This document shows positions 1 through 64,000 of a stretch of DNA of 64,000 nt, piece after piece. A program made the position numbers and the translations under genes. The number at the start of each line of letters is the position of its first letter. Position 1 is the first letter of the stretch. Source of the DNA: Kofleriaceae bacterium (GTDB lineage: Bacteria; Myxococcota_A; Polyangia; Haliangiales; Haliangiaceae); contig CBDCCZ010000018.1 in assembly GCA_965215005.1 (NCBI GenBank), positions 1 to 64,000 on the forward strand, in the 5' to 3' direction. The notes beneath the pieces were generated by a model that did not search any database, was not told the origin of the DNA, and saw only the letters and a list, made by a program, of their open reading frames with translations.

Positions 1-2
1 AG

Positions 3-1106
<1,104 letters not shown>

Positions 1107-1124
1107 GACGCTCCCCAACGCTTG

Positions 1125-1937
1125 CTAACGAGACCCCAGCGCCTCGAGCTGGGCGTGCACCGCCGCATCGAGCGGCGCGAGCAGCAGCGCCAGCTCGAGG
1201 TGCGCGCGTGCGGCAGCGACCTCGCCTAGCCGCTCGGCCGCGGTGGCGCGCAGCTGGGCACGCAACACGGCATCGGCGACCGAGACCACGTCGGCGCGCT
1301 CGAGCACCGCATCCGCCTGCGCCGGCTCGTCCTCGTCGAGAAGCTCGGCAGCGCGCACAAAGGCAGCAGGCGCTCCAGAGGGCAAGGGCGTCGCTCCGAG
1401 TGCCAGCAATGCCTGCCGCGCCGCGGTGACGTACTCGGCGCGCGCGGGATCATTCTCGAGCCCAAGATACCGGCGCAGCGCCCGCCGCGCGATGCGCTGA
1501 TCGCCGGCGGCACGTGCGGCCATCGCCAAGCCGAAGTAGCCTTCTGCCTCCCGCGGCCGCAGCTGCACGTAGCTCTCATAGGCCAACACCGCATGCTCGT
1601 AACGACCCACGCGCCGATACGCATACCCGAGGGTGTACCAGCCAAACGCGTAGTCGGGATGGCGCAAGGTCGCGCGCTCCAAGTGGGCGATGAGCTCGGG
1701 GAGGCGGCCAGCGCGGAGCCACAGCGGCGCCCCGACGGTGTAAAGCTCGAGCAAATCCGGCGCCTCAAGCACCGCCTCGTCGATCCGCGCCAGCGCCACG
1801 TCCAGTGCCCCCAGCGCCACTAGCCGCTCGGCTTCGTCGAGCAGGCGGCGCGCCGTGGCGCGGTCGGCGCGAGCTGCCGCCAGGTTCATGGTCAGGCTCA
1901 GCGCGACGGCCAAGCACACCTGAAGACGGCGGTGCAT
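1125..1937 (-). CDS. Secreted TPR-repeat protein
   Basis: Signal-peptide-like N-terminus; TPR patterns (WYTLGYAYRRVGRYEHA, YFGLAMAA); start overlaps the upstream stop. Confidence 0.8.
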   Translation of the reverse strand: MHRRLQVCLAVALSLTMNLAAARADRATARRLLDEAERLVALGALDVALARIDEAVLEAPDLLELYTVGAPLWLRAGRLPELIAHLERATLRHPDYAFGWYTLGYAYRRVGRYEHAVLAYESYVQLRPREAEGYFGLAMAARAAGDQRIARRALRRYLGLENDPARAEYVTAARQALLALGATPLPSGAPAAFVRAAELLDEDEPAQADAVLERADVVSVADAVLRAQLRATAAERLGEVAAARAHLELALLLAPLDAAVHAQLEALGSR

Positions 1938-2845
1938 CAGCGGGGGAACAGCTCAGACTTCTGCGCAATGATATCGGCGCAGCTCGCGCCGGGCTCGACC
2001 CGCACCGCGCGAAACGTGGACGGGTTGCCGGGCTGGGGCGTGATCTCCGGGTTGAGATTCTTGACCGCGCCGACCTGCGCCGGGTTGCACGAGGTGCCCG
2101 CCGCCAGGCGACAACCAAGGATGCTCTGCTCGATGCTGGCGTCGATCTCGCCAACCAACAGCTCCGACGAGAACACCTCGCCGCGCAAGCTAAACTGCGT
2201 CCGCAACGTGACGTAGACCTGGTCGAGATTGACCGCCGGCACGTTGAAGGCGTTGAGCGTGGCGCCCGGCAGCCCATCGAGCTCCTGATCGCAGACGCAG
2301 TTGGAGCCGACCGAGAGGACGCAGTCGCTGCCGCCCGCGCAGCTTGGAAACGCGCCGTCTTCATCGGCGCTCGGAAGCGGTGCGCTCGCGGGGTCGAGCC
2401 GTGCTCCCAAGACGATCGTGAACTGCTCGGTCTCGAGCACCGCACACGTATCGGTGGACGAGAGCGTGCCCACTCCCATCACGCCGGCCACCGATCGCAC
2501 CGTCTCCACGGGCACATCGAAGATGATCGGCTGCGGTTGACCGGCGATTGGGATCTCGGGGATCTGAATAGCGCAGGCTTCGGCGACGAGCTCGACGTTG
2601 GTGCCGCTTTGCACGACTTCCATCGCGATGAGGAGCTCGGCCGTGGTGTCGACCTCGACCAGCCCAGAGGCATCCACGTGGACGTTCAGGGTGCCGAGCA
2701 CCGCGGCGCGGCCGCTCACGTCGAAGCTGCCGCCGGGCTGACATTGCTCACCGTACACCGCTGCGTCAACGGTGGTTTCATCGCCGCCGCGGGCGCAGGC
2801 GGTCGCGAGGCCACCCACGAGGACTACAAGGATGGAGCTGCGCAT
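1937..2845 (-). CDS. Hypothetical Cys-containing lipoprotein
   Basis: Lipobox LATAC after a hydrophobic stretch; protein-like composition. Confidence 0.75.
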   Translation of the reverse strand: MRSSILVVLVGGLATACARGGDETTVDAAVYGEQCQPGGSFDVSGRAAVLGTLNVHVDASGLVEVDTTAELLIAMEVVQSGTNVELVAEACAIQIPEIPIAGQPQPIIFDVPVETVRSVAGVMGVGTLSSTDTCAVLETEQFTIVLGARLDPASAPLPSADEDGAFPSCAGGSDCVLSVGSNCVCDQELDGLPGATLNAFNVPAVNLDQVYVTLRTQFSLRGEVFSSELLVGEIDASIEQSILGCRLAAGTSCNPAQVGAVKNLNPEITPQPGNPSTFRAVRVEPGASCADIIAQKSELFPR

Positions 2846-2939
2846 CGAGCTCGGCAGGATAGCATCGCGACGAGCGAGCGGCTGGCGCGGTCGCGGCGCT
2901 TGAAGGGGCGCGCGAAAAAGCGCTATACCTCCGCCAGTC

Positions 2940-4292
2940 TTGGGCGGATCTGTTTACGCGCGGCACGTCGTTCTGTCGCTCTGCGCGATGCTCGGCGCCG
3001 CGCGAGCAAATCCGGTGGAAGTCTTCGGCTTCGGCTCTGAGCACGCCGCCAAGGTCGGCGCCGCCGCGGCCACGGTCGAAGACTTCGCCGCCGGCTACTA
3101 CAACCCCGCCGGCATCGCGTTTGCGCCGCGCAAGACCGTAAGCGCGGGAATCTTGAGCTTTGCCTCGAACCTCGAGGTGCAAGGCGAGCGGCAACCCATC
3201 AGCGATTCGTTTGGCGTGCTCCTCGGCGCCACCGCGCCAGCGCCACTGGGAGGCGCCCTCGAGAACCTGGTACACGTCGGTATCGGCATGTACGTGCCGC
3301 CGCAGACCATCGTGCGGGTGATCGCGCGCTTTCCCGACGAGCCGCTGTTTCCGTACTACGACAATCGCACCCAGCGCATGGTGCTGCTGCCGACGCTCGC
3401 GCTCCGCCCGCACCGGGACCTCGCGCTCGGCGTTGCGGTCAATTATCTGGCCACGCTCTCGGGTGCCGTTGACGCGCGGGAAGGCGCCACCCGCGGCATC
3501 GAAGCCCGCGTCGACGAAGAGATTCCCGCCATCGCTCGCGTCAACGCCGGCATCGCCTGGCGGGTCGCTGCCCTCGACGGCCTGCAGCTGGCGGCGACGT
3601 TCCGCCAGAAGTTTGACATTCCCTTCCGCACCAACGCGCGCGTGCAGGTCGCCGGCGAGCCCATCGCGGTGGATATCGCCGCCAGCGGCGTGTTCACGCC
3701 AACGCAATTGGTCGGCGCCATCGCCTGGCGCGGCACCTCCGTCACCGCCAATCTCGACGTCACTTGGTCGAACTGGTCGTCCTATGACGGCCCGTTCGTC
3801 ACGGTTCGCTCTGAGCTACCGCTGGTCGGCCCGCTGGTCGCGGAGCTGCCGCGGGTTCCCTTCAGCGACACCATCGCAGCGCGCTTTGGCGGCGAAGCTC
3901 GCCGCGCCATCGGCACTAGCGAGCTCGCCTTCCGCGCCGGCTACGGCTTTGAAACCTCGGCATTTCCGGCGGAGCAAAGCGGCGTCACCAATCTCTTCGA
4001 TGGCTTCAAGCACTTCGTCGGCGCCGGCATTGGGCTGCGCCTTGCCGCCGCGCAGCCGGTGCGCATCGACGTGCATGTGCAGGCGCACCTGGTCGGCGAG
4101 CGCACGTTCGAGAAGCGCATCAGCGGTGAAGGCGAAGAACGCGACCCGTTCACCTCGCTGCGCGACGAGCTCGAAGATGATCCCGCCGATCCCAACACTG
4201 CAGGGGCGCAAATCTCCAATCCCGGCTATCCGAGCATTACCGGCGGAGGCCAGGTTTTCAGCGCCGGCGTCACCATGGGAGTCGAGTTTTGA
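2940..4292 (+). CDS. FadL/OmpP1-like outer-membrane channel (copy 1)
   Basis: Signal peptide, YYNPAG hatch motif, amphipathic beta strands, RAGY motif, C-terminal Phe (GVEF). Confidence 0.8.
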   Translation: MGGSVYARHVVLSLCAMLGAARANPVEVFGFGSEHAAKVGAAAATVEDFAAGYYNPAGIAFAPRKTVSAGILSFASNLEVQGERQPISDSFGVLLGATAPAPLGGALENLVHVGIGMYVPPQTIVRVIARFPDEPLFPYYDNRTQRMVLLPTLALRPHRDLALGVAVNYLATLSGAVDAREGATRGIEARVDEEIPAIARVNAGIAWRVAALDGLQLAATFRQKFDIPFRTNARVQVAGEPIAVDIAASGVFTPTQLVGAIAWRGTSVTANLDVTWSNWSSYDGPFVTVRSELPLVGPLVAELPRVPFSDTIAARFGGEARRAIGTSELAFRAGYGFETSAFPAEQSGVTNLFDGFKHFVGAGIGLRLAAAQPVRIDVHVQAHLVGERTFEKRISGEGEERDPFTSLRDELEDDPADPNTAGAQISNPGYPSITGGGQVFSAGVTMGVEF

Positions 4293-5572
4293 GGCTGCTC
4301 ATCGTGCTCGCGCTGCTGCTGTCGCCAGCGATGGCCGCCGCCGATCCCCTCGATGACTTTGGCTTCGGTGCTCGGGCGGCGGGTATGGCCGGCAGCGTCG
4401 TCGCCGATAGCCGCGGCGCCGATGCGGCTCATCACAATCCCGCCGGCGTCGCGCTGGGCGAGCATCCCGCGGTGCTTTTGGGCTACGGCTACGGCGTCAT
4501 GGGCCTCGAGCTCAGCGGCCGCGATGCCGCGGTTCTCGATGTTCGCGGCGCAACCATCGGTGCCGCCCTGCCCTTTGCGCTCAGCGATTCCATTCGCGTA
4601 GGCGCAGGCTTGGCGCTGTATCTGCCTGATCAGTTCATCGCCCGCGTGCAGCTCGTGCCGCCGACCGAGCCGCGTTTTCTGCTTCTCGACAACGATCCGC
4701 ATCGACTCGTCGCCGAGCCGGTGGTGGCTGTGCAACTGGGACGATGGCTGGCAGTGGGGGCTGGCGCATCGCTGCTCGCCAATGCCCAAAGCGATCACAT
4801 CACCTTCGATGTTGGCATCGTCGGCGGCGAGAAGGTCGGCGAGGCCAACCTCGATGCCGGACTGCCGACGCGGGTCGCGCCGCTCCTCGGCGTAATGATC
4901 GCGCCGCACGAGCGCGTCCGCGGCGCCCTCGTCTACCGCGGTGAGCTGGGGCTCGATTTGGCGCTCGACATCGTCACCAACGTCGATGTCGCCGGAGTGG
5001 TCACGGGCGATGCGCTGGTGTCACTGCGCGCGAGCAATTACTTCACGCCGCGCAAGCTCGTCGCCGGCGTGGCGGCCGATCTCACCCGCGACCTCACGTT
5101 CACCGCGGAGATGACCTGGAGCGAGTGGTCGGCGTACGCCGGCGGCCTAGGCGATCTGCAGGTGGCCGTCGCCCTCGACATCACTCCGCCGCTGGTGCAA
5201 ACGCGCAATCCCGCTTCCGCCTTCGAGAACACCCTCTCCGGACGCACGGGCATCGAAGCGCGCTTTGGCGGCCCTGCCACCCGCTTTGCGCTCCGCGCCG
5301 GCTACGGCTACACCCCCACCCCGGTGCCCGAGCAAACGGGCCTCACCAGCTTTGCTGACAACGATCGCCACCTTCTCGCGACCGGCCTCGGCATCACGCT
5401 CGCCGATTTTGCACCGCTTCTCACGCGCCCCATCGACTTCGACGTTGCGCTGCAGTGGCATCACCTGCGCGAGCGCATCACCGTCAAAGACGCCGCGCAG
5501 TTTCCCGGCGCAGCATTCTCCTCCAGCGGCGACATTGCGTTCGCCACCGGCTCGATGAAGGTGAGGTTCTGA
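4289..5572 (+). CDS. FadL/OmpP1-like outer-membrane channel (copy 2)
   Basis: Signal peptide, HHNPAG, WSEWS, RAGY, C-terminal Phe (KVRF); overlaps the stop of copy 1. Confidence 0.8.
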   Translation: MRLLIVLALLLSPAMAAADPLDDFGFGARAAGMAGSVVADSRGADAAHHNPAGVALGEHPAVLLGYGYGVMGLELSGRDAAVLDVRGATIGAALPFALSDSIRVGAGLALYLPDQFIARVQLVPPTEPRFLLLDNDPHRLVAEPVVAVQLGRWLAVGAGASLLANAQSDHITFDVGIVGGEKVGEANLDAGLPTRVAPLLGVMIAPHERVRGALVYRGELGLDLALDIVTNVDVAGVVTGDALVSLRASNYFTPRKLVAGVAADLTRDLTFTAEMTWSEWSAYAGGLGDLQVAVALDITPPLVQTRNPASAFENTLSGRTGIEARFGGPATRFALRAGYGYTPTPVPEQTGLTSFADNDRHLLATGLGITLADFAPLLTRPIDFDVALQWHHLRERITVKDAAQFPGAAFSSSGDIAFATGSMKVRF

Positions 5573-7059
5573 TGCGCAGCTGGCTGCTTCTCGTGCTTGC
5601 GATCGGCGGCTGCGGGTTTGCGCCGCAAGATGACTTCACCGGCCGTCGCGTCGGCGATGGCGCTGCGCCTTGGACCGACCTCGGAGTGGTTCAGCTTTGC
5701 CTCGGCAACGAGCTCATCGGCCCACCCGCCACCGATCCTGGCGGGCTGTGCATTGCCGGCACCTCCGCCGAAGCGCCCTGCGCCGGCGATAGCGACTGCC
5801 GTAGTCGCGAAGCCTGCGTCTGCGGCCGCTGCACCGTGCCCTACTGCACCGTCAACAGCGATTGCCCGAGCGGCCGCACTTGCTCGTTTAGCGAAAACCG
5901 CTGCGACGTCGTCTGCGCTGAGACCAGCGACTGCGCCGACGGCGAGCAATGCTTCAACAACACGTGCCGCGCTCGCTGCGCAACGACCGACGATTGCCAA
6001 ACCGGCGAGGTGTGCAGCGCCAACAACCGCTGCGTCACCGCTGACTGCGCCAGCGAAGCCGACTGCATCGAGGGCGAGCGGTGCCGGATCCAGCGAGTGC
6101 CGCGGGTGGCGCGCGAGCCGACCATCCTCGACACCGGCAGCGGCCCGACGCGGTTCGTGATGTGGCTCGAGCTTTCGAGCGAGACCGATACCGAAGACCG
6201 CGCCATCTGGCGCGCCATCTCCGCCGATGGTCAGCGTTTTCGCATCGACCCCGCCCGTCCGGTCAAGGACGATGGCGGTGCAGCGGCGCCTTCCATTCTC
6301 CGCGATGGCGACGGCTATGTCCTCTACTACGAGTATCAACAAGGAGCCGAGATTCGCGTGGCAACCTCGCCCGATGGCATCGCCTTCGGCGACGGCCAAC
6401 TCGCGCTTGCCGGAGGTGTGGGGCCTGCAGCGGCGCGGGCGCCGAGCGCCGTGCTGCGGGGCGACGAGGTGCTCCTCTATTATCAGATCGGCGACGGCAC
6501 CGCGATTGGGCTGGCGCGTGGTCCGCTCGCAGGGGCGCTCACGTCGCTAGGCCCGGTGCTCGAGCCACGCGAGGTCATCGACCGCGGCGACGACATTGCC
6601 GGTGGCGCGTGGCTCGAGGTCGAAGCGGTGCGTAGTCCCGCCGCGGCGATTATCAGCGGCCCAGGTGGTCCGCGCCTGCACCTCTGGTTCAGCGCCTTCG
6701 GCCGCGAGAGCGGCGATTCGGAGCAGTTCGGCGAGGTGGTTCCGCTGCCGCCAAACTACTCCATCGGCTACGCGGTCACGACCACGGACGCGCCCCAAAG
6801 TCTGCTGCTTTGGCCATTCAACCCCGTGCTCGATCGCGTGAGCGCCTTCCTCGATCACGGCAGCGAGCTCGATCCCGCGGTCGTCGAGCTAGTCGGTAGC
6901 GACGGCAAGCCCACCGACGCGTACCTGCTCTACTACGTAGACGCAGAGACCGACAGCGCCGCCGGTCCGATCGAGCTCGGTCGTTTGGGTGTGGCGCAAA
7001 CGGCGGCAACACCGCTCGCTGAGGCGCGGCCATTCGGGCAAAGACCGCGGTTGACGTAG
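5572..7059 (+). CDS. Lipoprotein with Cys-rich repeats and a probable beta-propeller (glycoside-hydrolase-like) domain
   Basis: ATG 5572 in a TGATG overlap; lipobox AIGGC; repeated C-x-x-x-x-D-C-x-x-G-x-x-C units; blade-like motifs (APS...LYY...ATSPDG). Confidence 0.7.
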   Translation: MRSWLLLVLAIGGCGFAPQDDFTGRRVGDGAAPWTDLGVVQLCLGNELIGPPATDPGGLCIAGTSAEAPCAGDSDCRSREACVCGRCTVPYCTVNSDCPSGRTCSFSENRCDVVCAETSDCADGEQCFNNTCRARCATTDDCQTGEVCSANNRCVTADCASEADCIEGERCRIQRVPRVAREPTILDTGSGPTRFVMWLELSSETDTEDRAIWRAISADGQRFRIDPARPVKDDGGAAAPSILRDGDGYVLYYEYQQGAEIRVATSPDGIAFGDGQLALAGGVGPAAARAPSAVLRGDEVLLYYQIGDGTAIGLARGPLAGALTSLGPVLEPREVIDRGDDIAGGAWLEVEAVRSPAAAIISGPGGPRLHLWFSAFGRESGDSEQFGEVVPLPPNYSIGYAVTTTDAPQSLLLWPFNPVLDRVSAFLDHGSELDPAVVELVGSDGKPTDAYLLYYVDAETDSAAGPIELGRLGVAQTAATPLAEARPFGQRPRLT

Positions 7060-7075
7060 CCCACCGTAGGGACGT

Positions 7076-7261
7076 ATGAGTGGCCCGCAAAGGCAGCAGC
7101 GCAGCTGGCTTCGCTTGCGCGGGCTCGATACACTCACGCTCTGCTTCTCCGGCGTCATCTCACTCTCGAGGAACCTCTACATGCTCGCAGTCATCGGCAA
7201 CGTCATGGTCGGCCTTCTCGCGATCAGCCTGTTCACCGCTACGATTCGATTGAGCAAATAA
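7076..7261 (+). CDS. Small hypothetical membrane protein
   Basis: 61-aa ORF with a hydrophobic C-terminal half that fills the gap; weak support. Confidence 0.35.
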   Translation: MSGPQRQQRSWLRLRGLDTLTLCFSGVISLSRNLYMLAVIGNVMVGLLAISLFTATIRLSK

Positions 7262-7322
7262 TCGCATCGACCCCCGCGCGGCCTCCCGGCGTTCATCCCT
7301 TCACGCTCCAATCCGTCGGCTC

Positions 7323-8384
7323 GTGACGACTCGCAAGACAGTGCGCCCTCGCGTGACTCGTCCGCTTTCTCGCGACGAGCTCTCCACCGACGATCTCGAG
7401 TCGGTGCGGCTCATGCTGCGTGGCGGCTCGGTGATTGACTGGCACCGTCTAGGGTTTCACGATCATGCGGCCGTCGACCGGTTTCTGCGGGTCAACGAGT
7501 TCGACCCAGACGATGACGAAGAGATGGCGCGGCTCGAAGAGTTGCGCCTAGACGCGGTGGAGTATCTGGCGCGCACCTTCACCTTCGGCGTTCCCGAGGA
7601 AATCGCCGAGGTGGTACCGGCGCGGGACCTGTTCCTGATCGCCTCGCGGGAGGGGCCGAACCGCAAGTGGGCGTGCGTGATCCTAAAGGTCATGCACATC
7701 ATCCATCACCTGGCGGGGCGTGAGGCGCTGGTACGGCTGCCGATTTCGGATGACAACGTGTTCCACGCGATCGAGCTCAAGGTCATGCAAGTGATCGAAG
7801 AGCTGCGCGCCGCCGGCTATCCGATTGCCGAATTCGAATGGAGCCGCAAGCCACGCGACTCACTCATCACCAAGCTACTCGCCAAGCGCTCGACCCTTGC
7901 CGCCAAAGTCTACGACAAGCTGCGATTTCGCCTGATCGTCAAAGATCGGCAGGATCTTCTGCCGATGCTGGCGGTGCTCACGCGGCAGCTCATCCCGTTC
8001 AACTACGTCGTTCCGGGAGAGAGCATCAACAAGCTCCTCTCGTTCGAGCACGAGCTGCAAGCCAGCCCGACGCTACGGGAAGTTAGCTCGAGCTTGCAGC
8101 GCGAGAGCGAGAGCGACGGCGAGCCCTACAACGAGTTTTCAGCGCTCGAATATCGCATCATCAACTTCGTCGCCGACCTGCCCTTGCGGATCGGTGCGAT
8201 CCTCGACGAACGCTGTCTGCCGCCCGAATGCGGCCACGTGGTGTTCGTGTTGACGGAATTTCAGCTGTGCGACAAAGCCTCGGCGATGCAAAACGAGCTC
8301 GGTTCTTCCAGCCATGAGGCGTACAAGGCCCGGCAGCTCGACCGCGTCTGCGTGCGACTGCTGACCGAAGGCGACAAGCCCTGA
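7323..8384 (+). CDS. TIGR04552-family protein (RelA/SpoT-like nucleotidyltransferase fold)
   Basis: LRGGSVIDWHRL, KVMHIIHHL, RKPRDSLITKLLAK, YDKLRFRL, FNYVVPGES and TEFQ motifs. Confidence 0.8.
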   Translation: MTTRKTVRPRVTRPLSRDELSTDDLESVRLMLRGGSVIDWHRLGFHDHAAVDRFLRVNEFDPDDDEEMARLEELRLDAVEYLARTFTFGVPEEIAEVVPARDLFLIASREGPNRKWACVILKVMHIIHHLAGREALVRLPISDDNVFHAIELKVMQVIEELRAAGYPIAEFEWSRKPRDSLITKLLAKRSTLAAKVYDKLRFRLIVKDRQDLLPMLAVLTRQLIPFNYVVPGESINKLLSFEHELQASPTLREVSSSLQRESESDGEPYNEFSALEYRIINFVADLPLRIGAILDERCLPPECGHVVFVLTEFQLCDKASAMQNELGSSSHEAYKARQLDRVCVRLLTEGDKP

Positions 8385-8403
8385 GCGGCAGGCCCTTAGC
8401 CCC

Positions 8404-10875
8404 TTAGCCGCCCGAGTCGACCGGCAGGTCTTCCACGAGCTTGGTGTCGCGGCCCGGGGCAATGTCGACGGTGTAGTGGAACTTGGCCCGCCCGACTACG
8501 AAGGTCACGCGGTGGCGGCCGGCGGGCAGCGCAATCTTGGCGCGCGGCGCGATAGGAGTCATCTTGCCGGTGTCGCGCCCGTCGATGAACACCCGCGCCC
8601 ATGGCGTGGTGTAGGCGAGAAGATGGCCAACCTGCGGCTGCGGTTCGGCCGGCTCTGTTGATTCCGCGATAGATTGCGTGCCGCGCTCACTCGGCGGTGT
8701 GCGCTCACGCGTCTCGTCACGGTCGCGCGGTTCTCCGCGGTCGCTGGCCTCGCGCTCTTGCCGCCCACGACGACGTTCGTCCTCGTCGCGATCGCCGCCC
8801 GCGCGAGTGGGAGCCGCGACGACCGCACGACGGATGGTCTCGCCTTGCTCGACGCGCAACTCGAGCTTCTGCACCCGCTGGCCGCCGACCTCGACGACGA
8901 TTCGATGCTCGAGGTTGGCGTCGAGCGCGATCGGCGCGCGCGCTTCTGCGGCGCTGAGGCGGCGACCATCGACGATCACCGCGTGGTCGTCGGTCATCTC
9001 GGTGAGCACCAACGTGCCCACCGCTGGAGGCCGCGCGAACACGCACTTGATATGCCGCACCTTGCGCGCTTCGAGCGCGACATCGCGATCGCAACGCAAC
9101 GCTCCCGCCCGGCGAACGCTGACGGCGTAGCGCCCCGCCGGTAGCTCCTCGAGCGTGAGCGCGCCATCTTCGATGACGCCGCGCTTCTCGCCGTTGACGT
9201 AGACCTCCGCCGACTTTTCGTCCGAGACGGTGACCACCACTGTGCCCGTGTCAGCGATGGCGCTCTTGTTGGCGTCGCTGGAGGAACCGAAGAAAACCAG
9301 CTTGCCCACCGCAAACACCGCCAGCACCAGCACTGCGATCCCAACTCCGATGGCCACGTCCTTGATGATGGACGGAGCGCGCGCGGAAGCGCTGCGATAC
9401 GGCGATGGCAGCGGGGTTACCGATGACGTGGTGCCGAACAAGTACGGATCGCGCCGCGGCAGATCGCCGCCCAAGCTCGCGAGCATCGCCCCCGCGGGAC
9501 CCGATGCACCGGCTTCGGAGGCCGATAACGCGGGCATCCCGCGCGGTGTGAACATCACCATCGGCGCTTCCGGGACTCCGCCGCCCTCGATGGTTTCGAC
9601 GTCGTCGGCGGTCGGCAGCGCCGTCACAACGCTCGGTTGATCGTCGATGGGCTGATCGATCGTGTCGAGGGAGATGAGATCGCTCTCATCGATCTCGCCA
9701 AAAATTTCGGTCGGTGCTTCGTCGCCGAAGTCGGCATCGCCATGGCTCGTTGATCGCCGCACCCGCGAGCGCGGAGCCGCTTCGGCCTCGTGAGCAAAGG
9801 CCGGCGCAGCAAGCGCCGTCGGACCGCTTTGCGCCGCGCTCGCGATGGCGAGATGCTCGAGGGTGTCGGGCTTGACGTGCGGCTCGCCGCTGATGAGACC
9901 GTCGCGTCCAAGCCGCTTGTACGTCTCCATCAGCTTGCGCTCGCGGCTCAGCTCGCCACTGAACGCCTGCTTGAGCCATTGCCCCAGGCTCTTGGCGGTG
10001 AAGACCTCCTGCCAGCTCATCAAGAACGCCTGCAGATCGGCGTGCATCTCGCTGGCGTGCTGGTAGCGATCGTCGGGCTCGCGCTCCAGCGCGCGCATGA
10101 CGATGGCTTCTACGGCCGGCGGAATGTCGGGCCGGCGAACGCAGGGCGAAGGAATCTCGGCATTGCGCACCTTCTCCAGGGTTGCAAAGTCGCTGTCCCC
10201 TTGAAACAGCCGCTCGCCGACGAGGCTCTCGTAGAGAATCGTGCCGAGCGCGAAGATGTCGCTGCGGTGATCGAGCGGCAGGCCACGCACCTGCTCCGGC
10301 GACATGTAGCCAAACTTGCCTTTGAGCACCCCTGCCATGGTTCGCGACGAACGCGAAGCCGCCTTGGCGATGCCAAAGTCGATGACTTTGACCTCGCCTT
10401 CGTACGACACCAGGACGTTTTGCGGCGAGCAGTCGCGATGCACGATCTCGAGCGGAACGCCCATCGGGTCGCGCTTGCGATGCGCGTAATCGAGCCCTTC
10501 GCAGGCCTTGCCGACCACGAAGCACGCCATCGGCACCGGCATCGGCTGCTCGTTCTTCTTCAGCCGGTTCTGGATCTGGAGCAGGTCCTTGCCCCAGATG
10601 TACTCCATCGCGATGAAGTGAGCGCCGTCGATGCGCCCGAGCTCGAAGATTTGGCAGATGTTGGCGTGGGCGAGCTGTCCGGCGATCTTGGCTTCATCGA
10701 TGAACATCGTGATGAAGTCGCGGTCGTCCCCCATAGACGGAAGAATCCGCTTGATCGCAATGACCTTCTCGAAGCCTTCGACGCCATAGCTCTTGGCCTT
10801 GAAGACCTCCGCCATCCCCCCGACACTGATCCTGTCGAGAAGCAAGTACTTCCCGAACGGTATGGGCTGACGCAC
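8404..10875 (-). CDS. Membrane Ser/Thr protein kinase with extracytoplasmic PEGA-like domains
   Basis: GGMAEV, IAIK, HRDCSPQN, DFG, GKFGYMSPE; one TM; PWARVFIDG...GxTP; GTG start at 10875 preferred over 10911. Confidence 0.92.
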   Translation of the reverse strand: MRQPIPFGKYLLLDRISVGGMAEVFKAKSYGVEGFEKVIAIKRILPSMGDDRDFITMFIDEAKIAGQLAHANICQIFELGRIDGAHFIAMEYIWGKDLLQIQNRLKKNEQPMPVPMACFVVGKACEGLDYAHRKRDPMGVPLEIVHRDCSPQNVLVSYEGEVKVIDFGIAKAASRSSRTMAGVLKGKFGYMSPEQVRGLPLDHRSDIFALGTILYESLVGERLFQGDSDFATLEKVRNAEIPSPCVRRPDIPPAVEAIVMRALEREPDDRYQHASEMHADLQAFLMSWQEVFTAKSLGQWLKQAFSGELSRERKLMETYKRLGRDGLISGEPHVKPDTLEHLAIASAAQSGPTALAAPAFAHEAEAAPRSRVRRSTSHGDADFGDEAPTEIFGEIDESDLISLDTIDQPIDDQPSVVTALPTADDVETIEGGGVPEAPMVMFTPRGMPALSASEAGASGPAGAMLASLGGDLPRRDPYLFGTTSSVTPLPSPYRSASARAPSIIKDVAIGVGIAVLVLAVFAVGKLVFFGSSSDANKSAIADTGTVVVTVSDEKSAEVYVNGEKRGVIEDGALTLEELPAGRYAVSVRRAGALRCDRDVALEARKVRHIKCVFARPPAVGTLVLTEMTDDHAVIVDGRRLSAAEARAPIALDANLEHRIVVEVGGQRVQKLELRVEQGETIRRAVVAAPTRAGGDRDEDERRRGRQEREASDRGEPRDRDETRERTPPSERGTQSIAESTEPAEPQPQVGHLLAYTTPWARVFIDGRDTGKMTPIAPRAKIALPAGRHRVTFVVGRAKFHYTVDIAPGRDTKLVEDLPVDSGG

Positions 10876-11012
10876 TTCTCTTGCATTGTCGCAGTGCCTC
10901 GCGCAGAGCACAACCGGTTTCGAGGCCTTCTAGCCCCGGCGAGCGACCCACAAAGACAGCCTCACGAACCACCTATGGTGGGCTGACAGCCACAGGCGCG
11001 AGCCCCCAGATG

Positions 11013-11777
11013 TTAGAAACGTAGTTCGACTGACACGGACAAGCCGCCGGGAGCCGGTGCGAGCCCGACCGACATACGTCGCGCGTGCTGCTGCTTTAGG
11101 CGGCGATGCACGACCGCGCCGTCGATGACGCCGTAAGCGTAGACCACCAGCAGTCCGAGCCCGCTGCCGAGGTTGAGCCGCTTGAGGCGGCGGGCCGCGG
11201 TGAACCGCGAGTCGCCTGCGCCGCAGGTATTGTCCTCGCTATCGCACCAGGACCGCACGAGAAAATACGTGGCGAGGTTGGTCGCTAGCAGCGCGCCGCC
11301 GATGGCGCCAATCGCGAGCGCTTTGCCGCGCTGGCCATTCTGCCACTGCCCGAGCGGCGGCAAGGCGCTGAGTAGCACGTTTCCCGTCGGGCGAGCCGAA
11401 GGCCGGTACCGCCGCAGCTCGGCGGCGTGACGTGAGCGAACGTCTTCGAAGAACACCAGCACCTCCGGCGGCACCAGCGCGGGATCCAGCCGCGCCTCGC
11501 TGTCGAGCTTGAGATAGATCAAAAACGCCGCTTCCGCGGCGCCAGCATCGCCGAGCGCCAGCCGAGCGATTCCGAGAATGCGATAGGCCTCAGCGCGATC
11601 GCTTTGTTCGAGCGAATGGCTGGCGAGCGCACGCTCGGCCGAGCGCGCCGCGAGCGCACCGTCGCCATCGATGAGCGCGGCGTTGGCGGCGCGGAGCTCG
11701 GCCACCGCCTCGCTAGACTGCGCAAGCGCGCTCTCCGCTGCGAGCAACAAGAGCGCGAGCACGATCGCGGTCTTCAT
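11013..11777 (-). CDS. Secreted TPR-like protein with hydrophobic C-terminus ending in Phe
   Basis: Signal peptide; AEAYRILGIARLALG; LDPALVPPE; C-terminal VSVELRF. Confidence 0.7.
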   Translation of the reverse strand: MKTAIVLALLLLAAESALAQSSEAVAELRAANAALIDGDGALAARSAERALASHSLEQSDRAEAYRILGIARLALGDAGAAEAAFLIYLKLDSEARLDPALVPPEVLVFFEDVRSRHAAELRRYRPSARPTGNVLLSALPPLGQWQNGQRGKALAIGAIGGALLATNLATYFLVRSWCDSEDNTCGAGDSRFTAARRLKRLNLGSGLGLLVVYAYGVIDGAVVHRRLKQQHARRMSVGLAPAPGGLSVSVELRF

Positions 11778-12664
11778 TTCGCGATTCGCTGCAAGGCGCG
11801 CTGCATCGGCGGGCGCGCGATGATGAGGAGCTGCTCGACCACGAATTGAACCAGCGCGGCACGACCATCACCGCGGCTGCCAACTACGGTGTCGGTCACC
11901 ACGACGTCGTCATAGATCGCCCGCGCAGCTCGATCGACGAGCACGACTCTCGCCCGCCCGCGCGCCGAAAACAGCACCTCGTGCCAGTCGAGCTCCACCG
12001 CCTGCACGAGCACCATCAACCCGTACGCGGCGTCGGCGCGTGCCAGCTCGCGGACCACGACATCGGGTGGTATGAGGCCACGTTCCGCGCTCGGTACCGG
12101 CGACAGACCAAGGCGCGCCGCGAGCTGCCGCGCGGCCTGCGTCGCCAGTGCCTCATCTCGCTGCGCGGGACCAACGGCGGTGAACACCACCATCCGCGGC
12201 ACGTGGAGTGACGCGCTCACCGGCGCCGCTGTAGCAACGGGTGTAGGTTCTTGCAAGGCGAGCTCAATCCGCTCGACGAGCCGCGCGGCAAGCTCTGTTG
12301 TGGCTACGTCGATGCTGGTGAGCGCGCGCACGTCGCTGGTGGCGGTGCCGTGGTCGATGCCGCGGGTGGGATCGCGCAAGCGCGCCTCCAAGGCTACCTG
12401 CGCCTCGTCGAGCTCGAGCACGCGAACGTCCACCACCAATCGCACCCGCGCCGGCACGACGCCCGTGGTCGAGAGCGTCTCGATCGTCCAGCGGCGCTGT
12501 TGCCGAAGCTGCTTGGCGAGCGCCGAAACCACCGGTGCCGCGTAGATGCGCACCCGCTCGCTGGTCGGCGCCAGCGGCAAGATGGCGATGACGTCTTCCT
12601 CGGCGGCCGCTGAGCGCGGCGCCGCCACGGCAGCAAGCAACAGCACCAACAGCCATTTGCGCAC
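11774..12664 (-). CDS. Secreted hypothetical protein
   Basis: GTG start followed by a signal peptide (RKWLLVLLLAAVAA); stop overlaps the next gene. Confidence 0.65.
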   Translation of the reverse strand: MRKWLLVLLLAAVAAPRSAAAEEDVIAILPLAPTSERVRIYAAPVVSALAKQLRQQRRWTIETLSTTGVVPARVRLVVDVRVLELDEAQVALEARLRDPTRGIDHGTATSDVRALTSIDVATTELAARLVERIELALQEPTPVATAAPVSASLHVPRMVVFTAVGPAQRDEALATQAARQLAARLGLSPVPSAERGLIPPDVVVRELARADAAYGLMVLVQAVELDWHEVLFSARGRARVVLVDRAARAIYDDVVVTDTVVGSRGDGRAALVQFVVEQLLIIARPPMQRALQRIAK

Positions 12665-12761
12665 GCGGCAACTATACCGCTCACGCGGCGCGACTTGCTG
12701 TCGATCCGCCTCCCGCCAGGCTTGCACTCGACGCCTCCCGAGGGGCCAATAATCCGGCCTC

Positions 12762-13877
12762 TCAGCGGATCTCGACATCCCAACCAACACGCTGCAAACA
12801 GTCGTTGCCGCCAATCGAGCACGTCATACTCCACGGATCGCACGGCAGCTCTCGGCTCACTCGATCGAGGGCTTGCACCCGAATCGCCAGTCGCGAGCCC
12901 GGAGCGTAGTCGGTCGGATCGATGCGCAGCCCCGCTTGCTGATAGCCGGTCAGCTCGAGCAGCTCGCCGCTGGTTGCCGGCGACGCCAGCGACCATTCGA
13001 AGCGCAGGAGCGAAGGCGGTGCCGTGGCATCGGTCGGTTGCGGATACGGATCGAGATCATCGCGCACCGACGCGATCGCAAACCATCGCGGGCCATCGGC
13101 CCGGGAGATCACATAGGTACCCATCGTCGAGGGTGGCGTCGTGGTGGCGACGCACGCCGGAGCATCGGCGACGAAGAGGATGCTCAGGTCGTCTTCGCTA
13201 GTGGCGCCCACGACATCCACAGCAGTCGCGCGAACCGTGTACTGACCCGCCGCGGTCGCGGTGAGGTACGCAACGTCGGGATGGCTATCACTTGGCTCCC
13301 ACTTGATGGCGCTGGCGTCGACCCCTGGCGGAAGGAGGGGCGGACGGGACCAGTCGATGCGCACCAGGGCCGCGTCGCTCGGATCGGGATCGGTTGCCGT
13401 CGCCGCAACTTCGACTCGAGTGCCAACGGGATACTCTCCGAGCCGCAGCGGCGAAAATCCACTTGCCGACAACATCACTGATGGCGGGCGATTCTGGATC
13501 GAGATGCGCTGCTGGATGGTAGCGGTGGCCCGGTGGGCATCGGTGACCTCGAGCTGCACTTCAATGGTGCCCGAGGGCTCGCCGTCGGCCCGCGTCGGGG
13601 GAACGACAAAGACGAACTGGGCAGCCTCTTCGGCACTCTGCTCCGCAAACGGCACCGTCTCGCAGCGACCGCGCGCGTCGCATTGGAACGCGCGAAACTC
13701 GCGAGTCAACGAGTCGCCATCGGGATCGCGACTCGCGGCGCCACTGAAGACGACGCGGCTGCCGCGCCAGATGGGGCCGCTCGAGACCTGCTCGAGAGCA
13801 GCGATGGGCTCGCGATTGATGGGCTCGCTGTAGAAACAGCCGGCGCACGCGAGCGCCACGACCAGACTAGCGCGCAT
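12762..13877 (-). CDS. Lipoprotein with PKD/Ig-like domains
   Basis: Lipobox ACAGC; NREPIA...FSGAASRDPDGDSL and NRPP motifs. Confidence 0.75.
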   Translation of the reverse strand: MRASLVVALACAGCFYSEPINREPIAALEQVSSGPIWRGSRVVFSGAASRDPDGDSLTREFRAFQCDARGRCETVPFAEQSAEEAAQFVFVVPPTRADGEPSGTIEVQLEVTDAHRATATIQQRISIQNRPPSVMLSASGFSPLRLGEYPVGTRVEVAATATDPDPSDAALVRIDWSRPPLLPPGVDASAIKWEPSDSHPDVAYLTATAAGQYTVRATAVDVVGATSEDDLSILFVADAPACVATTTPPSTMGTYVISRADGPRWFAIASVRDDLDPYPQPTDATAPPSLLRFEWSLASPATSGELLELTGYQQAGLRIDPTDYAPGSRLAIRVQALDRVSRELPCDPWSMTCSIGGNDCLQRVGWDVEIR

Positions 13878-15583
13878 CGCTCGGGCCCTCCGAAGGAAGC
13901 GACACCGCGAAGCGCCCCTGCGCATCGGTCACCGCTTCGCCAAGCGGTCTATCAGCCTGCGGGCCTTCGCAGCTGCCGCACAGGACGATAACGGCGACAC
14001 CGGCGGCGCCGCCGCTCTGGCCAGGAATCGAGACTCGGCCAACCAGCCGTTGCGCTCGAGGCAAGACGATGTCGCCAAGCGCCGGTGCCGAAAGTGGCGC
14101 TCGCAGTCGAGCTCCGGGCGCCGTGATGATTAGCTCGTAGGAAGCGTTGGCGGCCAGCGAAAGGGCAAAGTGGCCATCGCTGTCGGCTTCCGCACCAATC
14201 GCCTCGGTGGCGGTCAATAGCCCCAACGGCACCGCCGTCACCTGCGCACCCGCGGCCGGCTCGCCGTCGCTGCCGAGCACGCGGCCCATCACGCGCGTAG
14301 GGGGCGCGAGCGTTAGCTCCGAGGGCGCTGCCGCGAGGTTGACCTCCTGCAGCGAGGTGTGCCCGGAGCCGCGGGTCACCAGCGAGTACACGGCCGACGG
14401 CAACCTCACCGGAGACAGCCGACCGTCGGCGCCGCTTTGGGCCGCGCGTCGAATCGAGCCTGCTGCCGGCAATCCGGCAATGGTTCCTGCCGCGGGCAGC
14501 TCCGCGGCGATCCACAAGGCTCGCACACTGCCAGCCACCTCGCCCATGGCGTCGCGCAGCACGGGCGCGATGATATTTGAATTCGCGATGGTGAAAGCGA
14601 TTTCCAGCGGAGCAGTCAGCTCCACCGCATCTGACTCGAGATACAGCTCGGGCAGGCCGCTCTCGAGGGACGGGGCCACCGCCACCGCCACCGCGCCGAC
14701 GACGGAATGCGTGCGCACCGCGAAGCGGCCATCGGCGCCGGTTTCACCGAGGGTGCTCGGAACGCCCTCGACGTGGAGGCTCACGGCAGCGCCGGCCAGC
14801 GCAGCTCCGGTCGCATCGACGACCGAGCCGCGCACCAAGCTACCTCCGGCGACGTCGACCTCGAGCGCCGCTGCGGGATCGACGTCGCGCTGCAGGCGCG
14901 GTGCGAGCGTCGGCGCGACCGGCACCACAAGCACCTCGTGCCGGCCCCCCACCACCCGCAACGCGAACTGCCCATCGGCCGCTGCAAAGCCCTCCACGGC
15001 CACGCCACCAGCCACCGGCGTGGCGCGCACGTAGGCGGCGACCGGCGCATCGTCGGCAGTGACGGAGCCGCGCAGCAGAACGCCATTGTCGAGGCCCCGG
15101 TCGCCCACGGGAAAATCGCCAGCCGTGGTCACGGTGAGCCGTTGCTCTTGAATCGGCGCCGCCTGCCCCACCGCCGGCACGAACCGCAAGCGATAGGTCT
15201 TGGCTTCCGCGTCGCCAACGCCGGCGACTATCTGCTCAGCGGCATCGCGGCAGCGCGAGTCGCCTTTGCTGCCACGGAGCTCGACCTCGTAGCTGCCAGC
15301 GGCCGGGATCTCGAGCTCGGCGCGCTTGCCCTGGAGATCCAGCAGTCGCACGCGCTCCGGCTCGCCATCGACGAGCCAGGTAAAGGTCTCGGCGCCGATC
15401 GCACCGCTTGACTCGATGCGGCCCTCGAGGGTCACGACCGTCGGTGCCAGCACCTCGCGCGGAGCAATGGTAACAGTCATCGCGCCACCGCTCCGAGCCA
15501 CCATCGGGCGGGCCGTGGAAGTCGCCGTCGGCGCTACAGCCGCCCACCAACAGCGCGAGTAAGAGCCTCAACCGTCGCGACAT
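13867..15583 (-). CDS. Lipoprotein with carboxypeptidase-regulatory-like (Cna-B type) repeats; apparent frameshift near 15492
   Basis: Repeated GxV...G.P.AGA.V...DGxF units in ORF 13867-15504; the lipoprotein signal MSRRLRLLLALLVGGC from ATG 15583 is in a different frame. Confidence 0.65.
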
Positions 15584-15595
15584 GTCCCGGGCGCT

Positions 15596-15612
15596 ATGCA
15601 ACTTCATTGCCC
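15596..15612 (-). promoter_or_regulatory. Possible sigma-54 -24/-12 promoter
   Basis: Minus strand GGGCAATGAAGTTGCAT gives GG-N10-GC with TTGC, just upstream of ATG 15583 at the head of a gene run. Confidence 0.4.
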
Positions 15613-15792
15613 ACGTGATGCAAGCGGTCGCGGCGCATCCTGTGGGAGTCACTTTGCCGTTTCTCGCGGTTCGCGACACCTACGTCGCAGTCGTCGCCAC
15701 CTCGCCGCCAAGCGTTGCTTCTCGGCAACGAATCGAGCACCTCCTGGCGGAACATCGATGAAAGCGTGAGGCGCCGTTGGCGTCGCGAAGGG

Positions 15793-17964
15793 TCAGTAGC
15801 AGTCCAGAGCGGGGCGGTCGCGGAGGGTGCACGTGCTCACGCGTGAAAGCCGGAGCCAACCGCTGGTCGTGGGAGTATCGCCCCGCAGAATGGTGACGCG
15901 GTGGCTACCGGGCGACAGCTCGAGCTCCACGCCATTGGCGTAGCGGTTGCCGTCGAGGAGCACCGCGTCGCCGCCGGCGATGGCGATTCTCACTTGCACC
16001 GGCGCAAGCACGCTGCCGCGAAAGGTTCGCTGCTCACCCGCTTGCAAGGTCGCGCTGTGGCGCCACTGGGGTCGCCCGCGACCTTGGGTGCAGACGAAGG
16101 AGTGCGGGCCGGGGGCCAGGCGCCACACGCGAGCGCGGTCGACGCGCCCCTGCGGCACGCCGTCGATATGCAGGTCGCACCACGGGGTGATGACGAAGCG
16201 CACGGCAGCGGAGGGCGCAGGCACCGGCGGCTCGGCATCGCCGGTAGGAGGCTCGCGCGTGGAGGGTGCAGGGGCAACCTGCGGGCTCGGCTCGGCGTCG
16301 CCGGTAGGAGGCTCGCGCGTGGAGGGTGCAGGGGCAACCTGCGGGCTCGGCTCGACAGGGCCTGCGGGCGCGGTGTCTTGGCCTGGCGCGGTCAGGGCTG
16401 CACCAGGCGTACCTCGACGCCTCGCCTTTGGTGACGCGGGCGCGGTGGGCGGCGTAGCGGTAGGCGGCGCAACACGGGAGGCCGAAGCCACGGCCGCATC
16501 GGCGCGGTCGGGCTGCAAGCTCCCGCGACCAAAGCTCGATGGCTCCAGACTGTCGCTGGGCGAAGAATAGAGGAGCGCCGCTGCATCGCTAGCGGGCGCG
16601 GCGATGGCTACCGCGGGCCCGGCGGTAGCCTCGCCGTCGTCGCTGGCCAACCGCCGGCTCAGCTGCCAGCTCGACACGCCAATCGCGCATAGCGCCGCAG
16701 CGAGCCAGGCGTAGCGCCGGCGCCTGGTGCGACGGCCAATCGATGCCACCAGCGTCAGCGCCTCTCGCCGCTCGGGCTGCAAAGCAAGGACCCGGTCGGC
16801 CAGCGCCAAAGCCTGCGGAAGCTTGCCGGCGGCGGCGGCGGCGGCGGCGCGCGCCAAACAACGCGAGGCCAGCCGCGGGATGAGAGAAGCGCGAGAACGC
16901 GCGGGATCGGCAAAGAATTCCGCGAGCTCGACTTCTGGCTCGCGAAGCTCGGCGACGCCTACGATCACCGCGAGCGCCTCGGCCGCCTCGGTGGCCGAGG
17001 CATAGCGATCGGCAGGCTCGGGGGCCATGAGACGCTCGATGACGGCCGCCAGCTCCATCCCCATCGCCGGCTGCCGACGCAGCGGCGAAATCGGCCGGCC
17101 CTGCGCCAACGCCGCCATGACTTGATGCGTCCCGCCGCTATAGGGCAGCGAGCCCGTGGCCAGCTGATACAGCGTCGCGCCGAGCGAGTACAGATCGGCG
17201 CGCGCGTCGATGCGCTCGCCACTCGCTTGCTCCGGCGACATGAACGCCGGCGTTCCGAGCAGCGCCCCGGTTCGCGTGATGAGAGACGCATCCTCTTCGG
17301 CCACGCGAGCGACACCAAAATCGGTGATAGCGATCCGGCCGGCCTCGGCGACCATGATGTTGGCGGGCTTGATGTCGCGATGAACGATGCCTTGCGCGTG
17401 AGCGGTGGCCAGTGCTGCACACAGTGACACGCCGATGCACGCGACGAGCTCGGCTGGCAGCGCCCCGTGACGATCGATCACCTCGCGGAGGCTGCCGCCG
17501 CGCACCAACTCCATCACTAAATACGGCGGAGTGGCCAGCCCGCCGTCACCTTCCGCCGAGCCGCCGCCGACATCGTACACGCGCAGGATGTTGGGATGAC
17601 TGAGCTTGGCCGCCGCGCGCGCCTCGCGCTGGAACCGCGCGACCACCTCACCATGCCGCGAGAGGTGCGGAAACAACACCTTGATGGCAACGTCGCGACG
17701 CAGCTCGGTGTCATGGGCGCTCCAAACGCTCGCCATGCCACCAGCGCCAAGCTCCTCGCCGATGCGATAGCGTCCGAGCTCTACGCCGGGATGAACGGGT
17801 CGGTAGCTCAGCGGCGGCGAAAAAGCCGCTGGGCCGGCAGGCGCGTCGCTCGTCTCCGTGATCGTCCCGTCAGCAGCCGAGCTCGGTGGCCTGTCATCAG
17901 TGCGGTCGCCAGACAACGTAGCTCGACCCGTCGTTGCCCTTTGCCTGGCGCATGGCCGCGGCAA
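15793..17964 (-). CDS. Membrane Ser/Thr protein kinase with Pro-rich linker and PEGA-like tail; start uncertain
   Basis: LGAGGMASV, VAIK, HRDIKPAN, DFG, GTPAFMSPE; TM; PWCDLHIDG. Confidence 0.9.
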   Translation of the reverse strand: MPRPCARQRATTGRATLSGDRTDDRPPSSAADGTITETSDAPAGPAAFSPPLSYRPVHPGVELGRYRIGEELGAGGMASVWSAHDTELRRDVAIKVLFPHLSRHGEVVARFQREARAAAKLSHPNILRVYDVGGGSAEGDGGLATPPYLVMELVRGGSLREVIDRHGALPAELVACIGVSLCAALATAHAQGIVHRDIKPANIMVAEAGRIAITDFGVARVAEEDASLITRTGALLGTPAFMSPEQASGERIDARADLYSLGATLYQLATGSLPYSGGTHQVMAALAQGRPISPLRRQPAMGMELAAVIERLMAPEPADRYASATEAAEALAVIVGVAELREPEVELAEFFADPARSRASLIPRLASRCLARAAAAAAAGKLPQALALADRVLALQPERREALTLVASIGRRTRRRRYAWLAAALCAIGVSSWQLSRRLASDDGEATAGPAVAIAAPASDAAALLYSSPSDSLEPSSFGRGSLQPDRADAAVASASRVAPPTATPPTAPASPKARRRGTPGAALTAPGQDTAPAGPVEPSPQVAPAPSTREPPTGDAEPSPQVAPAPSTREPPTGDAEPPVPAPSAAVRFVITPWCDLHIDGVPQGRVDRARVWRLAPGPHSFVCTQGRGRPQWRHSATLQAGEQRTFRGSVLAPVQVRIAIAGGDAVLLDGNRYANGVELELSPGSHRVTILRGDTPTTSGWLRLSRVSTCTLRDRPALDCY
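16228..16354. repeat. 60-bp tandem duplication inside the kinase linker
   Basis: Two near-identical 60-bp units (one mismatch) encoding EPSPQVAPAPSTREPPTGDA. Confidence 0.9.
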
Positions 17965-18781
17965 GCCGCTGCGCTAGCGTTTGTAGGGCCCCCGCTTCGA
18001 CGTCTTCGGTGCTCACCACCGCCACCGTCATGGCCATGGACGCGCTCACCGACGCCGCCGGCTCGGTCCACGTGGTACGCGACGCTTCAAACGCCTCAAT
18101 CACCTCATTGGCGAGTGGCTCCGCCTGATCGATGGCGATGACGCTCATGAAGTCGGCGCCGCCGAGGTGGCCGACAAAGGCGCTACCCGCCGAGCGTTGA
18201 CGCGTTTTGTCGAGAACGATGCGGCCCAAGGTGACCACCAACGACTCGGCGCGGGCGAAACCAACCTCGTCTGCATAGCGATCGAAGTGGCGCACATCGA
18301 AGTGCAGCACCGCCGCCGCGGTGCCTTCGGCCAATAGCTGCTCGATATGGCCGTCGATGGCCCCCGAGCCTGGCAGATCGGTGGTGGGATTGCGCTCACG
18401 CTCGCGCTTGGCCGACCGCACCAGCGCCCGCACTCGGGCGCCAAACTCGCGCAGATCGAACGGCTTCACCATGTAGTCGTCGGCGCCGGCCTCGAGCCCT
18501 TCGACCTTACTATCGACGCTGCCAAGGGCCGTGAGCATCAAGATCGGCGTGCGCGAATGAATGACGTCGGCCTTGAGCCTCTTGGTGACCTCAATGCCAT
18601 CCAGACGCGGCATCATCACGTCGAGCACGAGCAAGTCCGGTTGGTGCATGCGCACGAGCCGCAGCGCCTCTTCGCCGTCCACCGCACGCAGGCACAAAAA
18701 CCCCGCGTCGCCAAGCGCCATGTTCACCATGTGGGCGATGGCGTCATCGTCTTCCGCTACGACAATCTTCTTTAGAAGCAT
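17897..18781 (-). CDS. Response regulator with degenerate GGDEF-like domain
   Basis: Receiver motifs VAEDD, LDVMMP, LTA, KPF; C-terminal domain has PTTDLP and GHLGGADF. Confidence 0.85.
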   Translation of the reverse strand: MLLKKIVVAEDDDAIAHMVNMALGDAGFLCLRAVDGEEALRLVRMHQPDLLVLDVMMPRLDGIEVTKRLKADVIHSRTPILMLTALGSVDSKVEGLEAGADDYMVKPFDLREFGARVRALVRSAKRERERNPTTDLPGSGAIDGHIEQLLAEGTAAAVLHFDVRHFDRYADEVGFARAESLVVTLGRIVLDKTRQRSAGSAFVGHLGGADFMSVIAIDQAEPLANEVIEAFEASRTTWTEPAASVSASMAMTVAVVSTEDVEAGALQTLAQRLAAAMRQAKGNDGSSYVVWRPH

Positions 18782-18909
18782 GCGCGTGCCCCGTTGCCCC
18801 CACCAAAGCCATTGCCGGGGCCGCCTCGTTGATAGCCTGCCCCGGGGCCTCTCGTCAACGGCAAGCGATGCATCAAGTTATCGAGATCACTTGAATCCTT
18901 GGCTGCTTC

Positions 18910-20244
18910 TTGCGACTTCGGCAGTGGCATTGCCTGCCGACTTCAGCTAGAACGCTCCTCTTGTACCCTGTCGCTGCCACCCACACGCTTGCCAGCGGCC
19001 TGCGTGTCGTCTCCGTCGCGCTGCCGCATCTGCACACCGTTTACCTCGGCTGTTTCGTCAAAGTCGGCTCCCGTTTCGAGTCCGCTGCCGATAGCGGCTT
19101 GTCGCACTTCGTCGAGCACATGCTATTTCGCGGCACCGATCGCTATCCGTCTTCGCTGGCGATCAACACCGCCTTCGAAGACCTCGGCGGCACGCTCCAC
19201 GCCGAAACCGGACGCGACTATTCGCTCTATTCAACCACCATCGAGCCGGCGCTGATGAGCGAAGCAGCGCAGCTCTTCGGCGAGCTCCTCGGCGCCCCGC
19301 GCTTTGATGACATCGACCTCGAGCGCGCGATCATCCTCGAGGAGATGAACGAGGACTATGACGAGCGCGGCATTGAGGTCAACGGCGATGACATCGTCCG
19401 CGGCCTCGTGTTTGGCGATCATCCACTCGGTCAACGCATCATCGGGCCCCGCAGCAACGTCGAGCGCTTCACCGCCGCCGACGTGCGGCGCCATCATCGA
19501 CGCTTCTACGGCGCCGCCAACCTCATTCTATGTGCCGCCGGCCCCGTGGCGCACGAGCAGGTCATCGCCGCCGCCGAGACCGCGCTCGGCCGGCTGCCCG
19601 CCAACGCCCCCGCCGAAATGGCCCCGTTTGCCAGCGATCAGCGCGCGCCGCGTTTCGAGTTCGTGCGCGACTCCGGCTCCCAGACCGCCATCAACATCGC
19701 CTTCCGCTCCGTGCCCGACGCCGATCCAGACTACCTGGCTTCGGTTGCGCTGCTGCGCGCTCTAGACGATGGCATGGGCACCCGCCTCCACTACCGCCTC
19801 GTCGACCAGCAAGGCCTAGCCTATTCCGTCGGCGCCGGCATCGAACCCCTCGCCGACGTTGCCCTATTCGAAATCAGCGGCGACACCGGCCACGGCAAAA
19901 CCACCGCGCTGCTCGCCGGCATGCTCTCCCTGATGGCCGAGCTGCGCGAAACCCGCCTCACCGACGCCGAGATGACCCGCATCCGCCGGCGCTATCGCAA
20001 CGACCTCCTCGCCTCCGTCGATGACAACACCGCCATGGCCGGCTTCTTCGGCGGCACCGCCCTCTACTACCCGCCCCCCACCTTGGCCCAACGCCTCGAC
20101 GACATGCAGCGACTCACCGCCGACGACGTCCGCCGCGCCGCCCAACGCATCGCGCGCCCCGAGAACCTCTCCGTCGCCATCGTCGGCGGCCCCAGCCGCG
20201 CCCGCCAAGCCGAGCTCCGCGAACTAGTCCAACACTGGTCGTAG
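18910..20244 (+). CDS. M16 (pitrilysin) family zinc peptidase; start may be TTG 18961
   Basis: HFVEH inverted zinc motif, LASGLRV, ERAIILEE, GLAYSV. Confidence 0.92.
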   Translation: MRLRQWHCLPTSARTLLLYPVAATHTLASGLRVVSVALPHLHTVYLGCFVKVGSRFESAADSGLSHFVEHMLFRGTDRYPSSLAINTAFEDLGGTLHAETGRDYSLYSTTIEPALMSEAAQLFGELLGAPRFDDIDLERAIILEEMNEDYDERGIEVNGDDIVRGLVFGDHPLGQRIIGPRSNVERFTAADVRRHHRRFYGAANLILCAAGPVAHEQVIAAAETALGRLPANAPAEMAPFASDQRAPRFEFVRDSGSQTAINIAFRSVPDADPDYLASVALLRALDDGMGTRLHYRLVDQQGLAYSVGAGIEPLADVALFEISGDTGHGKTTALLAGMLSLMAELRETRLTDAEMTRIRRRYRNDLLASVDDNTAMAGFFGGTALYYPPPTLAQRLDDMQRLTADDVRRAAQRIARPENLSVAIVGGPSRARQAELRELVQHWS

Positions 20245-20266
20245 CGACTCCGCCTCCTCCCGAGAT

Positions 20267-20365
20267 CTGGAGCTCGAGCGCAAGGGGCTGATCCGCCGAA
20301 CGCCACGCACGGCTCGCAGCATTGAGCTACTGGTCCGCCCCGAGCATCTCCCCACCCTTCGGTGA
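20267..20365 (+). pseudogene. Remnant of a LexA-like winged-helix DNA-binding protein
   Basis: Startless frame reading LELERKGLIRRTPRTARSIELLVRPEHLPTLR*, resembling the LexA wing (LERKG.I.R.P..ARSI). Confidence 0.55.
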
Positions 20366-20653
20366 AGGTGCCTGAATCGATCATCTTCCCCGTGGTCGGG
20401 TACTAGATGACGGTGGTGGGCGGGCGGTCGTTTGGGTACGGTACTCTCACGCGTACAACCGTGCAGTTGGCAGCCCGCCCATCGAATGGATGGCGTCGAT
20501 TCTGTGGCGAAAGACCGGTACAACGCCATCCCGCTTCAACGGGAGGAGTGGATCGCCGCTATTAGAGCAGTTCGAACAGGTCCTTCAGGCGCATGATTAC
20601 GCCTAACCGTGGTGAGAGGATCTTTTATTTCCGCGCGACACCTAAAGCACCAT

Positions 20654-21700
20654 CTACAAGCGTTCTACTAACGTGAGAAACTCTTTACAGATCACTTCCG
20701 GCGACAGCTTTCGTGCAAGCGATTGGTGCAAGCGGTCACGATAACCCATCGGAGTTGGCCCAACATCGAACACATGACCGACTTCTACGGCAGCGCGTTG
20801 ATAATCGCCGAATGGATATAGCCTGAGCATGACTCTATCCGCGCACACCTCAGCGATCGCGCCAACGTCGCTGGCAACGACAGGACAGCCGCACATTAAC
20901 GCCTCCGCTACAGCCATGCCGAAAGACTCACAACGGCTCGTGACAAGGAGAAGGCCGCCACTCGCCGCTGCGATCTGGTAAATCCGAGCCATCGTGCCGT
21001 AAGGCACTTGATCTAGCCAACGCAGCTGCGTACCCAACCCCGCCTTGAAGGATTCGTTCAGAAGGTTCTGCTTCACCTCGTTCGGCGCAGTCGCACCACC
21101 AACCAGCCAGAGCTCGGGTCGCATGCCCTTGAGGGCGAGAGCGGCTCCCACCTCGACCAAGCCGCGCCAATTTTTGTGCTCGTCAAGCTTACCGACCCAA
21201 AGAACAATCGGCGGTTCCACGTGACTCCTGCGCACAGGATAAAAGGTAGCCGCCGCGACGCAGTTGCTCCACTGATGGATCGGAAATCTAGCGCCAAGGT
21301 GCGCGCTCACGATCCGGGAGGAGTACGCCGACGGCACTAGGATGGCGTCAACTCCGGGCAGCTCGCCACCTAAGGAGCGTAGGCCAGCGGGATAGGTGGT
21401 ATGGACCTCTAGGACGACTCTTCGCAGAGTCCGCGCTTTGCGCGCAGCCCCGAGTAATTCTGGAGTATCGATTACCGATAGGACATCGACGCGCTCCCGG
21501 TCGCAGTACCGTGCCAGAGCGGCCGCGCTATCGACGAAACACACTCGTTCGCCAGCCAAGGTCCCCGCGATTCCATGATCACTCATGAAAGCAAAATGAA
21601 GCTCTACCTCCGGCACCGAACCAAAACCGCTGACGCGATTCCTCAGCTGGGTGCAAACTCCGCCAAGGATCCCGTAGCGATAAGCGAATAGGATCTTCAT
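20654..21700 (-). CDS. GT4 family glycosyltransferase
   Basis: VGKLDEHKN and ESFGMAVAEALMCGCPVVASDVG motifs. Confidence 0.9.
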   Translation of the reverse strand: MKILFAYRYGILGGVCTQLRNRVSGFGSVPEVELHFAFMSDHGIAGTLAGERVCFVDSAAALARYCDRERVDVLSVIDTPELLGAARKARTLRRVVLEVHTTYPAGLRSLGGELPGVDAILVPSAYSSRIVSAHLGARFPIHQWSNCVAAATFYPVRRSHVEPPIVLWVGKLDEHKNWRGLVEVGAALALKGMRPELWLVGGATAPNEVKQNLLNESFKAGLGTQLRWLDQVPYGTMARIYQIAAASGGLLLVTSRCESFGMAVAEALMCGCPVVASDVGAIAEVCADRVMLRLYPFGDYQRAAVEVGHVFDVGPTPMGYRDRLHQSLARKLSPEVICKEFLTLVERL

Positions 21701-22440
21701 TCCAGCCGAGAGAGCAAATCGAGAGGAGAGGACACACGTGCTGCATAGGACGACGCCACCCTCAGTAGCTGCTCAGCGCCCTGCGAAGCGGTTACCGCGC
21801 CTCCGCAAGCGACCTCCGGCCACAGCTCCACCCGGAGGTTAGGAGCAAGAGCTACGACTTCATCGAATAGTTCCGCTGATCTACAATAAGCGATGTCACA
21901 GTTATTGAGAACATACGACGCAATTGCCATTGAGCCACTGTCGCCCAGGCCTCGGCCAGGTGCCAGCGACCAATCCTCGTCGCAAATACAGATCGTAAAC
22001 CAGCCGCTCGAATTAAACCGATTCAGCACCTGCGCGATCCAGAGACTCGGCACGCCAATGATGCAGAGCTTGATTCCTTCGACCTGCATTCCATTCAGCG
22101 CGTCAATGAGATACCCCATGGGTAGAGAAAAATGGACATCGTGGTTGGCGAATACACCCAGAGATCGGCAGTTTCCGCCTCCACGCGAGACAATCGCGTG
22201 GCGCTCTAGGAACGTGCGGCAGTACAGGTCGGCCACCGTTCCAGAGGCACGCCACGGTCGATCATCGATCCAGCAAACGAACTCCGCCCGCGGCCGCGCG
22301 CCAGCCTCGCTGAGCGCCCTCTGTACCGCCGCCTTGCGTTGCTGCGCCAAAAGTGTTCTCACGCGATTGAGACGCTTTCGCGCAAAGCCCGCAGAGAAAC
22401 GTAGCGGGTGACGAAATAATTTGCCGATAAATTGTCCCAC
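21697..22440 (-). CDS. Hypothetical capsule-locus protein, possibly a GT-B N-terminal half-domain
   Basis: Coupled between two GT genes; ICDEDW and CDIAYCRSAEL resemble GT-B elements. Confidence 0.55.
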   Translation of the reverse strand: MGQFIGKLFRHPLRFSAGFARKRLNRVRTLLAQQRKAAVQRALSEAGARPRAEFVCWIDDRPWRASGTVADLYCRTFLERHAIVSRGGGNCRSLGVFANHDVHFSLPMGYLIDALNGMQVEGIKLCIIGVPSLWIAQVLNRFNSSGWFTICICDEDWSLAPGRGLGDSGSMAIASYVLNNCDIAYCRSAELFDEVVALAPNLRVELWPEVACGGAVTASQGAEQLLRVASSYAARVSSPLDLLSRLE

Positions 22441-22445
22441 GACAC

Positions 22446-25400
22446 TTACTCAACCGCAGACGACCCACCGGCGCGTGCGTTAGATAATCTAGCAACTCTC
22501 CTCATGCTGCACAACCACCGGTAGGCCTCGACTTTGCTCGCCTTCCCAAACCTTTTGATTGTTCCCGATGGGCGCTGCTCCGTATACTTGTAAATCGGCT
22601 TATGGATAATACGGATATTTTCGGGACCGCACTGCTCAAGAAGAGGCAGCATCAATGCAACATCCGTACAATGCTTTAGCCAATCGCCGTCCGGCCCCTT
22701 AAGACCTTGCGGATCGACCCCATTAGCAAGAAAGCGGCGAAAAGATCGCGGAGGGGCACACTTGAAGAACGGCGCCTCGCGATATGCGGATAGCTCCACC
22801 GTCCGTTCGTTGTAGAATTCAAGTGGATTCTTTCGCCCAGCAGAGCTCATCCAGTTTCCGGAGGTGAGCAGACATTGAGGCGAGACTAAATACTCATCCG
22901 CAATTACTCGTAACGCGTGCGGGAGAAGTACATCATCAAGATCGAGAAGAACGCACACTCGCTGCGGATCTTTGACGCGCTGCAAGAGTTCCCACCGCGA
23001 GTATGCCGGACCGTAATTACTCTCATTTCGATAAATTCGTCGGCGAGAGTCGGCGGGCAGGGCGCATAGCGACTTCCATGTGTCATCGTCAGATCCATCG
23101 TCCAGCATGAGAGCTTCCCAGCTGTAGTGCCCCGGTACCTGTTCTACAAGGGAGCGCCAACAGTCCGGCACATGCTCTTCGCAGTTCCACCCTGGGACGA
23201 TGATTGAGAATTGGATCTGTGGAGCCCCGAGCAGCGCGGCGATCTGATGAACATCACCGCCGCGCACACGCGCCGACTCCAGTCTACCGCGCGGCGCCAC
23301 AACCTCGGCTGCGATGCGATGGATCGGTTCGAATGCCGACGCGGACCAAGGACCATGTGCCTGCGCGACGTGCGTCTCACCGGAGTCATCACGGCGAGCG
23401 TGAGCGAAGATGGTTTCGCCTTCATGCCGAATGGGCGCCAACCAGTTCCTCGGACGACTCTGTGCGATGAGCGGGACTCTCTGTCGCCGCGCCTGTATGG
23501 CAAACCATAGATCCGCAACACCGCGAGTCTTGAACTCATCGAACGCGATCTGCAGCGTTGAAGTATGATAAGCAATCGTCCCCGTTCCGAGGAGATGCAC
23601 GAACGCATCCTGAAGCAAGGCGTCGCCGAAGTGGAACACTTCTCGGCTCTCAGTGTAGCGCTGCAGCGGGTTGGCGAGATTGACACCGTGAACACCCACC
23701 ACAGCACGTCGATCGTACTGCTCGATCTTCATGATCGATCGCTGTACAAAGTCGCGCGGGTAGATGATGTCGTCATCTACAGTAAGATGGTACCCTGTCG
23801 CTACGCGCTCCGACCAGAAGAACTTGCCATTGTCCTTCTGATCACCGTACTCCTGGCTTCTAGCGACTTCGATGCGAGCGTCTTTCAGGAAATGAGGGAT
23901 CTCATTAAACCCGTTCAGGTACACGTTCAGCCTATCGACCTGCGGCAGCAGAGTGCTTACCACCTGTTCCAGGAGTTGCACCCTAGAAGGTATGGTTGCC
24001 ATCGACGCCGTGACGTACTGATCCTGCTGCACGGTGCGAGTAGGAAGAATGTCCACAGGCGCGGGAAATTTCCTGCGAAGTAGCGGGAACTCCAGACGCA
24101 GCGACGCCCCATCTGCGGATGCCTCCTGATGCCATTGGCGGGCAGCAGCGTAGTACTCGCGACGTGCCGCGGGTATCTGCACTTTTCCCATATCATCAAC
24201 TGTGATTCGTCCCACGCCGGCCGCAGTCAAGGCTCCGGCCGTAGAATAGGCGATGTAGAGAACGTGAGGAAGCCTGAGACACTTTTTACCAATTGATGTC
24301 TCGAGCCGCGCGATGAACTCGTCGTCGGCGCCAATCCGAGTCGAGTCGAAATAGCCGATACGGTCCAACACCGGTCTCCGTCTGAACAGCACTGCTGCTG
24401 GCGCCCGACGGTTCAACTTTCCCGCAACCACCTGCGGTTGTCCATCCATTGTTGCGCGTTGATATAGGCATATGCTGATCAGCTCATTAGTCTCCCGGAT
24501 CAGGTGGCCAACCTGCAGTTCGAGCCGGTGTCCTAGCGAGACGTCGTCCGAATCGTGCAGTGCCACCAACTCGCCGGTTGCTGCTGAAATTCCCAGATTC
24601 TTCGCAACGTAAGTTCCACTATTGCGCGGCGTCTGCAGTATCTTGATACGAGGGTCGTGATTGGCCTTGCGCCGCGCCACCTCCAGAGAATTATCGGTGC
24701 TGCAATCGTCTACTAAAATTAGCTCGATATTACTGTAACTCTGCTCCATCACGGAATCTATAGCCTGAGCGAGAGTAGATTCCGTGTTGAAGACCGTCAT
24801 GACGACGGAGACAGTCTGTGTCTGCGCGGCGAGTTGGCGCCCGACGTGCGCGAACCAGTCCGGCTTGCGCTCGAAGCAAAGCACGCTCACGAGTGGCCCT
24901 TCGCGTCGCGCAATTGGTGCGCCGACAGGAGGCCCAGCGTAGACGAAGTACCCCGAGAAATTCTCGCTATCTATGAACGTAGCGTTCGACTGCTTTACGA
25001 TGCCTACATCATCCAATGCCTGGACGAGCCGCGAAACATTGGGTCCAATGACCAGTGTTTCGATTTGGTTCAAGCCTCCGATCGCCAGATCTTCGATCAA
25101 TCTAGGCCTAAGTCTTGGTATGTACCGAATTATGCGAAGGCTCGCCGACCGAGTGCTACACGGCTCGGGCGCCATAGACGCGACAGCGTTCAGCAGTTGC
25201 TGGGGCAATTCTGTAGCGATGTACTTCGTGACTGCATCCTGCGACAGCACGACTAAATGACGGCTAACTCTCCAGCCCGAGGCAGCAGGCGCCAACCGAA
25301 ATTCCCGAAGTCCACCTAGGGGGATGTCGATAGCGCTTCGTATGGCTCTAGCATTGGTCTTCGTCGCGTCCCCGACCACCACCACGGCAGAACCTAGTGC

Positions 25401-26981
25401 CCGAGCCAGTCCGTAACGAAGGATGGCTGAAAGAGATGCCGATGCGGCAAACAGGTAAACCCGCGTACGAAGCGTCGGGAGACTGCTCATAAACGTGCAA
25501 AGCTCGCGGGCCTCCTTGGGACCAGCCAACAGCAGCAATTCATGCTCTGCCGACAACGCTCGCTCGTATTGTTTAACTGCGGCCAGCTGAGCACGAACAT
25601 CGCCGATCACCAACACGATAACCGAAGCTTTTGGGAGGACCCACTCCGCGTCGCCAAGGCTGCTGGAACTATCCTTAGCGAGACGTCGGTAGGCGTTGAG
25701 GCCCCACCGGTTCAGGATCGGGTTCTTGGCATCGGTAAGAAAACGTTCTGGCTTACTGATTAGCTTCACGAGCTTGCGAGCATAAACGGCCGGAGTCGCG
25801 GCCTCGGCCTGGTTTTCGCGATGCCTTTGCTGCAGTATGCTGTTTAGATACCGTGAATCGAGCACGAAGCGCTCCGGGTTCCTGCGAAGCTTTTGAGCCT
25901 TTTGTATCCCACGAACAGCCAGCGGACGCGCCTGCAGCTCTCGAGCCCTTACCAGACCATCTAGGCGATCAGCGAGAGACCCCTGGTGCCGGCTCATCTC
26001 ATGGACGCGAGAGGAGAGATTTTGGGTACTTCGCCGCAGTTCCTCGAGCACTTCGGCAATCTTGCTCATATCAGAGCTCAGCAGCGAGAGTGTTTGACGG
26101 CTTGTGCTTCGATTAGCTTCCTGCCACACGATCACCTCGTGCTCGAGTTTGCGGGTGCTCTTGCCCAATACCCCAACCGTAGAGTCGAGCTCTCTTAGGT
26201 GCGCAGACACTCGACGCATCTTAACGCCAATTCCTCTCAGCTCTGCCGCAGTGGCGTAATGGGCCTGAGCGCGCTGCTGATTGAGTACTTGTGGAGTAGG
26301 CCCGTGTGGGTCAAAAAATAGGGTAGGTGTGGCGTTGAACTGGCCAGCCGCAGCGTATCCCCAACCCGCGAGCCGCGCTTGAACTGTCGCAAACGATGCA
26401 TACGTAGCGCACTCGACGAATAAGAACGGTAGATCTCGACGAATGACCCCAGCCGCTCCTTCTAAGACGGCTTCCTCCATTCCCTCGACATCAATCTTCA
26501 TTAATCGGACTGGTCCCGGCAGTTCGAGCTCGTCTAAAGCGACGACAGTTACTGGGCCATCGCTGAGCTTCAAGCGGCATGTACCGAGGTTTCCGCTCGC
26601 TCCAGCCAGATCCAAAGACGCAGTCTGCTGCGCAGCTCCGAGCCCCATCGAGTGGGCCTGGATAGCATCTACCTGATTGTTGATCTCGATGTTCGCGGTA
26701 AGAACGTCGAATGCTTCCGGGTTAGGCTCGAAGGCGTGAACAGCCGCGCCACAGACGTTGGCGAAGAAGAGCGTGTGATTGCCGATGTAGGCTCCAGCAT
26801 CGATTACGATGTCCCCAGGTTGCAAGAGCGCGCGACAGTGCTCCAGCATGTCCTGCTCGTAGAACGAGCCGCTGTCGGCGATGTGGCGCTGAATGTGGTC
26901 GGACTGTCGATGCGGCAGATAGAACCGCGTAATGATGCCGTGTAGATCGATTGTTACGTCGGAGTTATTTCTTTCGGTCAT
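22446..26981 (-). CDS. Multidomain polysaccharide synthase: FkbM methyltransferase, coiled coil, GT2, GT45 (KfiA-like), GT2
   Basis: IDAGAYIGNH/AFEP/KIDVEG; VSVVM..VDDCSTD..GTYVAKN..DSDD; ATIPSR..DNGKF..DDDIIYP..LGTGT; FSIIVP..DDGSDD..DLDD. Confidence 0.9.
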   Translation of the reverse strand: MTERNNSDVTIDLHGIITRFYLPHRQSDHIQRHIADSGSFYEQDMLEHCRALLQPGDIVIDAGAYIGNHTLFFANVCGAAVHAFEPNPEAFDVLTANIEINNQVDAIQAHSMGLGAAQQTASLDLAGASGNLGTCRLKLSDGPVTVVALDELELPGPVRLMKIDVEGMEEAVLEGAAGVIRRDLPFLFVECATYASFATVQARLAGWGYAAAGQFNATPTLFFDPHGPTPQVLNQQRAQAHYATAAELRGIGVKMRRVSAHLRELDSTVGVLGKSTRKLEHEVIVWQEANRSTSRQTLSLLSSDMSKIAEVLEELRRSTQNLSSRVHEMSRHQGSLADRLDGLVRARELQARPLAVRGIQKAQKLRRNPERFVLDSRYLNSILQQRHRENQAEAATPAVYARKLVKLISKPERFLTDAKNPILNRWGLNAYRRLAKDSSSSLGDAEWVLPKASVIVLVIGDVRAQLAAVKQYERALSAEHELLLLAGPKEARELCTFMSSLPTLRTRVYLFAASASLSAILRYGLARALGSAVVVVGDATKTNARAIRSAIDIPLGGLREFRLAPAASGWRVSRHLVVLSQDAVTKYIATELPQQLLNAVASMAPEPCSTRSASLRIIRYIPRLRPRLIEDLAIGGLNQIETLVIGPNVSRLVQALDDVGIVKQSNATFIDSENFSGYFVYAGPPVGAPIARREGPLVSVLCFERKPDWFAHVGRQLAAQTQTVSVVMTVFNTESTLAQAIDSVMEQSYSNIELILVDDCSTDNSLEVARRKANHDPRIKILQTPRNSGTYVAKNLGISAATGELVALHDSDDVSLGHRLELQVGHLIRETNELISICLYQRATMDGQPQVVAGKLNRRAPAAVLFRRRPVLDRIGYFDSTRIGADDEFIARLETSIGKKCLRLPHVLYIAYSTAGALTAAGVGRITVDDMGKVQIPAARREYYAAARQWHQEASADGASLRLEFPLLRRKFPAPVDILPTRTVQQDQYVTASMATIPSRVQLLEQVVSTLLPQVDRLNVYLNGFNEIPHFLKDARIEVARSQEYGDQKDNGKFFWSERVATGYHLTVDDDIIYPRDFVQRSIMKIEQYDRRAVVGVHGVNLANPLQRYTESREVFHFGDALLQDAFVHLLGTGTIAYHTSTLQIAFDEFKTRGVADLWFAIQARRQRVPLIAQSRPRNWLAPIRHEGETIFAHARRDDSGETHVAQAHGPWSASAFEPIHRIAAEVVAPRGRLESARVRGGDVHQIAALLGAPQIQFSIIVPGWNCEEHVPDCWRSLVEQVPGHYSWEALMLDDGSDDDTWKSLCALPADSRRRIYRNESNYGPAYSRWELLQRVKDPQRVCVLLDLDDVLLPHALRVIADEYLVSPQCLLTSGNWMSSAGRKNPLEFYNERTVELSAYREAPFFKCAPPRSFRRFLANGVDPQGLKGPDGDWLKHCTDVALMLPLLEQCGPENIRIIHKPIYKYTEQRPSGTIKRFGKASKVEAYRWLCSMRRVARLSNARAGGSSAVE

Positions 26982-27067
26982 GCAAGTTCCTCGCCAGAGT
27001 CCAAGACTCGAACGTCAGTGCGTGAGCCGTGCGCCGTCGAAGATGATTGCATACCTCAGCCGCACGT

Positions 27068-28714
27068 TCAGCCGCCTGCAGGTGGTGCGTCCGCATCTGC
27101 GGCTCCGATCCCTTCAAGGGCATAGCTTCGTAAGAACTGGTATCTGCGCTGCAGTTCCGGCGCGTCTTCTGCTCGTGTAGACCAGCCGTGCTGCGCCAAT
27201 ACGGCTCGTTCGAACAGCAAGAACGGCGGCACCGGAGCCTTCGCACGGCCTCGCGCGGGTCGGCCAGGACACAGGCTGAAGACGTCTGCCGCGGCGAGAC
27301 GACGCGCCGCCACCATGGACAGTAAAGAATCGAGGTCGATACTGCCTTTCGGTGCGACGCATGCGACGTAAGGGGCCCCGACGCGGCGAGCGAGCGACTG
27401 GAAATCCATCATCTCCGAGGCATCTGTGCCCTGGGTCACCACCACGCGACCGGGAGCCGCCCCAGTCAATGTCTCGATTGCCTGCGCCGTCATCGGCTGT
27501 TCTAGATGACGCAGGATCACGTGCGCGCGCCAGAATGAAGGAGTCTCAGCGATCAATGCCGCGATGAATCGCGCTTCGTCTAGACCTCGTACGCAGCTTG
27601 CGACCACGATCGGCGGCGGTCCTTGGCGTGCCGATTCGAGCCCACTTTCCCTCAGCAACTGCCAGAGTCGATGCTCGTAGGTGTGATGTGCGAGTACCTG
27701 AAGAATCCCTTGCGCCGAACACCTGTCCCGATGAGCCTCATCCTCAAGCACCCTGTCGATCGCCGCGCGGGCTTCCTCGGTGGAGCCAACTGTGGCGACG
27801 ATGCCGCCAAAGAAGGAGTCGATGGCAGCGCTCGGCGCGCTCACGACGCACGCGCCGCAGGCAAGCATCTCGAACACGCGGCGCGAGAACATAGTCGGCG
27901 ACCCGGCCACTGAGTTGACATTGAGTGCCACCTTGCAGCGCCGATACTGCTCGGCCAGGTCACGGTAATCGAGCGCCCCGCGGACATAGGGTGCGAAGCG
28001 CGACGGGAACGCTTTCTCGGAGTCGCGCAGGGTCGCATTGCGGTCATAGATCTCCAGACGCCGATGCGACGACGCGTCGAGGAGCATCTCGAGATCCCGA
28101 CGCCGCTGAGGAAAATGCTGCTCGCCATAAGAACCGGCAAAACAGACCACATCCTGGCGCGACACGTTCCGCGGGTGGTAGAGACGCGGCTGAACCGCAA
28201 ATGGAAGCACGTGGACTCGATCTGCCGCCAGGCCGCAGACGCGTCGATAATCCTGCACTTTATCGGCATCTGTGGTGAAGACATAATCGAACAAGGCAGC
28301 CGCGGCAGCGAAGCGCTCGAAATGAGGCGGATCCTCTTTATTCCAAAACAGCGTCGGGATGGCGCGTCGGCGGCAATGCTGAATCAGCGACGATAGCGTA
28401 TCGTCATGCCGCCCCGCGTAGCTGGCGAGCCTGTAACTCCACGAGCCTCGCGCACCGCGCCACGCTGACTCGACGAATAGGACATCTGGCCGAAAAAGCT
28501 GGAGCTGCGCGCGCCAGGCACGTGCGTCGAGGTTGCAGAGTGTGACTTCGGGCGCTATCGAGAGTGCGGTGAATTCGTCGACCACTGCCGCAACGCGCAG
28601 CCGCTCGAGCGCAGTGTCCCCATTAGGCGGTCGCAATGCATTCCTTACGGCCCCCGGAAGGTCGCGAGCGGCGGCGACCGCGCGCTTTGCAGCTCGCCAA
28701 CTAGGTTTGGACAA
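27068..28714 (-). CDS. CgeB/Glyco_trans_1_2-type glycosyltransferase
   Basis: VDEFT, PDVLFVESAW, FWNKEDP, LNVNSV, FSRRVFEMLACG, HTYEHR. Confidence 0.85.
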   Translation of the reverse strand: MSKPSWRAAKRAVAAARDLPGAVRNALRPPNGDTALERLRVAAVVDEFTALSIAPEVTLCNLDARAWRAQLQLFRPDVLFVESAWRGARGSWSYRLASYAGRHDDTLSSLIQHCRRRAIPTLFWNKEDPPHFERFAAAAALFDYVFTTDADKVQDYRRVCGLAADRVHVLPFAVQPRLYHPRNVSRQDVVCFAGSYGEQHFPQRRRDLEMLLDASSHRRLEIYDRNATLRDSEKAFPSRFAPYVRGALDYRDLAEQYRRCKVALNVNSVAGSPTMFSRRVFEMLACGACVVSAPSAAIDSFFGGIVATVGSTEEARAAIDRVLEDEAHRDRCSAQGILQVLAHHTYEHRLWQLLRESGLESARQGPPPIVVASCVRGLDEARFIAALIAETPSFWRAHVILRHLEQPMTAQAIETLTGAAPGRVVVTQGTDASEMMDFQSLARRVGAPYVACVAPKGSIDLDSLLSMVAARRLAAADVFSLCPGRPARGRAKAPVPPFLLFERAVLAQHGWSTRAEDAPELQRRYQFLRSYALEGIGAADADAPPAGG

Positions 28715-28735
28715 AGATACCCACCCGCATCAGCG

Positions 28736-29944
28736 GTGACGACTCTACTTCAACCGATGGCCGAGCGGCCAGCAAGCTGGTACGCTCGCGCGATCGTGCT
28801 CTCCGTGGTCATCCCATTGCGCATCGAGCGGCGCACTGCCTATCTCACCGAGCGGCTACGCGCGGCGTTGCGCTTTTTTGCGCCGCATCGGGATGTCGAG
28901 GTCGTGGTCGTCGATAGCGGCAGCTCGCGGCGTTACCGGCGTCACATTGCCGCCGCGTGTGCGGGCGGCTCGGCGGTGCTGGTCAAGGACGATGCGCCGC
29001 AGCGCCCGTTTGCGCCGGGGCGAACCAGAAACGTGGGCGCCGAGCGAGCGTCGGGCGACCACGTGCTGTTCTACGACGCGGACCTGTGTCCGCAGCCGGA
29101 GCTGCTCGACGGCATCCGGAATTGGCTCGCTCAGCCGCGCGAGCGCACCGAGTTCTTGATGATTCCGTGCATTTACTTGACCGCGGCGGCAACCGAGCGC
29201 GTTGCGCCGGGCGGCGTCCCGCCGGCCGACGGCGTCGACCTGTCGCCGTACTTTGAGTCGCTGCTGCGCGGCGAGAACGCGCTGGTGCGTCACGTGGCGG
29301 TGAGCACCTCAACGGTGGTCGTGAACCGGCGCTACTTCTTGGAGCTGGGTGGCAACAATCCGATCTATCGCGGCCACGGCTGTGAGGACTTTGATCTCTT
29401 GCACCGGTTGGCGTCGTTTCAGCCGATCGGCGGGCGTCCCGATGACTATTACCAGGACGCCAAGGATCGCTTCCCGGGCAACTATCGCGGATTCCGCGCG
29501 TATCTGGTCCACTATGGGCTCGTTCACTTGTTCGAGGGCCTCTACACCGCGCATCTCTGGCATGAACGCCCCCTGCACATCGGCTACCACCGGCGGCGTC
29601 AACGCAACGAGGCGTTGCTGCAGGAGATGATGCGGCGGCACGATGCGAGCCGCAGCCCCGGCCCCGATCTTCCAGCGCCCTGGCAAGAAGGCGAAAACCG
29701 CTCTCCGGTGCCGTCCCCTGAGGCGCTGATCACGAGCCTTCTCGAGCAACACGGTTATGGTGTCGCCTCGCATTTTGGGTTGTTTCGATGGCAGCATGGA
29801 TTGAAGGAAGCGACCGGCTCGCCAATCGACAAAGTTCGCAAGCTGGTACTTCGGCCGCAGCGCTTCTTCCAAGACTCGCGCATCGCGCCGTTGCGGCGTC
29901 TGGCGCGCGCGTTCTCCGCCGCTGCGGAGCGACGCTCCGACTGA
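28736..29944 (+). CDS. GT2-like glycosyltransferase with GT7-C-type motif
   Basis: LSVVIP, VVDSGS, RNVGA, YDADL, GHGCEDFD, HLWH. Confidence 0.88.
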   Translation: MTTLLQPMAERPASWYARAIVLSVVIPLRIERRTAYLTERLRAALRFFAPHRDVEVVVVDSGSSRRYRRHIAAACAGGSAVLVKDDAPQRPFAPGRTRNVGAERASGDHVLFYDADLCPQPELLDGIRNWLAQPRERTEFLMIPCIYLTAAATERVAPGGVPPADGVDLSPYFESLLRGENALVRHVAVSTSTVVVNRRYFLELGGNNPIYRGHGCEDFDLLHRLASFQPIGGRPDDYYQDAKDRFPGNYRGFRAYLVHYGLVHLFEGLYTAHLWHERPLHIGYHRRRQRNEALLQEMMRRHDASRSPGPDLPAPWQEGENRSPVPSPEALITSLLEQHGYGVASHFGLFRWQHGLKEATGSPIDKVRKLVLRPQRFFQDSRIAPLRRLARAFSAAAERRSD

Positions 29945-29961
29945 GGTTCAGATCTGCGGGC

Positions 29962-31542
29962 GTGGTCATCGTCGCGGCGCTGCTGTTAGCATCACAAGCG
30001 GCTCACGCCGACGATGCGCCGCCGCCGACCGCCACCGAGCTGCCGTGCTGCCAACTGGGCCAATCGGCCTGCTTTCTCGCGCTGGATGGGGTGGTCGTCG
30101 ACCAAGACTCCAGCTACCTCGCGCTCACCGAGCGCGGCGAGCCGCACCATGTACGCGCTGCCATCGAAATGGCGCTTGCGCTCGGCGCTGGCACGGCCTG
30201 GTATTGGATCGATCGGGACCGCCAGGTTGCCGACTGGGACTATCCCAGTTGGAGCCAACGGCTCACCCTCGACATCTGGCGCTTCGACAACAACCCGTTC
30301 GGCATCAACTACATCGGCCATCCGCTGAACGGTGCCAGCTTTCACGCGCTGGCCCGCGCCAACGACCTCGGCCTGTGGGGCTCAGTGGGCTACGGGCTTG
30401 CCACCTCCATGGCCTGGGAGTTCTTGTTCGAGTTCCGCGAGAAAATCAGCATCAACGATGCGATCGTCACCACTGGTGCCGGCATAGCCTTAGGTGAGCT
30501 CGTGCATTGGCTGGGACGCTACGTGAACAGTCGACCAGCAAGGCGCCAGGGAATTGGCCATGCCATCGCGCGCTGGACCGCCGGCCTCACCGTTGCAGCG
30601 CACGACTTCCTCAACGGCAACACGCGCCGGACGACGGTCGCCGCAGACTCGCTCGGCTTCCGCTCGGACATCTGGCATCGATTCGACATCTCCTACAGCC
30701 TTGCTCGTGGCGATGCATCGGCCAGAAATGGCGAGGGAGACGATGCGCGTCTAACGATTCACGCCTTCCGCGCCAGCGCACGCCTGATCGGCCTGCCCGG
30801 CTACCTGCGTCCGGGTCACATTGGCCGCTGGTTCGGCGACGCCAACGTCACATCTCTCAAAGTCGAGGCGCTTAGAAGCTCGCGCGGTTCTGGCGTTTCG
30901 TTCGCTGCGGACGCGATTCTCGTCGGCCGTCATCAGCAGAACCTTCCGGCGTCCGGTGCGCCAACAATAGGCTACGCGCTACTCGCGGGTCCTGCCATCG
31001 GCTACTCCTATTTGCGCGAGCGCTTTGATCCCTTTGAAGATCGCTTGGCGCTCATGCATCTGCCCGGCCCTGCCGCAGACTTGGTCCTCGCCGGTCGCGG
31101 CTGGCAAGCTCGCCTCCAGAGTCGGGTTGCTTACGACTTCGTGGGCATCCACGCCGTCTCTCATGACCGCTGGCAGAGCGCTCACCCCGAAGAAGTTGGC
31201 AAGACCATCCTACATAAGCAAGGGTACTACTACGGCTGGGGTTGGTCGGCGAGAGCTCAGCTCGCGCTGAGCGTCCCGTACGCCGAGCTCGGAGCCTCGA
31301 TCTTCTACGGCGCTTATGGCTCACAGGAGGGGCTTGATCGAAGCCAGGAGTCGCTCACCATCGATCCGCACCTCGAGGACACGGTGCTGCGCCATCAGGC
31401 ATGGCTCAGGCTCCGGCGCAACAGGTCGGGAATGTACCTGGAGCTGCGCTCGGACTCCCGGCGCCGACGCTCCAGCTACGCCGAGCTCGACGCCGCACAA
31501 GACTTCCACAGCCTCGAGCTGGGGCTCGGATTGGAGTTCTAG
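29962..31542 (+). CDS. DUF3943-containing probable outer-membrane beta-barrel protein
   Basis: Signal peptide from GTG 29962; DNNPFGINYIGHP..G, WEF..E..SIND...T..GIALGE; beta-rich C-terminus ending GLGLEF. Confidence 0.75.
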   Translation: MVIVAALLLASQAAHADDAPPPTATELPCCQLGQSACFLALDGVVVDQDSSYLALTERGEPHHVRAAIEMALALGAGTAWYWIDRDRQVADWDYPSWSQRLTLDIWRFDNNPFGINYIGHPLNGASFHALARANDLGLWGSVGYGLATSMAWEFLFEFREKISINDAIVTTGAGIALGELVHWLGRYVNSRPARRQGIGHAIARWTAGLTVAAHDFLNGNTRRTTVAADSLGFRSDIWHRFDISYSLARGDASARNGEGDDARLTIHAFRASARLIGLPGYLRPGHIGRWFGDANVTSLKVEALRSSRGSGVSFAADAILVGRHQQNLPASGAPTIGYALLAGPAIGYSYLRERFDPFEDRLALMHLPGPAADLVLAGRGWQARLQSRVAYDFVGIHAVSHDRWQSAHPEEVGKTILHKQGYYYGWGWSARAQLALSVPYAELGASIFYGAYGSQEGLDRSQESLTIDPHLEDTVLRHQAWLRLRRNRSGMYLELRSDSRRRRSSYAELDAAQDFHSLELGLGLEF

Positions 31543-31550
31543 TTCTGATC

Positions 31551-33104
31551 CTAGTGGCTAGGCTGCAGCGTCGCCTCGACGGCGGCCCAGCCACCCGCAG
31601 GCACTTCTACGTTCGGTAGCTCGAACGAGGTGAACCCGGGCGCGGAGATCACTAAGTCGTAGACACCGGGCGCCATGGCAGACTCGGAGAAGCGACCTTT
31701 GGCGGAAGTATAGCGGGTCGGCGGCGGGCCGGGCTTCGCCGAGCCCACTCCGGCGGGCTTGTAACGCTGCACCTGCACCGTGAAGTCCTCGACGAGGCGA
31801 CCACTGGCCGCAACCACCCGACCGCGCAAACCGCCGAAGCGCTCGAGGCGAAACTCGAGGTCATCCATGGGCGCGCGCACTTGTTCCCGGGTGGCGACAG
31901 GATAATCGGGATGAGAAGCGCTGAGCCAATAGGGACCGCTGTCGGCCTCTTCGAAGGCGAACCGGCCATCTGGCGCGGTCTTTAGCTCGAATGCCGGCAT
32001 CTTCGAGCTACCGCGATTACCGCGAATACGCACGCCAGCGACCGGACGGCCCTGGGCGTCGACCACTCGACCCGCAATGGTGCGCCGCGTTTGAAGGCGA
32101 AGCGTCACCGATCGCTCGCTGCCCGGCTGCAAGTCAACAGTCTGCGGAGCAGCCTGGCCGTGGCCGGCGGCTCGCGCTTCCACCACCACGGCGCCAGCAC
32201 CGACGTCAGCCAGTGCGAAGTGCCCGCGGTCGTCGGTGCGAGTATCGTACTGCTCGCGAGAGCCGGCCATCAGCGCAGCGAGATGTACCGCCGCGTCCGG
32301 CACCGGCCGCCCCTGCGAATCGACAACGGAACCGCGAAGCGTTGCACTGGCCCCCAAAACGATATGGATATCGTGGAGCGTAGCGCCCGGCGCGACCGAC
32401 GCGACACTTACTCGCCCGCGATTCCCGCGCTTGGTCGCTTCGAGATAGGCGCCTCCGGGAAGCACGGGAAGCTCAAAACGCCCATCGGCGCCGCTGCTCG
32501 TCACGCTCGAGACTTCCCCGCGCTCCACCAGTTGCTGGTCCGAAGGACTCAGCGGCATGTAGGAGATCTCCGCTTCGCTAACGCCGCGACCCCGACCATC
32601 CACCACCAGCCCTCGGACGCGCGCGAGCGCACGCACCTTTACGTCGAAACGAACCGGAGCGCCGACCACCGGCACTCGCCACACCCTCAGACCGACCAGG
32701 CCGTCACCCACGGCGCGAACGTCATACGTGCCAGGCTGCAAGCGAATTGAGTAACTGCCGTCGCTCCCACTGCTCGCCGTAGTTTCGCCGCCAGCACCAG
32801 CAAACAGCACATCGACCTGGGCTACCCCTCCGCCAGAGGCGGCGTCGACCACCTTCCCCGAGACCTCCTGCGGCTCGGCGTCGACGGCCGCCGATGCGGA
32901 TGGCCCACGTGGCAATCGTGGCGGCTCGGCTGCGTGCCGCGGCGCCGCCGTCTCGACCTTGGGTGGTCGCGCGCCCCAAGCTGGCTCGAGCACCGGCGCA
33001 TCGCTGGTGCTCGCGGGCGTGCGAGCAGCCGGGACAAACACTAGCCAGAGCAATGCCGCTGCAACCAGTGCCGCAAGGATTACCAACAACCATCTTCGAG
33101 TCAC
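31551..33104 (-). CDS. Membrane-anchored protein with carboxypeptidase-regulatory-like repeats
   Basis: N-terminal TM; repeated GRVVD..GRPV.GA...TD..GxF units. Confidence 0.85.
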   Translation of the reverse strand: MTRRWLLVILAALVAAALLWLVFVPAARTPASTSDAPVLEPAWGARPPKVETAAPRHAAEPPRLPRGPSASAAVDAEPQEVSGKVVDAASGGGVAQVDVLFAGAGGETTASSGSDGSYSIRLQPGTYDVRAVGDGLVGLRVWRVPVVGAPVRFDVKVRALARVRGLVVDGRGRGVSEAEISYMPLSPSDQQLVERGEVSSVTSSGADGRFELPVLPGGAYLEATKRGNRGRVSVASVAPGATLHDIHIVLGASATLRGSVVDSQGRPVPDAAVHLAALMAGSREQYDTRTDDRGHFALADVGAGAVVVEARAAGHGQAAPQTVDLQPGSERSVTLRLQTRRTIAGRVVDAQGRPVAGVRIRGNRGSSKMPAFELKTAPDGRFAFEEADSGPYWLSASHPDYPVATREQVRAPMDDLEFRLERFGGLRGRVVAASGRLVEDFTVQVQRYKPAGVGSAKPGPPPTRYTSAKGRFSESAMAPGVYDLVISAPGFTSFELPNVEVPAGGWAAVEATLQPSH

Positions 33105-33374
33105 AAATCACCAACGCAAAGCGAGTAGGGAAGATTACGTCAAGTACGAGGAGCTAATGAAGTTGGCGTGGAAGCGATCGCCGTGCGTCCTACCACAGCG
33201 CCGAAGGGATCGACTGACGTACAGTTAACCGAATTGTTCCACAGCCGCAGAATGCTAGCCATGCTTCACCCTCTCGGGCCATACTGGCCGGAGCTCTGTA
33301 CTCGAGCTCTTATATAGCAGCATCTTTTGCGAGCCCTTTACGGCGACTGCTCGCCTGTTTTCAGGACCTAGATT

Positions 33375-34397
33375 ATGCACAACGAAGTATCTCGTGATCC
33401 GATCGCGCGTCTCGGTCGCGCAGCGACAATGCGTGTTCCCGACGCTGCGCCTTCCACTGATCTATTGGCCGGTGCGCGAGAGCTTTTTCGCCATCATGCG
33501 CAGGCGATGGAAGCGCTCCAGAATCGCCTCGACGACACCTTCATCACCGCGGTTCAGCTCATTCTCCACTCCCCCGGACACGTCGTCTTCATCGGCATGG
33601 GCAAGTCGGGCCATATTGCGCAGAAACTCGCCGCGACGTTTGCTTCCACGGGGACGCCGTCGTTCTACATCCACGCCGCGGAGGCTCACCACGGGGACCT
33701 CGGGATGATTACCTCCCGGGACACCGCGATCCTGATCTCCTACAGCGGGGAGACCACCGAGGTCGTGCAGCTGTTGCCCCATCTCCAGAACCGCCGGATT
33801 CCGGTGGTGGCGCTGGTGGGTCGCCTGGCATCGACCCTCGGTCGTGCTGCCGATGCGGCCCTGGACATCTCCGTGGATCGGGAGGCGTGTCCGCATAATC
33901 TGGCTCCCACGACCTCTGCCATCACAACCATGGCCATGGGTCATGCGCTCGCAGTCACACTCATGCGCGAGCGCGACTTTTGCCCCGACGACTTCGCCCG
34001 CTGCCACCCCGGCGGCAGCCTTGGCCGGCGGCTCACTACACAGGTACGCCACGCTATGCGCGTCCACGACTTGCCGATGGTCTCTCCGAGCGACACGGTC
34101 GGGGAGGCGCTCGTCACAATCACGGAGGGCCGGCTCGGCCTGGCGTTGGTAATGAACGGCGAGCGGCTCGTCGGCCTCGTAACCGATGGCGACCTCCGTC
34201 GCGGCATGCAGCGCCATGAGAACCTGCTGGTCATGCCAATTGCCGAGATCATGACCCTTAATCCGGTAACCATCGACGAGAACGTGCTCCTCGACGTGGC
34301 ACACCAACGCATGCAACAGATGAAGCTGAAGGCACTGGTGGCGGTGAACAGCCGTGGTCGGGTGAGCGGCGTCGTCGAAGTTTTCAACGACGAGTAG
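33375..34397 (+). CDS. kpsF: Arabinose-5-phosphate isomerase (SIS + CBS)
   Basis: GMGKSGHIA, HGDLG, SYSGET, LAPTTS, HPGGSLG, TDGDLRR. Confidence 0.93.
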   Translation: MHNEVSRDPIARLGRAATMRVPDAAPSTDLLAGARELFRHHAQAMEALQNRLDDTFITAVQLILHSPGHVVFIGMGKSGHIAQKLAATFASTGTPSFYIHAAEAHHGDLGMITSRDTAILISYSGETTEVVQLLPHLQNRRIPVVALVGRLASTLGRAADAALDISVDREACPHNLAPTTSAITTMAMGHALAVTLMRERDFCPDDFARCHPGGSLGRRLTTQVRHAMRVHDLPMVSPSDTVGEALVTITEGRLGLALVMNGERLVGLVTDGDLRRGMQRHENLLVMPIAEIMTLNPVTIDENVLLDVAHQRMQQMKLKALVAVNSRGRVSGVVEVFNDE

Positions 34398-34413
34398 CGC
34401 GGCGGAAACAGCG

Positions 34414-35193
34414 ATGTCTTGGTCGCGCGGTTTGTTTGGTCAGCTCGAGGTGGTTTACGCGCTTGCTCTGCGCGAGACGCGGACCCGCTTCGGAGCGCAC
34501 CAGATGGGCTACCTGTGGGCACTCCTCGAGCCCACGATCATGATCGCGACCTTCGTAGCCGTCTTCGGTGTCGCTCATCGGAAAGCCCCGCCGGGCATGG
34601 ATCTCGTCGGGTTCATCGCCACCGGCATCATCACCTATACGTTGTTCGCCAACGCAACGAATCGAGTTGCCGAAGCCATCAACGGCAACAAGGCGCTGCT
34701 TTTTTACCCGCACGTTCAACCAATCGATCTGGTGCTAGCCCGGGGTCTGCTCGAGTTCGCGACCTACACCGCAGTTTTCGTGTTGTTCCTGGGCGGTCAG
34801 GCCCTGTTTCGCGAAACGCTGGACATCCACGATGGCTTGCTCGTCCTGCAAGGCCTGGCGTTGGCGGCGCTGCTCGGATCGGCGCTGGGGCTGATCTTCT
34901 GCGGGCTGAGCCAGTTTTCGAACGTCGCCGATCGCGCTCGTGGGCCCCTTTTGCGCCCCCTATTCTGGTGCTCGGGCATCTTCTTCTCGGCGAGCCAACT
35001 GCCGGACCGCGCGCGTGATCTGTCTCTCTACAATCCGGTCCTGCACATCATAGAAATGGTGCGGGCGGGGTGGTATGCGACGTATCCGGATGAGTACGTC
35101 GACACGTCGTACGTGCTTGCGTGGGTGCTGGGGCTCAGCCTTGCGGGTCTGATCCTCGAGCGACTCGTCCGGCGCAGGATTGAAGTCACATGA
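34414..35193 (+). CDS. kpsM: Capsule ABC transporter permease
   Basis: RETRTRFG..GYLWALLEP, SGIFF, NPVLHIIEMVR; about 6 TM segments. Confidence 0.92.
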   Translation: MSWSRGLFGQLEVVYALALRETRTRFGAHQMGYLWALLEPTIMIATFVAVFGVAHRKAPPGMDLVGFIATGIITYTLFANATNRVAEAINGNKALLFYPHVQPIDLVLARGLLEFATYTAVFVLFLGGQALFRETLDIHDGLLVLQGLALAALLGSALGLIFCGLSQFSNVADRARGPLLRPLFWCSGIFFSASQLPDRARDLSLYNPVLHIIEMVRAGWYATYPDEYVDTSYVLAWVLGLSLAGLILERLVRRRIEVT

Positions 35194-35852
35194 TCGAGCT
35201 TCGCAACATCACCAAGACCTATCGAACCATCGCTGGTCCCAACGTGGTGCTAGACGATATTTCGGTGGAGATACCACGCGGTGTAAGCGTGGGCGTCTTC
35301 GGCCGCAATGGTGCTGGCAAATCGACCCTGCTTCGGATCATTGGCGGTGCGGAGATGCCAGACTGCGGCGAGGTGCTCCGCGGCGGTAAGATCTCCTGGC
35401 CCCTGGGATTCTCCGGCGGCTTCAGCCCTTCACTCACCGGGGAGGAGAACTGCCGCTTCGTGGCTCGCATCTATGGCCAGGATGTGGACCGGGTCGTTGA
35501 CGAGGCAAGCGACTTCGCCGAGATTGGCGACTACTTCTATATGCCCGTGCGCACGTATTCGTCCGGCATGCGTGCTCGCCTCGCCTTCGGCTTGAGTATG
35601 ACGATAGATTTCGATGTCTATCTGGTCGACGAGGTCACGGCGGTGGGTGATAAATCGTTTCAGTCCAAGTGCCGGGATGCCTTCGTAGATCGCAGCGGCC
35701 GCGCTAGCCTCATCATGGTGTCGCACAACACCAAAACCTTGCAAGAGTACTGCGATATCGGAGCGGTTCTCCGCCAGGGCCAGCTGCAGCTATTCGACAC
35801 CGTAGACGAAGCCGCCCAAGAATACGAGCGCGGGATCGGCAAGGCGGCGTGA
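35190..35852 (+). CDS. kpsT: Capsule ABC transporter ATPase
   Basis: GRNGAGKST, ISWPLG, YSSGM, YLVDE, VSH; 220 aa with no C-terminal carbohydrate-binding extension. Confidence 0.95.
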   Translation: MIELRNITKTYRTIAGPNVVLDDISVEIPRGVSVGVFGRNGAGKSTLLRIIGGAEMPDCGEVLRGGKISWPLGFSGGFSPSLTGEENCRFVARIYGQDVDRVVDEASDFAEIGDYFYMPVRTYSSGMRARLAFGLSMTIDFDVYLVDEVTAVGDKSFQSKCRDAFVDRSGRASLIMVSHNTKTLQEYCDIGAVLRQGQLQLFDTVDEAAQEYERGIGKAA

Positions 35853-36754
35853 GTGAATCGACCGGCAAGACCGTGGGGGCTGGCAGTCGCGCCCGATCCC
35901 TCCGCCAGGCGCGTGCCAAGCGCATAGCGCGCCGCTTCGCGATCGTCGTCGGGCTGCCAACGCTGCTCGCCGTCATCTTTTACTGTTTCCTCGTCCAGGA
36001 ACGATATCGTTCCATCGTCCTCTTCCGCGTGGTGGATGCCGATGTACCGCTAGAGGACAAAGCGCCGCCAGAGATCAACCACTACCAAATTCTACGCGAG
36101 CTCATCCACTCGGAGACCATGGTGGAGCAGCTGCGGGCAGATGAGCTGCTAGAGCATTTCACCCAAGCTGGTGACTGGTTCTCTCGGCTCACACCCAACG
36201 CCGGCGTCGACGAGACCGCCGCGTACTACCGGGACAAAGTCGCAGTAGTACCTCCTTCTGCCGCTGGCTCAATCCGTCTCGAGGTGATCTCGTTCTCACC
36301 CAAAGCCGCTCAGACGCTCGCAGCGCACATCATCGGCCACGCCGAGGCGCTGTGGGCGGAGCGTGTACGCGGCGATCTTACACGCCGCATGGCTTCCGCT
36401 GAGTCGCTGGTCGCAGCGGCCAAACGGCGGGCGGCTGCAGCCCGCCAGGCGCTGCGGTCCCTACAGGAGGCTGGTGCCGAGCCGACCTCCGATGCATTTG
36501 GTGAGGCTCAGGTCGAGTACAAGGTTGCCCAAGAAGCGTATCAAACCGCCAAGCTCGCTGCCGCAGCGGCTCGCCTCGCGCATGACGCCCAGACGGTCAA
36601 AGAGCTGGAGATCCTCGGTGGGCCGACGCTGCCATCGTCGCATTTCTATCCCCGACGCATCTGGGGCATTCTGCGGGTGTTCTTCGTCGCCGCCGCGCTC
36701 ATGACGGTGGTGGGACTCCTTGCAGGCGCTGTGCGCGAGCACGCAAAGTTCTAG
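35849..36754 (+). CDS. kpsE: KpsE-like polysaccharide co-polymerase (short)
   Basis: Two terminal TM segments, periplasmic coiled coil, PTLP...YPRR, C-terminal VREH. Confidence 0.75.
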
Positions 36755-36756
36755 TC

Positions 36757-37590
36757 ATGAAACTGGCAGGTCGTGACATAGGGAATCATGAGCCTCTGTT
36801 TTTGATCGCGGGGCCATGCGTGATCGAGAGCGAGGAGCTCGTTCTTCGCGTTGCCGAAACGCTCGCCGAGCTTACCAACCGACTCGGCGTGCTCTATGTC
36901 TTCAAGGCAAGCTTCGACAAAGCCAACCGCACATCGGCACAGGCGCTGCGCGGGCCAGGCCTCGCCGAGGGTTTGCGTATTCTCGATAAGGTTCGCCGCG
37001 AGCTCGAGGTCCCGGTACTCACCGACGTGCACGAGTACACGCCAATCGACGAGGTCGCCGATGTCGTGGACGTCTTGCAAACGCCGGCCTTCCTGTGCCG
37101 CCAGACCGACTTTCTGCAGCGCGTCGCCCGAGCCGGCAAACCAGTGAACATCAAGAAGGGCCAGTTCCTCGCCCCGTGGGACATGGAGCACGTCGTCGGT
37201 AAGTGCCGCGCAGTCGGCAACGAAGAGATCATGATTTGCGAGCGCGGCTCCTCGTTCGGCTACAATGCGCTGGTATCTGACATGCGCGGACTCGCGGTCA
37301 TGCGCCACTTCGGCTGCCCGGTCGTGTTCGATGCCACTCACTCGGTTCAGCAACCGGGCGGGCTGGGCGGAGCCTCCGGCGGTCAGCGGCAGATGGTGCC
37401 AGTGTTGGCGAGGGCGGCGGTAGCGGCGGGCGTGGCGGGAGTGTTCATGGAAACCCACCCAGACCCCGACCGCGCATGGAGTGACGGTCCAAACCAGTGG
37501 CCTCTCCATCGCATGGAAGAGCTACTCGAGGTGCTGGTACGGATCGACAGACTGGTGAAGAGCCAGCCGTTTTGTGAGGACGACGCGTAA
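36757..37590 (+). CDS. kdsA: KDO-8-phosphate synthase
   Basis: [41 protein letters not shown]. Confidence 0.97.
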
Positions 37591-38882
37591 TGCGCGCGTC
37601 AGCGCCGGCGAATGTCGGGGCGCGGCTAGCATTGGTGCGATTGTTGGTGCTCGACGTCGACGGCGTGCTCACCGACGGCACGTTGTATTACGGCCCTGAA
37701 GGGGAAGTGCTCAAGCCGTTCCACGTCCGCGATGGGCTGGGTATCCACCGGCTGATCGAGGCCGGGATCGAGGTCGCCGTGATCACCGGGCGCGGCAATG
37801 CCGCCCTTGCACGCCGCCTCGCCGACCTAGGGATCGAGCACGTCGTAACCCGCTGCCAGGATAAGTGGGCGGGATTAGAGCCAATCCTTGAGCGCCTGGC
37901 AATCCCTCCAGACGCCATGGCGGTGGTGGGAGATGACATCGTCGATCTGCCGATGATGGACCGTGCCGGTCTTAGCATCGCCGTTGCCGACGCCCATCTT
38001 GAGGTCCGCCGTCGCGCGGACTGGACCACGGCTGTGGCTGGCGGACGCGGAGCGGTTCGCGAGATCGCCGACGCGCTACTGATGGCAAGGCAGGCGGAGG
38101 CGCCGCGCTTTCGCGTCGTCATCCCGGCTCGATTTGGCTCTACGCGCCTGCCCGGCAAGCCGCTCCTGCCAATTGCCGGCCGACCGATGATCGCGCACGT
38201 CTGGGACCGCGCGACCGAATCGGGTGCCACCGAGGTGGTGGTAGCCACCGACGATCAACGCATTCTCGACGCCGTCCATGCCTTCGGCGGGCGTGCGGTT
38301 CTCACCTCCTCGGATCATCCGTCGGGAACCGATCGTCTAGCCGAGGTGGCGCAGCGCGAAGGCTGGTCGGCGGAGGAAATCGTGGTCAACCTGCAGGGGG
38401 ATGAGCCGGGGATGCTACCGCCGCTCGTCCGCGAGCTGGCTATCGCATTGATGGGTCATCCAAGCGCCGGTATCGCGACGGCGGCGACCGCGATAGGCAG
38501 CACCATAGAGCTGTTCGACCCGGCCATCGTCAAGGTCGTTCTCGATGACCGCGGTATGGCGAGTTACTTCAGCCGCGCGCCGATTCCGTGGGTGCGGGGC
38601 ACGACGGAGCTCGGCCCCAACGGCATGAAGACCTTGCCACAGCACATCCCCTTCCTGCGGCACCTGGGCATCTACGCCTATCGCGTTGGGATGCTGCAGC
38701 GAATCACCAAGGCGCCGCCGTCGCTGCTCGAGCGCTGTGAGAGTCTCGAGCAGCTACGGGCCCTGGCGCTGGGAATCGGCATCCACGTCACCATCACCTC
38801 CGAGACGCCGCCTCACGGTGTCGACACGCAGAGCGATCTTGAACGGGCTGCGCGCGAGCTCGGCGGCAAAGGCTCTCGGTGA
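37590..38882 (+). CDS. kdsB: Fused KDO-8-P phosphatase (KdsC) and CMP-Kdo synthetase (KdsB/KpsU)
   Basis: N-terminal [24 protein letters not shown]-terminal [37 protein letters not shown]. Confidence 0.93.
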
Positions 38883-40978
38883 GCACGGCCAGCGTTGCGA
38901 CAGTATCTGGCCAACCGCCGAGATGGCGCAAAGTTGGAATCTTCTCCCCCGAGCTCGCCGCGCAACCGGATGCAGCGATGCTGATCGGCGCCGACACGTT
39001 GATCATGCGGCCCGATCGCCGGGGCATCCGCTCGCTCGACGCGATTATCGGCCGCGGTGAGGACGTTGCCGCGACGGCGTTCGCCAACCGCCACGGTCTG
39101 CCTTACTGGCGGCTGGAGTACGGATTCTTGCGCTGTCTCGGGGCCGCGGCCGGTCATCAAGCACCGCTTTCGGTCGTGCTCGATGATCGCGGAATCTACT
39201 TCGATAGCCGCTCGTCATCGCGTCTCGAGGCGCTGCTAGCCGGTGCCGACGGTTTTGCTCCACTCGGCGATCCAACGCTACTTGACCGCGCGCGCTCCGC
39301 CATGACGCGCATCGTCGACTGCGGCCTCACCCGCACCAACGATCATCCCGTCCGTCCACTTCCAGGCTGGCTGCGGTCCGGGCGGAAGCGCGTGCTGGTC
39401 ATCGATCAGCCCCGCAATGCCGATTCGGTGCGGCTCGGACGCGCTTCCGCGCGCAGCTTCGAGATCATGCTCGCCGCTGCCAGAGCCGAGCATCCCGGGG
39501 CCGAGATCCTCATCAAGACTCATCCACGCACCTCCGGCCGCCTTCGCGGTCATCTCGACAGAATCCGCGACGAACGCACGCGCATTGTGTCTGATGGAGT
39601 GAATCCCATCGAGTTGGTTCGAGCTGTCGCGGCCGTCTATGCGGTGACCTCGCAGCTCGGCTTCGAAGCGTTGCTCGCCGGCAAGCCGGTGTCTTGCTTC
39701 GGGGCGCCATTCTATGCTGGATGGGGCCTAACCGATGACCGGGTTCAGGTTCCCCGACGCACGCGCCGCCGCAGTCTAGAGGAAGTGTTCGCGGCCGCCT
39801 ATTTACTCTACGCCCGCTATGTCGATCCGAACACCGGTGGCGAGGGTACCCTCGAGCAGGTCATCGATCATCTCGCGCTGCAGCGTGAGCAGTTCGCGCG
39901 CAATCAGGGGCGGATCTTCTGCTTCGGGTTCAACCATTGGAAGCACAACTTCGTACGCGCGTACCTGCGCGCACCCGACAACCAGGTCACGTTCTTTCGC
40001 GACGCCAGCGTCATCGAGAAGCGCGGCTTTGATGCGCGCGCACGCCTCGTAGTCTGGGGCCAGAAAGCCACGCAGGAGTTGCGAGAGATCGCGATCCGTC
40101 ACAACGTGCCGATCTGGCAGATGGAGGATGGCTTCTTGCGTTCTGTCGGTCTTGGCTCAAACCTCGAGGCACCCGCGTCGCTAGTGGTGGATCGCCTGGG
40201 CGTTTACTACGATCCAACGCGGCCGAGCGAGCTCGAGCAGATTCTGCAGCATGGGAACTTCATGCCCGACGAGCTCGACCGGGCCCGCTGCCTCCGCGAT
40301 GCGATCGTGAGGGCGCGGCTCAGCAAGTACAACGTGGGCCGGCAGCTGCCGATCGAGGTGCCGCCGGGACGACGCATCGTCCTCGTTCCGGGACAGGTCG
40401 AAGACGACGCATCCATACAGCTCGGCTGCCGTGACATTCGCACCAACGAGGCCCTGTTGCGCGAGGCTAGACGCCAGCGCCCCGACGCGTTCATCATCTT
40501 CAAGCCACACCCTGACGTAGTAAGCGGCAATCGCACCGGCATGATCGCCCCAGCCCGAGCTCGCGCCCTCGCCGATCACGTCGAGGAAGGCGCGTCGCTA
40601 CCGGACTGCCTAGCAGTCGCCGATGAGGTCCACACCTTGACCTCATTGGTCGGCTTTGAGGCACTGCTGCGCGACAAGATGGTCGTGGTCTATGGCCAGC
40701 CGTTCTATGCCGGCTGGGGCTTGACCGAAGATCGGCATCCGGTGACTCGCCGAACCCGCCGACTCGAGCTCGATGAGCTAGTGACCGGGACGTTGATACG
40801 GTATCCGCGCTACATCAACTTACGAACCGGCCGCTTCACCACCCCCGAAGCCGTGATCGCCCACCTTCAGCACGAGCGCGACAGCAACCCCGCGGCGCAG
40901 GCGGTCCGCATTTGGGGGCCACGACGACAGCTGCGGCGGCTCGTGCAGGCGCTGCGAGGCATGCTTCATGCTCCTTGA
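38879..40978 (+). CDS. kpsC: Beta-Kdo transferase KpsC (two tandem domains)
   Basis: Duplicated domain with [20 protein letters not shown]; second domain has EDGFLRS, QVEDD, KPHP. Confidence 0.93.
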
Positions 40979-42251
40979 CTTCGACTCCACGCACGCGCTG
41001 CTGCTGCAGGGACCGAACGGGCCTTTCTTTCATCGATTCGCCAAGGAGCTCGAGCAGCGCGGTATGGCGGTTACCAAGGTGAACTTCAACGCCGCCGATG
41101 CTCTGTTCTTCCGCGGCCGCAATGCAATCTCGTATCGCGAACCGATGGAGCAGTGGCCGAGTTTCCTTCGCAATCTCCTGCGACGGAGCAGCATCGATAT
41201 CATCTTCTTATTCGGCGACTGTCGGCCGCTGCACCGACAGGCCACCGCCGTTGCAGCGGAGCTCGGCGTCCCGGTGTGGATGTTCGAAGAGGGATACCTG
41301 CGGCCCCACTGGATCACGCTCGAGCAGGGTGGCGTCAACGGCAACTCACGGATGCCGAAAGATCCGGAATACTACCGCCACGAAGCGCCGACTGGTGCGC
41401 TACCTGCGGTCGTGCCGGTGGGGCATACGTTTGGCTATGCGGCGCTGTGGACGATTCTGACTGCCATGGCCATCACGCTGCTCGGATGGCGCTATCCACA
41501 CTATCGGCACCACCGCGACTTCAATCTCTTCCGCCAGACTTGGCTCTGGGGACGAGGCTTTCTCCGCAAGTCATGGTATCGGCACAAGGAGCGCGACTTC
41601 ACCGCTCACCTGCGGGTGAGCCGCGCCCAGAACTACTTCTTCGTGCCCCTGCAAGTTCACTGCGATGCGCAGCTGGACCATTCTCCGTATGCGGACGTGG
41701 AAGAGTTTATCGTCGACGTGGTGACCTCGTTTGCACAGCACGCGCCGGCCGACGCGCATCTCATCCTCAAACACCATCCGATGGACTTGGCCTACCGTGA
41801 TTATGGGCCGCTCCTTTGTAGGCTCGGCAGCCAATACGATTGCGCGGAGCGTCTTCTCTACGTTCACGACGTGCACCTGCCAACACTGCTGCGTTACGCG
41901 CGCGGCACCATCACGATGAACAGCACCGTTGGGTTGTCTTCTCTCCAAGAGGGAACGCCGGTAAAGGTGATGGGCGCGGCGATTTACGATCTGCCTAAAC
42001 TCGTCTGCCAGCGCCCTCTGGCCGAGTTCTTCACCAGGCCCGGTACGGTCGACAAGCAGCTGTGTGATGCGTTCTGCAGGTGGCTTCGAGCGAGCAACCA
42101 GATCAATGGCAGCTTCTATAAGCGCCTAGAGGGCGCGACCACCGCGTCCGGTCTTAACCCAACGACGCCGGGCCGCTCTAGCAGCGCGAGCAACGGTCAT
42201 AAGGGTGGCACGAGCCTCCCGCGGTGGCGTCGCAAACCCTCCTCCACTTGA
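40968..42251 (+). CDS. kpsS: Beta-Kdo transferase KpsS
   Basis: LLLQGP.GPFF, FEEGYLRP, GVNGNS, PLQVHCDAQ, KHHPMD, NSTVG, QINGSFY. Confidence 0.93.
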   Translation: MLLDFDSTHALLLQGPNGPFFHRFAKELEQRGMAVTKVNFNAADALFFRGRNAISYREPMEQWPSFLRNLLRRSSIDIIFLFGDCRPLHRQATAVAAELGVPVWMFEEGYLRPHWITLEQGGVNGNSRMPKDPEYYRHEAPTGALPAVVPVGHTFGYAALWTILTAMAITLLGWRYPHYRHHRDFNLFRQTWLWGRGFLRKSWYRHKERDFTAHLRVSRAQNYFFVPLQVHCDAQLDHSPYADVEEFIVDVVTSFAQHAPADAHLILKHHPMDLAYRDYGPLLCRLGSQYDCAERLLYVHDVHLPTLLRYARGTITMNSTVGLSSLQEGTPVKVMGAAIYDLPKLVCQRPLAEFFTRPGTVDKQLCDAFCRWLRASNQINGSFYKRLEGATTASGLNPTTPGRSSSASNGHKGGTSLPRWRRKPSST

Positions 42252-42302
42252 TTGGGACGCCTCGCCGACGAGTCAACCCGGTTAGAAAGGAGCGCTGGTG
42301 GC

Positions 42303-43610
42303 TCACAGGACCTGGGTGGCGAGCTCCGCGAGCTCGGAGCGCTCGCCGCGGGTGAGTGTGATGTGACCGGCGATGGCCTGGCCGCGAAAGCGCTCGGCGA
42401 CGGTGGTGAGACCGTTGTTGGAGGCATCGATATAGGGATTGTCGATTTGGTACGGGTCGCCGGTGAGGATGATCTTGGTGCCTTCGCCGGCGCGCGTGAT
42501 GATGGTCTTGACCTCGTGGGGCGTTAGGTTCTGTGCTTCATCGACGATCATGAAGACGTTTGGCAGCGAGCGCCCGCGGATGTAGGTAAGCGGCTCAATC
42601 TCGATGAAGCCGAGCTCCATGAGCTCGAGGTAGCTGCGCCCGTCTTTGCGATCGCTCTTGGAGAGTCCCATGAGCAGCTCGAGGTTGTCGTAAATCGGCT
42701 GCATCCACGGGTTGAGCTTCTCCTCGATATCGCCGGGCAAGTAGCCAATGTCGCGCCCCAGTGGAAAGATCGGCCGCGAGACCAACAGTTTCTGAAACGT
42801 CTGATCTTCGGCAACTTTTTGCAGCCCAGCGGCCAATGCCAATAGAGTCTTGCCGGTGCCCGCCTTGCCCACGAGGGTCACCAAGCGGATGTCGTCGTTC
42901 ATGAGCAGGTCCAAGCCATAATGCTGCTCTTTGTTGCGTGGGCGAATGCCCCAGACGCCACCTTGCAGCTTACGAATGGCAACGATCTGCTCCTGTGCTT
43001 TGTCGTAGCGCCCGAGCGCGGCGTGCGCTGCTTGCTCGGCGTCGCGAAGCAGCACGTATTCGTTGGGCGAGAGCGGCGTGGGCGGACGCAGCACGCCATC
43101 GCTGTAGAAGAGATCGACCTCTTCTCCCGACAGCGGCAGCTCGACGGCGCCGGGATAGAGCTCGTCAATCGAGATGTGCTGCGGCTCGTAGTCCACTGTG
43201 GTGAGGCCAAGGGCGTCGCCGCGAATGCGCATGTTGACGTCTTTGGTGACCAAGATCGTGGCGTGGTCGGCATCTTCGCCGGCGAGATCGAGCGCGACCT
43301 CGAGGATGAAGTGATCCATCTGACGACCATCGTGGGCCTCGAGCGGCGAGCGGCGACCGAGCGCCACCCGAACCGTGCCGCCGCCCTCGAGCGGGACGCG
43401 ATGCGCGAGGCCGCCGTCGGCGCGATGGGCATCGAGCTGGCGCGCCACCTGACGCGCGTTGCGGCCGAGCTCCGAAAGATCTTTCTTGAAGGTGTCGATC
43501 TCTTCGATGACGTAAATGGGAATGACGACGTGGTTGTCGGCAAACGCGTACATCGCCCCCGGGTCGTGCAAAAGGACGTTGGTGTCGAGGACGTAGTTCT
43601 TCAGCGCCAT
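42303..43610 (-). CDS. PIN-PhoH (PhoH2-type) protein
   Basis: YVLDTNVLLHDP PIN domain; GKAGTGKT, GYLPG, RGRS, DEAQN, GDPYQID. Confidence 0.95.
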   Translation of the reverse strand: MALKNYVLDTNVLLHDPGAMYAFADNHVVIPIYVIEEIDTFKKDLSELGRNARQVARQLDAHRADGGLAHRVPLEGGGTVRVALGRRSPLEAHDGRQMDHFILEVALDLAGEDADHATILVTKDVNMRIRGDALGLTTVDYEPQHISIDELYPGAVELPLSGEEVDLFYSDGVLRPPTPLSPNEYVLLRDAEQAAHAALGRYDKAQEQIVAIRKLQGGVWGIRPRNKEQHYGLDLLMNDDIRLVTLVGKAGTGKTLLALAAGLQKVAEDQTFQKLLVSRPIFPLGRDIGYLPGDIEEKLNPWMQPIYDNLELLMGLSKSDRKDGRSYLELMELGFIEIEPLTYIRGRSLPNVFMIVDEAQNLTPHEVKTIITRAGEGTKIILTGDPYQIDNPYIDASNNGLTTVAERFRGQAIAGHITLTRGERSELAELATQVL

Positions 43611-43693
43611 CGACCTCGATCATCAGGAGCGCGTCGAGACTCTGTCAATGCGCCAGCGCCCAAACAGCATCTCGAGCAGCGAGCGGCGCCGCA

Positions 43694-45870
<2,177 letters not shown>

Positions 45871-45874
<4 letters not shown>

Positions 45875-46242
45875 CGCGACTCCCCGGTCGGCACGACGCG
45901 CACCACCACTTCCCCCGGCCGCACCATGCCGAGCTCGTCACGAGCGAGATCTTCGATGGCCAGTGGATCGGTGCGGAGCGCATCGATCTCGCGCCGATAG
46001 CGGGCGTTTTCCTGACTCAGCCGTTCGATGGCGTGGGTCGCCGCGTCGCGCTGACTGCGCAGCCGCTCGGCGCGGCGCGCCCCGGAGCCATCGATGAGAT
46101 GGTACGGGATGTAGGCCATGGCGAACGCGAGCACGCTCGCCATCGCCAGCCGCGTCCCCCACTCTGCCAGCAAATCAGAGCGATCGCGGCCGAGCGCGCG
46201 AATCCCGCTCGAGGCTCGCCAGCGTAGATTGAGACGGCGCAC
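45871..46242 (-). CDS. ftsB: Septum formation initiator (FtsB/DivIC family); start uncertain
   Basis: TM followed by a coiled coil and IEDLARDELGMVRPGE. Confidence 0.85.
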
Positions 46243-46292
46243 GCTTCGACGATAAAGAGCGCCGCGCGCAGGACAAAGTTTTCGGCCGCCCG

Positions 46293-48272
46293 CTACGGCG
46301 CGATCAGCGTGAGCCCGGCTCTGGTGCGCGCCCAAACCCGGCCGAGATGATCGACGGCGACATTTCGCACCTGGTCCTCGAGCAGGCCGCGGCGGCGGTC
46401 CAGGCGGCGCAGGCGGGCGCCATCGAATACCGCGACCCCCCGGTCAGTCGCCATCCACAAGCGGCCATCGAGGCCAAACTCCAAGTCGTTGACCGGCCAC
46501 TCCAACGCGCGCGGGTAATGCCACGCTTCGCCATCGAAACGCCCGACGCCTTGCCCGGAGGCCACATACACCATGCCGCCTGCGGAGCACGCGATGCCGC
46601 GCAAGAGCTCCGAGCGCAGTCCTGCTTCGGCCTCCGTGAACACGCGCACGTCCTCGCCGCGCACCCGCGCCGCGCCTTCACTGGTAGCAAGCCAAACCTC
46701 GTCGTCTTCGATGAAGCAGGCATCTTGCACATTGATGGGAATGGGCAATACGCCTTGCTGCACCGCTTGGCGACTGCGACTGGCGTGGTGATAGACCACC
46801 GCGCCGAGACCGATATCGACCAAAGCGACGCCGTGCGGCCGCACCTCGCCCACGCGATCGCGGTACCGCACGCCCAGCCATAGGACGTCGCTTGGCGAGA
46901 ACCGCGCGAACGTGAGCGTCGGCTCGCGGCCGGGGGTGTCGATGGCGAGATCGGGAACGCTGGTCCAGACCCCGGCCAAGACCCGCGAGAGCTCGATTTT
47001 CGAGCCGCCGGTGGCGCGATGGAGGGCGTAGACGCGGCCGGTGCTGTCGCGAACGAACGCCAAGACGTCGCGGTCGGCCGGACCTGTGGAGTGAAATCGC
47101 CGACCATCGAAGCGCCACGCACGACGGGCACCGGTGGCGACGTAGCAGTCGGTCGCCCGGGTGCAGGCGACGGTGAGCCCGCCGGAGCCGCCGACCAAAT
47201 CGGCGCGCCGCAACCAGTCGGTGGCCGGGGCGCTGCTGGCGAGGCGCGCAACGCCGATGTCGCGCGTGCCCAAAAAGATCGCGTCCGCGCTCGCGGCCAC
47301 CGATGATGCCGCGGCGGGCAAGCGCCGCGACACCAGCTCGACCGAATAGGGGCTGTCGAAGGTCTCGCCGCCGCCACCGCTGGCAACCGGCACCAGCCGC
47401 ATCGGGTCCCGGCGCAGCCGACGAGCGCCCTGCGAGGGCAAGCGCAGCCGATAGAGCCGCGAGCGCGTTAGCACCAACAGCGAGTCCTTCTGCGGTGCGG
47501 CGGCCAGCCACTCGACCTCCGGCGACGGCCGGAATAGCTCGCAAGCGCCCGCAGCCACTCGAACCACGCGTTGCGCCCCCGTCGCGGTGTTACCGATGGC
47601 GAGCATGGCGCCGTCGGGGGCGGGCGCGAAGAATCGGACCCGCGCGAGCTCGCAGCCGCGCTCGCCACCCACGCTCGCGATCGTGCCGTCGGGGCGCCGC
47701 GCCCAGAGCCCGCCTTTCGTGCCGATCCACAGCCAGCCTTGGGCATCGCGGCGGAGTGCCGTGACCGGCTCGGTGAGCTCCGGAGGCCTCGAGTCGCTGT
47801 CGAGGTCGACGGCGCGCAGGCCATCGCGGCCGCCAATCCACACGCCGTCGGCGGCCGGCGCCAAGGCGATAGCACTGGTTTCGAGAGTAGGCACGCTCCT
47901 GGGCGCGCGCTCGACGGCGCCGCTGGCAAGGTCGTAGCGAGCGAGCCCCGCTTCGGTCGCGAGCCACAGCCAGCGACGCGCGGGATCCATGGTCATTGCC
48001 AGCACGCGCTCGCCGCGCAAGTCGAGGGCATCCCCAAGCTCGACCGCGGTGTCGTCGGCGAGGTTCCAGCGCGTGAGGCCATGCTCGGTGGCCGCGAACA
48101 GATACGGCGGCGCCGCGACCAACGCCCGCACCGGCGCCGATTCACTAAATGAGCGCACTCGCACCGAGGAGCTCGGCGCGGCAGGCTCGGGTGGGCGCAC
48201 GCAGGCCGCCAGCGCGGTGGCGGCGCCCAGCGCGAGAAGCGGAACAAATCGGATGTGCTCGCGACTCGTCAC
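46293..48272 (-). CDS. Lipoprotein with two-component-regulator-type beta-propeller repeats
   Basis: Lipobox ALAAC; repeated LWLATEAGL, LWIGTKGGL, LWMATDRGV blades. Confidence 0.8.
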   Translation of the reverse strand: MTSREHIRFVPLLALGAATALAACVRPPEPAAPSSSVRVRSFSESAPVRALVAAPPYLFAATEHGLTRWNLADDTAVELGDALDLRGERVLAMTMDPARRWLWLATEAGLARYDLASGAVERAPRSVPTLETSAIALAPAADGVWIGGRDGLRAVDLDSDSRPPELTEPVTALRRDAQGWLWIGTKGGLWARRPDGTIASVGGERGCELARVRFFAPAPDGAMLAIGNTATGAQRVVRVAAGACELFRPSPEVEWLAAAPQKDSLLVLTRSRLYRLRLPSQGARRLRRDPMRLVPVASGGGGETFDSPYSVELVSRRLPAAASSVAASADAIFLGTRDIGVARLASSAPATDWLRRADLVGGSGGLTVACTRATDCYVATGARRAWRFDGRRFHSTGPADRDVLAFVRDSTGRVYALHRATGGSKIELSRVLAGVWTSVPDLAIDTPGREPTLTFARFSPSDVLWLGVRYRDRVGEVRPHGVALVDIGLGAVVYHHASRSRQAVQQGVLPIPINVQDACFIEDDEVWLATSEGAARVRGEDVRVFTEAEAGLRSELLRGIACSAGGMVYVASGQGVGRFDGEAWHYPRALEWPVNDLEFGLDGRLWMATDRGVAVFDGARLRRLDRRRGLLEDQVRNVAVDHLGRVWARTRAGLTLIAP

Positions 48273-48339
48273 GCGGCCCGCGCAAGGCTAACGCAGCGTA
48301 GACCTTGGCGCCAGCGCTCATCGTCCGCATAATCGCGGG

Positions 48340-48966
48340 ATGGCCAGCCGCAAACGAAGCCGACGCAGTCGCCGCGGCATCACCCCGCGAGCCGACGTCT
48401 CCGGTACCCTCGGCACCCTCCTGCGCACCACCCTCCACCAGGTCGGTGTGGTGAAAGACGCGGCCGTGCGCAGTGCGAGTCGTTCACGCGAGCGGCTCGA
48501 TGAAGCGATGCTAGAGCGCAAGCGCCGCGACACCCTGGCCGCTTTGGGCGAGGTAGTCTACGAGCTCATCGTCGAGGGCGACGCCGCCGACCTCGAGGAG
48601 GTCGACGAGATTCGCTCGCTGGTGAGCGACCTCGAGCATCTCGATGCGCGCCTCGATCAACACGAGCAGCACCAGGCCCCGGCCCCGCAAGACGACGGAA
48701 CCGTGTCGAGCGCGGCGTGGAGCTCGGTGCGCCGCTTTCACCAAGCCGAGGGTGCGGCAGAGCGGGTGTGGCGTCCAACCGCCGACGTCCCAGACGCCCC
48801 CAAGCGTGATGCCGCGCCCCCGGGCGAGTCGGCTGGGCCGCGGCGTCGGCGTTCTGCAGCGAGCGGCGAGCGGCGCGGTGGCATCTCGTTCGTCGACGAT
48901 CCGGCCGACGCCGCCGAGGCCGAGCTGGCCGACTACATGCACCCCGACGACGTTCCCGAGCAGTGA
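48340..48966 (+). CDS. Hypothetical protein
   Basis: Helical, acidic 208-aa ORF filling the gap; ends DYMHPDDVP. Confidence 0.65.
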   Translation: MASRKRSRRSRRGITPRADVSGTLGTLLRTTLHQVGVVKDAAVRSASRSRERLDEAMLERKRRDTLAALGEVVYELIVEGDAADLEEVDEIRSLVSDLEHLDARLDQHEQHQAPAPQDDGTVSSAAWSSVRRFHQAEGAAERVWRPTADVPDAPKRDAAPPGESAGPRRRRSAASGERRGGISFVDDPADAAEAELADYMHPDDVPEQ

Positions 48967-48995
48967 CAGCGCGCCGCTGAAAACGGCGTCCGCGC

Positions 48996-49024
48996 TTGAC
49001 ACGTCTGCCGGCACTTGCTACCTA
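48996..49024 (+). promoter_or_regulatory. Probable sigma-70 promoter for tRNA-Ala
   Basis: Perfect TTGACA, 17-nt spacer, then a weak -10 (TACCTA). Confidence 0.45.
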
Positions 49025-49065
49025 AGCGGACCTCGGCGGCCCAAGCGTCGAGAACAGCAGCTCAA

Positions 49066-49146
<81 letters not shown>

Positions 49147-49148
49147 CG

Positions 49149-49175
49149 AGCCGGCGCACCTCGCCGGCTTTTTTC
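49149..49175 (+). terminator. Intrinsic terminator after tRNA-Ala
   Basis: AGCCGGCG-cacct-CGCCGGCT hairpin followed by a T-run. Confidence 0.85.
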
Positions 49176-49259
49176 ATGTCCACGCGCAACTCGATGGAGT
49201 TCCTGCCCCGTCGTGAGCACCAGCGAAGCCATCCTGACTGGTGCCCAATCCGTTGCCGC

Positions 49260-49930
49260 TTAGTTCAGTACCGCGAGTGGCTCGCCGTCGCGCCGGCAGA
49301 AGCGTTCGCTCAGCTGGTATTGGCCGTGGCACTCAGGGCAGATTCGCGCCAGCAATCCGGCGCCGTTATCTCCCATGCGCTGGCCGATGAGCGCTTCGTA
49401 CAGCGGCGCGGGCTAGGAGCTCGCTGGCGCACGCCGGGGCACGCGGAGACGCTGGCGTCGAAGGCTCGATGACAGTCGGCGCAGACGCTGCCGCGACCGC
49501 GGGCCTTCTCTTGCACCTCCGAGGCGGGCACGAGGCGGCGTGCATCGCGGGGGCAGTACTCAAAGGTTGCCTCGTACTCGCGGGTGCACGAGGGGCACGC
49601 CATCGCAGAGCTCGCCACCTGCAGCGCCGCGCCGCCGGTGGTCACGCGCCGCGCCGGCGGCGTCTCGAGCGCCAGGAGCGGCCGGCGGCCTCCCGCAGGT
49701 CCCGCGGGGTGCTTGACCACCCGCTTCGGGCTCGTCGGCCGCCGCCGCAAGATCAGGGCGCAGGCGAGCACCACGCATAGGATGACGCCCAAAATGGCGA
49801 TCAACGCGATCAGCGCGGCACGCGCGCCGTGCGGCAAGGGCGCGGCCTCCATCAGGAGCGCCGGAAGTCGGTCGACGAGCACGGTCGGCAACGGGCAAGC
49901 CTCTCGAGAGCGGAGAGCCCAGGCTAGCAA
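49260..49930 (-). CDS. Membrane protein with three zinc-ribbon repeats; two apparent frameshifts near 49436 and 49413
   Basis: TM followed by CPSC..CPRD and CADC..CP; shifted frames continue ACASELL and PAPLYEAL...CPEC..FCRRDGEPLAVLN*. Confidence 0.65.
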
Positions 49931-50024
49931 TCGGTCGCATCACGGTCAACGCCGGTGGCATCGGTGAGGCATCGGCGCGACGGCCGCCGCGAATTCCGAG
50001 TCGGGTGCTCGGCTGTGGTAGACA

Positions 50025-51746
50025 GTGCACGTGGCAGACCTGGTCATCGGTGGGCGTCGTCATGGCTCGCACCGAAGCCTGCGCGGCGTGGTCATCGCAG
50101 GTGCGCTGGTTGCGGTTGCGGCGATCGCTGCCTATTTCATCTATCGGCGGCTGGTCTCCTATGCCGAGCCCAGCGGCGAGCTGCCCCACGCGGCGCTGGA
50201 CGTCGACCCACAGCAGCGCCAGGCGCTCCGATATGGCCCGGCGAGCTTGACCTATCGCGGCGAGTTGCCTGTGCTTCGGCTCTCCGGCGAGCCTTTCGCC
50301 CTCGGCGCCGCCCACGGCCGGCTCGCCGCCGACGACGTCGCGCGCGTCGCCACAAGCATCGAGCCGACCATCGCCGCCACCGTGCGTCGTGAGGGCTGGT
50401 TTGCTGGCTTCACGTACCCGGCGCGGCTGCGGTGGCAGCATCGCTACGCCGATGACGGCATTCCCGGGCATCAGCTCATGGAGGTCGCGGCCATCGTGCG
50501 CGGCGCCGCCGCCTCGCGCGCAGCACCGCCTAGCTATCAGACACTGCTACGCCAACAGACGGCGCTAGACGTGGGCGTGCCGGCACCGTGGTCCTCGGGC
50601 GCCGCACTCCACGCGCTGAGCCGGTCGCTGAGCTTTATCACGCCGCTGCGCGGCACCAGCGGCGAGCGACTCGTCATTGGCCGCAGCTTCGGCTTGCCGG
50701 GTGCCGGCGACGGTGGCGATGCCGCGCGCCAGAACCTCACCGTCAGCTTCGTCCATGCCGACAAGGTCATTCCCTATGCCTCGGTTGGCTGGCCGGGGCT
50801 CATCGGTGTCGTTTCGGCCATCAACGCCGAAGGCATCGCCATCATGGTCCATCCGGTGCGCACCAGCGACGTGGAGCTCGGCAAGACGGGCCAGCCGGTC
50901 ACCCTGCTTGCGCGCGACGTGGTCGAAAATGCCCGCTCGCTAGCCGATGCCATCGGTGTGCTGCGTGAAGCCAAGCCCCTTGGCGCCGCCATCTTCGTGG
51001 TAGTCGACGGCAACGCCCGCACCTGGGCGGTGGTCGAGCGCAGCCCGCGGCACGTGACCGTGCGTGAGCCCAAGGCACCCGTGGTCGTGGGCGACTTGCT
51101 CACCAGCGCCGCATTCAAGGACGATCCGATCAACGACCGCACCGGCCGCACCCGACCGCTCACCATGCGGCTCGAGCGACTGCGGACGCTCCTCAAGGAG
51201 TCGCCGCCAATGGAGCTCGCCGATGCCGTCGCGATCCTGCGCGACCACCGCGGTGCCGGCAATGCCTCGCTGCCCCTCGGTCACCGCGGCGCGGTGCGCG
51301 ACGTGGCGGCGGTGCAAACGGCGCTATTTGACACCTCGGCGATGGTTCTCTACGTCGCCGAGGGCGGTGACGCCGCGGGTCGTTTTCGCGCCTTCGACCT
51401 GCGCCATGAGCTCCGCGGCGAAGGCAGCCGCGCCGCGCCTCCCGCCGACGTACTGGCGGCAACCGAAGACGCTGCCGAGGGTCTCGCCACCGCCAGCGCG
51501 CGGGCCGAGCTGCGCGCCGCGCGGCGTGCACGCGCCCGTGGCGACGGCAACGCAGCACGCGAGCACGTGTCGCGGGCCCTGGCGCGCGCGCCGGAGCTGC
51601 CCGAGGCGCTGCTCCTGGCCGGCCACCTGGCGCGCCAACGCGGCGACAACGACGCGGCGCGCGACTACTTCGAGCGCTACCTCGCGGGCGGCGCCGACGA
51701 CCTCGGTGCCGAGCTCGAGGTCCGCGCCTTGCTCGATACCCTGTGA
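50025..51746 (+). CDS. C45/Ntn-hydrolase-like protein with C-terminal TPR; lacks Cys
   Basis: LSGEPFALGAAHG, SVGWPGLIGVVSAINAEG, LLARDVVENA, VVERSP, AILRD; N-terminal TM. Confidence 0.78.
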   Translation: MHVADLVIGGRRHGSHRSLRGVVIAGALVAVAAIAAYFIYRRLVSYAEPSGELPHAALDVDPQQRQALRYGPASLTYRGELPVLRLSGEPFALGAAHGRLAADDVARVATSIEPTIAATVRREGWFAGFTYPARLRWQHRYADDGIPGHQLMEVAAIVRGAAASRAAPPSYQTLLRQQTALDVGVPAPWSSGAALHALSRSLSFITPLRGTSGERLVIGRSFGLPGAGDGGDAARQNLTVSFVHADKVIPYASVGWPGLIGVVSAINAEGIAIMVHPVRTSDVELGKTGQPVTLLARDVVENARSLADAIGVLREAKPLGAAIFVVVDGNARTWAVVERSPRHVTVREPKAPVVVGDLLTSAAFKDDPINDRTGRTRPLTMRLERLRTLLKESPPMELADAVAILRDHRGAGNASLPLGHRGAVRDVAAVQTALFDTSAMVLYVAEGGDAAGRFRAFDLRHELRGEGSRAAPPADVLAATEDAAEGLATASARAELRAARRARARGDGNAAREHVSRALARAPELPEALLLAGHLARQRGDNDAARDYFERYLAGGADDLGAELEVRALLDTL

Positions 51747-51750
51747 GCAC

Positions 51751-52989
51751 TCAGAAGATCAGCGCCAGCGCCACCCCGACGACGCAGCCAACCAGCAGCA
51801 TGGCCAACACCACCCATAAAAGCGGGCTGCGCGAGCGGCTCGCCGCCAACGCGGTGGCTGTCGAAGGAGCGTCGTAGCCCAGCGCGGGACCGGGCGCCGG
51901 CGCCATGTTGATGCCAGCTCCAGGAGCCGCCATCACGGGTGGCGTCTCGAGTCGCGGCACCTCGATGGGCGCCTCCGCGGCACTGGGCGCCCGCCGCTCT
52001 TCGAGCAGCGCATCGACGGCGTGCTGCAGCTCAGCGGCATCGGCGAATCGACGCTCCTTGTCCTTCTCCAGCATGCGCAACACCACCGCATCGACCGCCG
52101 GCGCAATCGCCGCGTCGGGCCGCGCCTGCGACGGTGCCTCGGGAGTCTGCCGCAGCTGCGCGGTAATGAGCGCCGCCGGGCCTTTGGCCTCCGGGAACGG
52201 CAACCGACCGGTAATGAGCTCGTAGGTCACCACGCCCACGGTATAGATGTCGCTGCGGCCGTCGAGCTCTTTGCCCATCAGCTGCTCCGGCGACATGTAC
52301 TCGAGCGTGCCGAGCGTCTGCCCGGTGGCAGTGAGCTGAGGCGAGCCGGCGGTGACGCCCGCGGCATCGCCGCGCAGCACCTTGGCGATTCCGAAATCGA
52401 GAATCTTGACGAAGTCGGCAACCCCACCGCGCTGCTCGAGGTAGATGTTCTCCGGCTTGAGATCGCGATGCACGATGCCCTGCGCGTGCGCCTCGGTGAG
52501 CGAGGAGCACATCTGGCTCACGATCCTGAGCACCCGCCGCCACGCGACCGGCGCTTCCTCATCGAACACGGTCTGCAGGCTGCGGCCCTCGAGCAGCTCC
52601 ATCGCGATGTACAGCGTGCCGTCCGCGGTGCGATCGAAGTCGTAGGTGGTGATGGTGTGGGCATCGCGCAGGTTGCAGAGCACCAAGCCCTCGCGGCGAA
52701 AACGCGCCACCAAGTGCTCATCCCGGGTCATCTCCGGATGCAGCAGCTTGAGCGCGACCTTGCGACCGGTGCCGATCTGAACGCCGCGATAGACGGCCCC
52801 AAAGCCGCCTTCTCCAAGCTTGCCCTCGACGCGAAATCGGCCGCTGAGCACCGTGCCGATGAATGGATCACCACCGGCTGCGAGCTCGGTAGCGGCTCGC
52901 GATTCATCGAGCGCCGGCAGCGCGCTGCCACACACCCCGCAGAACCGGGCGCCCGCTTCCGTCACCGCACCGCAGGACGCACACTTCAT
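51751..52989 (-). CDS. Ser/Thr protein kinase with N-terminal zinc ribbon and C-terminal TM
   Basis: CASC..FCGVCG; LGEGGFGAV, VALK, HRDLKPEN, DFG, GTLEYMSPE. Confidence 0.93.
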   Translation of the reverse strand: MKCASCGAVTEAGARFCGVCGSALPALDESRAATELAAGGDPFIGTVLSGRFRVEGKLGEGGFGAVYRGVQIGTGRKVALKLLHPEMTRDEHLVARFRREGLVLCNLRDAHTITTYDFDRTADGTLYIAMELLEGRSLQTVFDEEAPVAWRRVLRIVSQMCSSLTEAHAQGIVHRDLKPENIYLEQRGGVADFVKILDFGIAKVLRGDAAGVTAGSPQLTATGQTLGTLEYMSPEQLMGKELDGRSDIYTVGVVTYELITGRLPFPEAKGPAALITAQLRQTPEAPSQARPDAAIAPAVDAVVLRMLEKDKERRFADAAELQHAVDALLEERRAPSAAEAPIEVPRLETPPVMAAPGAGINMAPAPGPALGYDAPSTATALAASRSRSPLLWVVLAMLLVGCVVGVALALIF

Positions 52990-53079
52990 CCCCGAGGCCT
53001 CGCTTTCACCGATGAATCCTCACGTAGTGCGGCGATTGTCCCCCATCGCGGCACCTGGTGCACCCCCGGCTCGCCCAAT

Positions 53080-53526
53080 TCACCAGCGCAAACCGACGAT
53101 GACCACCACGGCGATCACCAGCGCCGCGAGCGCCAGCCACAGCAGCACGCGCCCCCGGCCCGGCCCCGCCAGCTCGACCGGCAGCGGGGGGCTGCCGGCA
53201 TCGTCGGCCAGCGCGGTCACACACACGCGCGGGCCGCCGCGCCCAAACTCGATGCGGAACGCGCGGCCAACCACCAGCGGCACCTGGCTTACCCGCTCAC
53301 CATTGACGAACGTGCCGTTGGACGAGCCGACATCGACGATGACATAGCCGGCTTCGGTCCGCCGCAACTCGGCGTGGCGGCTCGAGGCATCGAGCTCGCG
53401 CTCGGCATCGAACGCAACCTCGCAGTCGGGATGGCGACCAAACCGAACCCGCTCGGGATCGTCGAGCTGTTGCCGCTGGCCGCGCTGCTGTCCGCGAACA
53501 TGGTCGATGAAGATGCGCATCGCCAA
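53080..53526 (-). CDS. FHA domain protein with C-terminal TM
   Basis: FGRH, SSRHA, DVGSSNGTFVNG. Confidence 0.88.
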   Translation of the reverse strand: MAMRIFIDHVRGQQRGQRQQLDDPERVRFGRHPDCEVAFDAERELDASSRHAELRRTEAGYVIVDVGSSNGTFVNGERVSQVPLVVGRAFRIEFGRGGPRVCVTALADDAGSPPLPVELAGPGRGRVLLWLALAALVIAVVVIVGLRW

Positions 53527-53613
53527 ACCCAGTTATCGCATGCAGACGCGGGCGGCAGGGCAACGAAACGCGGAGCAATGTCAGCATGGAGCTCGTGGCG
53601 ACCTGGCGGCGGA

Positions 53614-54759
53614 TCAGCGAAACGCGTCCCATAAAATAATCGCTGCGACGAGCAGTGTCGCCACCACGGCCAGCGTCCAGCTCAAGAGTCCCAATCGTTC
53701 GCGCTCGGCGAGCGCACGCGCGGCGGGCCCGGTTAGATCGCCCGCGGCGGGCTCCCGAGTGACGGGTTCGTCGCCTAGCGCCAGCAATCGGCGCGTCCCG
53801 GGGACCGCGGGGCCGCCGGGGTCGTCGACCAGCCCAATGCGCGCCGCCAGTCGCCGAGCCACGCGCGAGGTGGTGGTCAGCGCGCGCTGGCCTTCTTCCA
53901 TGGGATCGAGCTCGACGAACCGCGGCGGCTCCTCCGGTCGCGGCGGCAGCAAGCCGTCGCCCTGCCAAAACGTCACCACCGCGGTGATGTTGTCGGGCCC
54001 GCCGCGGGCACGGGCGGCGGCGAGTAGCGCCTCGGCGGCGGCGCTCGGCTCCTGGGCGGCAACGAGCAGCTCGGTGATGACGTCATCGCCGAGGGGGCCG
54101 TAGAGGCCATCGGTGCACAGCAGCAGGCGATCGCCGCAGCGCAGCTCGGCGGTGGACAGCGCCACCTCGACGTCGTCGGCGGTGCCCAACGCCTGCAGAA
54201 TGGCGTGAGCGCCGGGCACGTTGGCGGCCTCTTCCGCGGTCATGCCGCCGGCATGCACCAGCGCCGAGGCCACCGACTGATCGCGGGTTAGCTGCACCAG
54301 CGCCCCTGCGCGCAACAAGTAGGCGCGAGAGTCGCCGACCTGCGCGAGCAGCACGGTGCTGCCGGCGAGGGCCGCCGCCGATAGCGTGGTGCCCATCCCG
54401 CGCAGCGGCGCCTCCCGTCTGCCCTGCTCGCGCACCCGGCGGTTGGCCACCCGCACCGCACGCCGCAGCTGGCGCGCCAGCACCACCGGCTCGGCAGTCG
54501 CCGCGGACTCGCGCATCTCGGCCCACACCACCACCGCCGCCAGCTCGCTGGCCACGTCGCCGGCAGCGGCGCCGCCCATGCCATCGCAAACCACCCATAG
54601 CGGTCCGCGAGCGCCCACGACCAGCTCGACACTTTGCTCCCACGGCCAGCGCTCACCGCTGTCGAGGTCGCCAGCGACGACGAAATCCTCATTGCGATCG
54701 CGAACGTTGCCGATATCGGTTCGGGCGCACGCGCGCACTTGCACGCCGGATGGAGTCAC
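53614..54759 (-). CDS. PP2C/PPM Ser/Thr phosphatase with C-terminal TM
   Basis: TDIGNVRDRNED, CDGMGG, GMGTT, VGDSRAY, CTDGL, GGPDNIT; GTG 54759 overlaps the upstream TGA. Confidence 0.92.
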   Translation of the reverse strand: MTPSGVQVRACARTDIGNVRDRNEDFVVAGDLDSGERWPWEQSVELVVGARGPLWVVCDGMGGAAAGDVASELAAVVVWAEMRESAATAEPVVLARQLRRAVRVANRRVREQGRREAPLRGMGTTLSAAALAGSTVLLAQVGDSRAYLLRAGALVQLTRDQSVASALVHAGGMTAEEAANVPGAHAILQALGTADDVEVALSTAELRCGDRLLLCTDGLYGPLGDDVITELLVAAQEPSAAAEALLAAARARGGPDNITAVVTFWQGDGLLPPRPEEPPRFVELDPMEEGQRALTTTSRVARRLAARIGLVDDPGGPAVPGTRRLLALGDEPVTREPAAGDLTGPAARALAERERLGLLSWTLAVVATLLVAAIILWDAFR

Positions 54760-56063
54760 GACTCGAAGCGGAAGAGCTGGTCGCCGAGGCGCAGGTGCAC
54801 GCCGTCGACGAGCTCGATCGGCCGCGGGATCCGCAAGTAGGTGCCATTGGAGCTTTGCAGATCCTCGACCTCGAAGGCGTGGCCACGACGGCGAAACGCC
54901 GCGTGCGCGCGCGATAAAAATTGGTCGTCGCGATAGACCAGCTCGCCTTCTTCGCGGCCCAAAATGACTTCGTCGGCGACCAAATGGCGAATATCGCGCA
55001 CGCCGCCGCTCGGCAACAGCTGCAGGAGTCGGCCCCATGGACGCCGCGGCGGCGATCCGAAGAGCGCCACGCCGTGACGAACCAGCGGCGCCGGTTCCTG
55101 CTCGTCCTCGTCCACGCGCTCAAAGCGCAGTACTTCGCGTCCCAGCAGCAACGTTGCGCCATGCTCCAGTGCTGCGGTGCCGGCAACTCGACGAAAGACG
55201 CCGTTGAAGGTATCGAGCGGCACGAGCCGCGGGCCGCGCTCGAAGCGGGCGTGGGCGCGGGCCAAGAAGCGATCCTCTTCGAAGGTGATGTCCGCCCCGG
55301 CGCGGCCGACGACCACGAAATCCTCGGCGAGCGGATAACGCACGCCATCGCTGCCGTCGCGGTTGACGGCCACCAGCGTGGCCCAAGCGAGTGCGGCTGC
55401 CGGGTTGCTGGCGGGATCGCGAGCTCCATAAGGAGGCGCGCCGTAGCTGCCGGGCGGTGGCGTTGGCCGGCGCGTGCCTTGGGAATTCGTTCCGATGTTG
55501 GGTTGCTGAGCCGAAGAGAACGCCTGCCCCGGCGCGCGCGTGGCAGGCGAGCTGGGCGCGGCCCCCGAGGCAGGCGCGGGTACAGCTCTAGGCGCAGCGC
55601 TGGGAGCCGGGATCACCGCCGCCCTGGGGGCGGCCAGCGTGGCGGCGATGGCGCTCGCGGCGGCAGCGCTGGGCTCCCCCTCGGGGGGCAGCTTGCCACC
55701 ACATTGTTGGCAAAATGCGAACCCGCCCGGGGTTTGCTGGCTGCAGGTGGGGCAAGTTCGGGTCGGCGAGGTGGCGGCGCTGCGGCTGCCCGTCACCATG
55801 TCGGCTGGCGACGGCATGCGATGCGCTTGGGAATCGGGCTGCGAGCGCGGGCTCAACGTCGTGCCGCAGTTGCGGCAGAAGTTCATCCCCGGGGCATTGG
55901 CGGTGGCACAGGCGGGGCAGCGCACCTCGCCGGGCAACCCTTGCGGCGCCGCGGGCGTCTCACGAGCGGCCGCCGGAGCCGGCTGGCTTGCGAGGCGGGT
56001 CCCACAGTTGAGACAGAAGACCGAGCCATTGGGATTGACGTGACCGCAGTTGGGACAACGCAT
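54756..56063 (-). CDS. Protein with three zinc ribbons, a Pro/Ala linker and two FHA domains
   Basis: Three CPxC..FCxxCG units; VVGR..ARAHA..NG and LGRE..SRAHA..SSNGT. Confidence 0.88.
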   Translation of the reverse strand: MRCPNCGHVNPNGSVFCLNCGTRLASQPAPAAARETPAAPQGLPGEVRCPACATANAPGMNFCRNCGTTLSPRSQPDSQAHRMPSPADMVTGSRSAATSPTRTCPTCSQQTPGGFAFCQQCGGKLPPEGEPSAAAASAIAATLAAPRAAVIPAPSAAPRAVPAPASGAAPSSPATRAPGQAFSSAQQPNIGTNSQGTRRPTPPPGSYGAPPYGARDPASNPAAALAWATLVAVNRDGSDGVRYPLAEDFVVVGRAGADITFEEDRFLARAHARFERGPRLVPLDTFNGVFRRVAGTAALEHGATLLLGREVLRFERVDEDEQEPAPLVRHGVALFGSPPRRPWGRLLQLLPSGGVRDIRHLVADEVILGREEGELVYRDDQFLSRAHAAFRRRGHAFEVEDLQSSNGTYLRIPRPIELVDGVHLRLGDQLFRFES

Positions 56064-56192
56064 CAGCTCACCACGTTTCCAGGTGCCAGTCGGTTAGGTT
56101 GCCTAATTGCGTTCGCACTCGGCTTGCGCTAAGACCGCCTGCCGAGCTCGTGCAAGGTAGCAGGATAATCAGAAAAAGGGCAAGTCATTCCC

Positions 56193-57707
56193 GTGGTTAG
56201 CTATTCTCTTAGGAGACCGCTCGGCGGTGTCTGCGCGGTCCTCGCCGCTGCCGTGACGATGCTCGCATGCAGCTCACCAGCGGTGCGCACGGCGCCATTC
56301 CGCGCCCGCCCCGATTCCGTGGAGACTGGAAATCTGCGCGGCCCGTTCGACGGTCGCGTGGTCGATGCCAGCACCGGCGACCCGGTTGCCGGCGCGCTGG
56401 TGTACGCCACGTGGAGCTTTGAGCGCGGGCTCGGGCTGCCGCAACCTGCCGGCTACCGCGAGCACGTGACCACCACCGACACCAGCGGCCGCTATCGGAT
56501 TCCGCGCCAGACCGACCTGCCCGACGACGCCCGGCTCAGCGACTTTGCGCTGGTCATCTACAAGCGCGGCTACGTCGGCTACCGCAGCGATCGGCGATTC
56601 GTCGACCTCAGCGCGCGGCTGGATTTTGCCCAGCGCGCCAACCAGGTCGAGCTCGAGCGCTGGCGCAGCGACTTCTCGCACGCGCGGCATCTGCGCTACG
56701 TCGGCGGCGGTGCTCCCATCGCCTCGCTCACCGCCTGGGAGGTCGACGAAGCGGCCGCCGAGCGTAGCGGGCTCGGCGCTGAGCAGGTGAGCAGCGAGCT
56801 GCTTCCCGGGCGCGGAAGCGGGCCTTACGTGGTGGCGGCGCAGCTTCTCAGCGAGAGTGAAATCAAAGACATCACCGGCTACGACGGCGCCTTCGAGACC
56901 GGCCCGCTCGGCGATGAGCCCGATACCACGAGCTATAGCTCGCAACACTTCAAGGCGCTGGGGCGCGATGAAGGCTACGACGTAGCGCTGCGGGTGTGGC
57001 GACTCGAGCCCGAGGAGGCAACGCAGCGTTACCAGGAGTTGGCCGACACCCTGCCGGGAGTCGAGCTTCGTGATGACCTCGCGACGCGTTCGCTGCGAGC
57101 GACCGAAGACAACATCTTTGGCATCGCGTTCGTCGACCAGCCGCGCGGGCTGGTCACGCTGCTCACGTGTGGTCGGGCGCAGTGCAGCAGCGCCGAGGTG
57201 GCGGCGACCTTGGCGGCGCGGGCGTACGACAAGGTGGTCGCGCGATGGCCGGTCGAGGCAGGTGAGAGCAGCGCGCCCCCCGGTAGCCAGAAATCGGGCC
57301 TTCCAGGACTCGGTGCGCCCGGGGGCGGCGCCGTGCCTGGCGGCGACTCCGGCGACTCCGGCGACTCCGGCGACTCCGGCGACTCCGGCGACGATGAGTC
57401 GGGTGTGCCGGTTCCCGAGGCGACTCCAGAGGTCCCGCCGCCGGCGCCGGCAACGCCCGAATCCAATCCCGCGCCGGCAGCCCCGGTTCCCACGAAGCCC
57501 GCGCCCACTCCCGCGCCCGCGCCCGCAGCGCCGGCCCCCAAGAAGCCCACTCCCGCGCCCGCCCCCGCAGCGCCTGCGCCCGCGCCCGCAGCGCCGACTC
57601 CCACGAAACCCGCGCCCGCAGCGCCTGCGCCCGCCCCCGCAGCGCCCGCGCCCGCAGCGCCGACCCCCACGCGCTCGCAATCGCGCCTGCCCCCATCGAC
57701 GAGGTGA
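56193..57707 (+). CDS. Lipoprotein with carboxypeptidase-regulatory-like domain and Pro/Ala-rich tail
   Basis: Lipobox MLAC; GRVVDASTGDPVAGALV...TDTSGRY; low-complexity C-terminus. Confidence 0.78.
   Translation: MVSYSLRRPLGGVCAVLAAAVTMLACSSPAVRTAPFRARPDSVETGNLRGPFDGRVVDASTGDPVAGALVYATWSFERGLGLPQPAGYREHVTTTDTSGRYRIPRQTDLPDDARLSDFALVIYKRGYVGYRSDRRFVDLSARLDFAQRANQVELERWRSDFSHARHLRYVGGGAPIASLTAWEVDEAAAERSGLGAEQVSSELLPGRGSGPYVVAAQLLSESEIKDITGYDGAFETGPLGDEPDTTSYSSQHFKALGRDEGYDVALRVWRLEPEEATQRYQELADTLPGVELRDDLATRSLRATEDNIFGIAFVDQPRGLVTLLTCGRAQCSSAEVAATLAARAYDKVVARWPVEAGESSAPPGSQKSGLPGLGAPGGGAVPGGDSGDSGDSGDSGDSGDDESGVPVPEATPEVPPPAPATPESNPAPAAPVPTKPAPTPAPAPAAPAPKKPTPAPAPAAPAPAPAAPTPTKPAPAAPAPAPAAPAPAAPTPTRSQSRLPPSTR
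57342..57392. repeat. 9-bp tandem repeat (GGCGACTCC) x5 plus a partial unit
   Basis: Directly visible; encodes (GDS)5. Confidence 0.92.
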
Positions 57708-57714
57708 ACGAGTG

Positions 57715-59136
57715 ATGAAGCAAGCGATCGCTATGGTGCTGCTGGTGGCTATCGCGGCGCCCGTGCACGCGTGGGAGCCAGAGACCACCCACGCCGGGCT
57801 CACCGAGCGCGCCGCCGAGCGCTCCCAGCTCCACGAGCGCCTGCGCGAGCAGCTCGGCTACGAGCGCGGCTTGTACGCGGCGCTCATCGTGCCGCCGCCC
57901 GACGCGCCGGAGCTGTTCGCGATCTTGGCCCGCCTCAATCCCACCCATGGGTATGTTCCCGACGCCCGCGGCCGCCAACTCGCTCTCGGCTGGCTGACCG
58001 CCGGATCCGTACTCGCAGAGGTGCCCGCGCGGCTCGCAGCCAACCATTTCTTCGACCCCACGTCCGGCACCGGCCTCACCGCGGCCACCATCCGCGGCTT
58101 TCGCAGCCGGCTCCGCAACGCGCTCCTCGGTCGGCTCGCGGGCGACGACGTTCCGACCTCGGGCATCCCAGCGCCGCAGTGGCTCGATCACCCCGATAAC
58201 CCCATGGGTCTGCGCAGCTTCTGGACTCAATACGCCAACGCGGTGAGCGCGGCGAGCCCGGCGGAGCGCGACCGCGCCCTGGCCAGCGCGCTGCTGGCAG
58301 CTGGGGCCATGCTCCACGTCCTGCAGGACATGGGCTCGCCGTCGCACGCGCGCAACGACCTTGCCGCGCATCTCGAGCGCCTCGGCTCCACCACGGATCG
58401 CGGCTCGCGCCTGGAGCGCATCGCCGCCCTCGCCTTTGGCCGTCTCGGCGTACCTGCCGCCGCCAAGCCCGTCACCGCCGCCTCGGCACCCGCGTTTCTC
58501 ACCAGCGCCGACGGCACTGGCTTGGCCGACCTCACCGCCCGCAGCTGGTTCTCCCCCTACACGCTGCCCACCGCCGTCGAGGCGGAGCGCCGGACTCCCA
58601 GTAACGTGCTAGCGACGCGCCTTGCCCGCGCTACGCGGCGTCCAGCCCCGATACCGCCGGGTCGGCTCGACCTCATGCGCGCGCTGCGTGCCGCGCACGG
58701 CGCCCGGCTTGAGAACGACCACGGCACCTGCGTCGCGGCCTATCGACTCGAGGATGAGCAACTCACGTGGCTTCTCGACGACAGCTGCGTGCTCGAGCAG
58801 GTCGCCGAGATCCTGCCCCAGGTCGGCGCCTATGGAGCCGGATTTCTGGACTACCTGTTTCGCGCCGCTCCCACCATCGTCCTAGACGGCGCGCCGCGGG
58901 TAGTCGCCGGTGGCACCGACTTCGGCCCCGGCACGGTGCAGCTCTTTAGCGAAGACACCGCCGGCGCGCGCACTGCCGTCGGTGCCCCCCTTGCGGTCAC
59001 CGGTGCCCGTGCCGGCGCGGTGCTCACCCATCTGCCCGCGCTGCCCGCCGGCGCTCGCCGCTTCGCCATCCTCTATCGCGGTGTCGACGCCAGCGGCCAG
59101 CCGCTCCTTGGTAGCGCCACCGCCAACGTTCCCTAG
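57715..59136 (+). CDS. Secreted Zn-dependent phospholipase C / S1-P1 nuclease-like protein
   Basis: Signal peptide ending VHA; mature N-terminus W-E-P-E-T-T-H; NHFFDP; LHVLQDMGSPSH. Confidence 0.65.
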   Translation: MKQAIAMVLLVAIAAPVHAWEPETTHAGLTERAAERSQLHERLREQLGYERGLYAALIVPPPDAPELFAILARLNPTHGYVPDARGRQLALGWLTAGSVLAEVPARLAANHFFDPTSGTGLTAATIRGFRSRLRNALLGRLAGDDVPTSGIPAPQWLDHPDNPMGLRSFWTQYANAVSAASPAERDRALASALLAAGAMLHVLQDMGSPSHARNDLAAHLERLGSTTDRGSRLERIAALAFGRLGVPAAAKPVTAASAPAFLTSADGTGLADLTARSWFSPYTLPTAVEAERRTPSNVLATRLARATRRPAPIPPGRLDLMRALRAAHGARLENDHGTCVAAYRLEDEQLTWLLDDSCVLEQVAEILPQVGAYGAGFLDYLFRAAPTIVLDGAPRVVAGGTDFGPGTVQLFSEDTAGARTAVGAPLAVTGARAGAVLTHLPALPAGARRFAILYRGVDASGQPLLGSATANVP

Positions 59137-59165
59137 CAGTCCTTCCCGCAGGCGCCTTTGGCCGG

Positions 59166-60109
59166 TTACACGGGGCGCAGCGGCGCCAGCCGGCGCAATA
59201 GCTCGAGCACGGGGAGATCGCGGGGAGTGAGGGCAGCCGCCAGCTCCGCGAGCTCGCGGGCACCGCGCACGTCGCCTTCGGCGAGCAGCGCTTCGGCGCC
59301 TTCTTTCTGTTCGCGAGCCAGCTCTGGGCCTGCAGCCAACGCCTTGGCAGCCAGCTCGGCGCGCCGCGGCTCATCGCCCACCGCCCGCGCCAGCCGCGCC
59401 GCCCACGCCCAAAAGAACGCCGCATGCTCCTCGCTCTGCTGCGCTTCGGCGGCGGTAACCGCCTCTTCGAGCGCTCCGTCTAGCTCGCCGAGCGCTTCGC
59501 TGCAGCGAGCCAACTCGAACCACGCCCAGGCAAAGCAGGGATCGAGATCAATGACCTCTTCGAGCTCTTCGCGAGCTTCCTCGAGCTTGCCCTCCTCGGC
59601 GAGAACCCGGGCCAGCCGCCACCGCGGCGCTGGCGCCTTGCGATCCCGCCGCAGCACCGCGCGACACTGAGCAATCTCGGTGGCGGCTAACTGCTCGCCT
59701 AGCTCCGAGTAGGTCGCGTCGGCGAACTCACCGTCTTTGTCGTAAAGTAGCGCCTCCGCTTCGAGCGTGCCCCATAGCCAGCGATCGAGGCGCGAGCCCT
59801 CGGCAAGAACCTCATCGGTGTCGGCTTCGCGCCGCCATACCCGGCCTTGCTCATCGACGAGCAAGGCGTCGCCAGACAGCTCGCCAAAGCACGTGCGCCC
59901 GTCGGCACCAACCCGCACCTGCCGTGAGGGTGTCACCTGGACCGTTTCGAAGAACATCTCCCCGCCGTCAAACTGCTTGTAGAGCTCGATCAACGCTGTT
60001 GGCAGCGCGGTGTCCACCACCGGCGCCGGCCCCCGCACCACGTGCACGCCCGCGGGATATCGTTTGAGGAGCGCGCGAATGCGCTCCCACGCGTCCGGCG
60101 GAGCGGCCA

Positions 60110-60110
<1 letters not shown>
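59166..60110 (-). CDS. SMI1/KNR4(SUKH)-like domain plus TPR protein
   Basis: LPTALIELYKQFDGG resembles the SUKH core; TPR repeats (AWAWFELARC); start overlaps the upstream ATPase stop. Confidence 0.6.
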
Positions 60111-62293
<2,183 letters not shown>

Positions 62294-62400
62294 GAACAGC
62301 CCCTGGCTAGCTCTTCCGGAAGGCGGCGTCCGCTCGACCCTAAGAGGGCTGAAACGTTACTAAAAATGCCGAAGCCAGGTCAAGCTGTGCAACGCGCGCT

Positions 62401-62574
62401 TCACAGCAGCTCGGCCGCGGAAGGCACCGGCGCGGATTGCTCAGGCGCTGCAATTGGCGGCTCCTCGGTCCACAGACCAGCGAGCGACTCGCCCCACACG
62501 ACCCAGCCGCCGACGAGAAAGAGGGTAAGCACCCAGAGCCCGATGACTACATCGTGCCACCGCGGTCGCACCAT
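62401..62574 (-). CDS. Small single-TM protein, possibly Flp-pilin-like
   Basis: 57-aa ORF from ATG 62574 with one hydrophobic helix followed by WGESLAGLW; lies upstream of the CpaF-like gene. Confidence 0.45.
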   Translation of the reverse strand: MVRPRWHDVVIGLWVLTLFLVGGWVVWGESLAGLWTEEPPIAAPEQSAPVPSAAELL

Positions 62575-62614
62575 CAACAAACGGTAGCACGCAGCGCTGC
62601 GAGCCGGGCATGAT

Positions 62615-63205
62615 GTGCTCATGAAGCGAACGCTCCTCCTCGCGAGCCTGGCGTGCTCGATGCTGCTCGCCGTCGCGTCCGGAACCAATGCCAAGCAAGC
62701 GCCGACGTACCTGTTTGCCGTTACCGACGTGACGCTAGCGGACGGCGTCTCGCAAACGGTTGCCAGCGCCGTGCGCCAGCGCCTCGATGCCGGCATCGCG
62801 GCCAGCCCACGTCTGGTCGCCAAGCTCGAAGGTGCGCCCGATCCGCAAGCCGAGCCAAAGCAGTTTGCGCGCTACTTGGCGCGCAACAACATGGCCGCCT
62901 ATCGCGTCAACGTAGAGGTCTTGGCGCATGAGCTGGCCATCGAGCCGATGCCGGCGCCGCGCAAGGGCAACTACGTCAAAGCCAGCGTGTCGCTGCGGGC
63001 TTTCGGCGAGACCATTCCTAAGCGCGTCATGGCGTTCACCGGTGAAGGCAGCGCGACGATCAAGATCGAAGTCGGCTCGCGGGTGCGCGAGCGCGACAAG
63101 GCGGTCGCTACCGATGAAGCGCTCGAGCTGGCAGTCGAGCAAGCGCTGGCAGAGTCAATTCGCAAGCTCGAGGCGCCCAAGGAGAAATCGGGAAAAAAGC
63201 CCTAA
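62615..63205 (+). CDS. Secreted hypothetical protein
   Basis: Signal peptide MKRTLLLASLA; protein-like composition. Confidence 0.7.
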   Translation: MLMKRTLLLASLACSMLLAVASGTNAKQAPTYLFAVTDVTLADGVSQTVASAVRQRLDAGIAASPRLVAKLEGAPDPQAEPKQFARYLARNNMAAYRVNVEVLAHELAIEPMPAPRKGNYVKASVSLRAFGETIPKRVMAFTGEGSATIKIEVGSRVRERDKAVATDEALELAVEQALAESIRKLEAPKEKSGKKP

Positions 63206-63276
63206 CAGCGCAGCGATCGCCGAGTCGCGCACCTCGGCGGCAATCATGCCGCGGCGGCGGACACCGAGCGCCCGCG

Positions 63277-64000
63277 GTGCGCGGCGTCGCGCTCGGACTT
63301 TGGGACCCTCCGCCTTATGACTCGGCGATTGCCGAGATTGCCGCCCTCGGAGCGACGCACATCGCGCTGGTGGTGAGCTGGCAACAGAGGGACATCCGCG
63401 CGCAGCGCATCCGGCCCGGTCCAGAAACCCCGAGCGATGCGGCGGTGCGCGAGGCGGTGCGCGTCGCGCATGCAGCGGGCCTGAAGGTGCTGGTGTTTCC
63501 CATCCTGGTCATCGAGCGCACGCGGCCGGGGCAGTGGCGCGGCACCCTTCGTCCCGCCGATCGCGACGGCTGGTGGCGGAGCTACGAGCAATTCATCTTG
63601 CACTACGCGAAAATCGCCGCGGCGGAAGAGGCGAGCGCGCTGCTCATCGGCAGCGAGCTCGGTTCCACCGAGACCTGGCGCGATCACTGGTATCACCTCA
63701 TCTCCCGCGTCGAGAGGCTCTATCGCGGCCGCTTGATCTACAGCGCCAACTGGGATCACTACCAGCAGGTGTCGTTTTGGCGGCGTCTCGACCAAATCGG
63801 CGTGACCGGCTACTTCCGACTCACCGACGATCAACGCGCTAGCACTGCCACGCTGGCGACGAGCTGGAAGCGAATCCGCGCTGAGCTGGTCGCGTTTGCT
63901 CGGGCGCAGGGCAAACCGCTTTGGCTCACCGAGGTCGGTTATCTGAGCCGCGATGGGGCCGCCATCGAGCCGTGGAACTACGTGCGCGATACTGCTGTCG
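63277..64000 (+). CDS. Glycoside hydrolase family 113-like protein, 3'-truncated; not in the ORF track
   Basis: Frame 1 reads AHAAGLKVLVFP, WRG, WWRSYEQFILHYA, IGSEL, YSANWD, IGVTGYF, KPLWLTEVGY. Confidence 0.85.
   Translation, partial: MRGVALGLWDPPPYDSAIAEIAALGATHIALVVSWQQRDIRAQRIRPGPETPSDAAVREAVRVAHAAGLKVLVFPILVIERTRPGQWRGTLRPADRDGWWRSYEQFILHYAKIAAAEEASALLIGSELGSTETWRDHWYHLISRVERLYRGRLIYSANWDHYQQVSFWRRLDQIGVTGYFRLTDDQRASTATLATSWKRIRAELVAFARAQGKPLWLTEVGYLSRDGAAIEPWNYVRDTAV

Follow-up and report, generated by a model that had tools for sequence, protein, structure and literature searches.

Organization of the locus

Within the window, i.e., the whole 64,000-nucleotide stretch of DNA analysed, a long gene with an ATG start and an intact reading frame encodes P0001 (Table 1). 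A preliminary description had placed four catalytic domains in this single 1511-aa ORF, and profile and sequence matches recovered all of them: an FkbM methyltransferase, a GT2, a GT45-like domain and a final GT2. The same domain order is found in four full-length proteins of 1475-1558 aa (P0002, P0003, P0034 and P0043), which indicates that the fusion is not an artefact; their identity to P0001 is 29-48%, and 29-37% over the N-terminal 720 residues alone. With an intact frame and four relatives built alike, the proposed fusion of polymerase, helical part and methyltransferase in one ORF was borne out.

Table 1. Modules of P0001 and neighbouring genes, with positions in the window
Feature	Position	Strand	Evidence or location
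P0001, whole ORF, 1511 aa, stop codon included	22446..26981	-	ORF call; four homologues of same architecture
FkbM-family SAM methyltransferase domain, aa 8-224	26310..26960	-	PF05050, TIGR01444, AlphaFold2 fold, Foldseek, invariant residues
Long helical spacer, candidate coiled coil, aa 231-350	25932..26291	-	DSSP on AlphaFold2 model, crude heptad score
Helical linker with two KLxxxPxxFxxD motifs, aa 353-439	25665..25925	-	AlphaFold2 model, sequence, conservation
Domain X, GT-A/nucleotidyltransferase-like fold without DXD, aa 452-715	24837..25628	-	AlphaFold2, VIA-align, Foldseek
GT2 domain, PmHS2 GlcA-transferase equivalent, aa 721-985	24027..24821	-	PF00535, PmHS2 alignment
GT45-like domain, PmHS2 GlcNAc-transferase/KfiA equivalent, aa 989-1220	23322..24017	-	PmHS2 and KfiA alignments
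Third glycosyltransferase, GT2, aa about 1258-1500	22482..23210	-	PF00535 scan, signatures
247-aa protein, no family	21697-22440	-	Downstream, same-strand run
GT4 glycosyltransferase	20654-21700	-	Downstream, same-strand run (20654..22440)
548-aa Glyco_trans_1_2 protein	27068-28714	-	Upstream of P0001
402-aa GT2, C-terminal end KLVLRPQRFFQDS	28736-29944	+	Divergent, upstream of P0001
kps-type export/linker block: kpsF, kpsM, kpsT, kpsE-like, kdsA, kdsC-kdsB fusion, kpsC, kpsS	33375..42251	+	

Four glycosyltransferase-like genes flank P0001, and an export block of the ABC-transporter, poly-Kdo type lies 6 kb from its gene; this run from kpsF to kpsS supports the capsule setting proposed in the preliminary description. 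The encoded KpsT is 220 aa long with an ABC_tran domain only, and thus lacks the carbohydrate-binding module that reads the cap in O-antigen terminator systems. A kpsD-type exporter was not found in the window, and Poly_export matches sit on other contigs. A TuaD-like UDP-glucose 6-dehydrogenase is encoded elsewhere in the genome. For the myxobacterium-like origin suggested earlier there is a single hint: the Atlas cluster closest to a neighbouring DUF3943 protein occurs most often in Myxococcota.

Polymerase core and third GT2

Residues 721-1220 of P0001 align end to end with residues 34-540 of PmHS2 chain 8vh7_A (E 1.5e-82, 280.8 bits), the PF00535 match of the first GT2 starting at aa 725, and aa 989-1184 match KfiA 5z8b (E 1.1e-17). 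Both alignments uphold the earlier claim that the middle pair (nt 24812-23345, corresponding to aa 724-1212) is colinear with the Pasteurella heparosan synthase and KfiA. The motifs listed at that time, GTYVAKNLG, DSDD, IGYFDSTRIGADDEF, IPSR, DNGKF, DDDIIYP, GVHG, LGTGT and SRPRNWL, were located in the alignment or the translation, while 'AR..Y' is present as a likeness only loosely common to P0001 and PmHS2.

The catalytic, arginine and priming residues of PmHS2 are those named in bioRxiv 10.64898/2026.10.20.760405, and their equivalents were counted along the P0001/8vh7_A alignment (chain number + 92 = PmHS2 number). In a three-sequence alignment, DSDD 810-813 and D886 (Asp291 of PmHS2, the base) are invariant, as are DDD 1069-1071 and D1157 (Asp569, the GT45 nucleophile). 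Arg264 and Arg345 correspond to R859 and R941, with R858 and R940 invariant, and Arg242 is replaced by Ile837; two of the three GlcA-carboxylate-binding arginines are therefore kept and one is lost. At the self-priming site, His296 is replaced by Ala.

Scanned alone, the C-terminal GT2 matches PF00535 (E 2.7e-15; domain residues 34-138, i.e., aa 1259-1363) and carries the signatures DDGS (1294-1297) and DLDD (1347-1350), of which D1294, D1295, S1297, D1347, D1349 and D1350 are invariant in 11 sequences. Judged by these signatures, the domain is intact. The same type of GT2 is fused behind a GT45 domain in L007, L008 and L012.

N-terminal methyltransferase and helical spacer

The methyltransferase matches PF05050 at aa 61-194 (52 bits, cut-off 22.7) and TIGR01444 at aa 59-191 (82.3 bits, cut-off 37.7), and its folded domain (aa 8-224) is confidently modelled by AlphaFold2; the best Foldseek match of the N-terminal model is the FkbM protein 2py6 (E 2.1e-07). 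In all five full-architecture sequences, D61, G63, A64 and G67 and the KIDVEGME signature (K162-E169) are invariant. The persistence of these SAM-binding and KIDVEGME signatures at an N-terminal identity of 29-37% suggests that methyltransferase activity is under selection.

The spacer consists of two predicted helices, aa 231-287 and 291-350 (DSSP on the AlphaFold2 model, pLDDT about 37-58), and the top two heptad segments, by a crude and uncalibrated score, are aa 245-284 and 295-333. A coiled coil at about aa 245-350 had been proposed; helices and heptad segments are indeed predicted there, albeit at low confidence. Heptad-like signal C-terminal of the methyltransferase exceeds that of shuffled sequences in four of the five full-architecture proteins, the exception being P0002. 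Conservation of the spacer is poor and its length differs between homologues: in the five full-architecture proteins, 177 to 234 aa separate the methyltransferase signature from the first KLxxxPxxFxxD motif. In the AlphaFold2 model, the methyltransferase is positioned at the opposite end of the long helices from the transferases. The spacer contains glycines, and its two predicted helices could fold back onto one another.

Among 20 related loci with a GT45-like ORF, an FkbM domain lies N-terminal on the same ORF in seven (L004, L007, L009, L013, L015, L037 and L048), a proportion biased by the retrieval of these loci, for which a single methyltransferase pattern and a single GT45 pattern were used. 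The methyltransferase occupies the extreme N-terminus in all seven fusions and in all five full-architecture proteins, and heptad signal is absent in four of the seven. L004 adjoins kpsM, kpsT and kpsC homologues; in L007, GT45 is fused to the third-GT2 type without any PmHS2-like GT2, and in L009, L013 and L048 it is fused to GT25.

Motif linker and domain X

The preliminary description lacked two features, a repeated KLxxxPxxF motif and a fifth folded domain (aa about 452-715). The motif occurs at aa 364-376 and 406-418; R402, P411 and F414 are the same in all 12 aligned proteins, K406 and D417 in nearly all. Domain X was modelled with a pLDDT of 80.9, and VIA-align relates it to GtrB 9nye_A (Z 11.4) and ArnC 8vxh_A (Z 11.0) over model residues about 53-213, a GT-A-like assignment with which Foldseek agrees. 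A DXD motif was looked for in this domain and not found, and the domain scanned by itself matched no Pfam family; its relatives number only 12 among 1.84 billion representatives. Domain X is probably a non-catalytic pseudo-glycosyltransferase.

A capsule polymerase with a putative built-in methyl terminator

The reading that we favour, tentatively and at somewhat less than an even chance, is that P0001 is a multi-module, serotype-specific polymerase of a kps-type capsule that carries its own methyl terminator; what we infer here is chain termination, the role as a ruler and genuine heparosan as the product. The GT2 and GT45 domains would take turns in adding a uronic acid in beta linkage (probably GlcA) and alpha-GlcNAc, so that a heparosan-like backbone is extended at its non-reducing end on the Kdo-lipid that KpsS and KpsC produce. 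The third GT2 may contribute another sugar, as a branch, a primer or an adaptor. The methyltransferase, kept off the polymerase by the helical arm, would O-methylate the sugar at the non-reducing terminus; if the backbone is 1->4-linked, a methyl group on O-4 would stop elongation, and the chain would be capped, and its length limited, on reaching the methyltransferase. The KLxxxPxxFxxD motifs and the pseudo-GT-A domain may dock the enzyme at the membrane or the Kdo-linker machinery. A terminator/ruler role for the methyltransferase and spacer is plausible, the domain order being a fit and the long helices being predicted, albeit at low confidence. The reading is limited in that the methyl acceptor and its position are not readable from sequence. 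In characterised systems described in PMC11231755, the terminator is always distal on a coiled coil. A methyltransferase, helical arm and heparosan-synthase-like polymerase in one gene form a layout not yet described for this capsule type; the same layout is familiar from O-antigen chain-length control (PMC11231755).

Of the earlier proposal of a heparosan-like GlcA-GlcNAc polymer, the PmHS2-like pair stands, while the claim for the whole product is weakened by the third GT2, the four flanking glycosyltransferase-like genes and the replacement of Arg242 by Ile. The third GT2 and the neighbouring GT4, GT2 and Glyco_trans_1_2 genes point to a product more complex than heparosan. There is a substantial possibility, compatible with either role of the methyltransferase, that the three transferases build another repeat, such as a trisaccharide or branched unit with alpha-GlcNAc, or a heparosan analogue that differs in its uronic acid or in an anomeric linkage. 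The conserved, intact signatures of the third GT2, the L007 arrangement and the GT45-GT25 fusions all point this way. That a PmHS homologue from Comamonas produces the heparosan analogue 'testosteronan' likewise counts for a different product. Against it stand the end-to-end match to the catalytic region of PmHS2, the retained base, nucleophile, DXD motifs and two arginines, and the UDP-glucose dehydrogenase-like gene in the genome.

It is rather unlikely that the methyltransferase instead O-methylates internal residues (for example uronic acid O-2 or O-3, or GlcNAc O-3 or O-6) as a serotype decoration, the helices serving oligomerisation or as a scaffold and length being set by synthesis and export, which is the assumption made for other capsules of the ABC-transporter type. 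Such a role would suit a KpsT that lacks a cap-reading module, the low-confidence helices and the patchy heptad signal of the related fusions. According to a 2025 review (PMC12220298), no factor that controls length is known for ABC-transporter capsules, the Hib capsule is described by Kelly et al. as having no terminating residue, and PmHS2 is reported as a homodimer without a coiled coil (bioRxiv 10.64898/2026.10.20.760405). However, it is not obvious why a decorating enzyme should be kept some 120 helical residues and a linker away from the polymerase, and the invariably N-terminal methyltransferase reproduces the layout of proven terminators. That the methyltransferase and/or domain X are evolutionary relics, devoid of catalysis, in a plain large heparosan-type synthase is very improbable: P0035-P0038 and P0040 are shorter, with a degenerate methyltransferase remnant before the motif, domain X and GT2, and domain X has no DXD, but the SAM-binding and KIDVEGME signatures do not vary between P0001 and the four full-length relatives.

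Comparison with known systems

Like P0001, PmHS2 and PmHS1 carry colinear GT2 and GT45 domains in one chain, with the DXD motifs, Asp291 and Asp569 kept, and belong to capsule loci with ABC-transporter export. P0001 differs in about 720 additional N-terminal residues (methyltransferase, spacer, motif linker and pseudo-GT-A domain), about 290 additional C-terminal residues (third GT2), and Ile for Arg242 and Ala for the self-priming His296. E. coli K5 shares the match of KfiA to aa 989-1184 and a kps-type locus with KpsC, KpsS, KpsM and KpsT, whereas its KfiA and KfiC are separate proteins and it has no methyltransferase.

A WbdD-type terminator/ruler design had been suggested for P0001, and the domain order and predicted helices fit; WbdD itself is not the closest analogue. 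E. coli O9a WbdD resembles P0001 in concept, the shared idea being that an enzyme carried on a coiled-coil ruler adds a methyl-containing cap, but WbdD contains no polymerase, WbdA being separate (PMC11231755), and it adds methyl-phosphate. WbdD is absent among the best 50 Foldseek matches listed for the N-terminal model of P0001.

In Klebsiella pneumoniae, O12 WbbB and O7 ORF6 combine terminator, coiled coil and polymerase transferase modules in one protein of an ABC-transporter-dependent system, with an N-terminal terminating enzyme (a methyltransferase-kinase in O7 ORF6), a helical spacer and C-terminal transferases (PMC11231755). Their likeness to P0001 is one of the order of parts. They produce O antigens that are linked to undecaprenol and have a cap recognised by a binding module of Wzt, whereas the anchor for P0001 would be a Kdo-lipid, its KpsT has no binding module and its coiled coil is only predicted. 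In Geobacillus stearothermophilus WsaE, an N-terminal methyltransferase likewise shares one chain with two polymerising transferase domains and caps the chain that these make (PMC2943079), in this case an S-layer rhamnan of a Gram-positive organism. On our best reading of these comparisons, the closest analogues of P0001 would be Klebsiella O12 WbbB and O7 ORF6, together with Geobacillus WsaE, and not WbdD.

Architecture of the fused protein

The 1511-aa protein P0001 is encoded by a single unbroken ORF, which stands second in a run of minus-strand genes. The preliminary description had presented it as one multi-domain polypeptide in a capsule setting, with an N-terminal FkbM methyltransferase and a middle pair of transferases, the second a GT45, colinear with Pasteurella heparosan synthase and E. 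coli KfiA and sharing motifs with these enzymes. All of these points held up under analysis. The frame is intact, and the same domain order recurs in four full-length homologues, P0002 (1475 aa), P0003 (1506 aa), P0034 (1485 aa) and P0043 (1558 aa). Whole-length identity to P0001 is 48% for P0002 and 40% for P0003, and the N-terminal 720 residues share 29-37% identity with all four. Our scan of metagenome contigs covered 29 loci picked by methyltransferase patterns; the contigs of the four homologues lie outside this set.

Features of P0001 and of the surrounding locus
Feature	Nucleotides (strand)	P0001 residues	Evidence or remark
P0001 ORF	22446-26981 (-)
FkbM methyltransferase		59-194	Pfam and NCBIfam
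SAM-binding glycine-rich motif		59-70	VIDAGAYIGNHT; D61, G63, A64 and G67 invariant in 5 sequences
KLxxxPxxFxxD, copy 1	25842-25880	364-376
KLxxxPxxFxxD, copy 2	25728-25766	406-418
First GT2		from 725	Pfam
DXD motifs (metal binding in PmHS2)		810-813 (DSDD) and 1069-1071 (DDD)	aligned with PmHS2 DXD motifs; invariant in 3 sequences
PmHS2 Asp291, GlcA-T base		D886
PmHS2 Asp569, GT45 nucleophile, GlcNAc-T		D1157
PmHS2 Arg264, binds acceptor GlcA carboxylate		R858/R859
PmHS2 Arg345, binds acceptor GlcA carboxylate		R940/R941
PmHS2 Arg242, binds acceptor GlcA carboxylate		Ile837	not conserved
PmHS2 His296, self-priming site		Ala891	not conserved
C-terminal GT2		last 286 residues	scanned separately; PF00535 E 2.7e-15
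Looser motif KLFRHPLRF, N-terminus of 247-aa downstream protein	22399-22425 (-)
548-aa Glyco_trans_1_2 protein	27068-28714 (-)
KLxxxPxxFxxD at C-terminus of neighbouring 402-aa GT2	29840-29878 (+)		C-terminal sequence KLVLRPQRFFQDS
584-aa DUF3943 protein	29788-31542 (+)		signal-like N-terminus
517-aa protein	31551-33104 (-)		five CarboxypepD_reg repeats
KdsC-KdsB fusion, 430 aa	37590-38882 (+)		Kdo-8-P phosphatase and CMP-Kdo synthetase; inside kps block
PIN-PhoH fusion	42303-43610 (-)		directly after kpsS, opposite strand
Two Ser/Thr protein kinases (one with PEGA), receiver-GGDEF, GAF-GGDEF	8404-10911, 15793-17964, 17897-18781, 43694-45874 (all -)		flank the capsule region
TviB-like and TviC-like genes (L082)	469-2868, host contig C13		UDP-GlcNAc 6-dehydrogenase and 4-epimerase
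Short-form locus of a relative (L122)	5872-15145, contig C41 of G017		653-aa protein

The heparosan-synthase-like core

In a sequence search of solved structures, residues 721-1220 matched residues 34-540 of the Pasteurella multocida enzyme PmHS2 (8vh7_A, 'heparosan synthase B') in one stretch (E 1.5e-82, 280.8 bits), and residues 989-1184 matched E. coli KfiA (5z8b; E 1.1e-17). The GT2 and GT45 domains are thus colinear on one chain across the full catalytic region of the PmHS1/PmHS2 type, and the motifs named in the preliminary description can be seen in the alignment with PmHS2. Residue equivalents were counted in the P0001/8vh7_A alignment, in which the chain number plus 92 gives the native PmHS2 number, and the residue roles were taken from portions of a 2026 preprint (10.64898/2026.10.20.760405). 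According to the same preprint, just one of 51 GT45 representatives lacks the equivalent of Asp569, and in P0001 it is present together with the GT45 DXD motif. Judged by sequence, these two domains very probably form an active, alternating co-polymerase like the heparosan synthases, and their homology to those enzymes, in a capsule context, is well supported.

Across 11 sequences, the third GT2, at the C-terminus, retains its DDGS and DLDD signatures. The same type of GT2 is fused behind a GT45 domain in L008 (a Roseovarius MAG), L012 (Paracoccus haematequi) and L007 (a Rhodobacteraceae MAG), the last of which has no PmHS2-like GT2. Four further glycosyltransferase-like genes adjoin P0001; given these and the third GT2, branching of the polymer or a larger repeat is possible. 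A product other than plain heparosan is accordingly a serious possibility, somewhat short of an even chance, and it is independent of the role of the methyltransferase. The earlier proposal of a heparosan-like product stands as far as the synthase homology goes, but plain heparosan is placed in doubt by the third GT2, the neighbouring glycosyltransferases and the replacement of Arg242 by Ile837.

The methyltransferase and its predicted helical spacer

The FkbM domain scored over both curated cut-offs (PF05050, 52 bits against 22.7; TIGR01444, 82.3 bits against 37.7), and its SAM-binding and KIDVEGME signatures are invariant across the five full-architecture proteins. In an AlphaFold2 model of residues 1-720, built from a 5-sequence alignment (mean pLDDT 67.6), the methyltransferase fold is confident at 8-224, and the top Foldseek match to this region is the FkbM protein 2py6. 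Behind it, the model places two long helices, at 231-287 and at 291-350, with low confidence (pLDDT ~37-58), followed by shorter helices (353-439) and an alpha/beta domain (452-720).

By a crude, uncalibrated score, the best heptad segments of the whole protein are 245-284 and 295-333, and the score exceeded that of shuffled sequences in four of the five homologues, failing in P0002. In the five proteins, 177 to 234 aa separate the methyltransferase signature from the first KLxxxPxxFxxD motif. Complex prediction with two copies of residues 226-352 gave a score of 0.01 against a mark of 0.42, which counts neither for nor against self-association. In domain order, the methyltransferase (8-224) is followed by the helices (231-350) and the transferases (721-1500), so that, in position only, it is distal to the polymerase.

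Domain X and the KLxxxPxxFxxD motif

A fifth folded domain and a repeated motif ahead of it are additions to the preliminary description. Since Foldseek on the 720-aa N-terminal model listed methyltransferases only, the fifth domain, which we call domain X (about residues 452-715), was folded separately from 12 sequences (pLDDT 80.9). Both VIA-align and Foldseek showed a resemblance to GT-A glycosyltransferases and nucleotidyltransferases, with GtrB (9nye_A; Z 11.4, rmsd 3.5, 150 aligned) and ArnC (8vxh_A; Z 11.0) both aligned by VIA-align to model residues ~53-213. Domain X matches no Pfam family at E up to 1. A conserved DXD is absent from the expected place in the 12-protein alignment, and we therefore interpret the domain as GT-A-like but non-catalytic. 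The domain is rare: a search of 1.84 billion representative proteins gave 12 matches (E up to 0.001), and in all 12 it lies N-terminal to a PmHS2-like GT2.

Directly ahead of domain X is the sequence RKLxKLxxxPxxFxxD. The 12 aligned proteins all keep its R402, P411 and F414, and nearly all keep K406 and D417. A looser form of the pattern (D followed by S or A) gave three matches in six frames of the window, all in true frames of this cluster, and the form ending in DS gave none in the 1,136,015 residues of the ORFs of 80 related loci, so that its recurrence within one cluster is not due to chance. The motif may be a docking or membrane peptide common to three proteins of the cluster.

In G017, a relative of the same family, a 653-aa short form consists of the motif, domain X and the PmHS2-like GT2 without the GT45, and its gene sits between kdsC and kdsB within the kps block of that genome. 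This location suggests that domain X and the motif act at the interface with the Kdo-linker machinery, and it gives a hint that the module of motif, domain X and GT2 serves in priming or in a 'transition' step. The 247-aa protein downstream of P0001, taken to be P0045, showed no similarity (E 0.32) to the 254-aa protein that follows the short-form gene in G017, and its best score in the Atlas was 0.88, with no family.

The capsule locus

The minus-strand run comprises the genes for the 548-aa Glyco_trans_1_2 protein, P0001, the 247-aa protein of no family and a GT4, and is adjoined by a divergent GT2. A kps-type block, which bears out the capsule setting, lies 6 kb away and contains kpsF (TIGR00393, 322 bits), kpsM (NF050053, E 9.7e-41), kpsT, a kpsE-like gene (KpsE family, E 3.5e-23), kdsA, the kdsC-kdsB fusion (KdsA, KdsC and KdsB all over their cut-offs), kpsC (PF05159, E 2.5e-87) and kpsS (PF05159, E 2.9e-75; NF050054, E 3.1e-108, under the equivalog cut-off). 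With KpsM/KpsT, KpsE, the KpsC/KpsS Kdo-linker enzymes and genes for CMP-Kdo supply, the locus fits a kps-type (group 2-like) ABC-transporter capsule. No KpsD-type exporter (Poly_export, PF02563) was found in the window, the only matches being on host contigs C19 and C44.

The GC content falls to 0.57 over 22-26 kb (0.57-0.60 over 20000-28000) from 0.65-0.71 on the flanks, consistent with a horizontally exchanged serotype-specific region. The genes for the DUF3943 and CarboxypepD_reg proteins separate the serotype genes from the kps block, and the kinases and GGDEF proteins on the flanks may be regulators. A TuaD-like UDP-glucose 6-dehydrogenase elsewhere in the genome makes a supply of UDP-GlcA plausible, and the TviB-like and TviC-like genes indicate that the host can probably also make UDP-GalNAcA-type sugars.

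Distribution of related fusions

A GT45-like ORF occurs in 20 of the 80 related genome loci, a sample biased by retrieval with one methyltransferase pattern and one GT45 pattern. Seven of the 20 carry an N-terminal FkbM domain on the same ORF, with GT2 (L004, L015, L007), GT25 (L009, L013, L048) or no partner known to Pfam (L037), and a heptad-like signal follows the methyltransferase in only three of the seven by the crude score. The fusion of Ciceribacter ferrooxidans (L004) adjoins homologues of kpsM, kpsT and kpsC. The three FkbM, GT45-like and GT25 proteins, which are alphaproteobacterial and from Sinobacteraceae (1486 to at least 1623 aa), represent a wider class of multi-module enzymes that combine a methyltransferase with GT45. 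In 12 of the 80 loci, homologues of the 548-aa Glyco_trans_1_2 protein are found near FkbM genes, and in L015 a 1246-aa homologue adjoins the methyltransferase-GT2-GT45 fusion.

No full-length orthologue of P0001 was found in the genomes of 40 relatives, where the best matches were partial: residues 671-983 in G017, the methyltransferase alone in G011, fragments of methyltransferase and GT45 within a 1462-aa frame in G015, and a further one in G024.

Chain termination or decoration

The reading that best fits the methyltransferase and spacer, and which we favour tentatively at close to an even chance, is that of a chain terminator and ruler: the FkbM domain would sit on a coiled-coil arm and cap the heparosan-like chain, whose length the arm would set. 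In a backbone linked through O-4, as in heparosan, O-4 methylation of the terminal sugar would necessarily halt growth. Methylation at any other position would amount to decoration only, and an enzyme that merely decorates the polymer is the main rival, although a rather unlikely one. Against a strict O-antigen-style terminator mechanism, the 220-aa KpsT contains ABC_tran (21-151) only and lacks a C-terminal module that would read the cap. A pseudogene or an artefactual fusion is ruled out by the intact frame and the four homologues.

If termination and ruling are combined with the reading of domain X, P0001 would belong to the first kps-type capsule (Kdo-lipid-anchored and ABC-transporter-dependent) with a terminator and ruler on its polymerase, and the pseudo-GT-A domain, with the motif common to the neighbouring GT2, would be an undescribed docking module tying serotype-specific enzymes to the Kdo-linker machinery. 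Taken jointly, these proposals are unlikely to hold in full.

Passages of a 2025 review (PMC12220298) state that the setting of chain length in ABC-transporter capsules 'warrants further investigation' and ask whether 'a yet-to-be identified factor' exists, and excerpts of Kelly et al. (2024) describe the Hib capsule as having no terminating residue. The fusion of a heparosan-synthase homologue to a candidate terminator makes the question of length control testable on a single recombinant protein. In titles and abstracts, heparosan with a defined and narrow size appears as an aim of biomanufacturing, and a natural synthase that itself controls chain length would be of practical value for its production. 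Domain X and the common motif may also show how serotype-specific transferases join the conserved Kdo-linker machinery.

Comparison with known systems

In the literature searches, no title or abstract described the fusion of a methyltransferase to a heparosan-type synthase, and no paper returned described a coiled-coil ruler for kps capsules. Nothing relevant appeared on an FkbM methyltransferase at an O-antigen terminus (among the titles listed) or on testosteronan. In characterised ABC-transporter glycan systems, according to sections of PMC11231755, the terminator occupies the coiled coil's distal end, and in Klebsiella O12 WbbB and O7 ORF6 the terminator, coiled coil and polymerase modules are in a single protein. 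Geobacillus WsaE, as described in parts of PMC2943079, combines an N-terminal capping methyltransferase with two polymerising domains. The WbdD-type design suggested in the preliminary description is thus retained for its layout, with a distal terminating enzyme, but not for WbdD as the closest analogue: by analogy of architecture, WbbB, ORF6 and WsaE are nearer to P0001.
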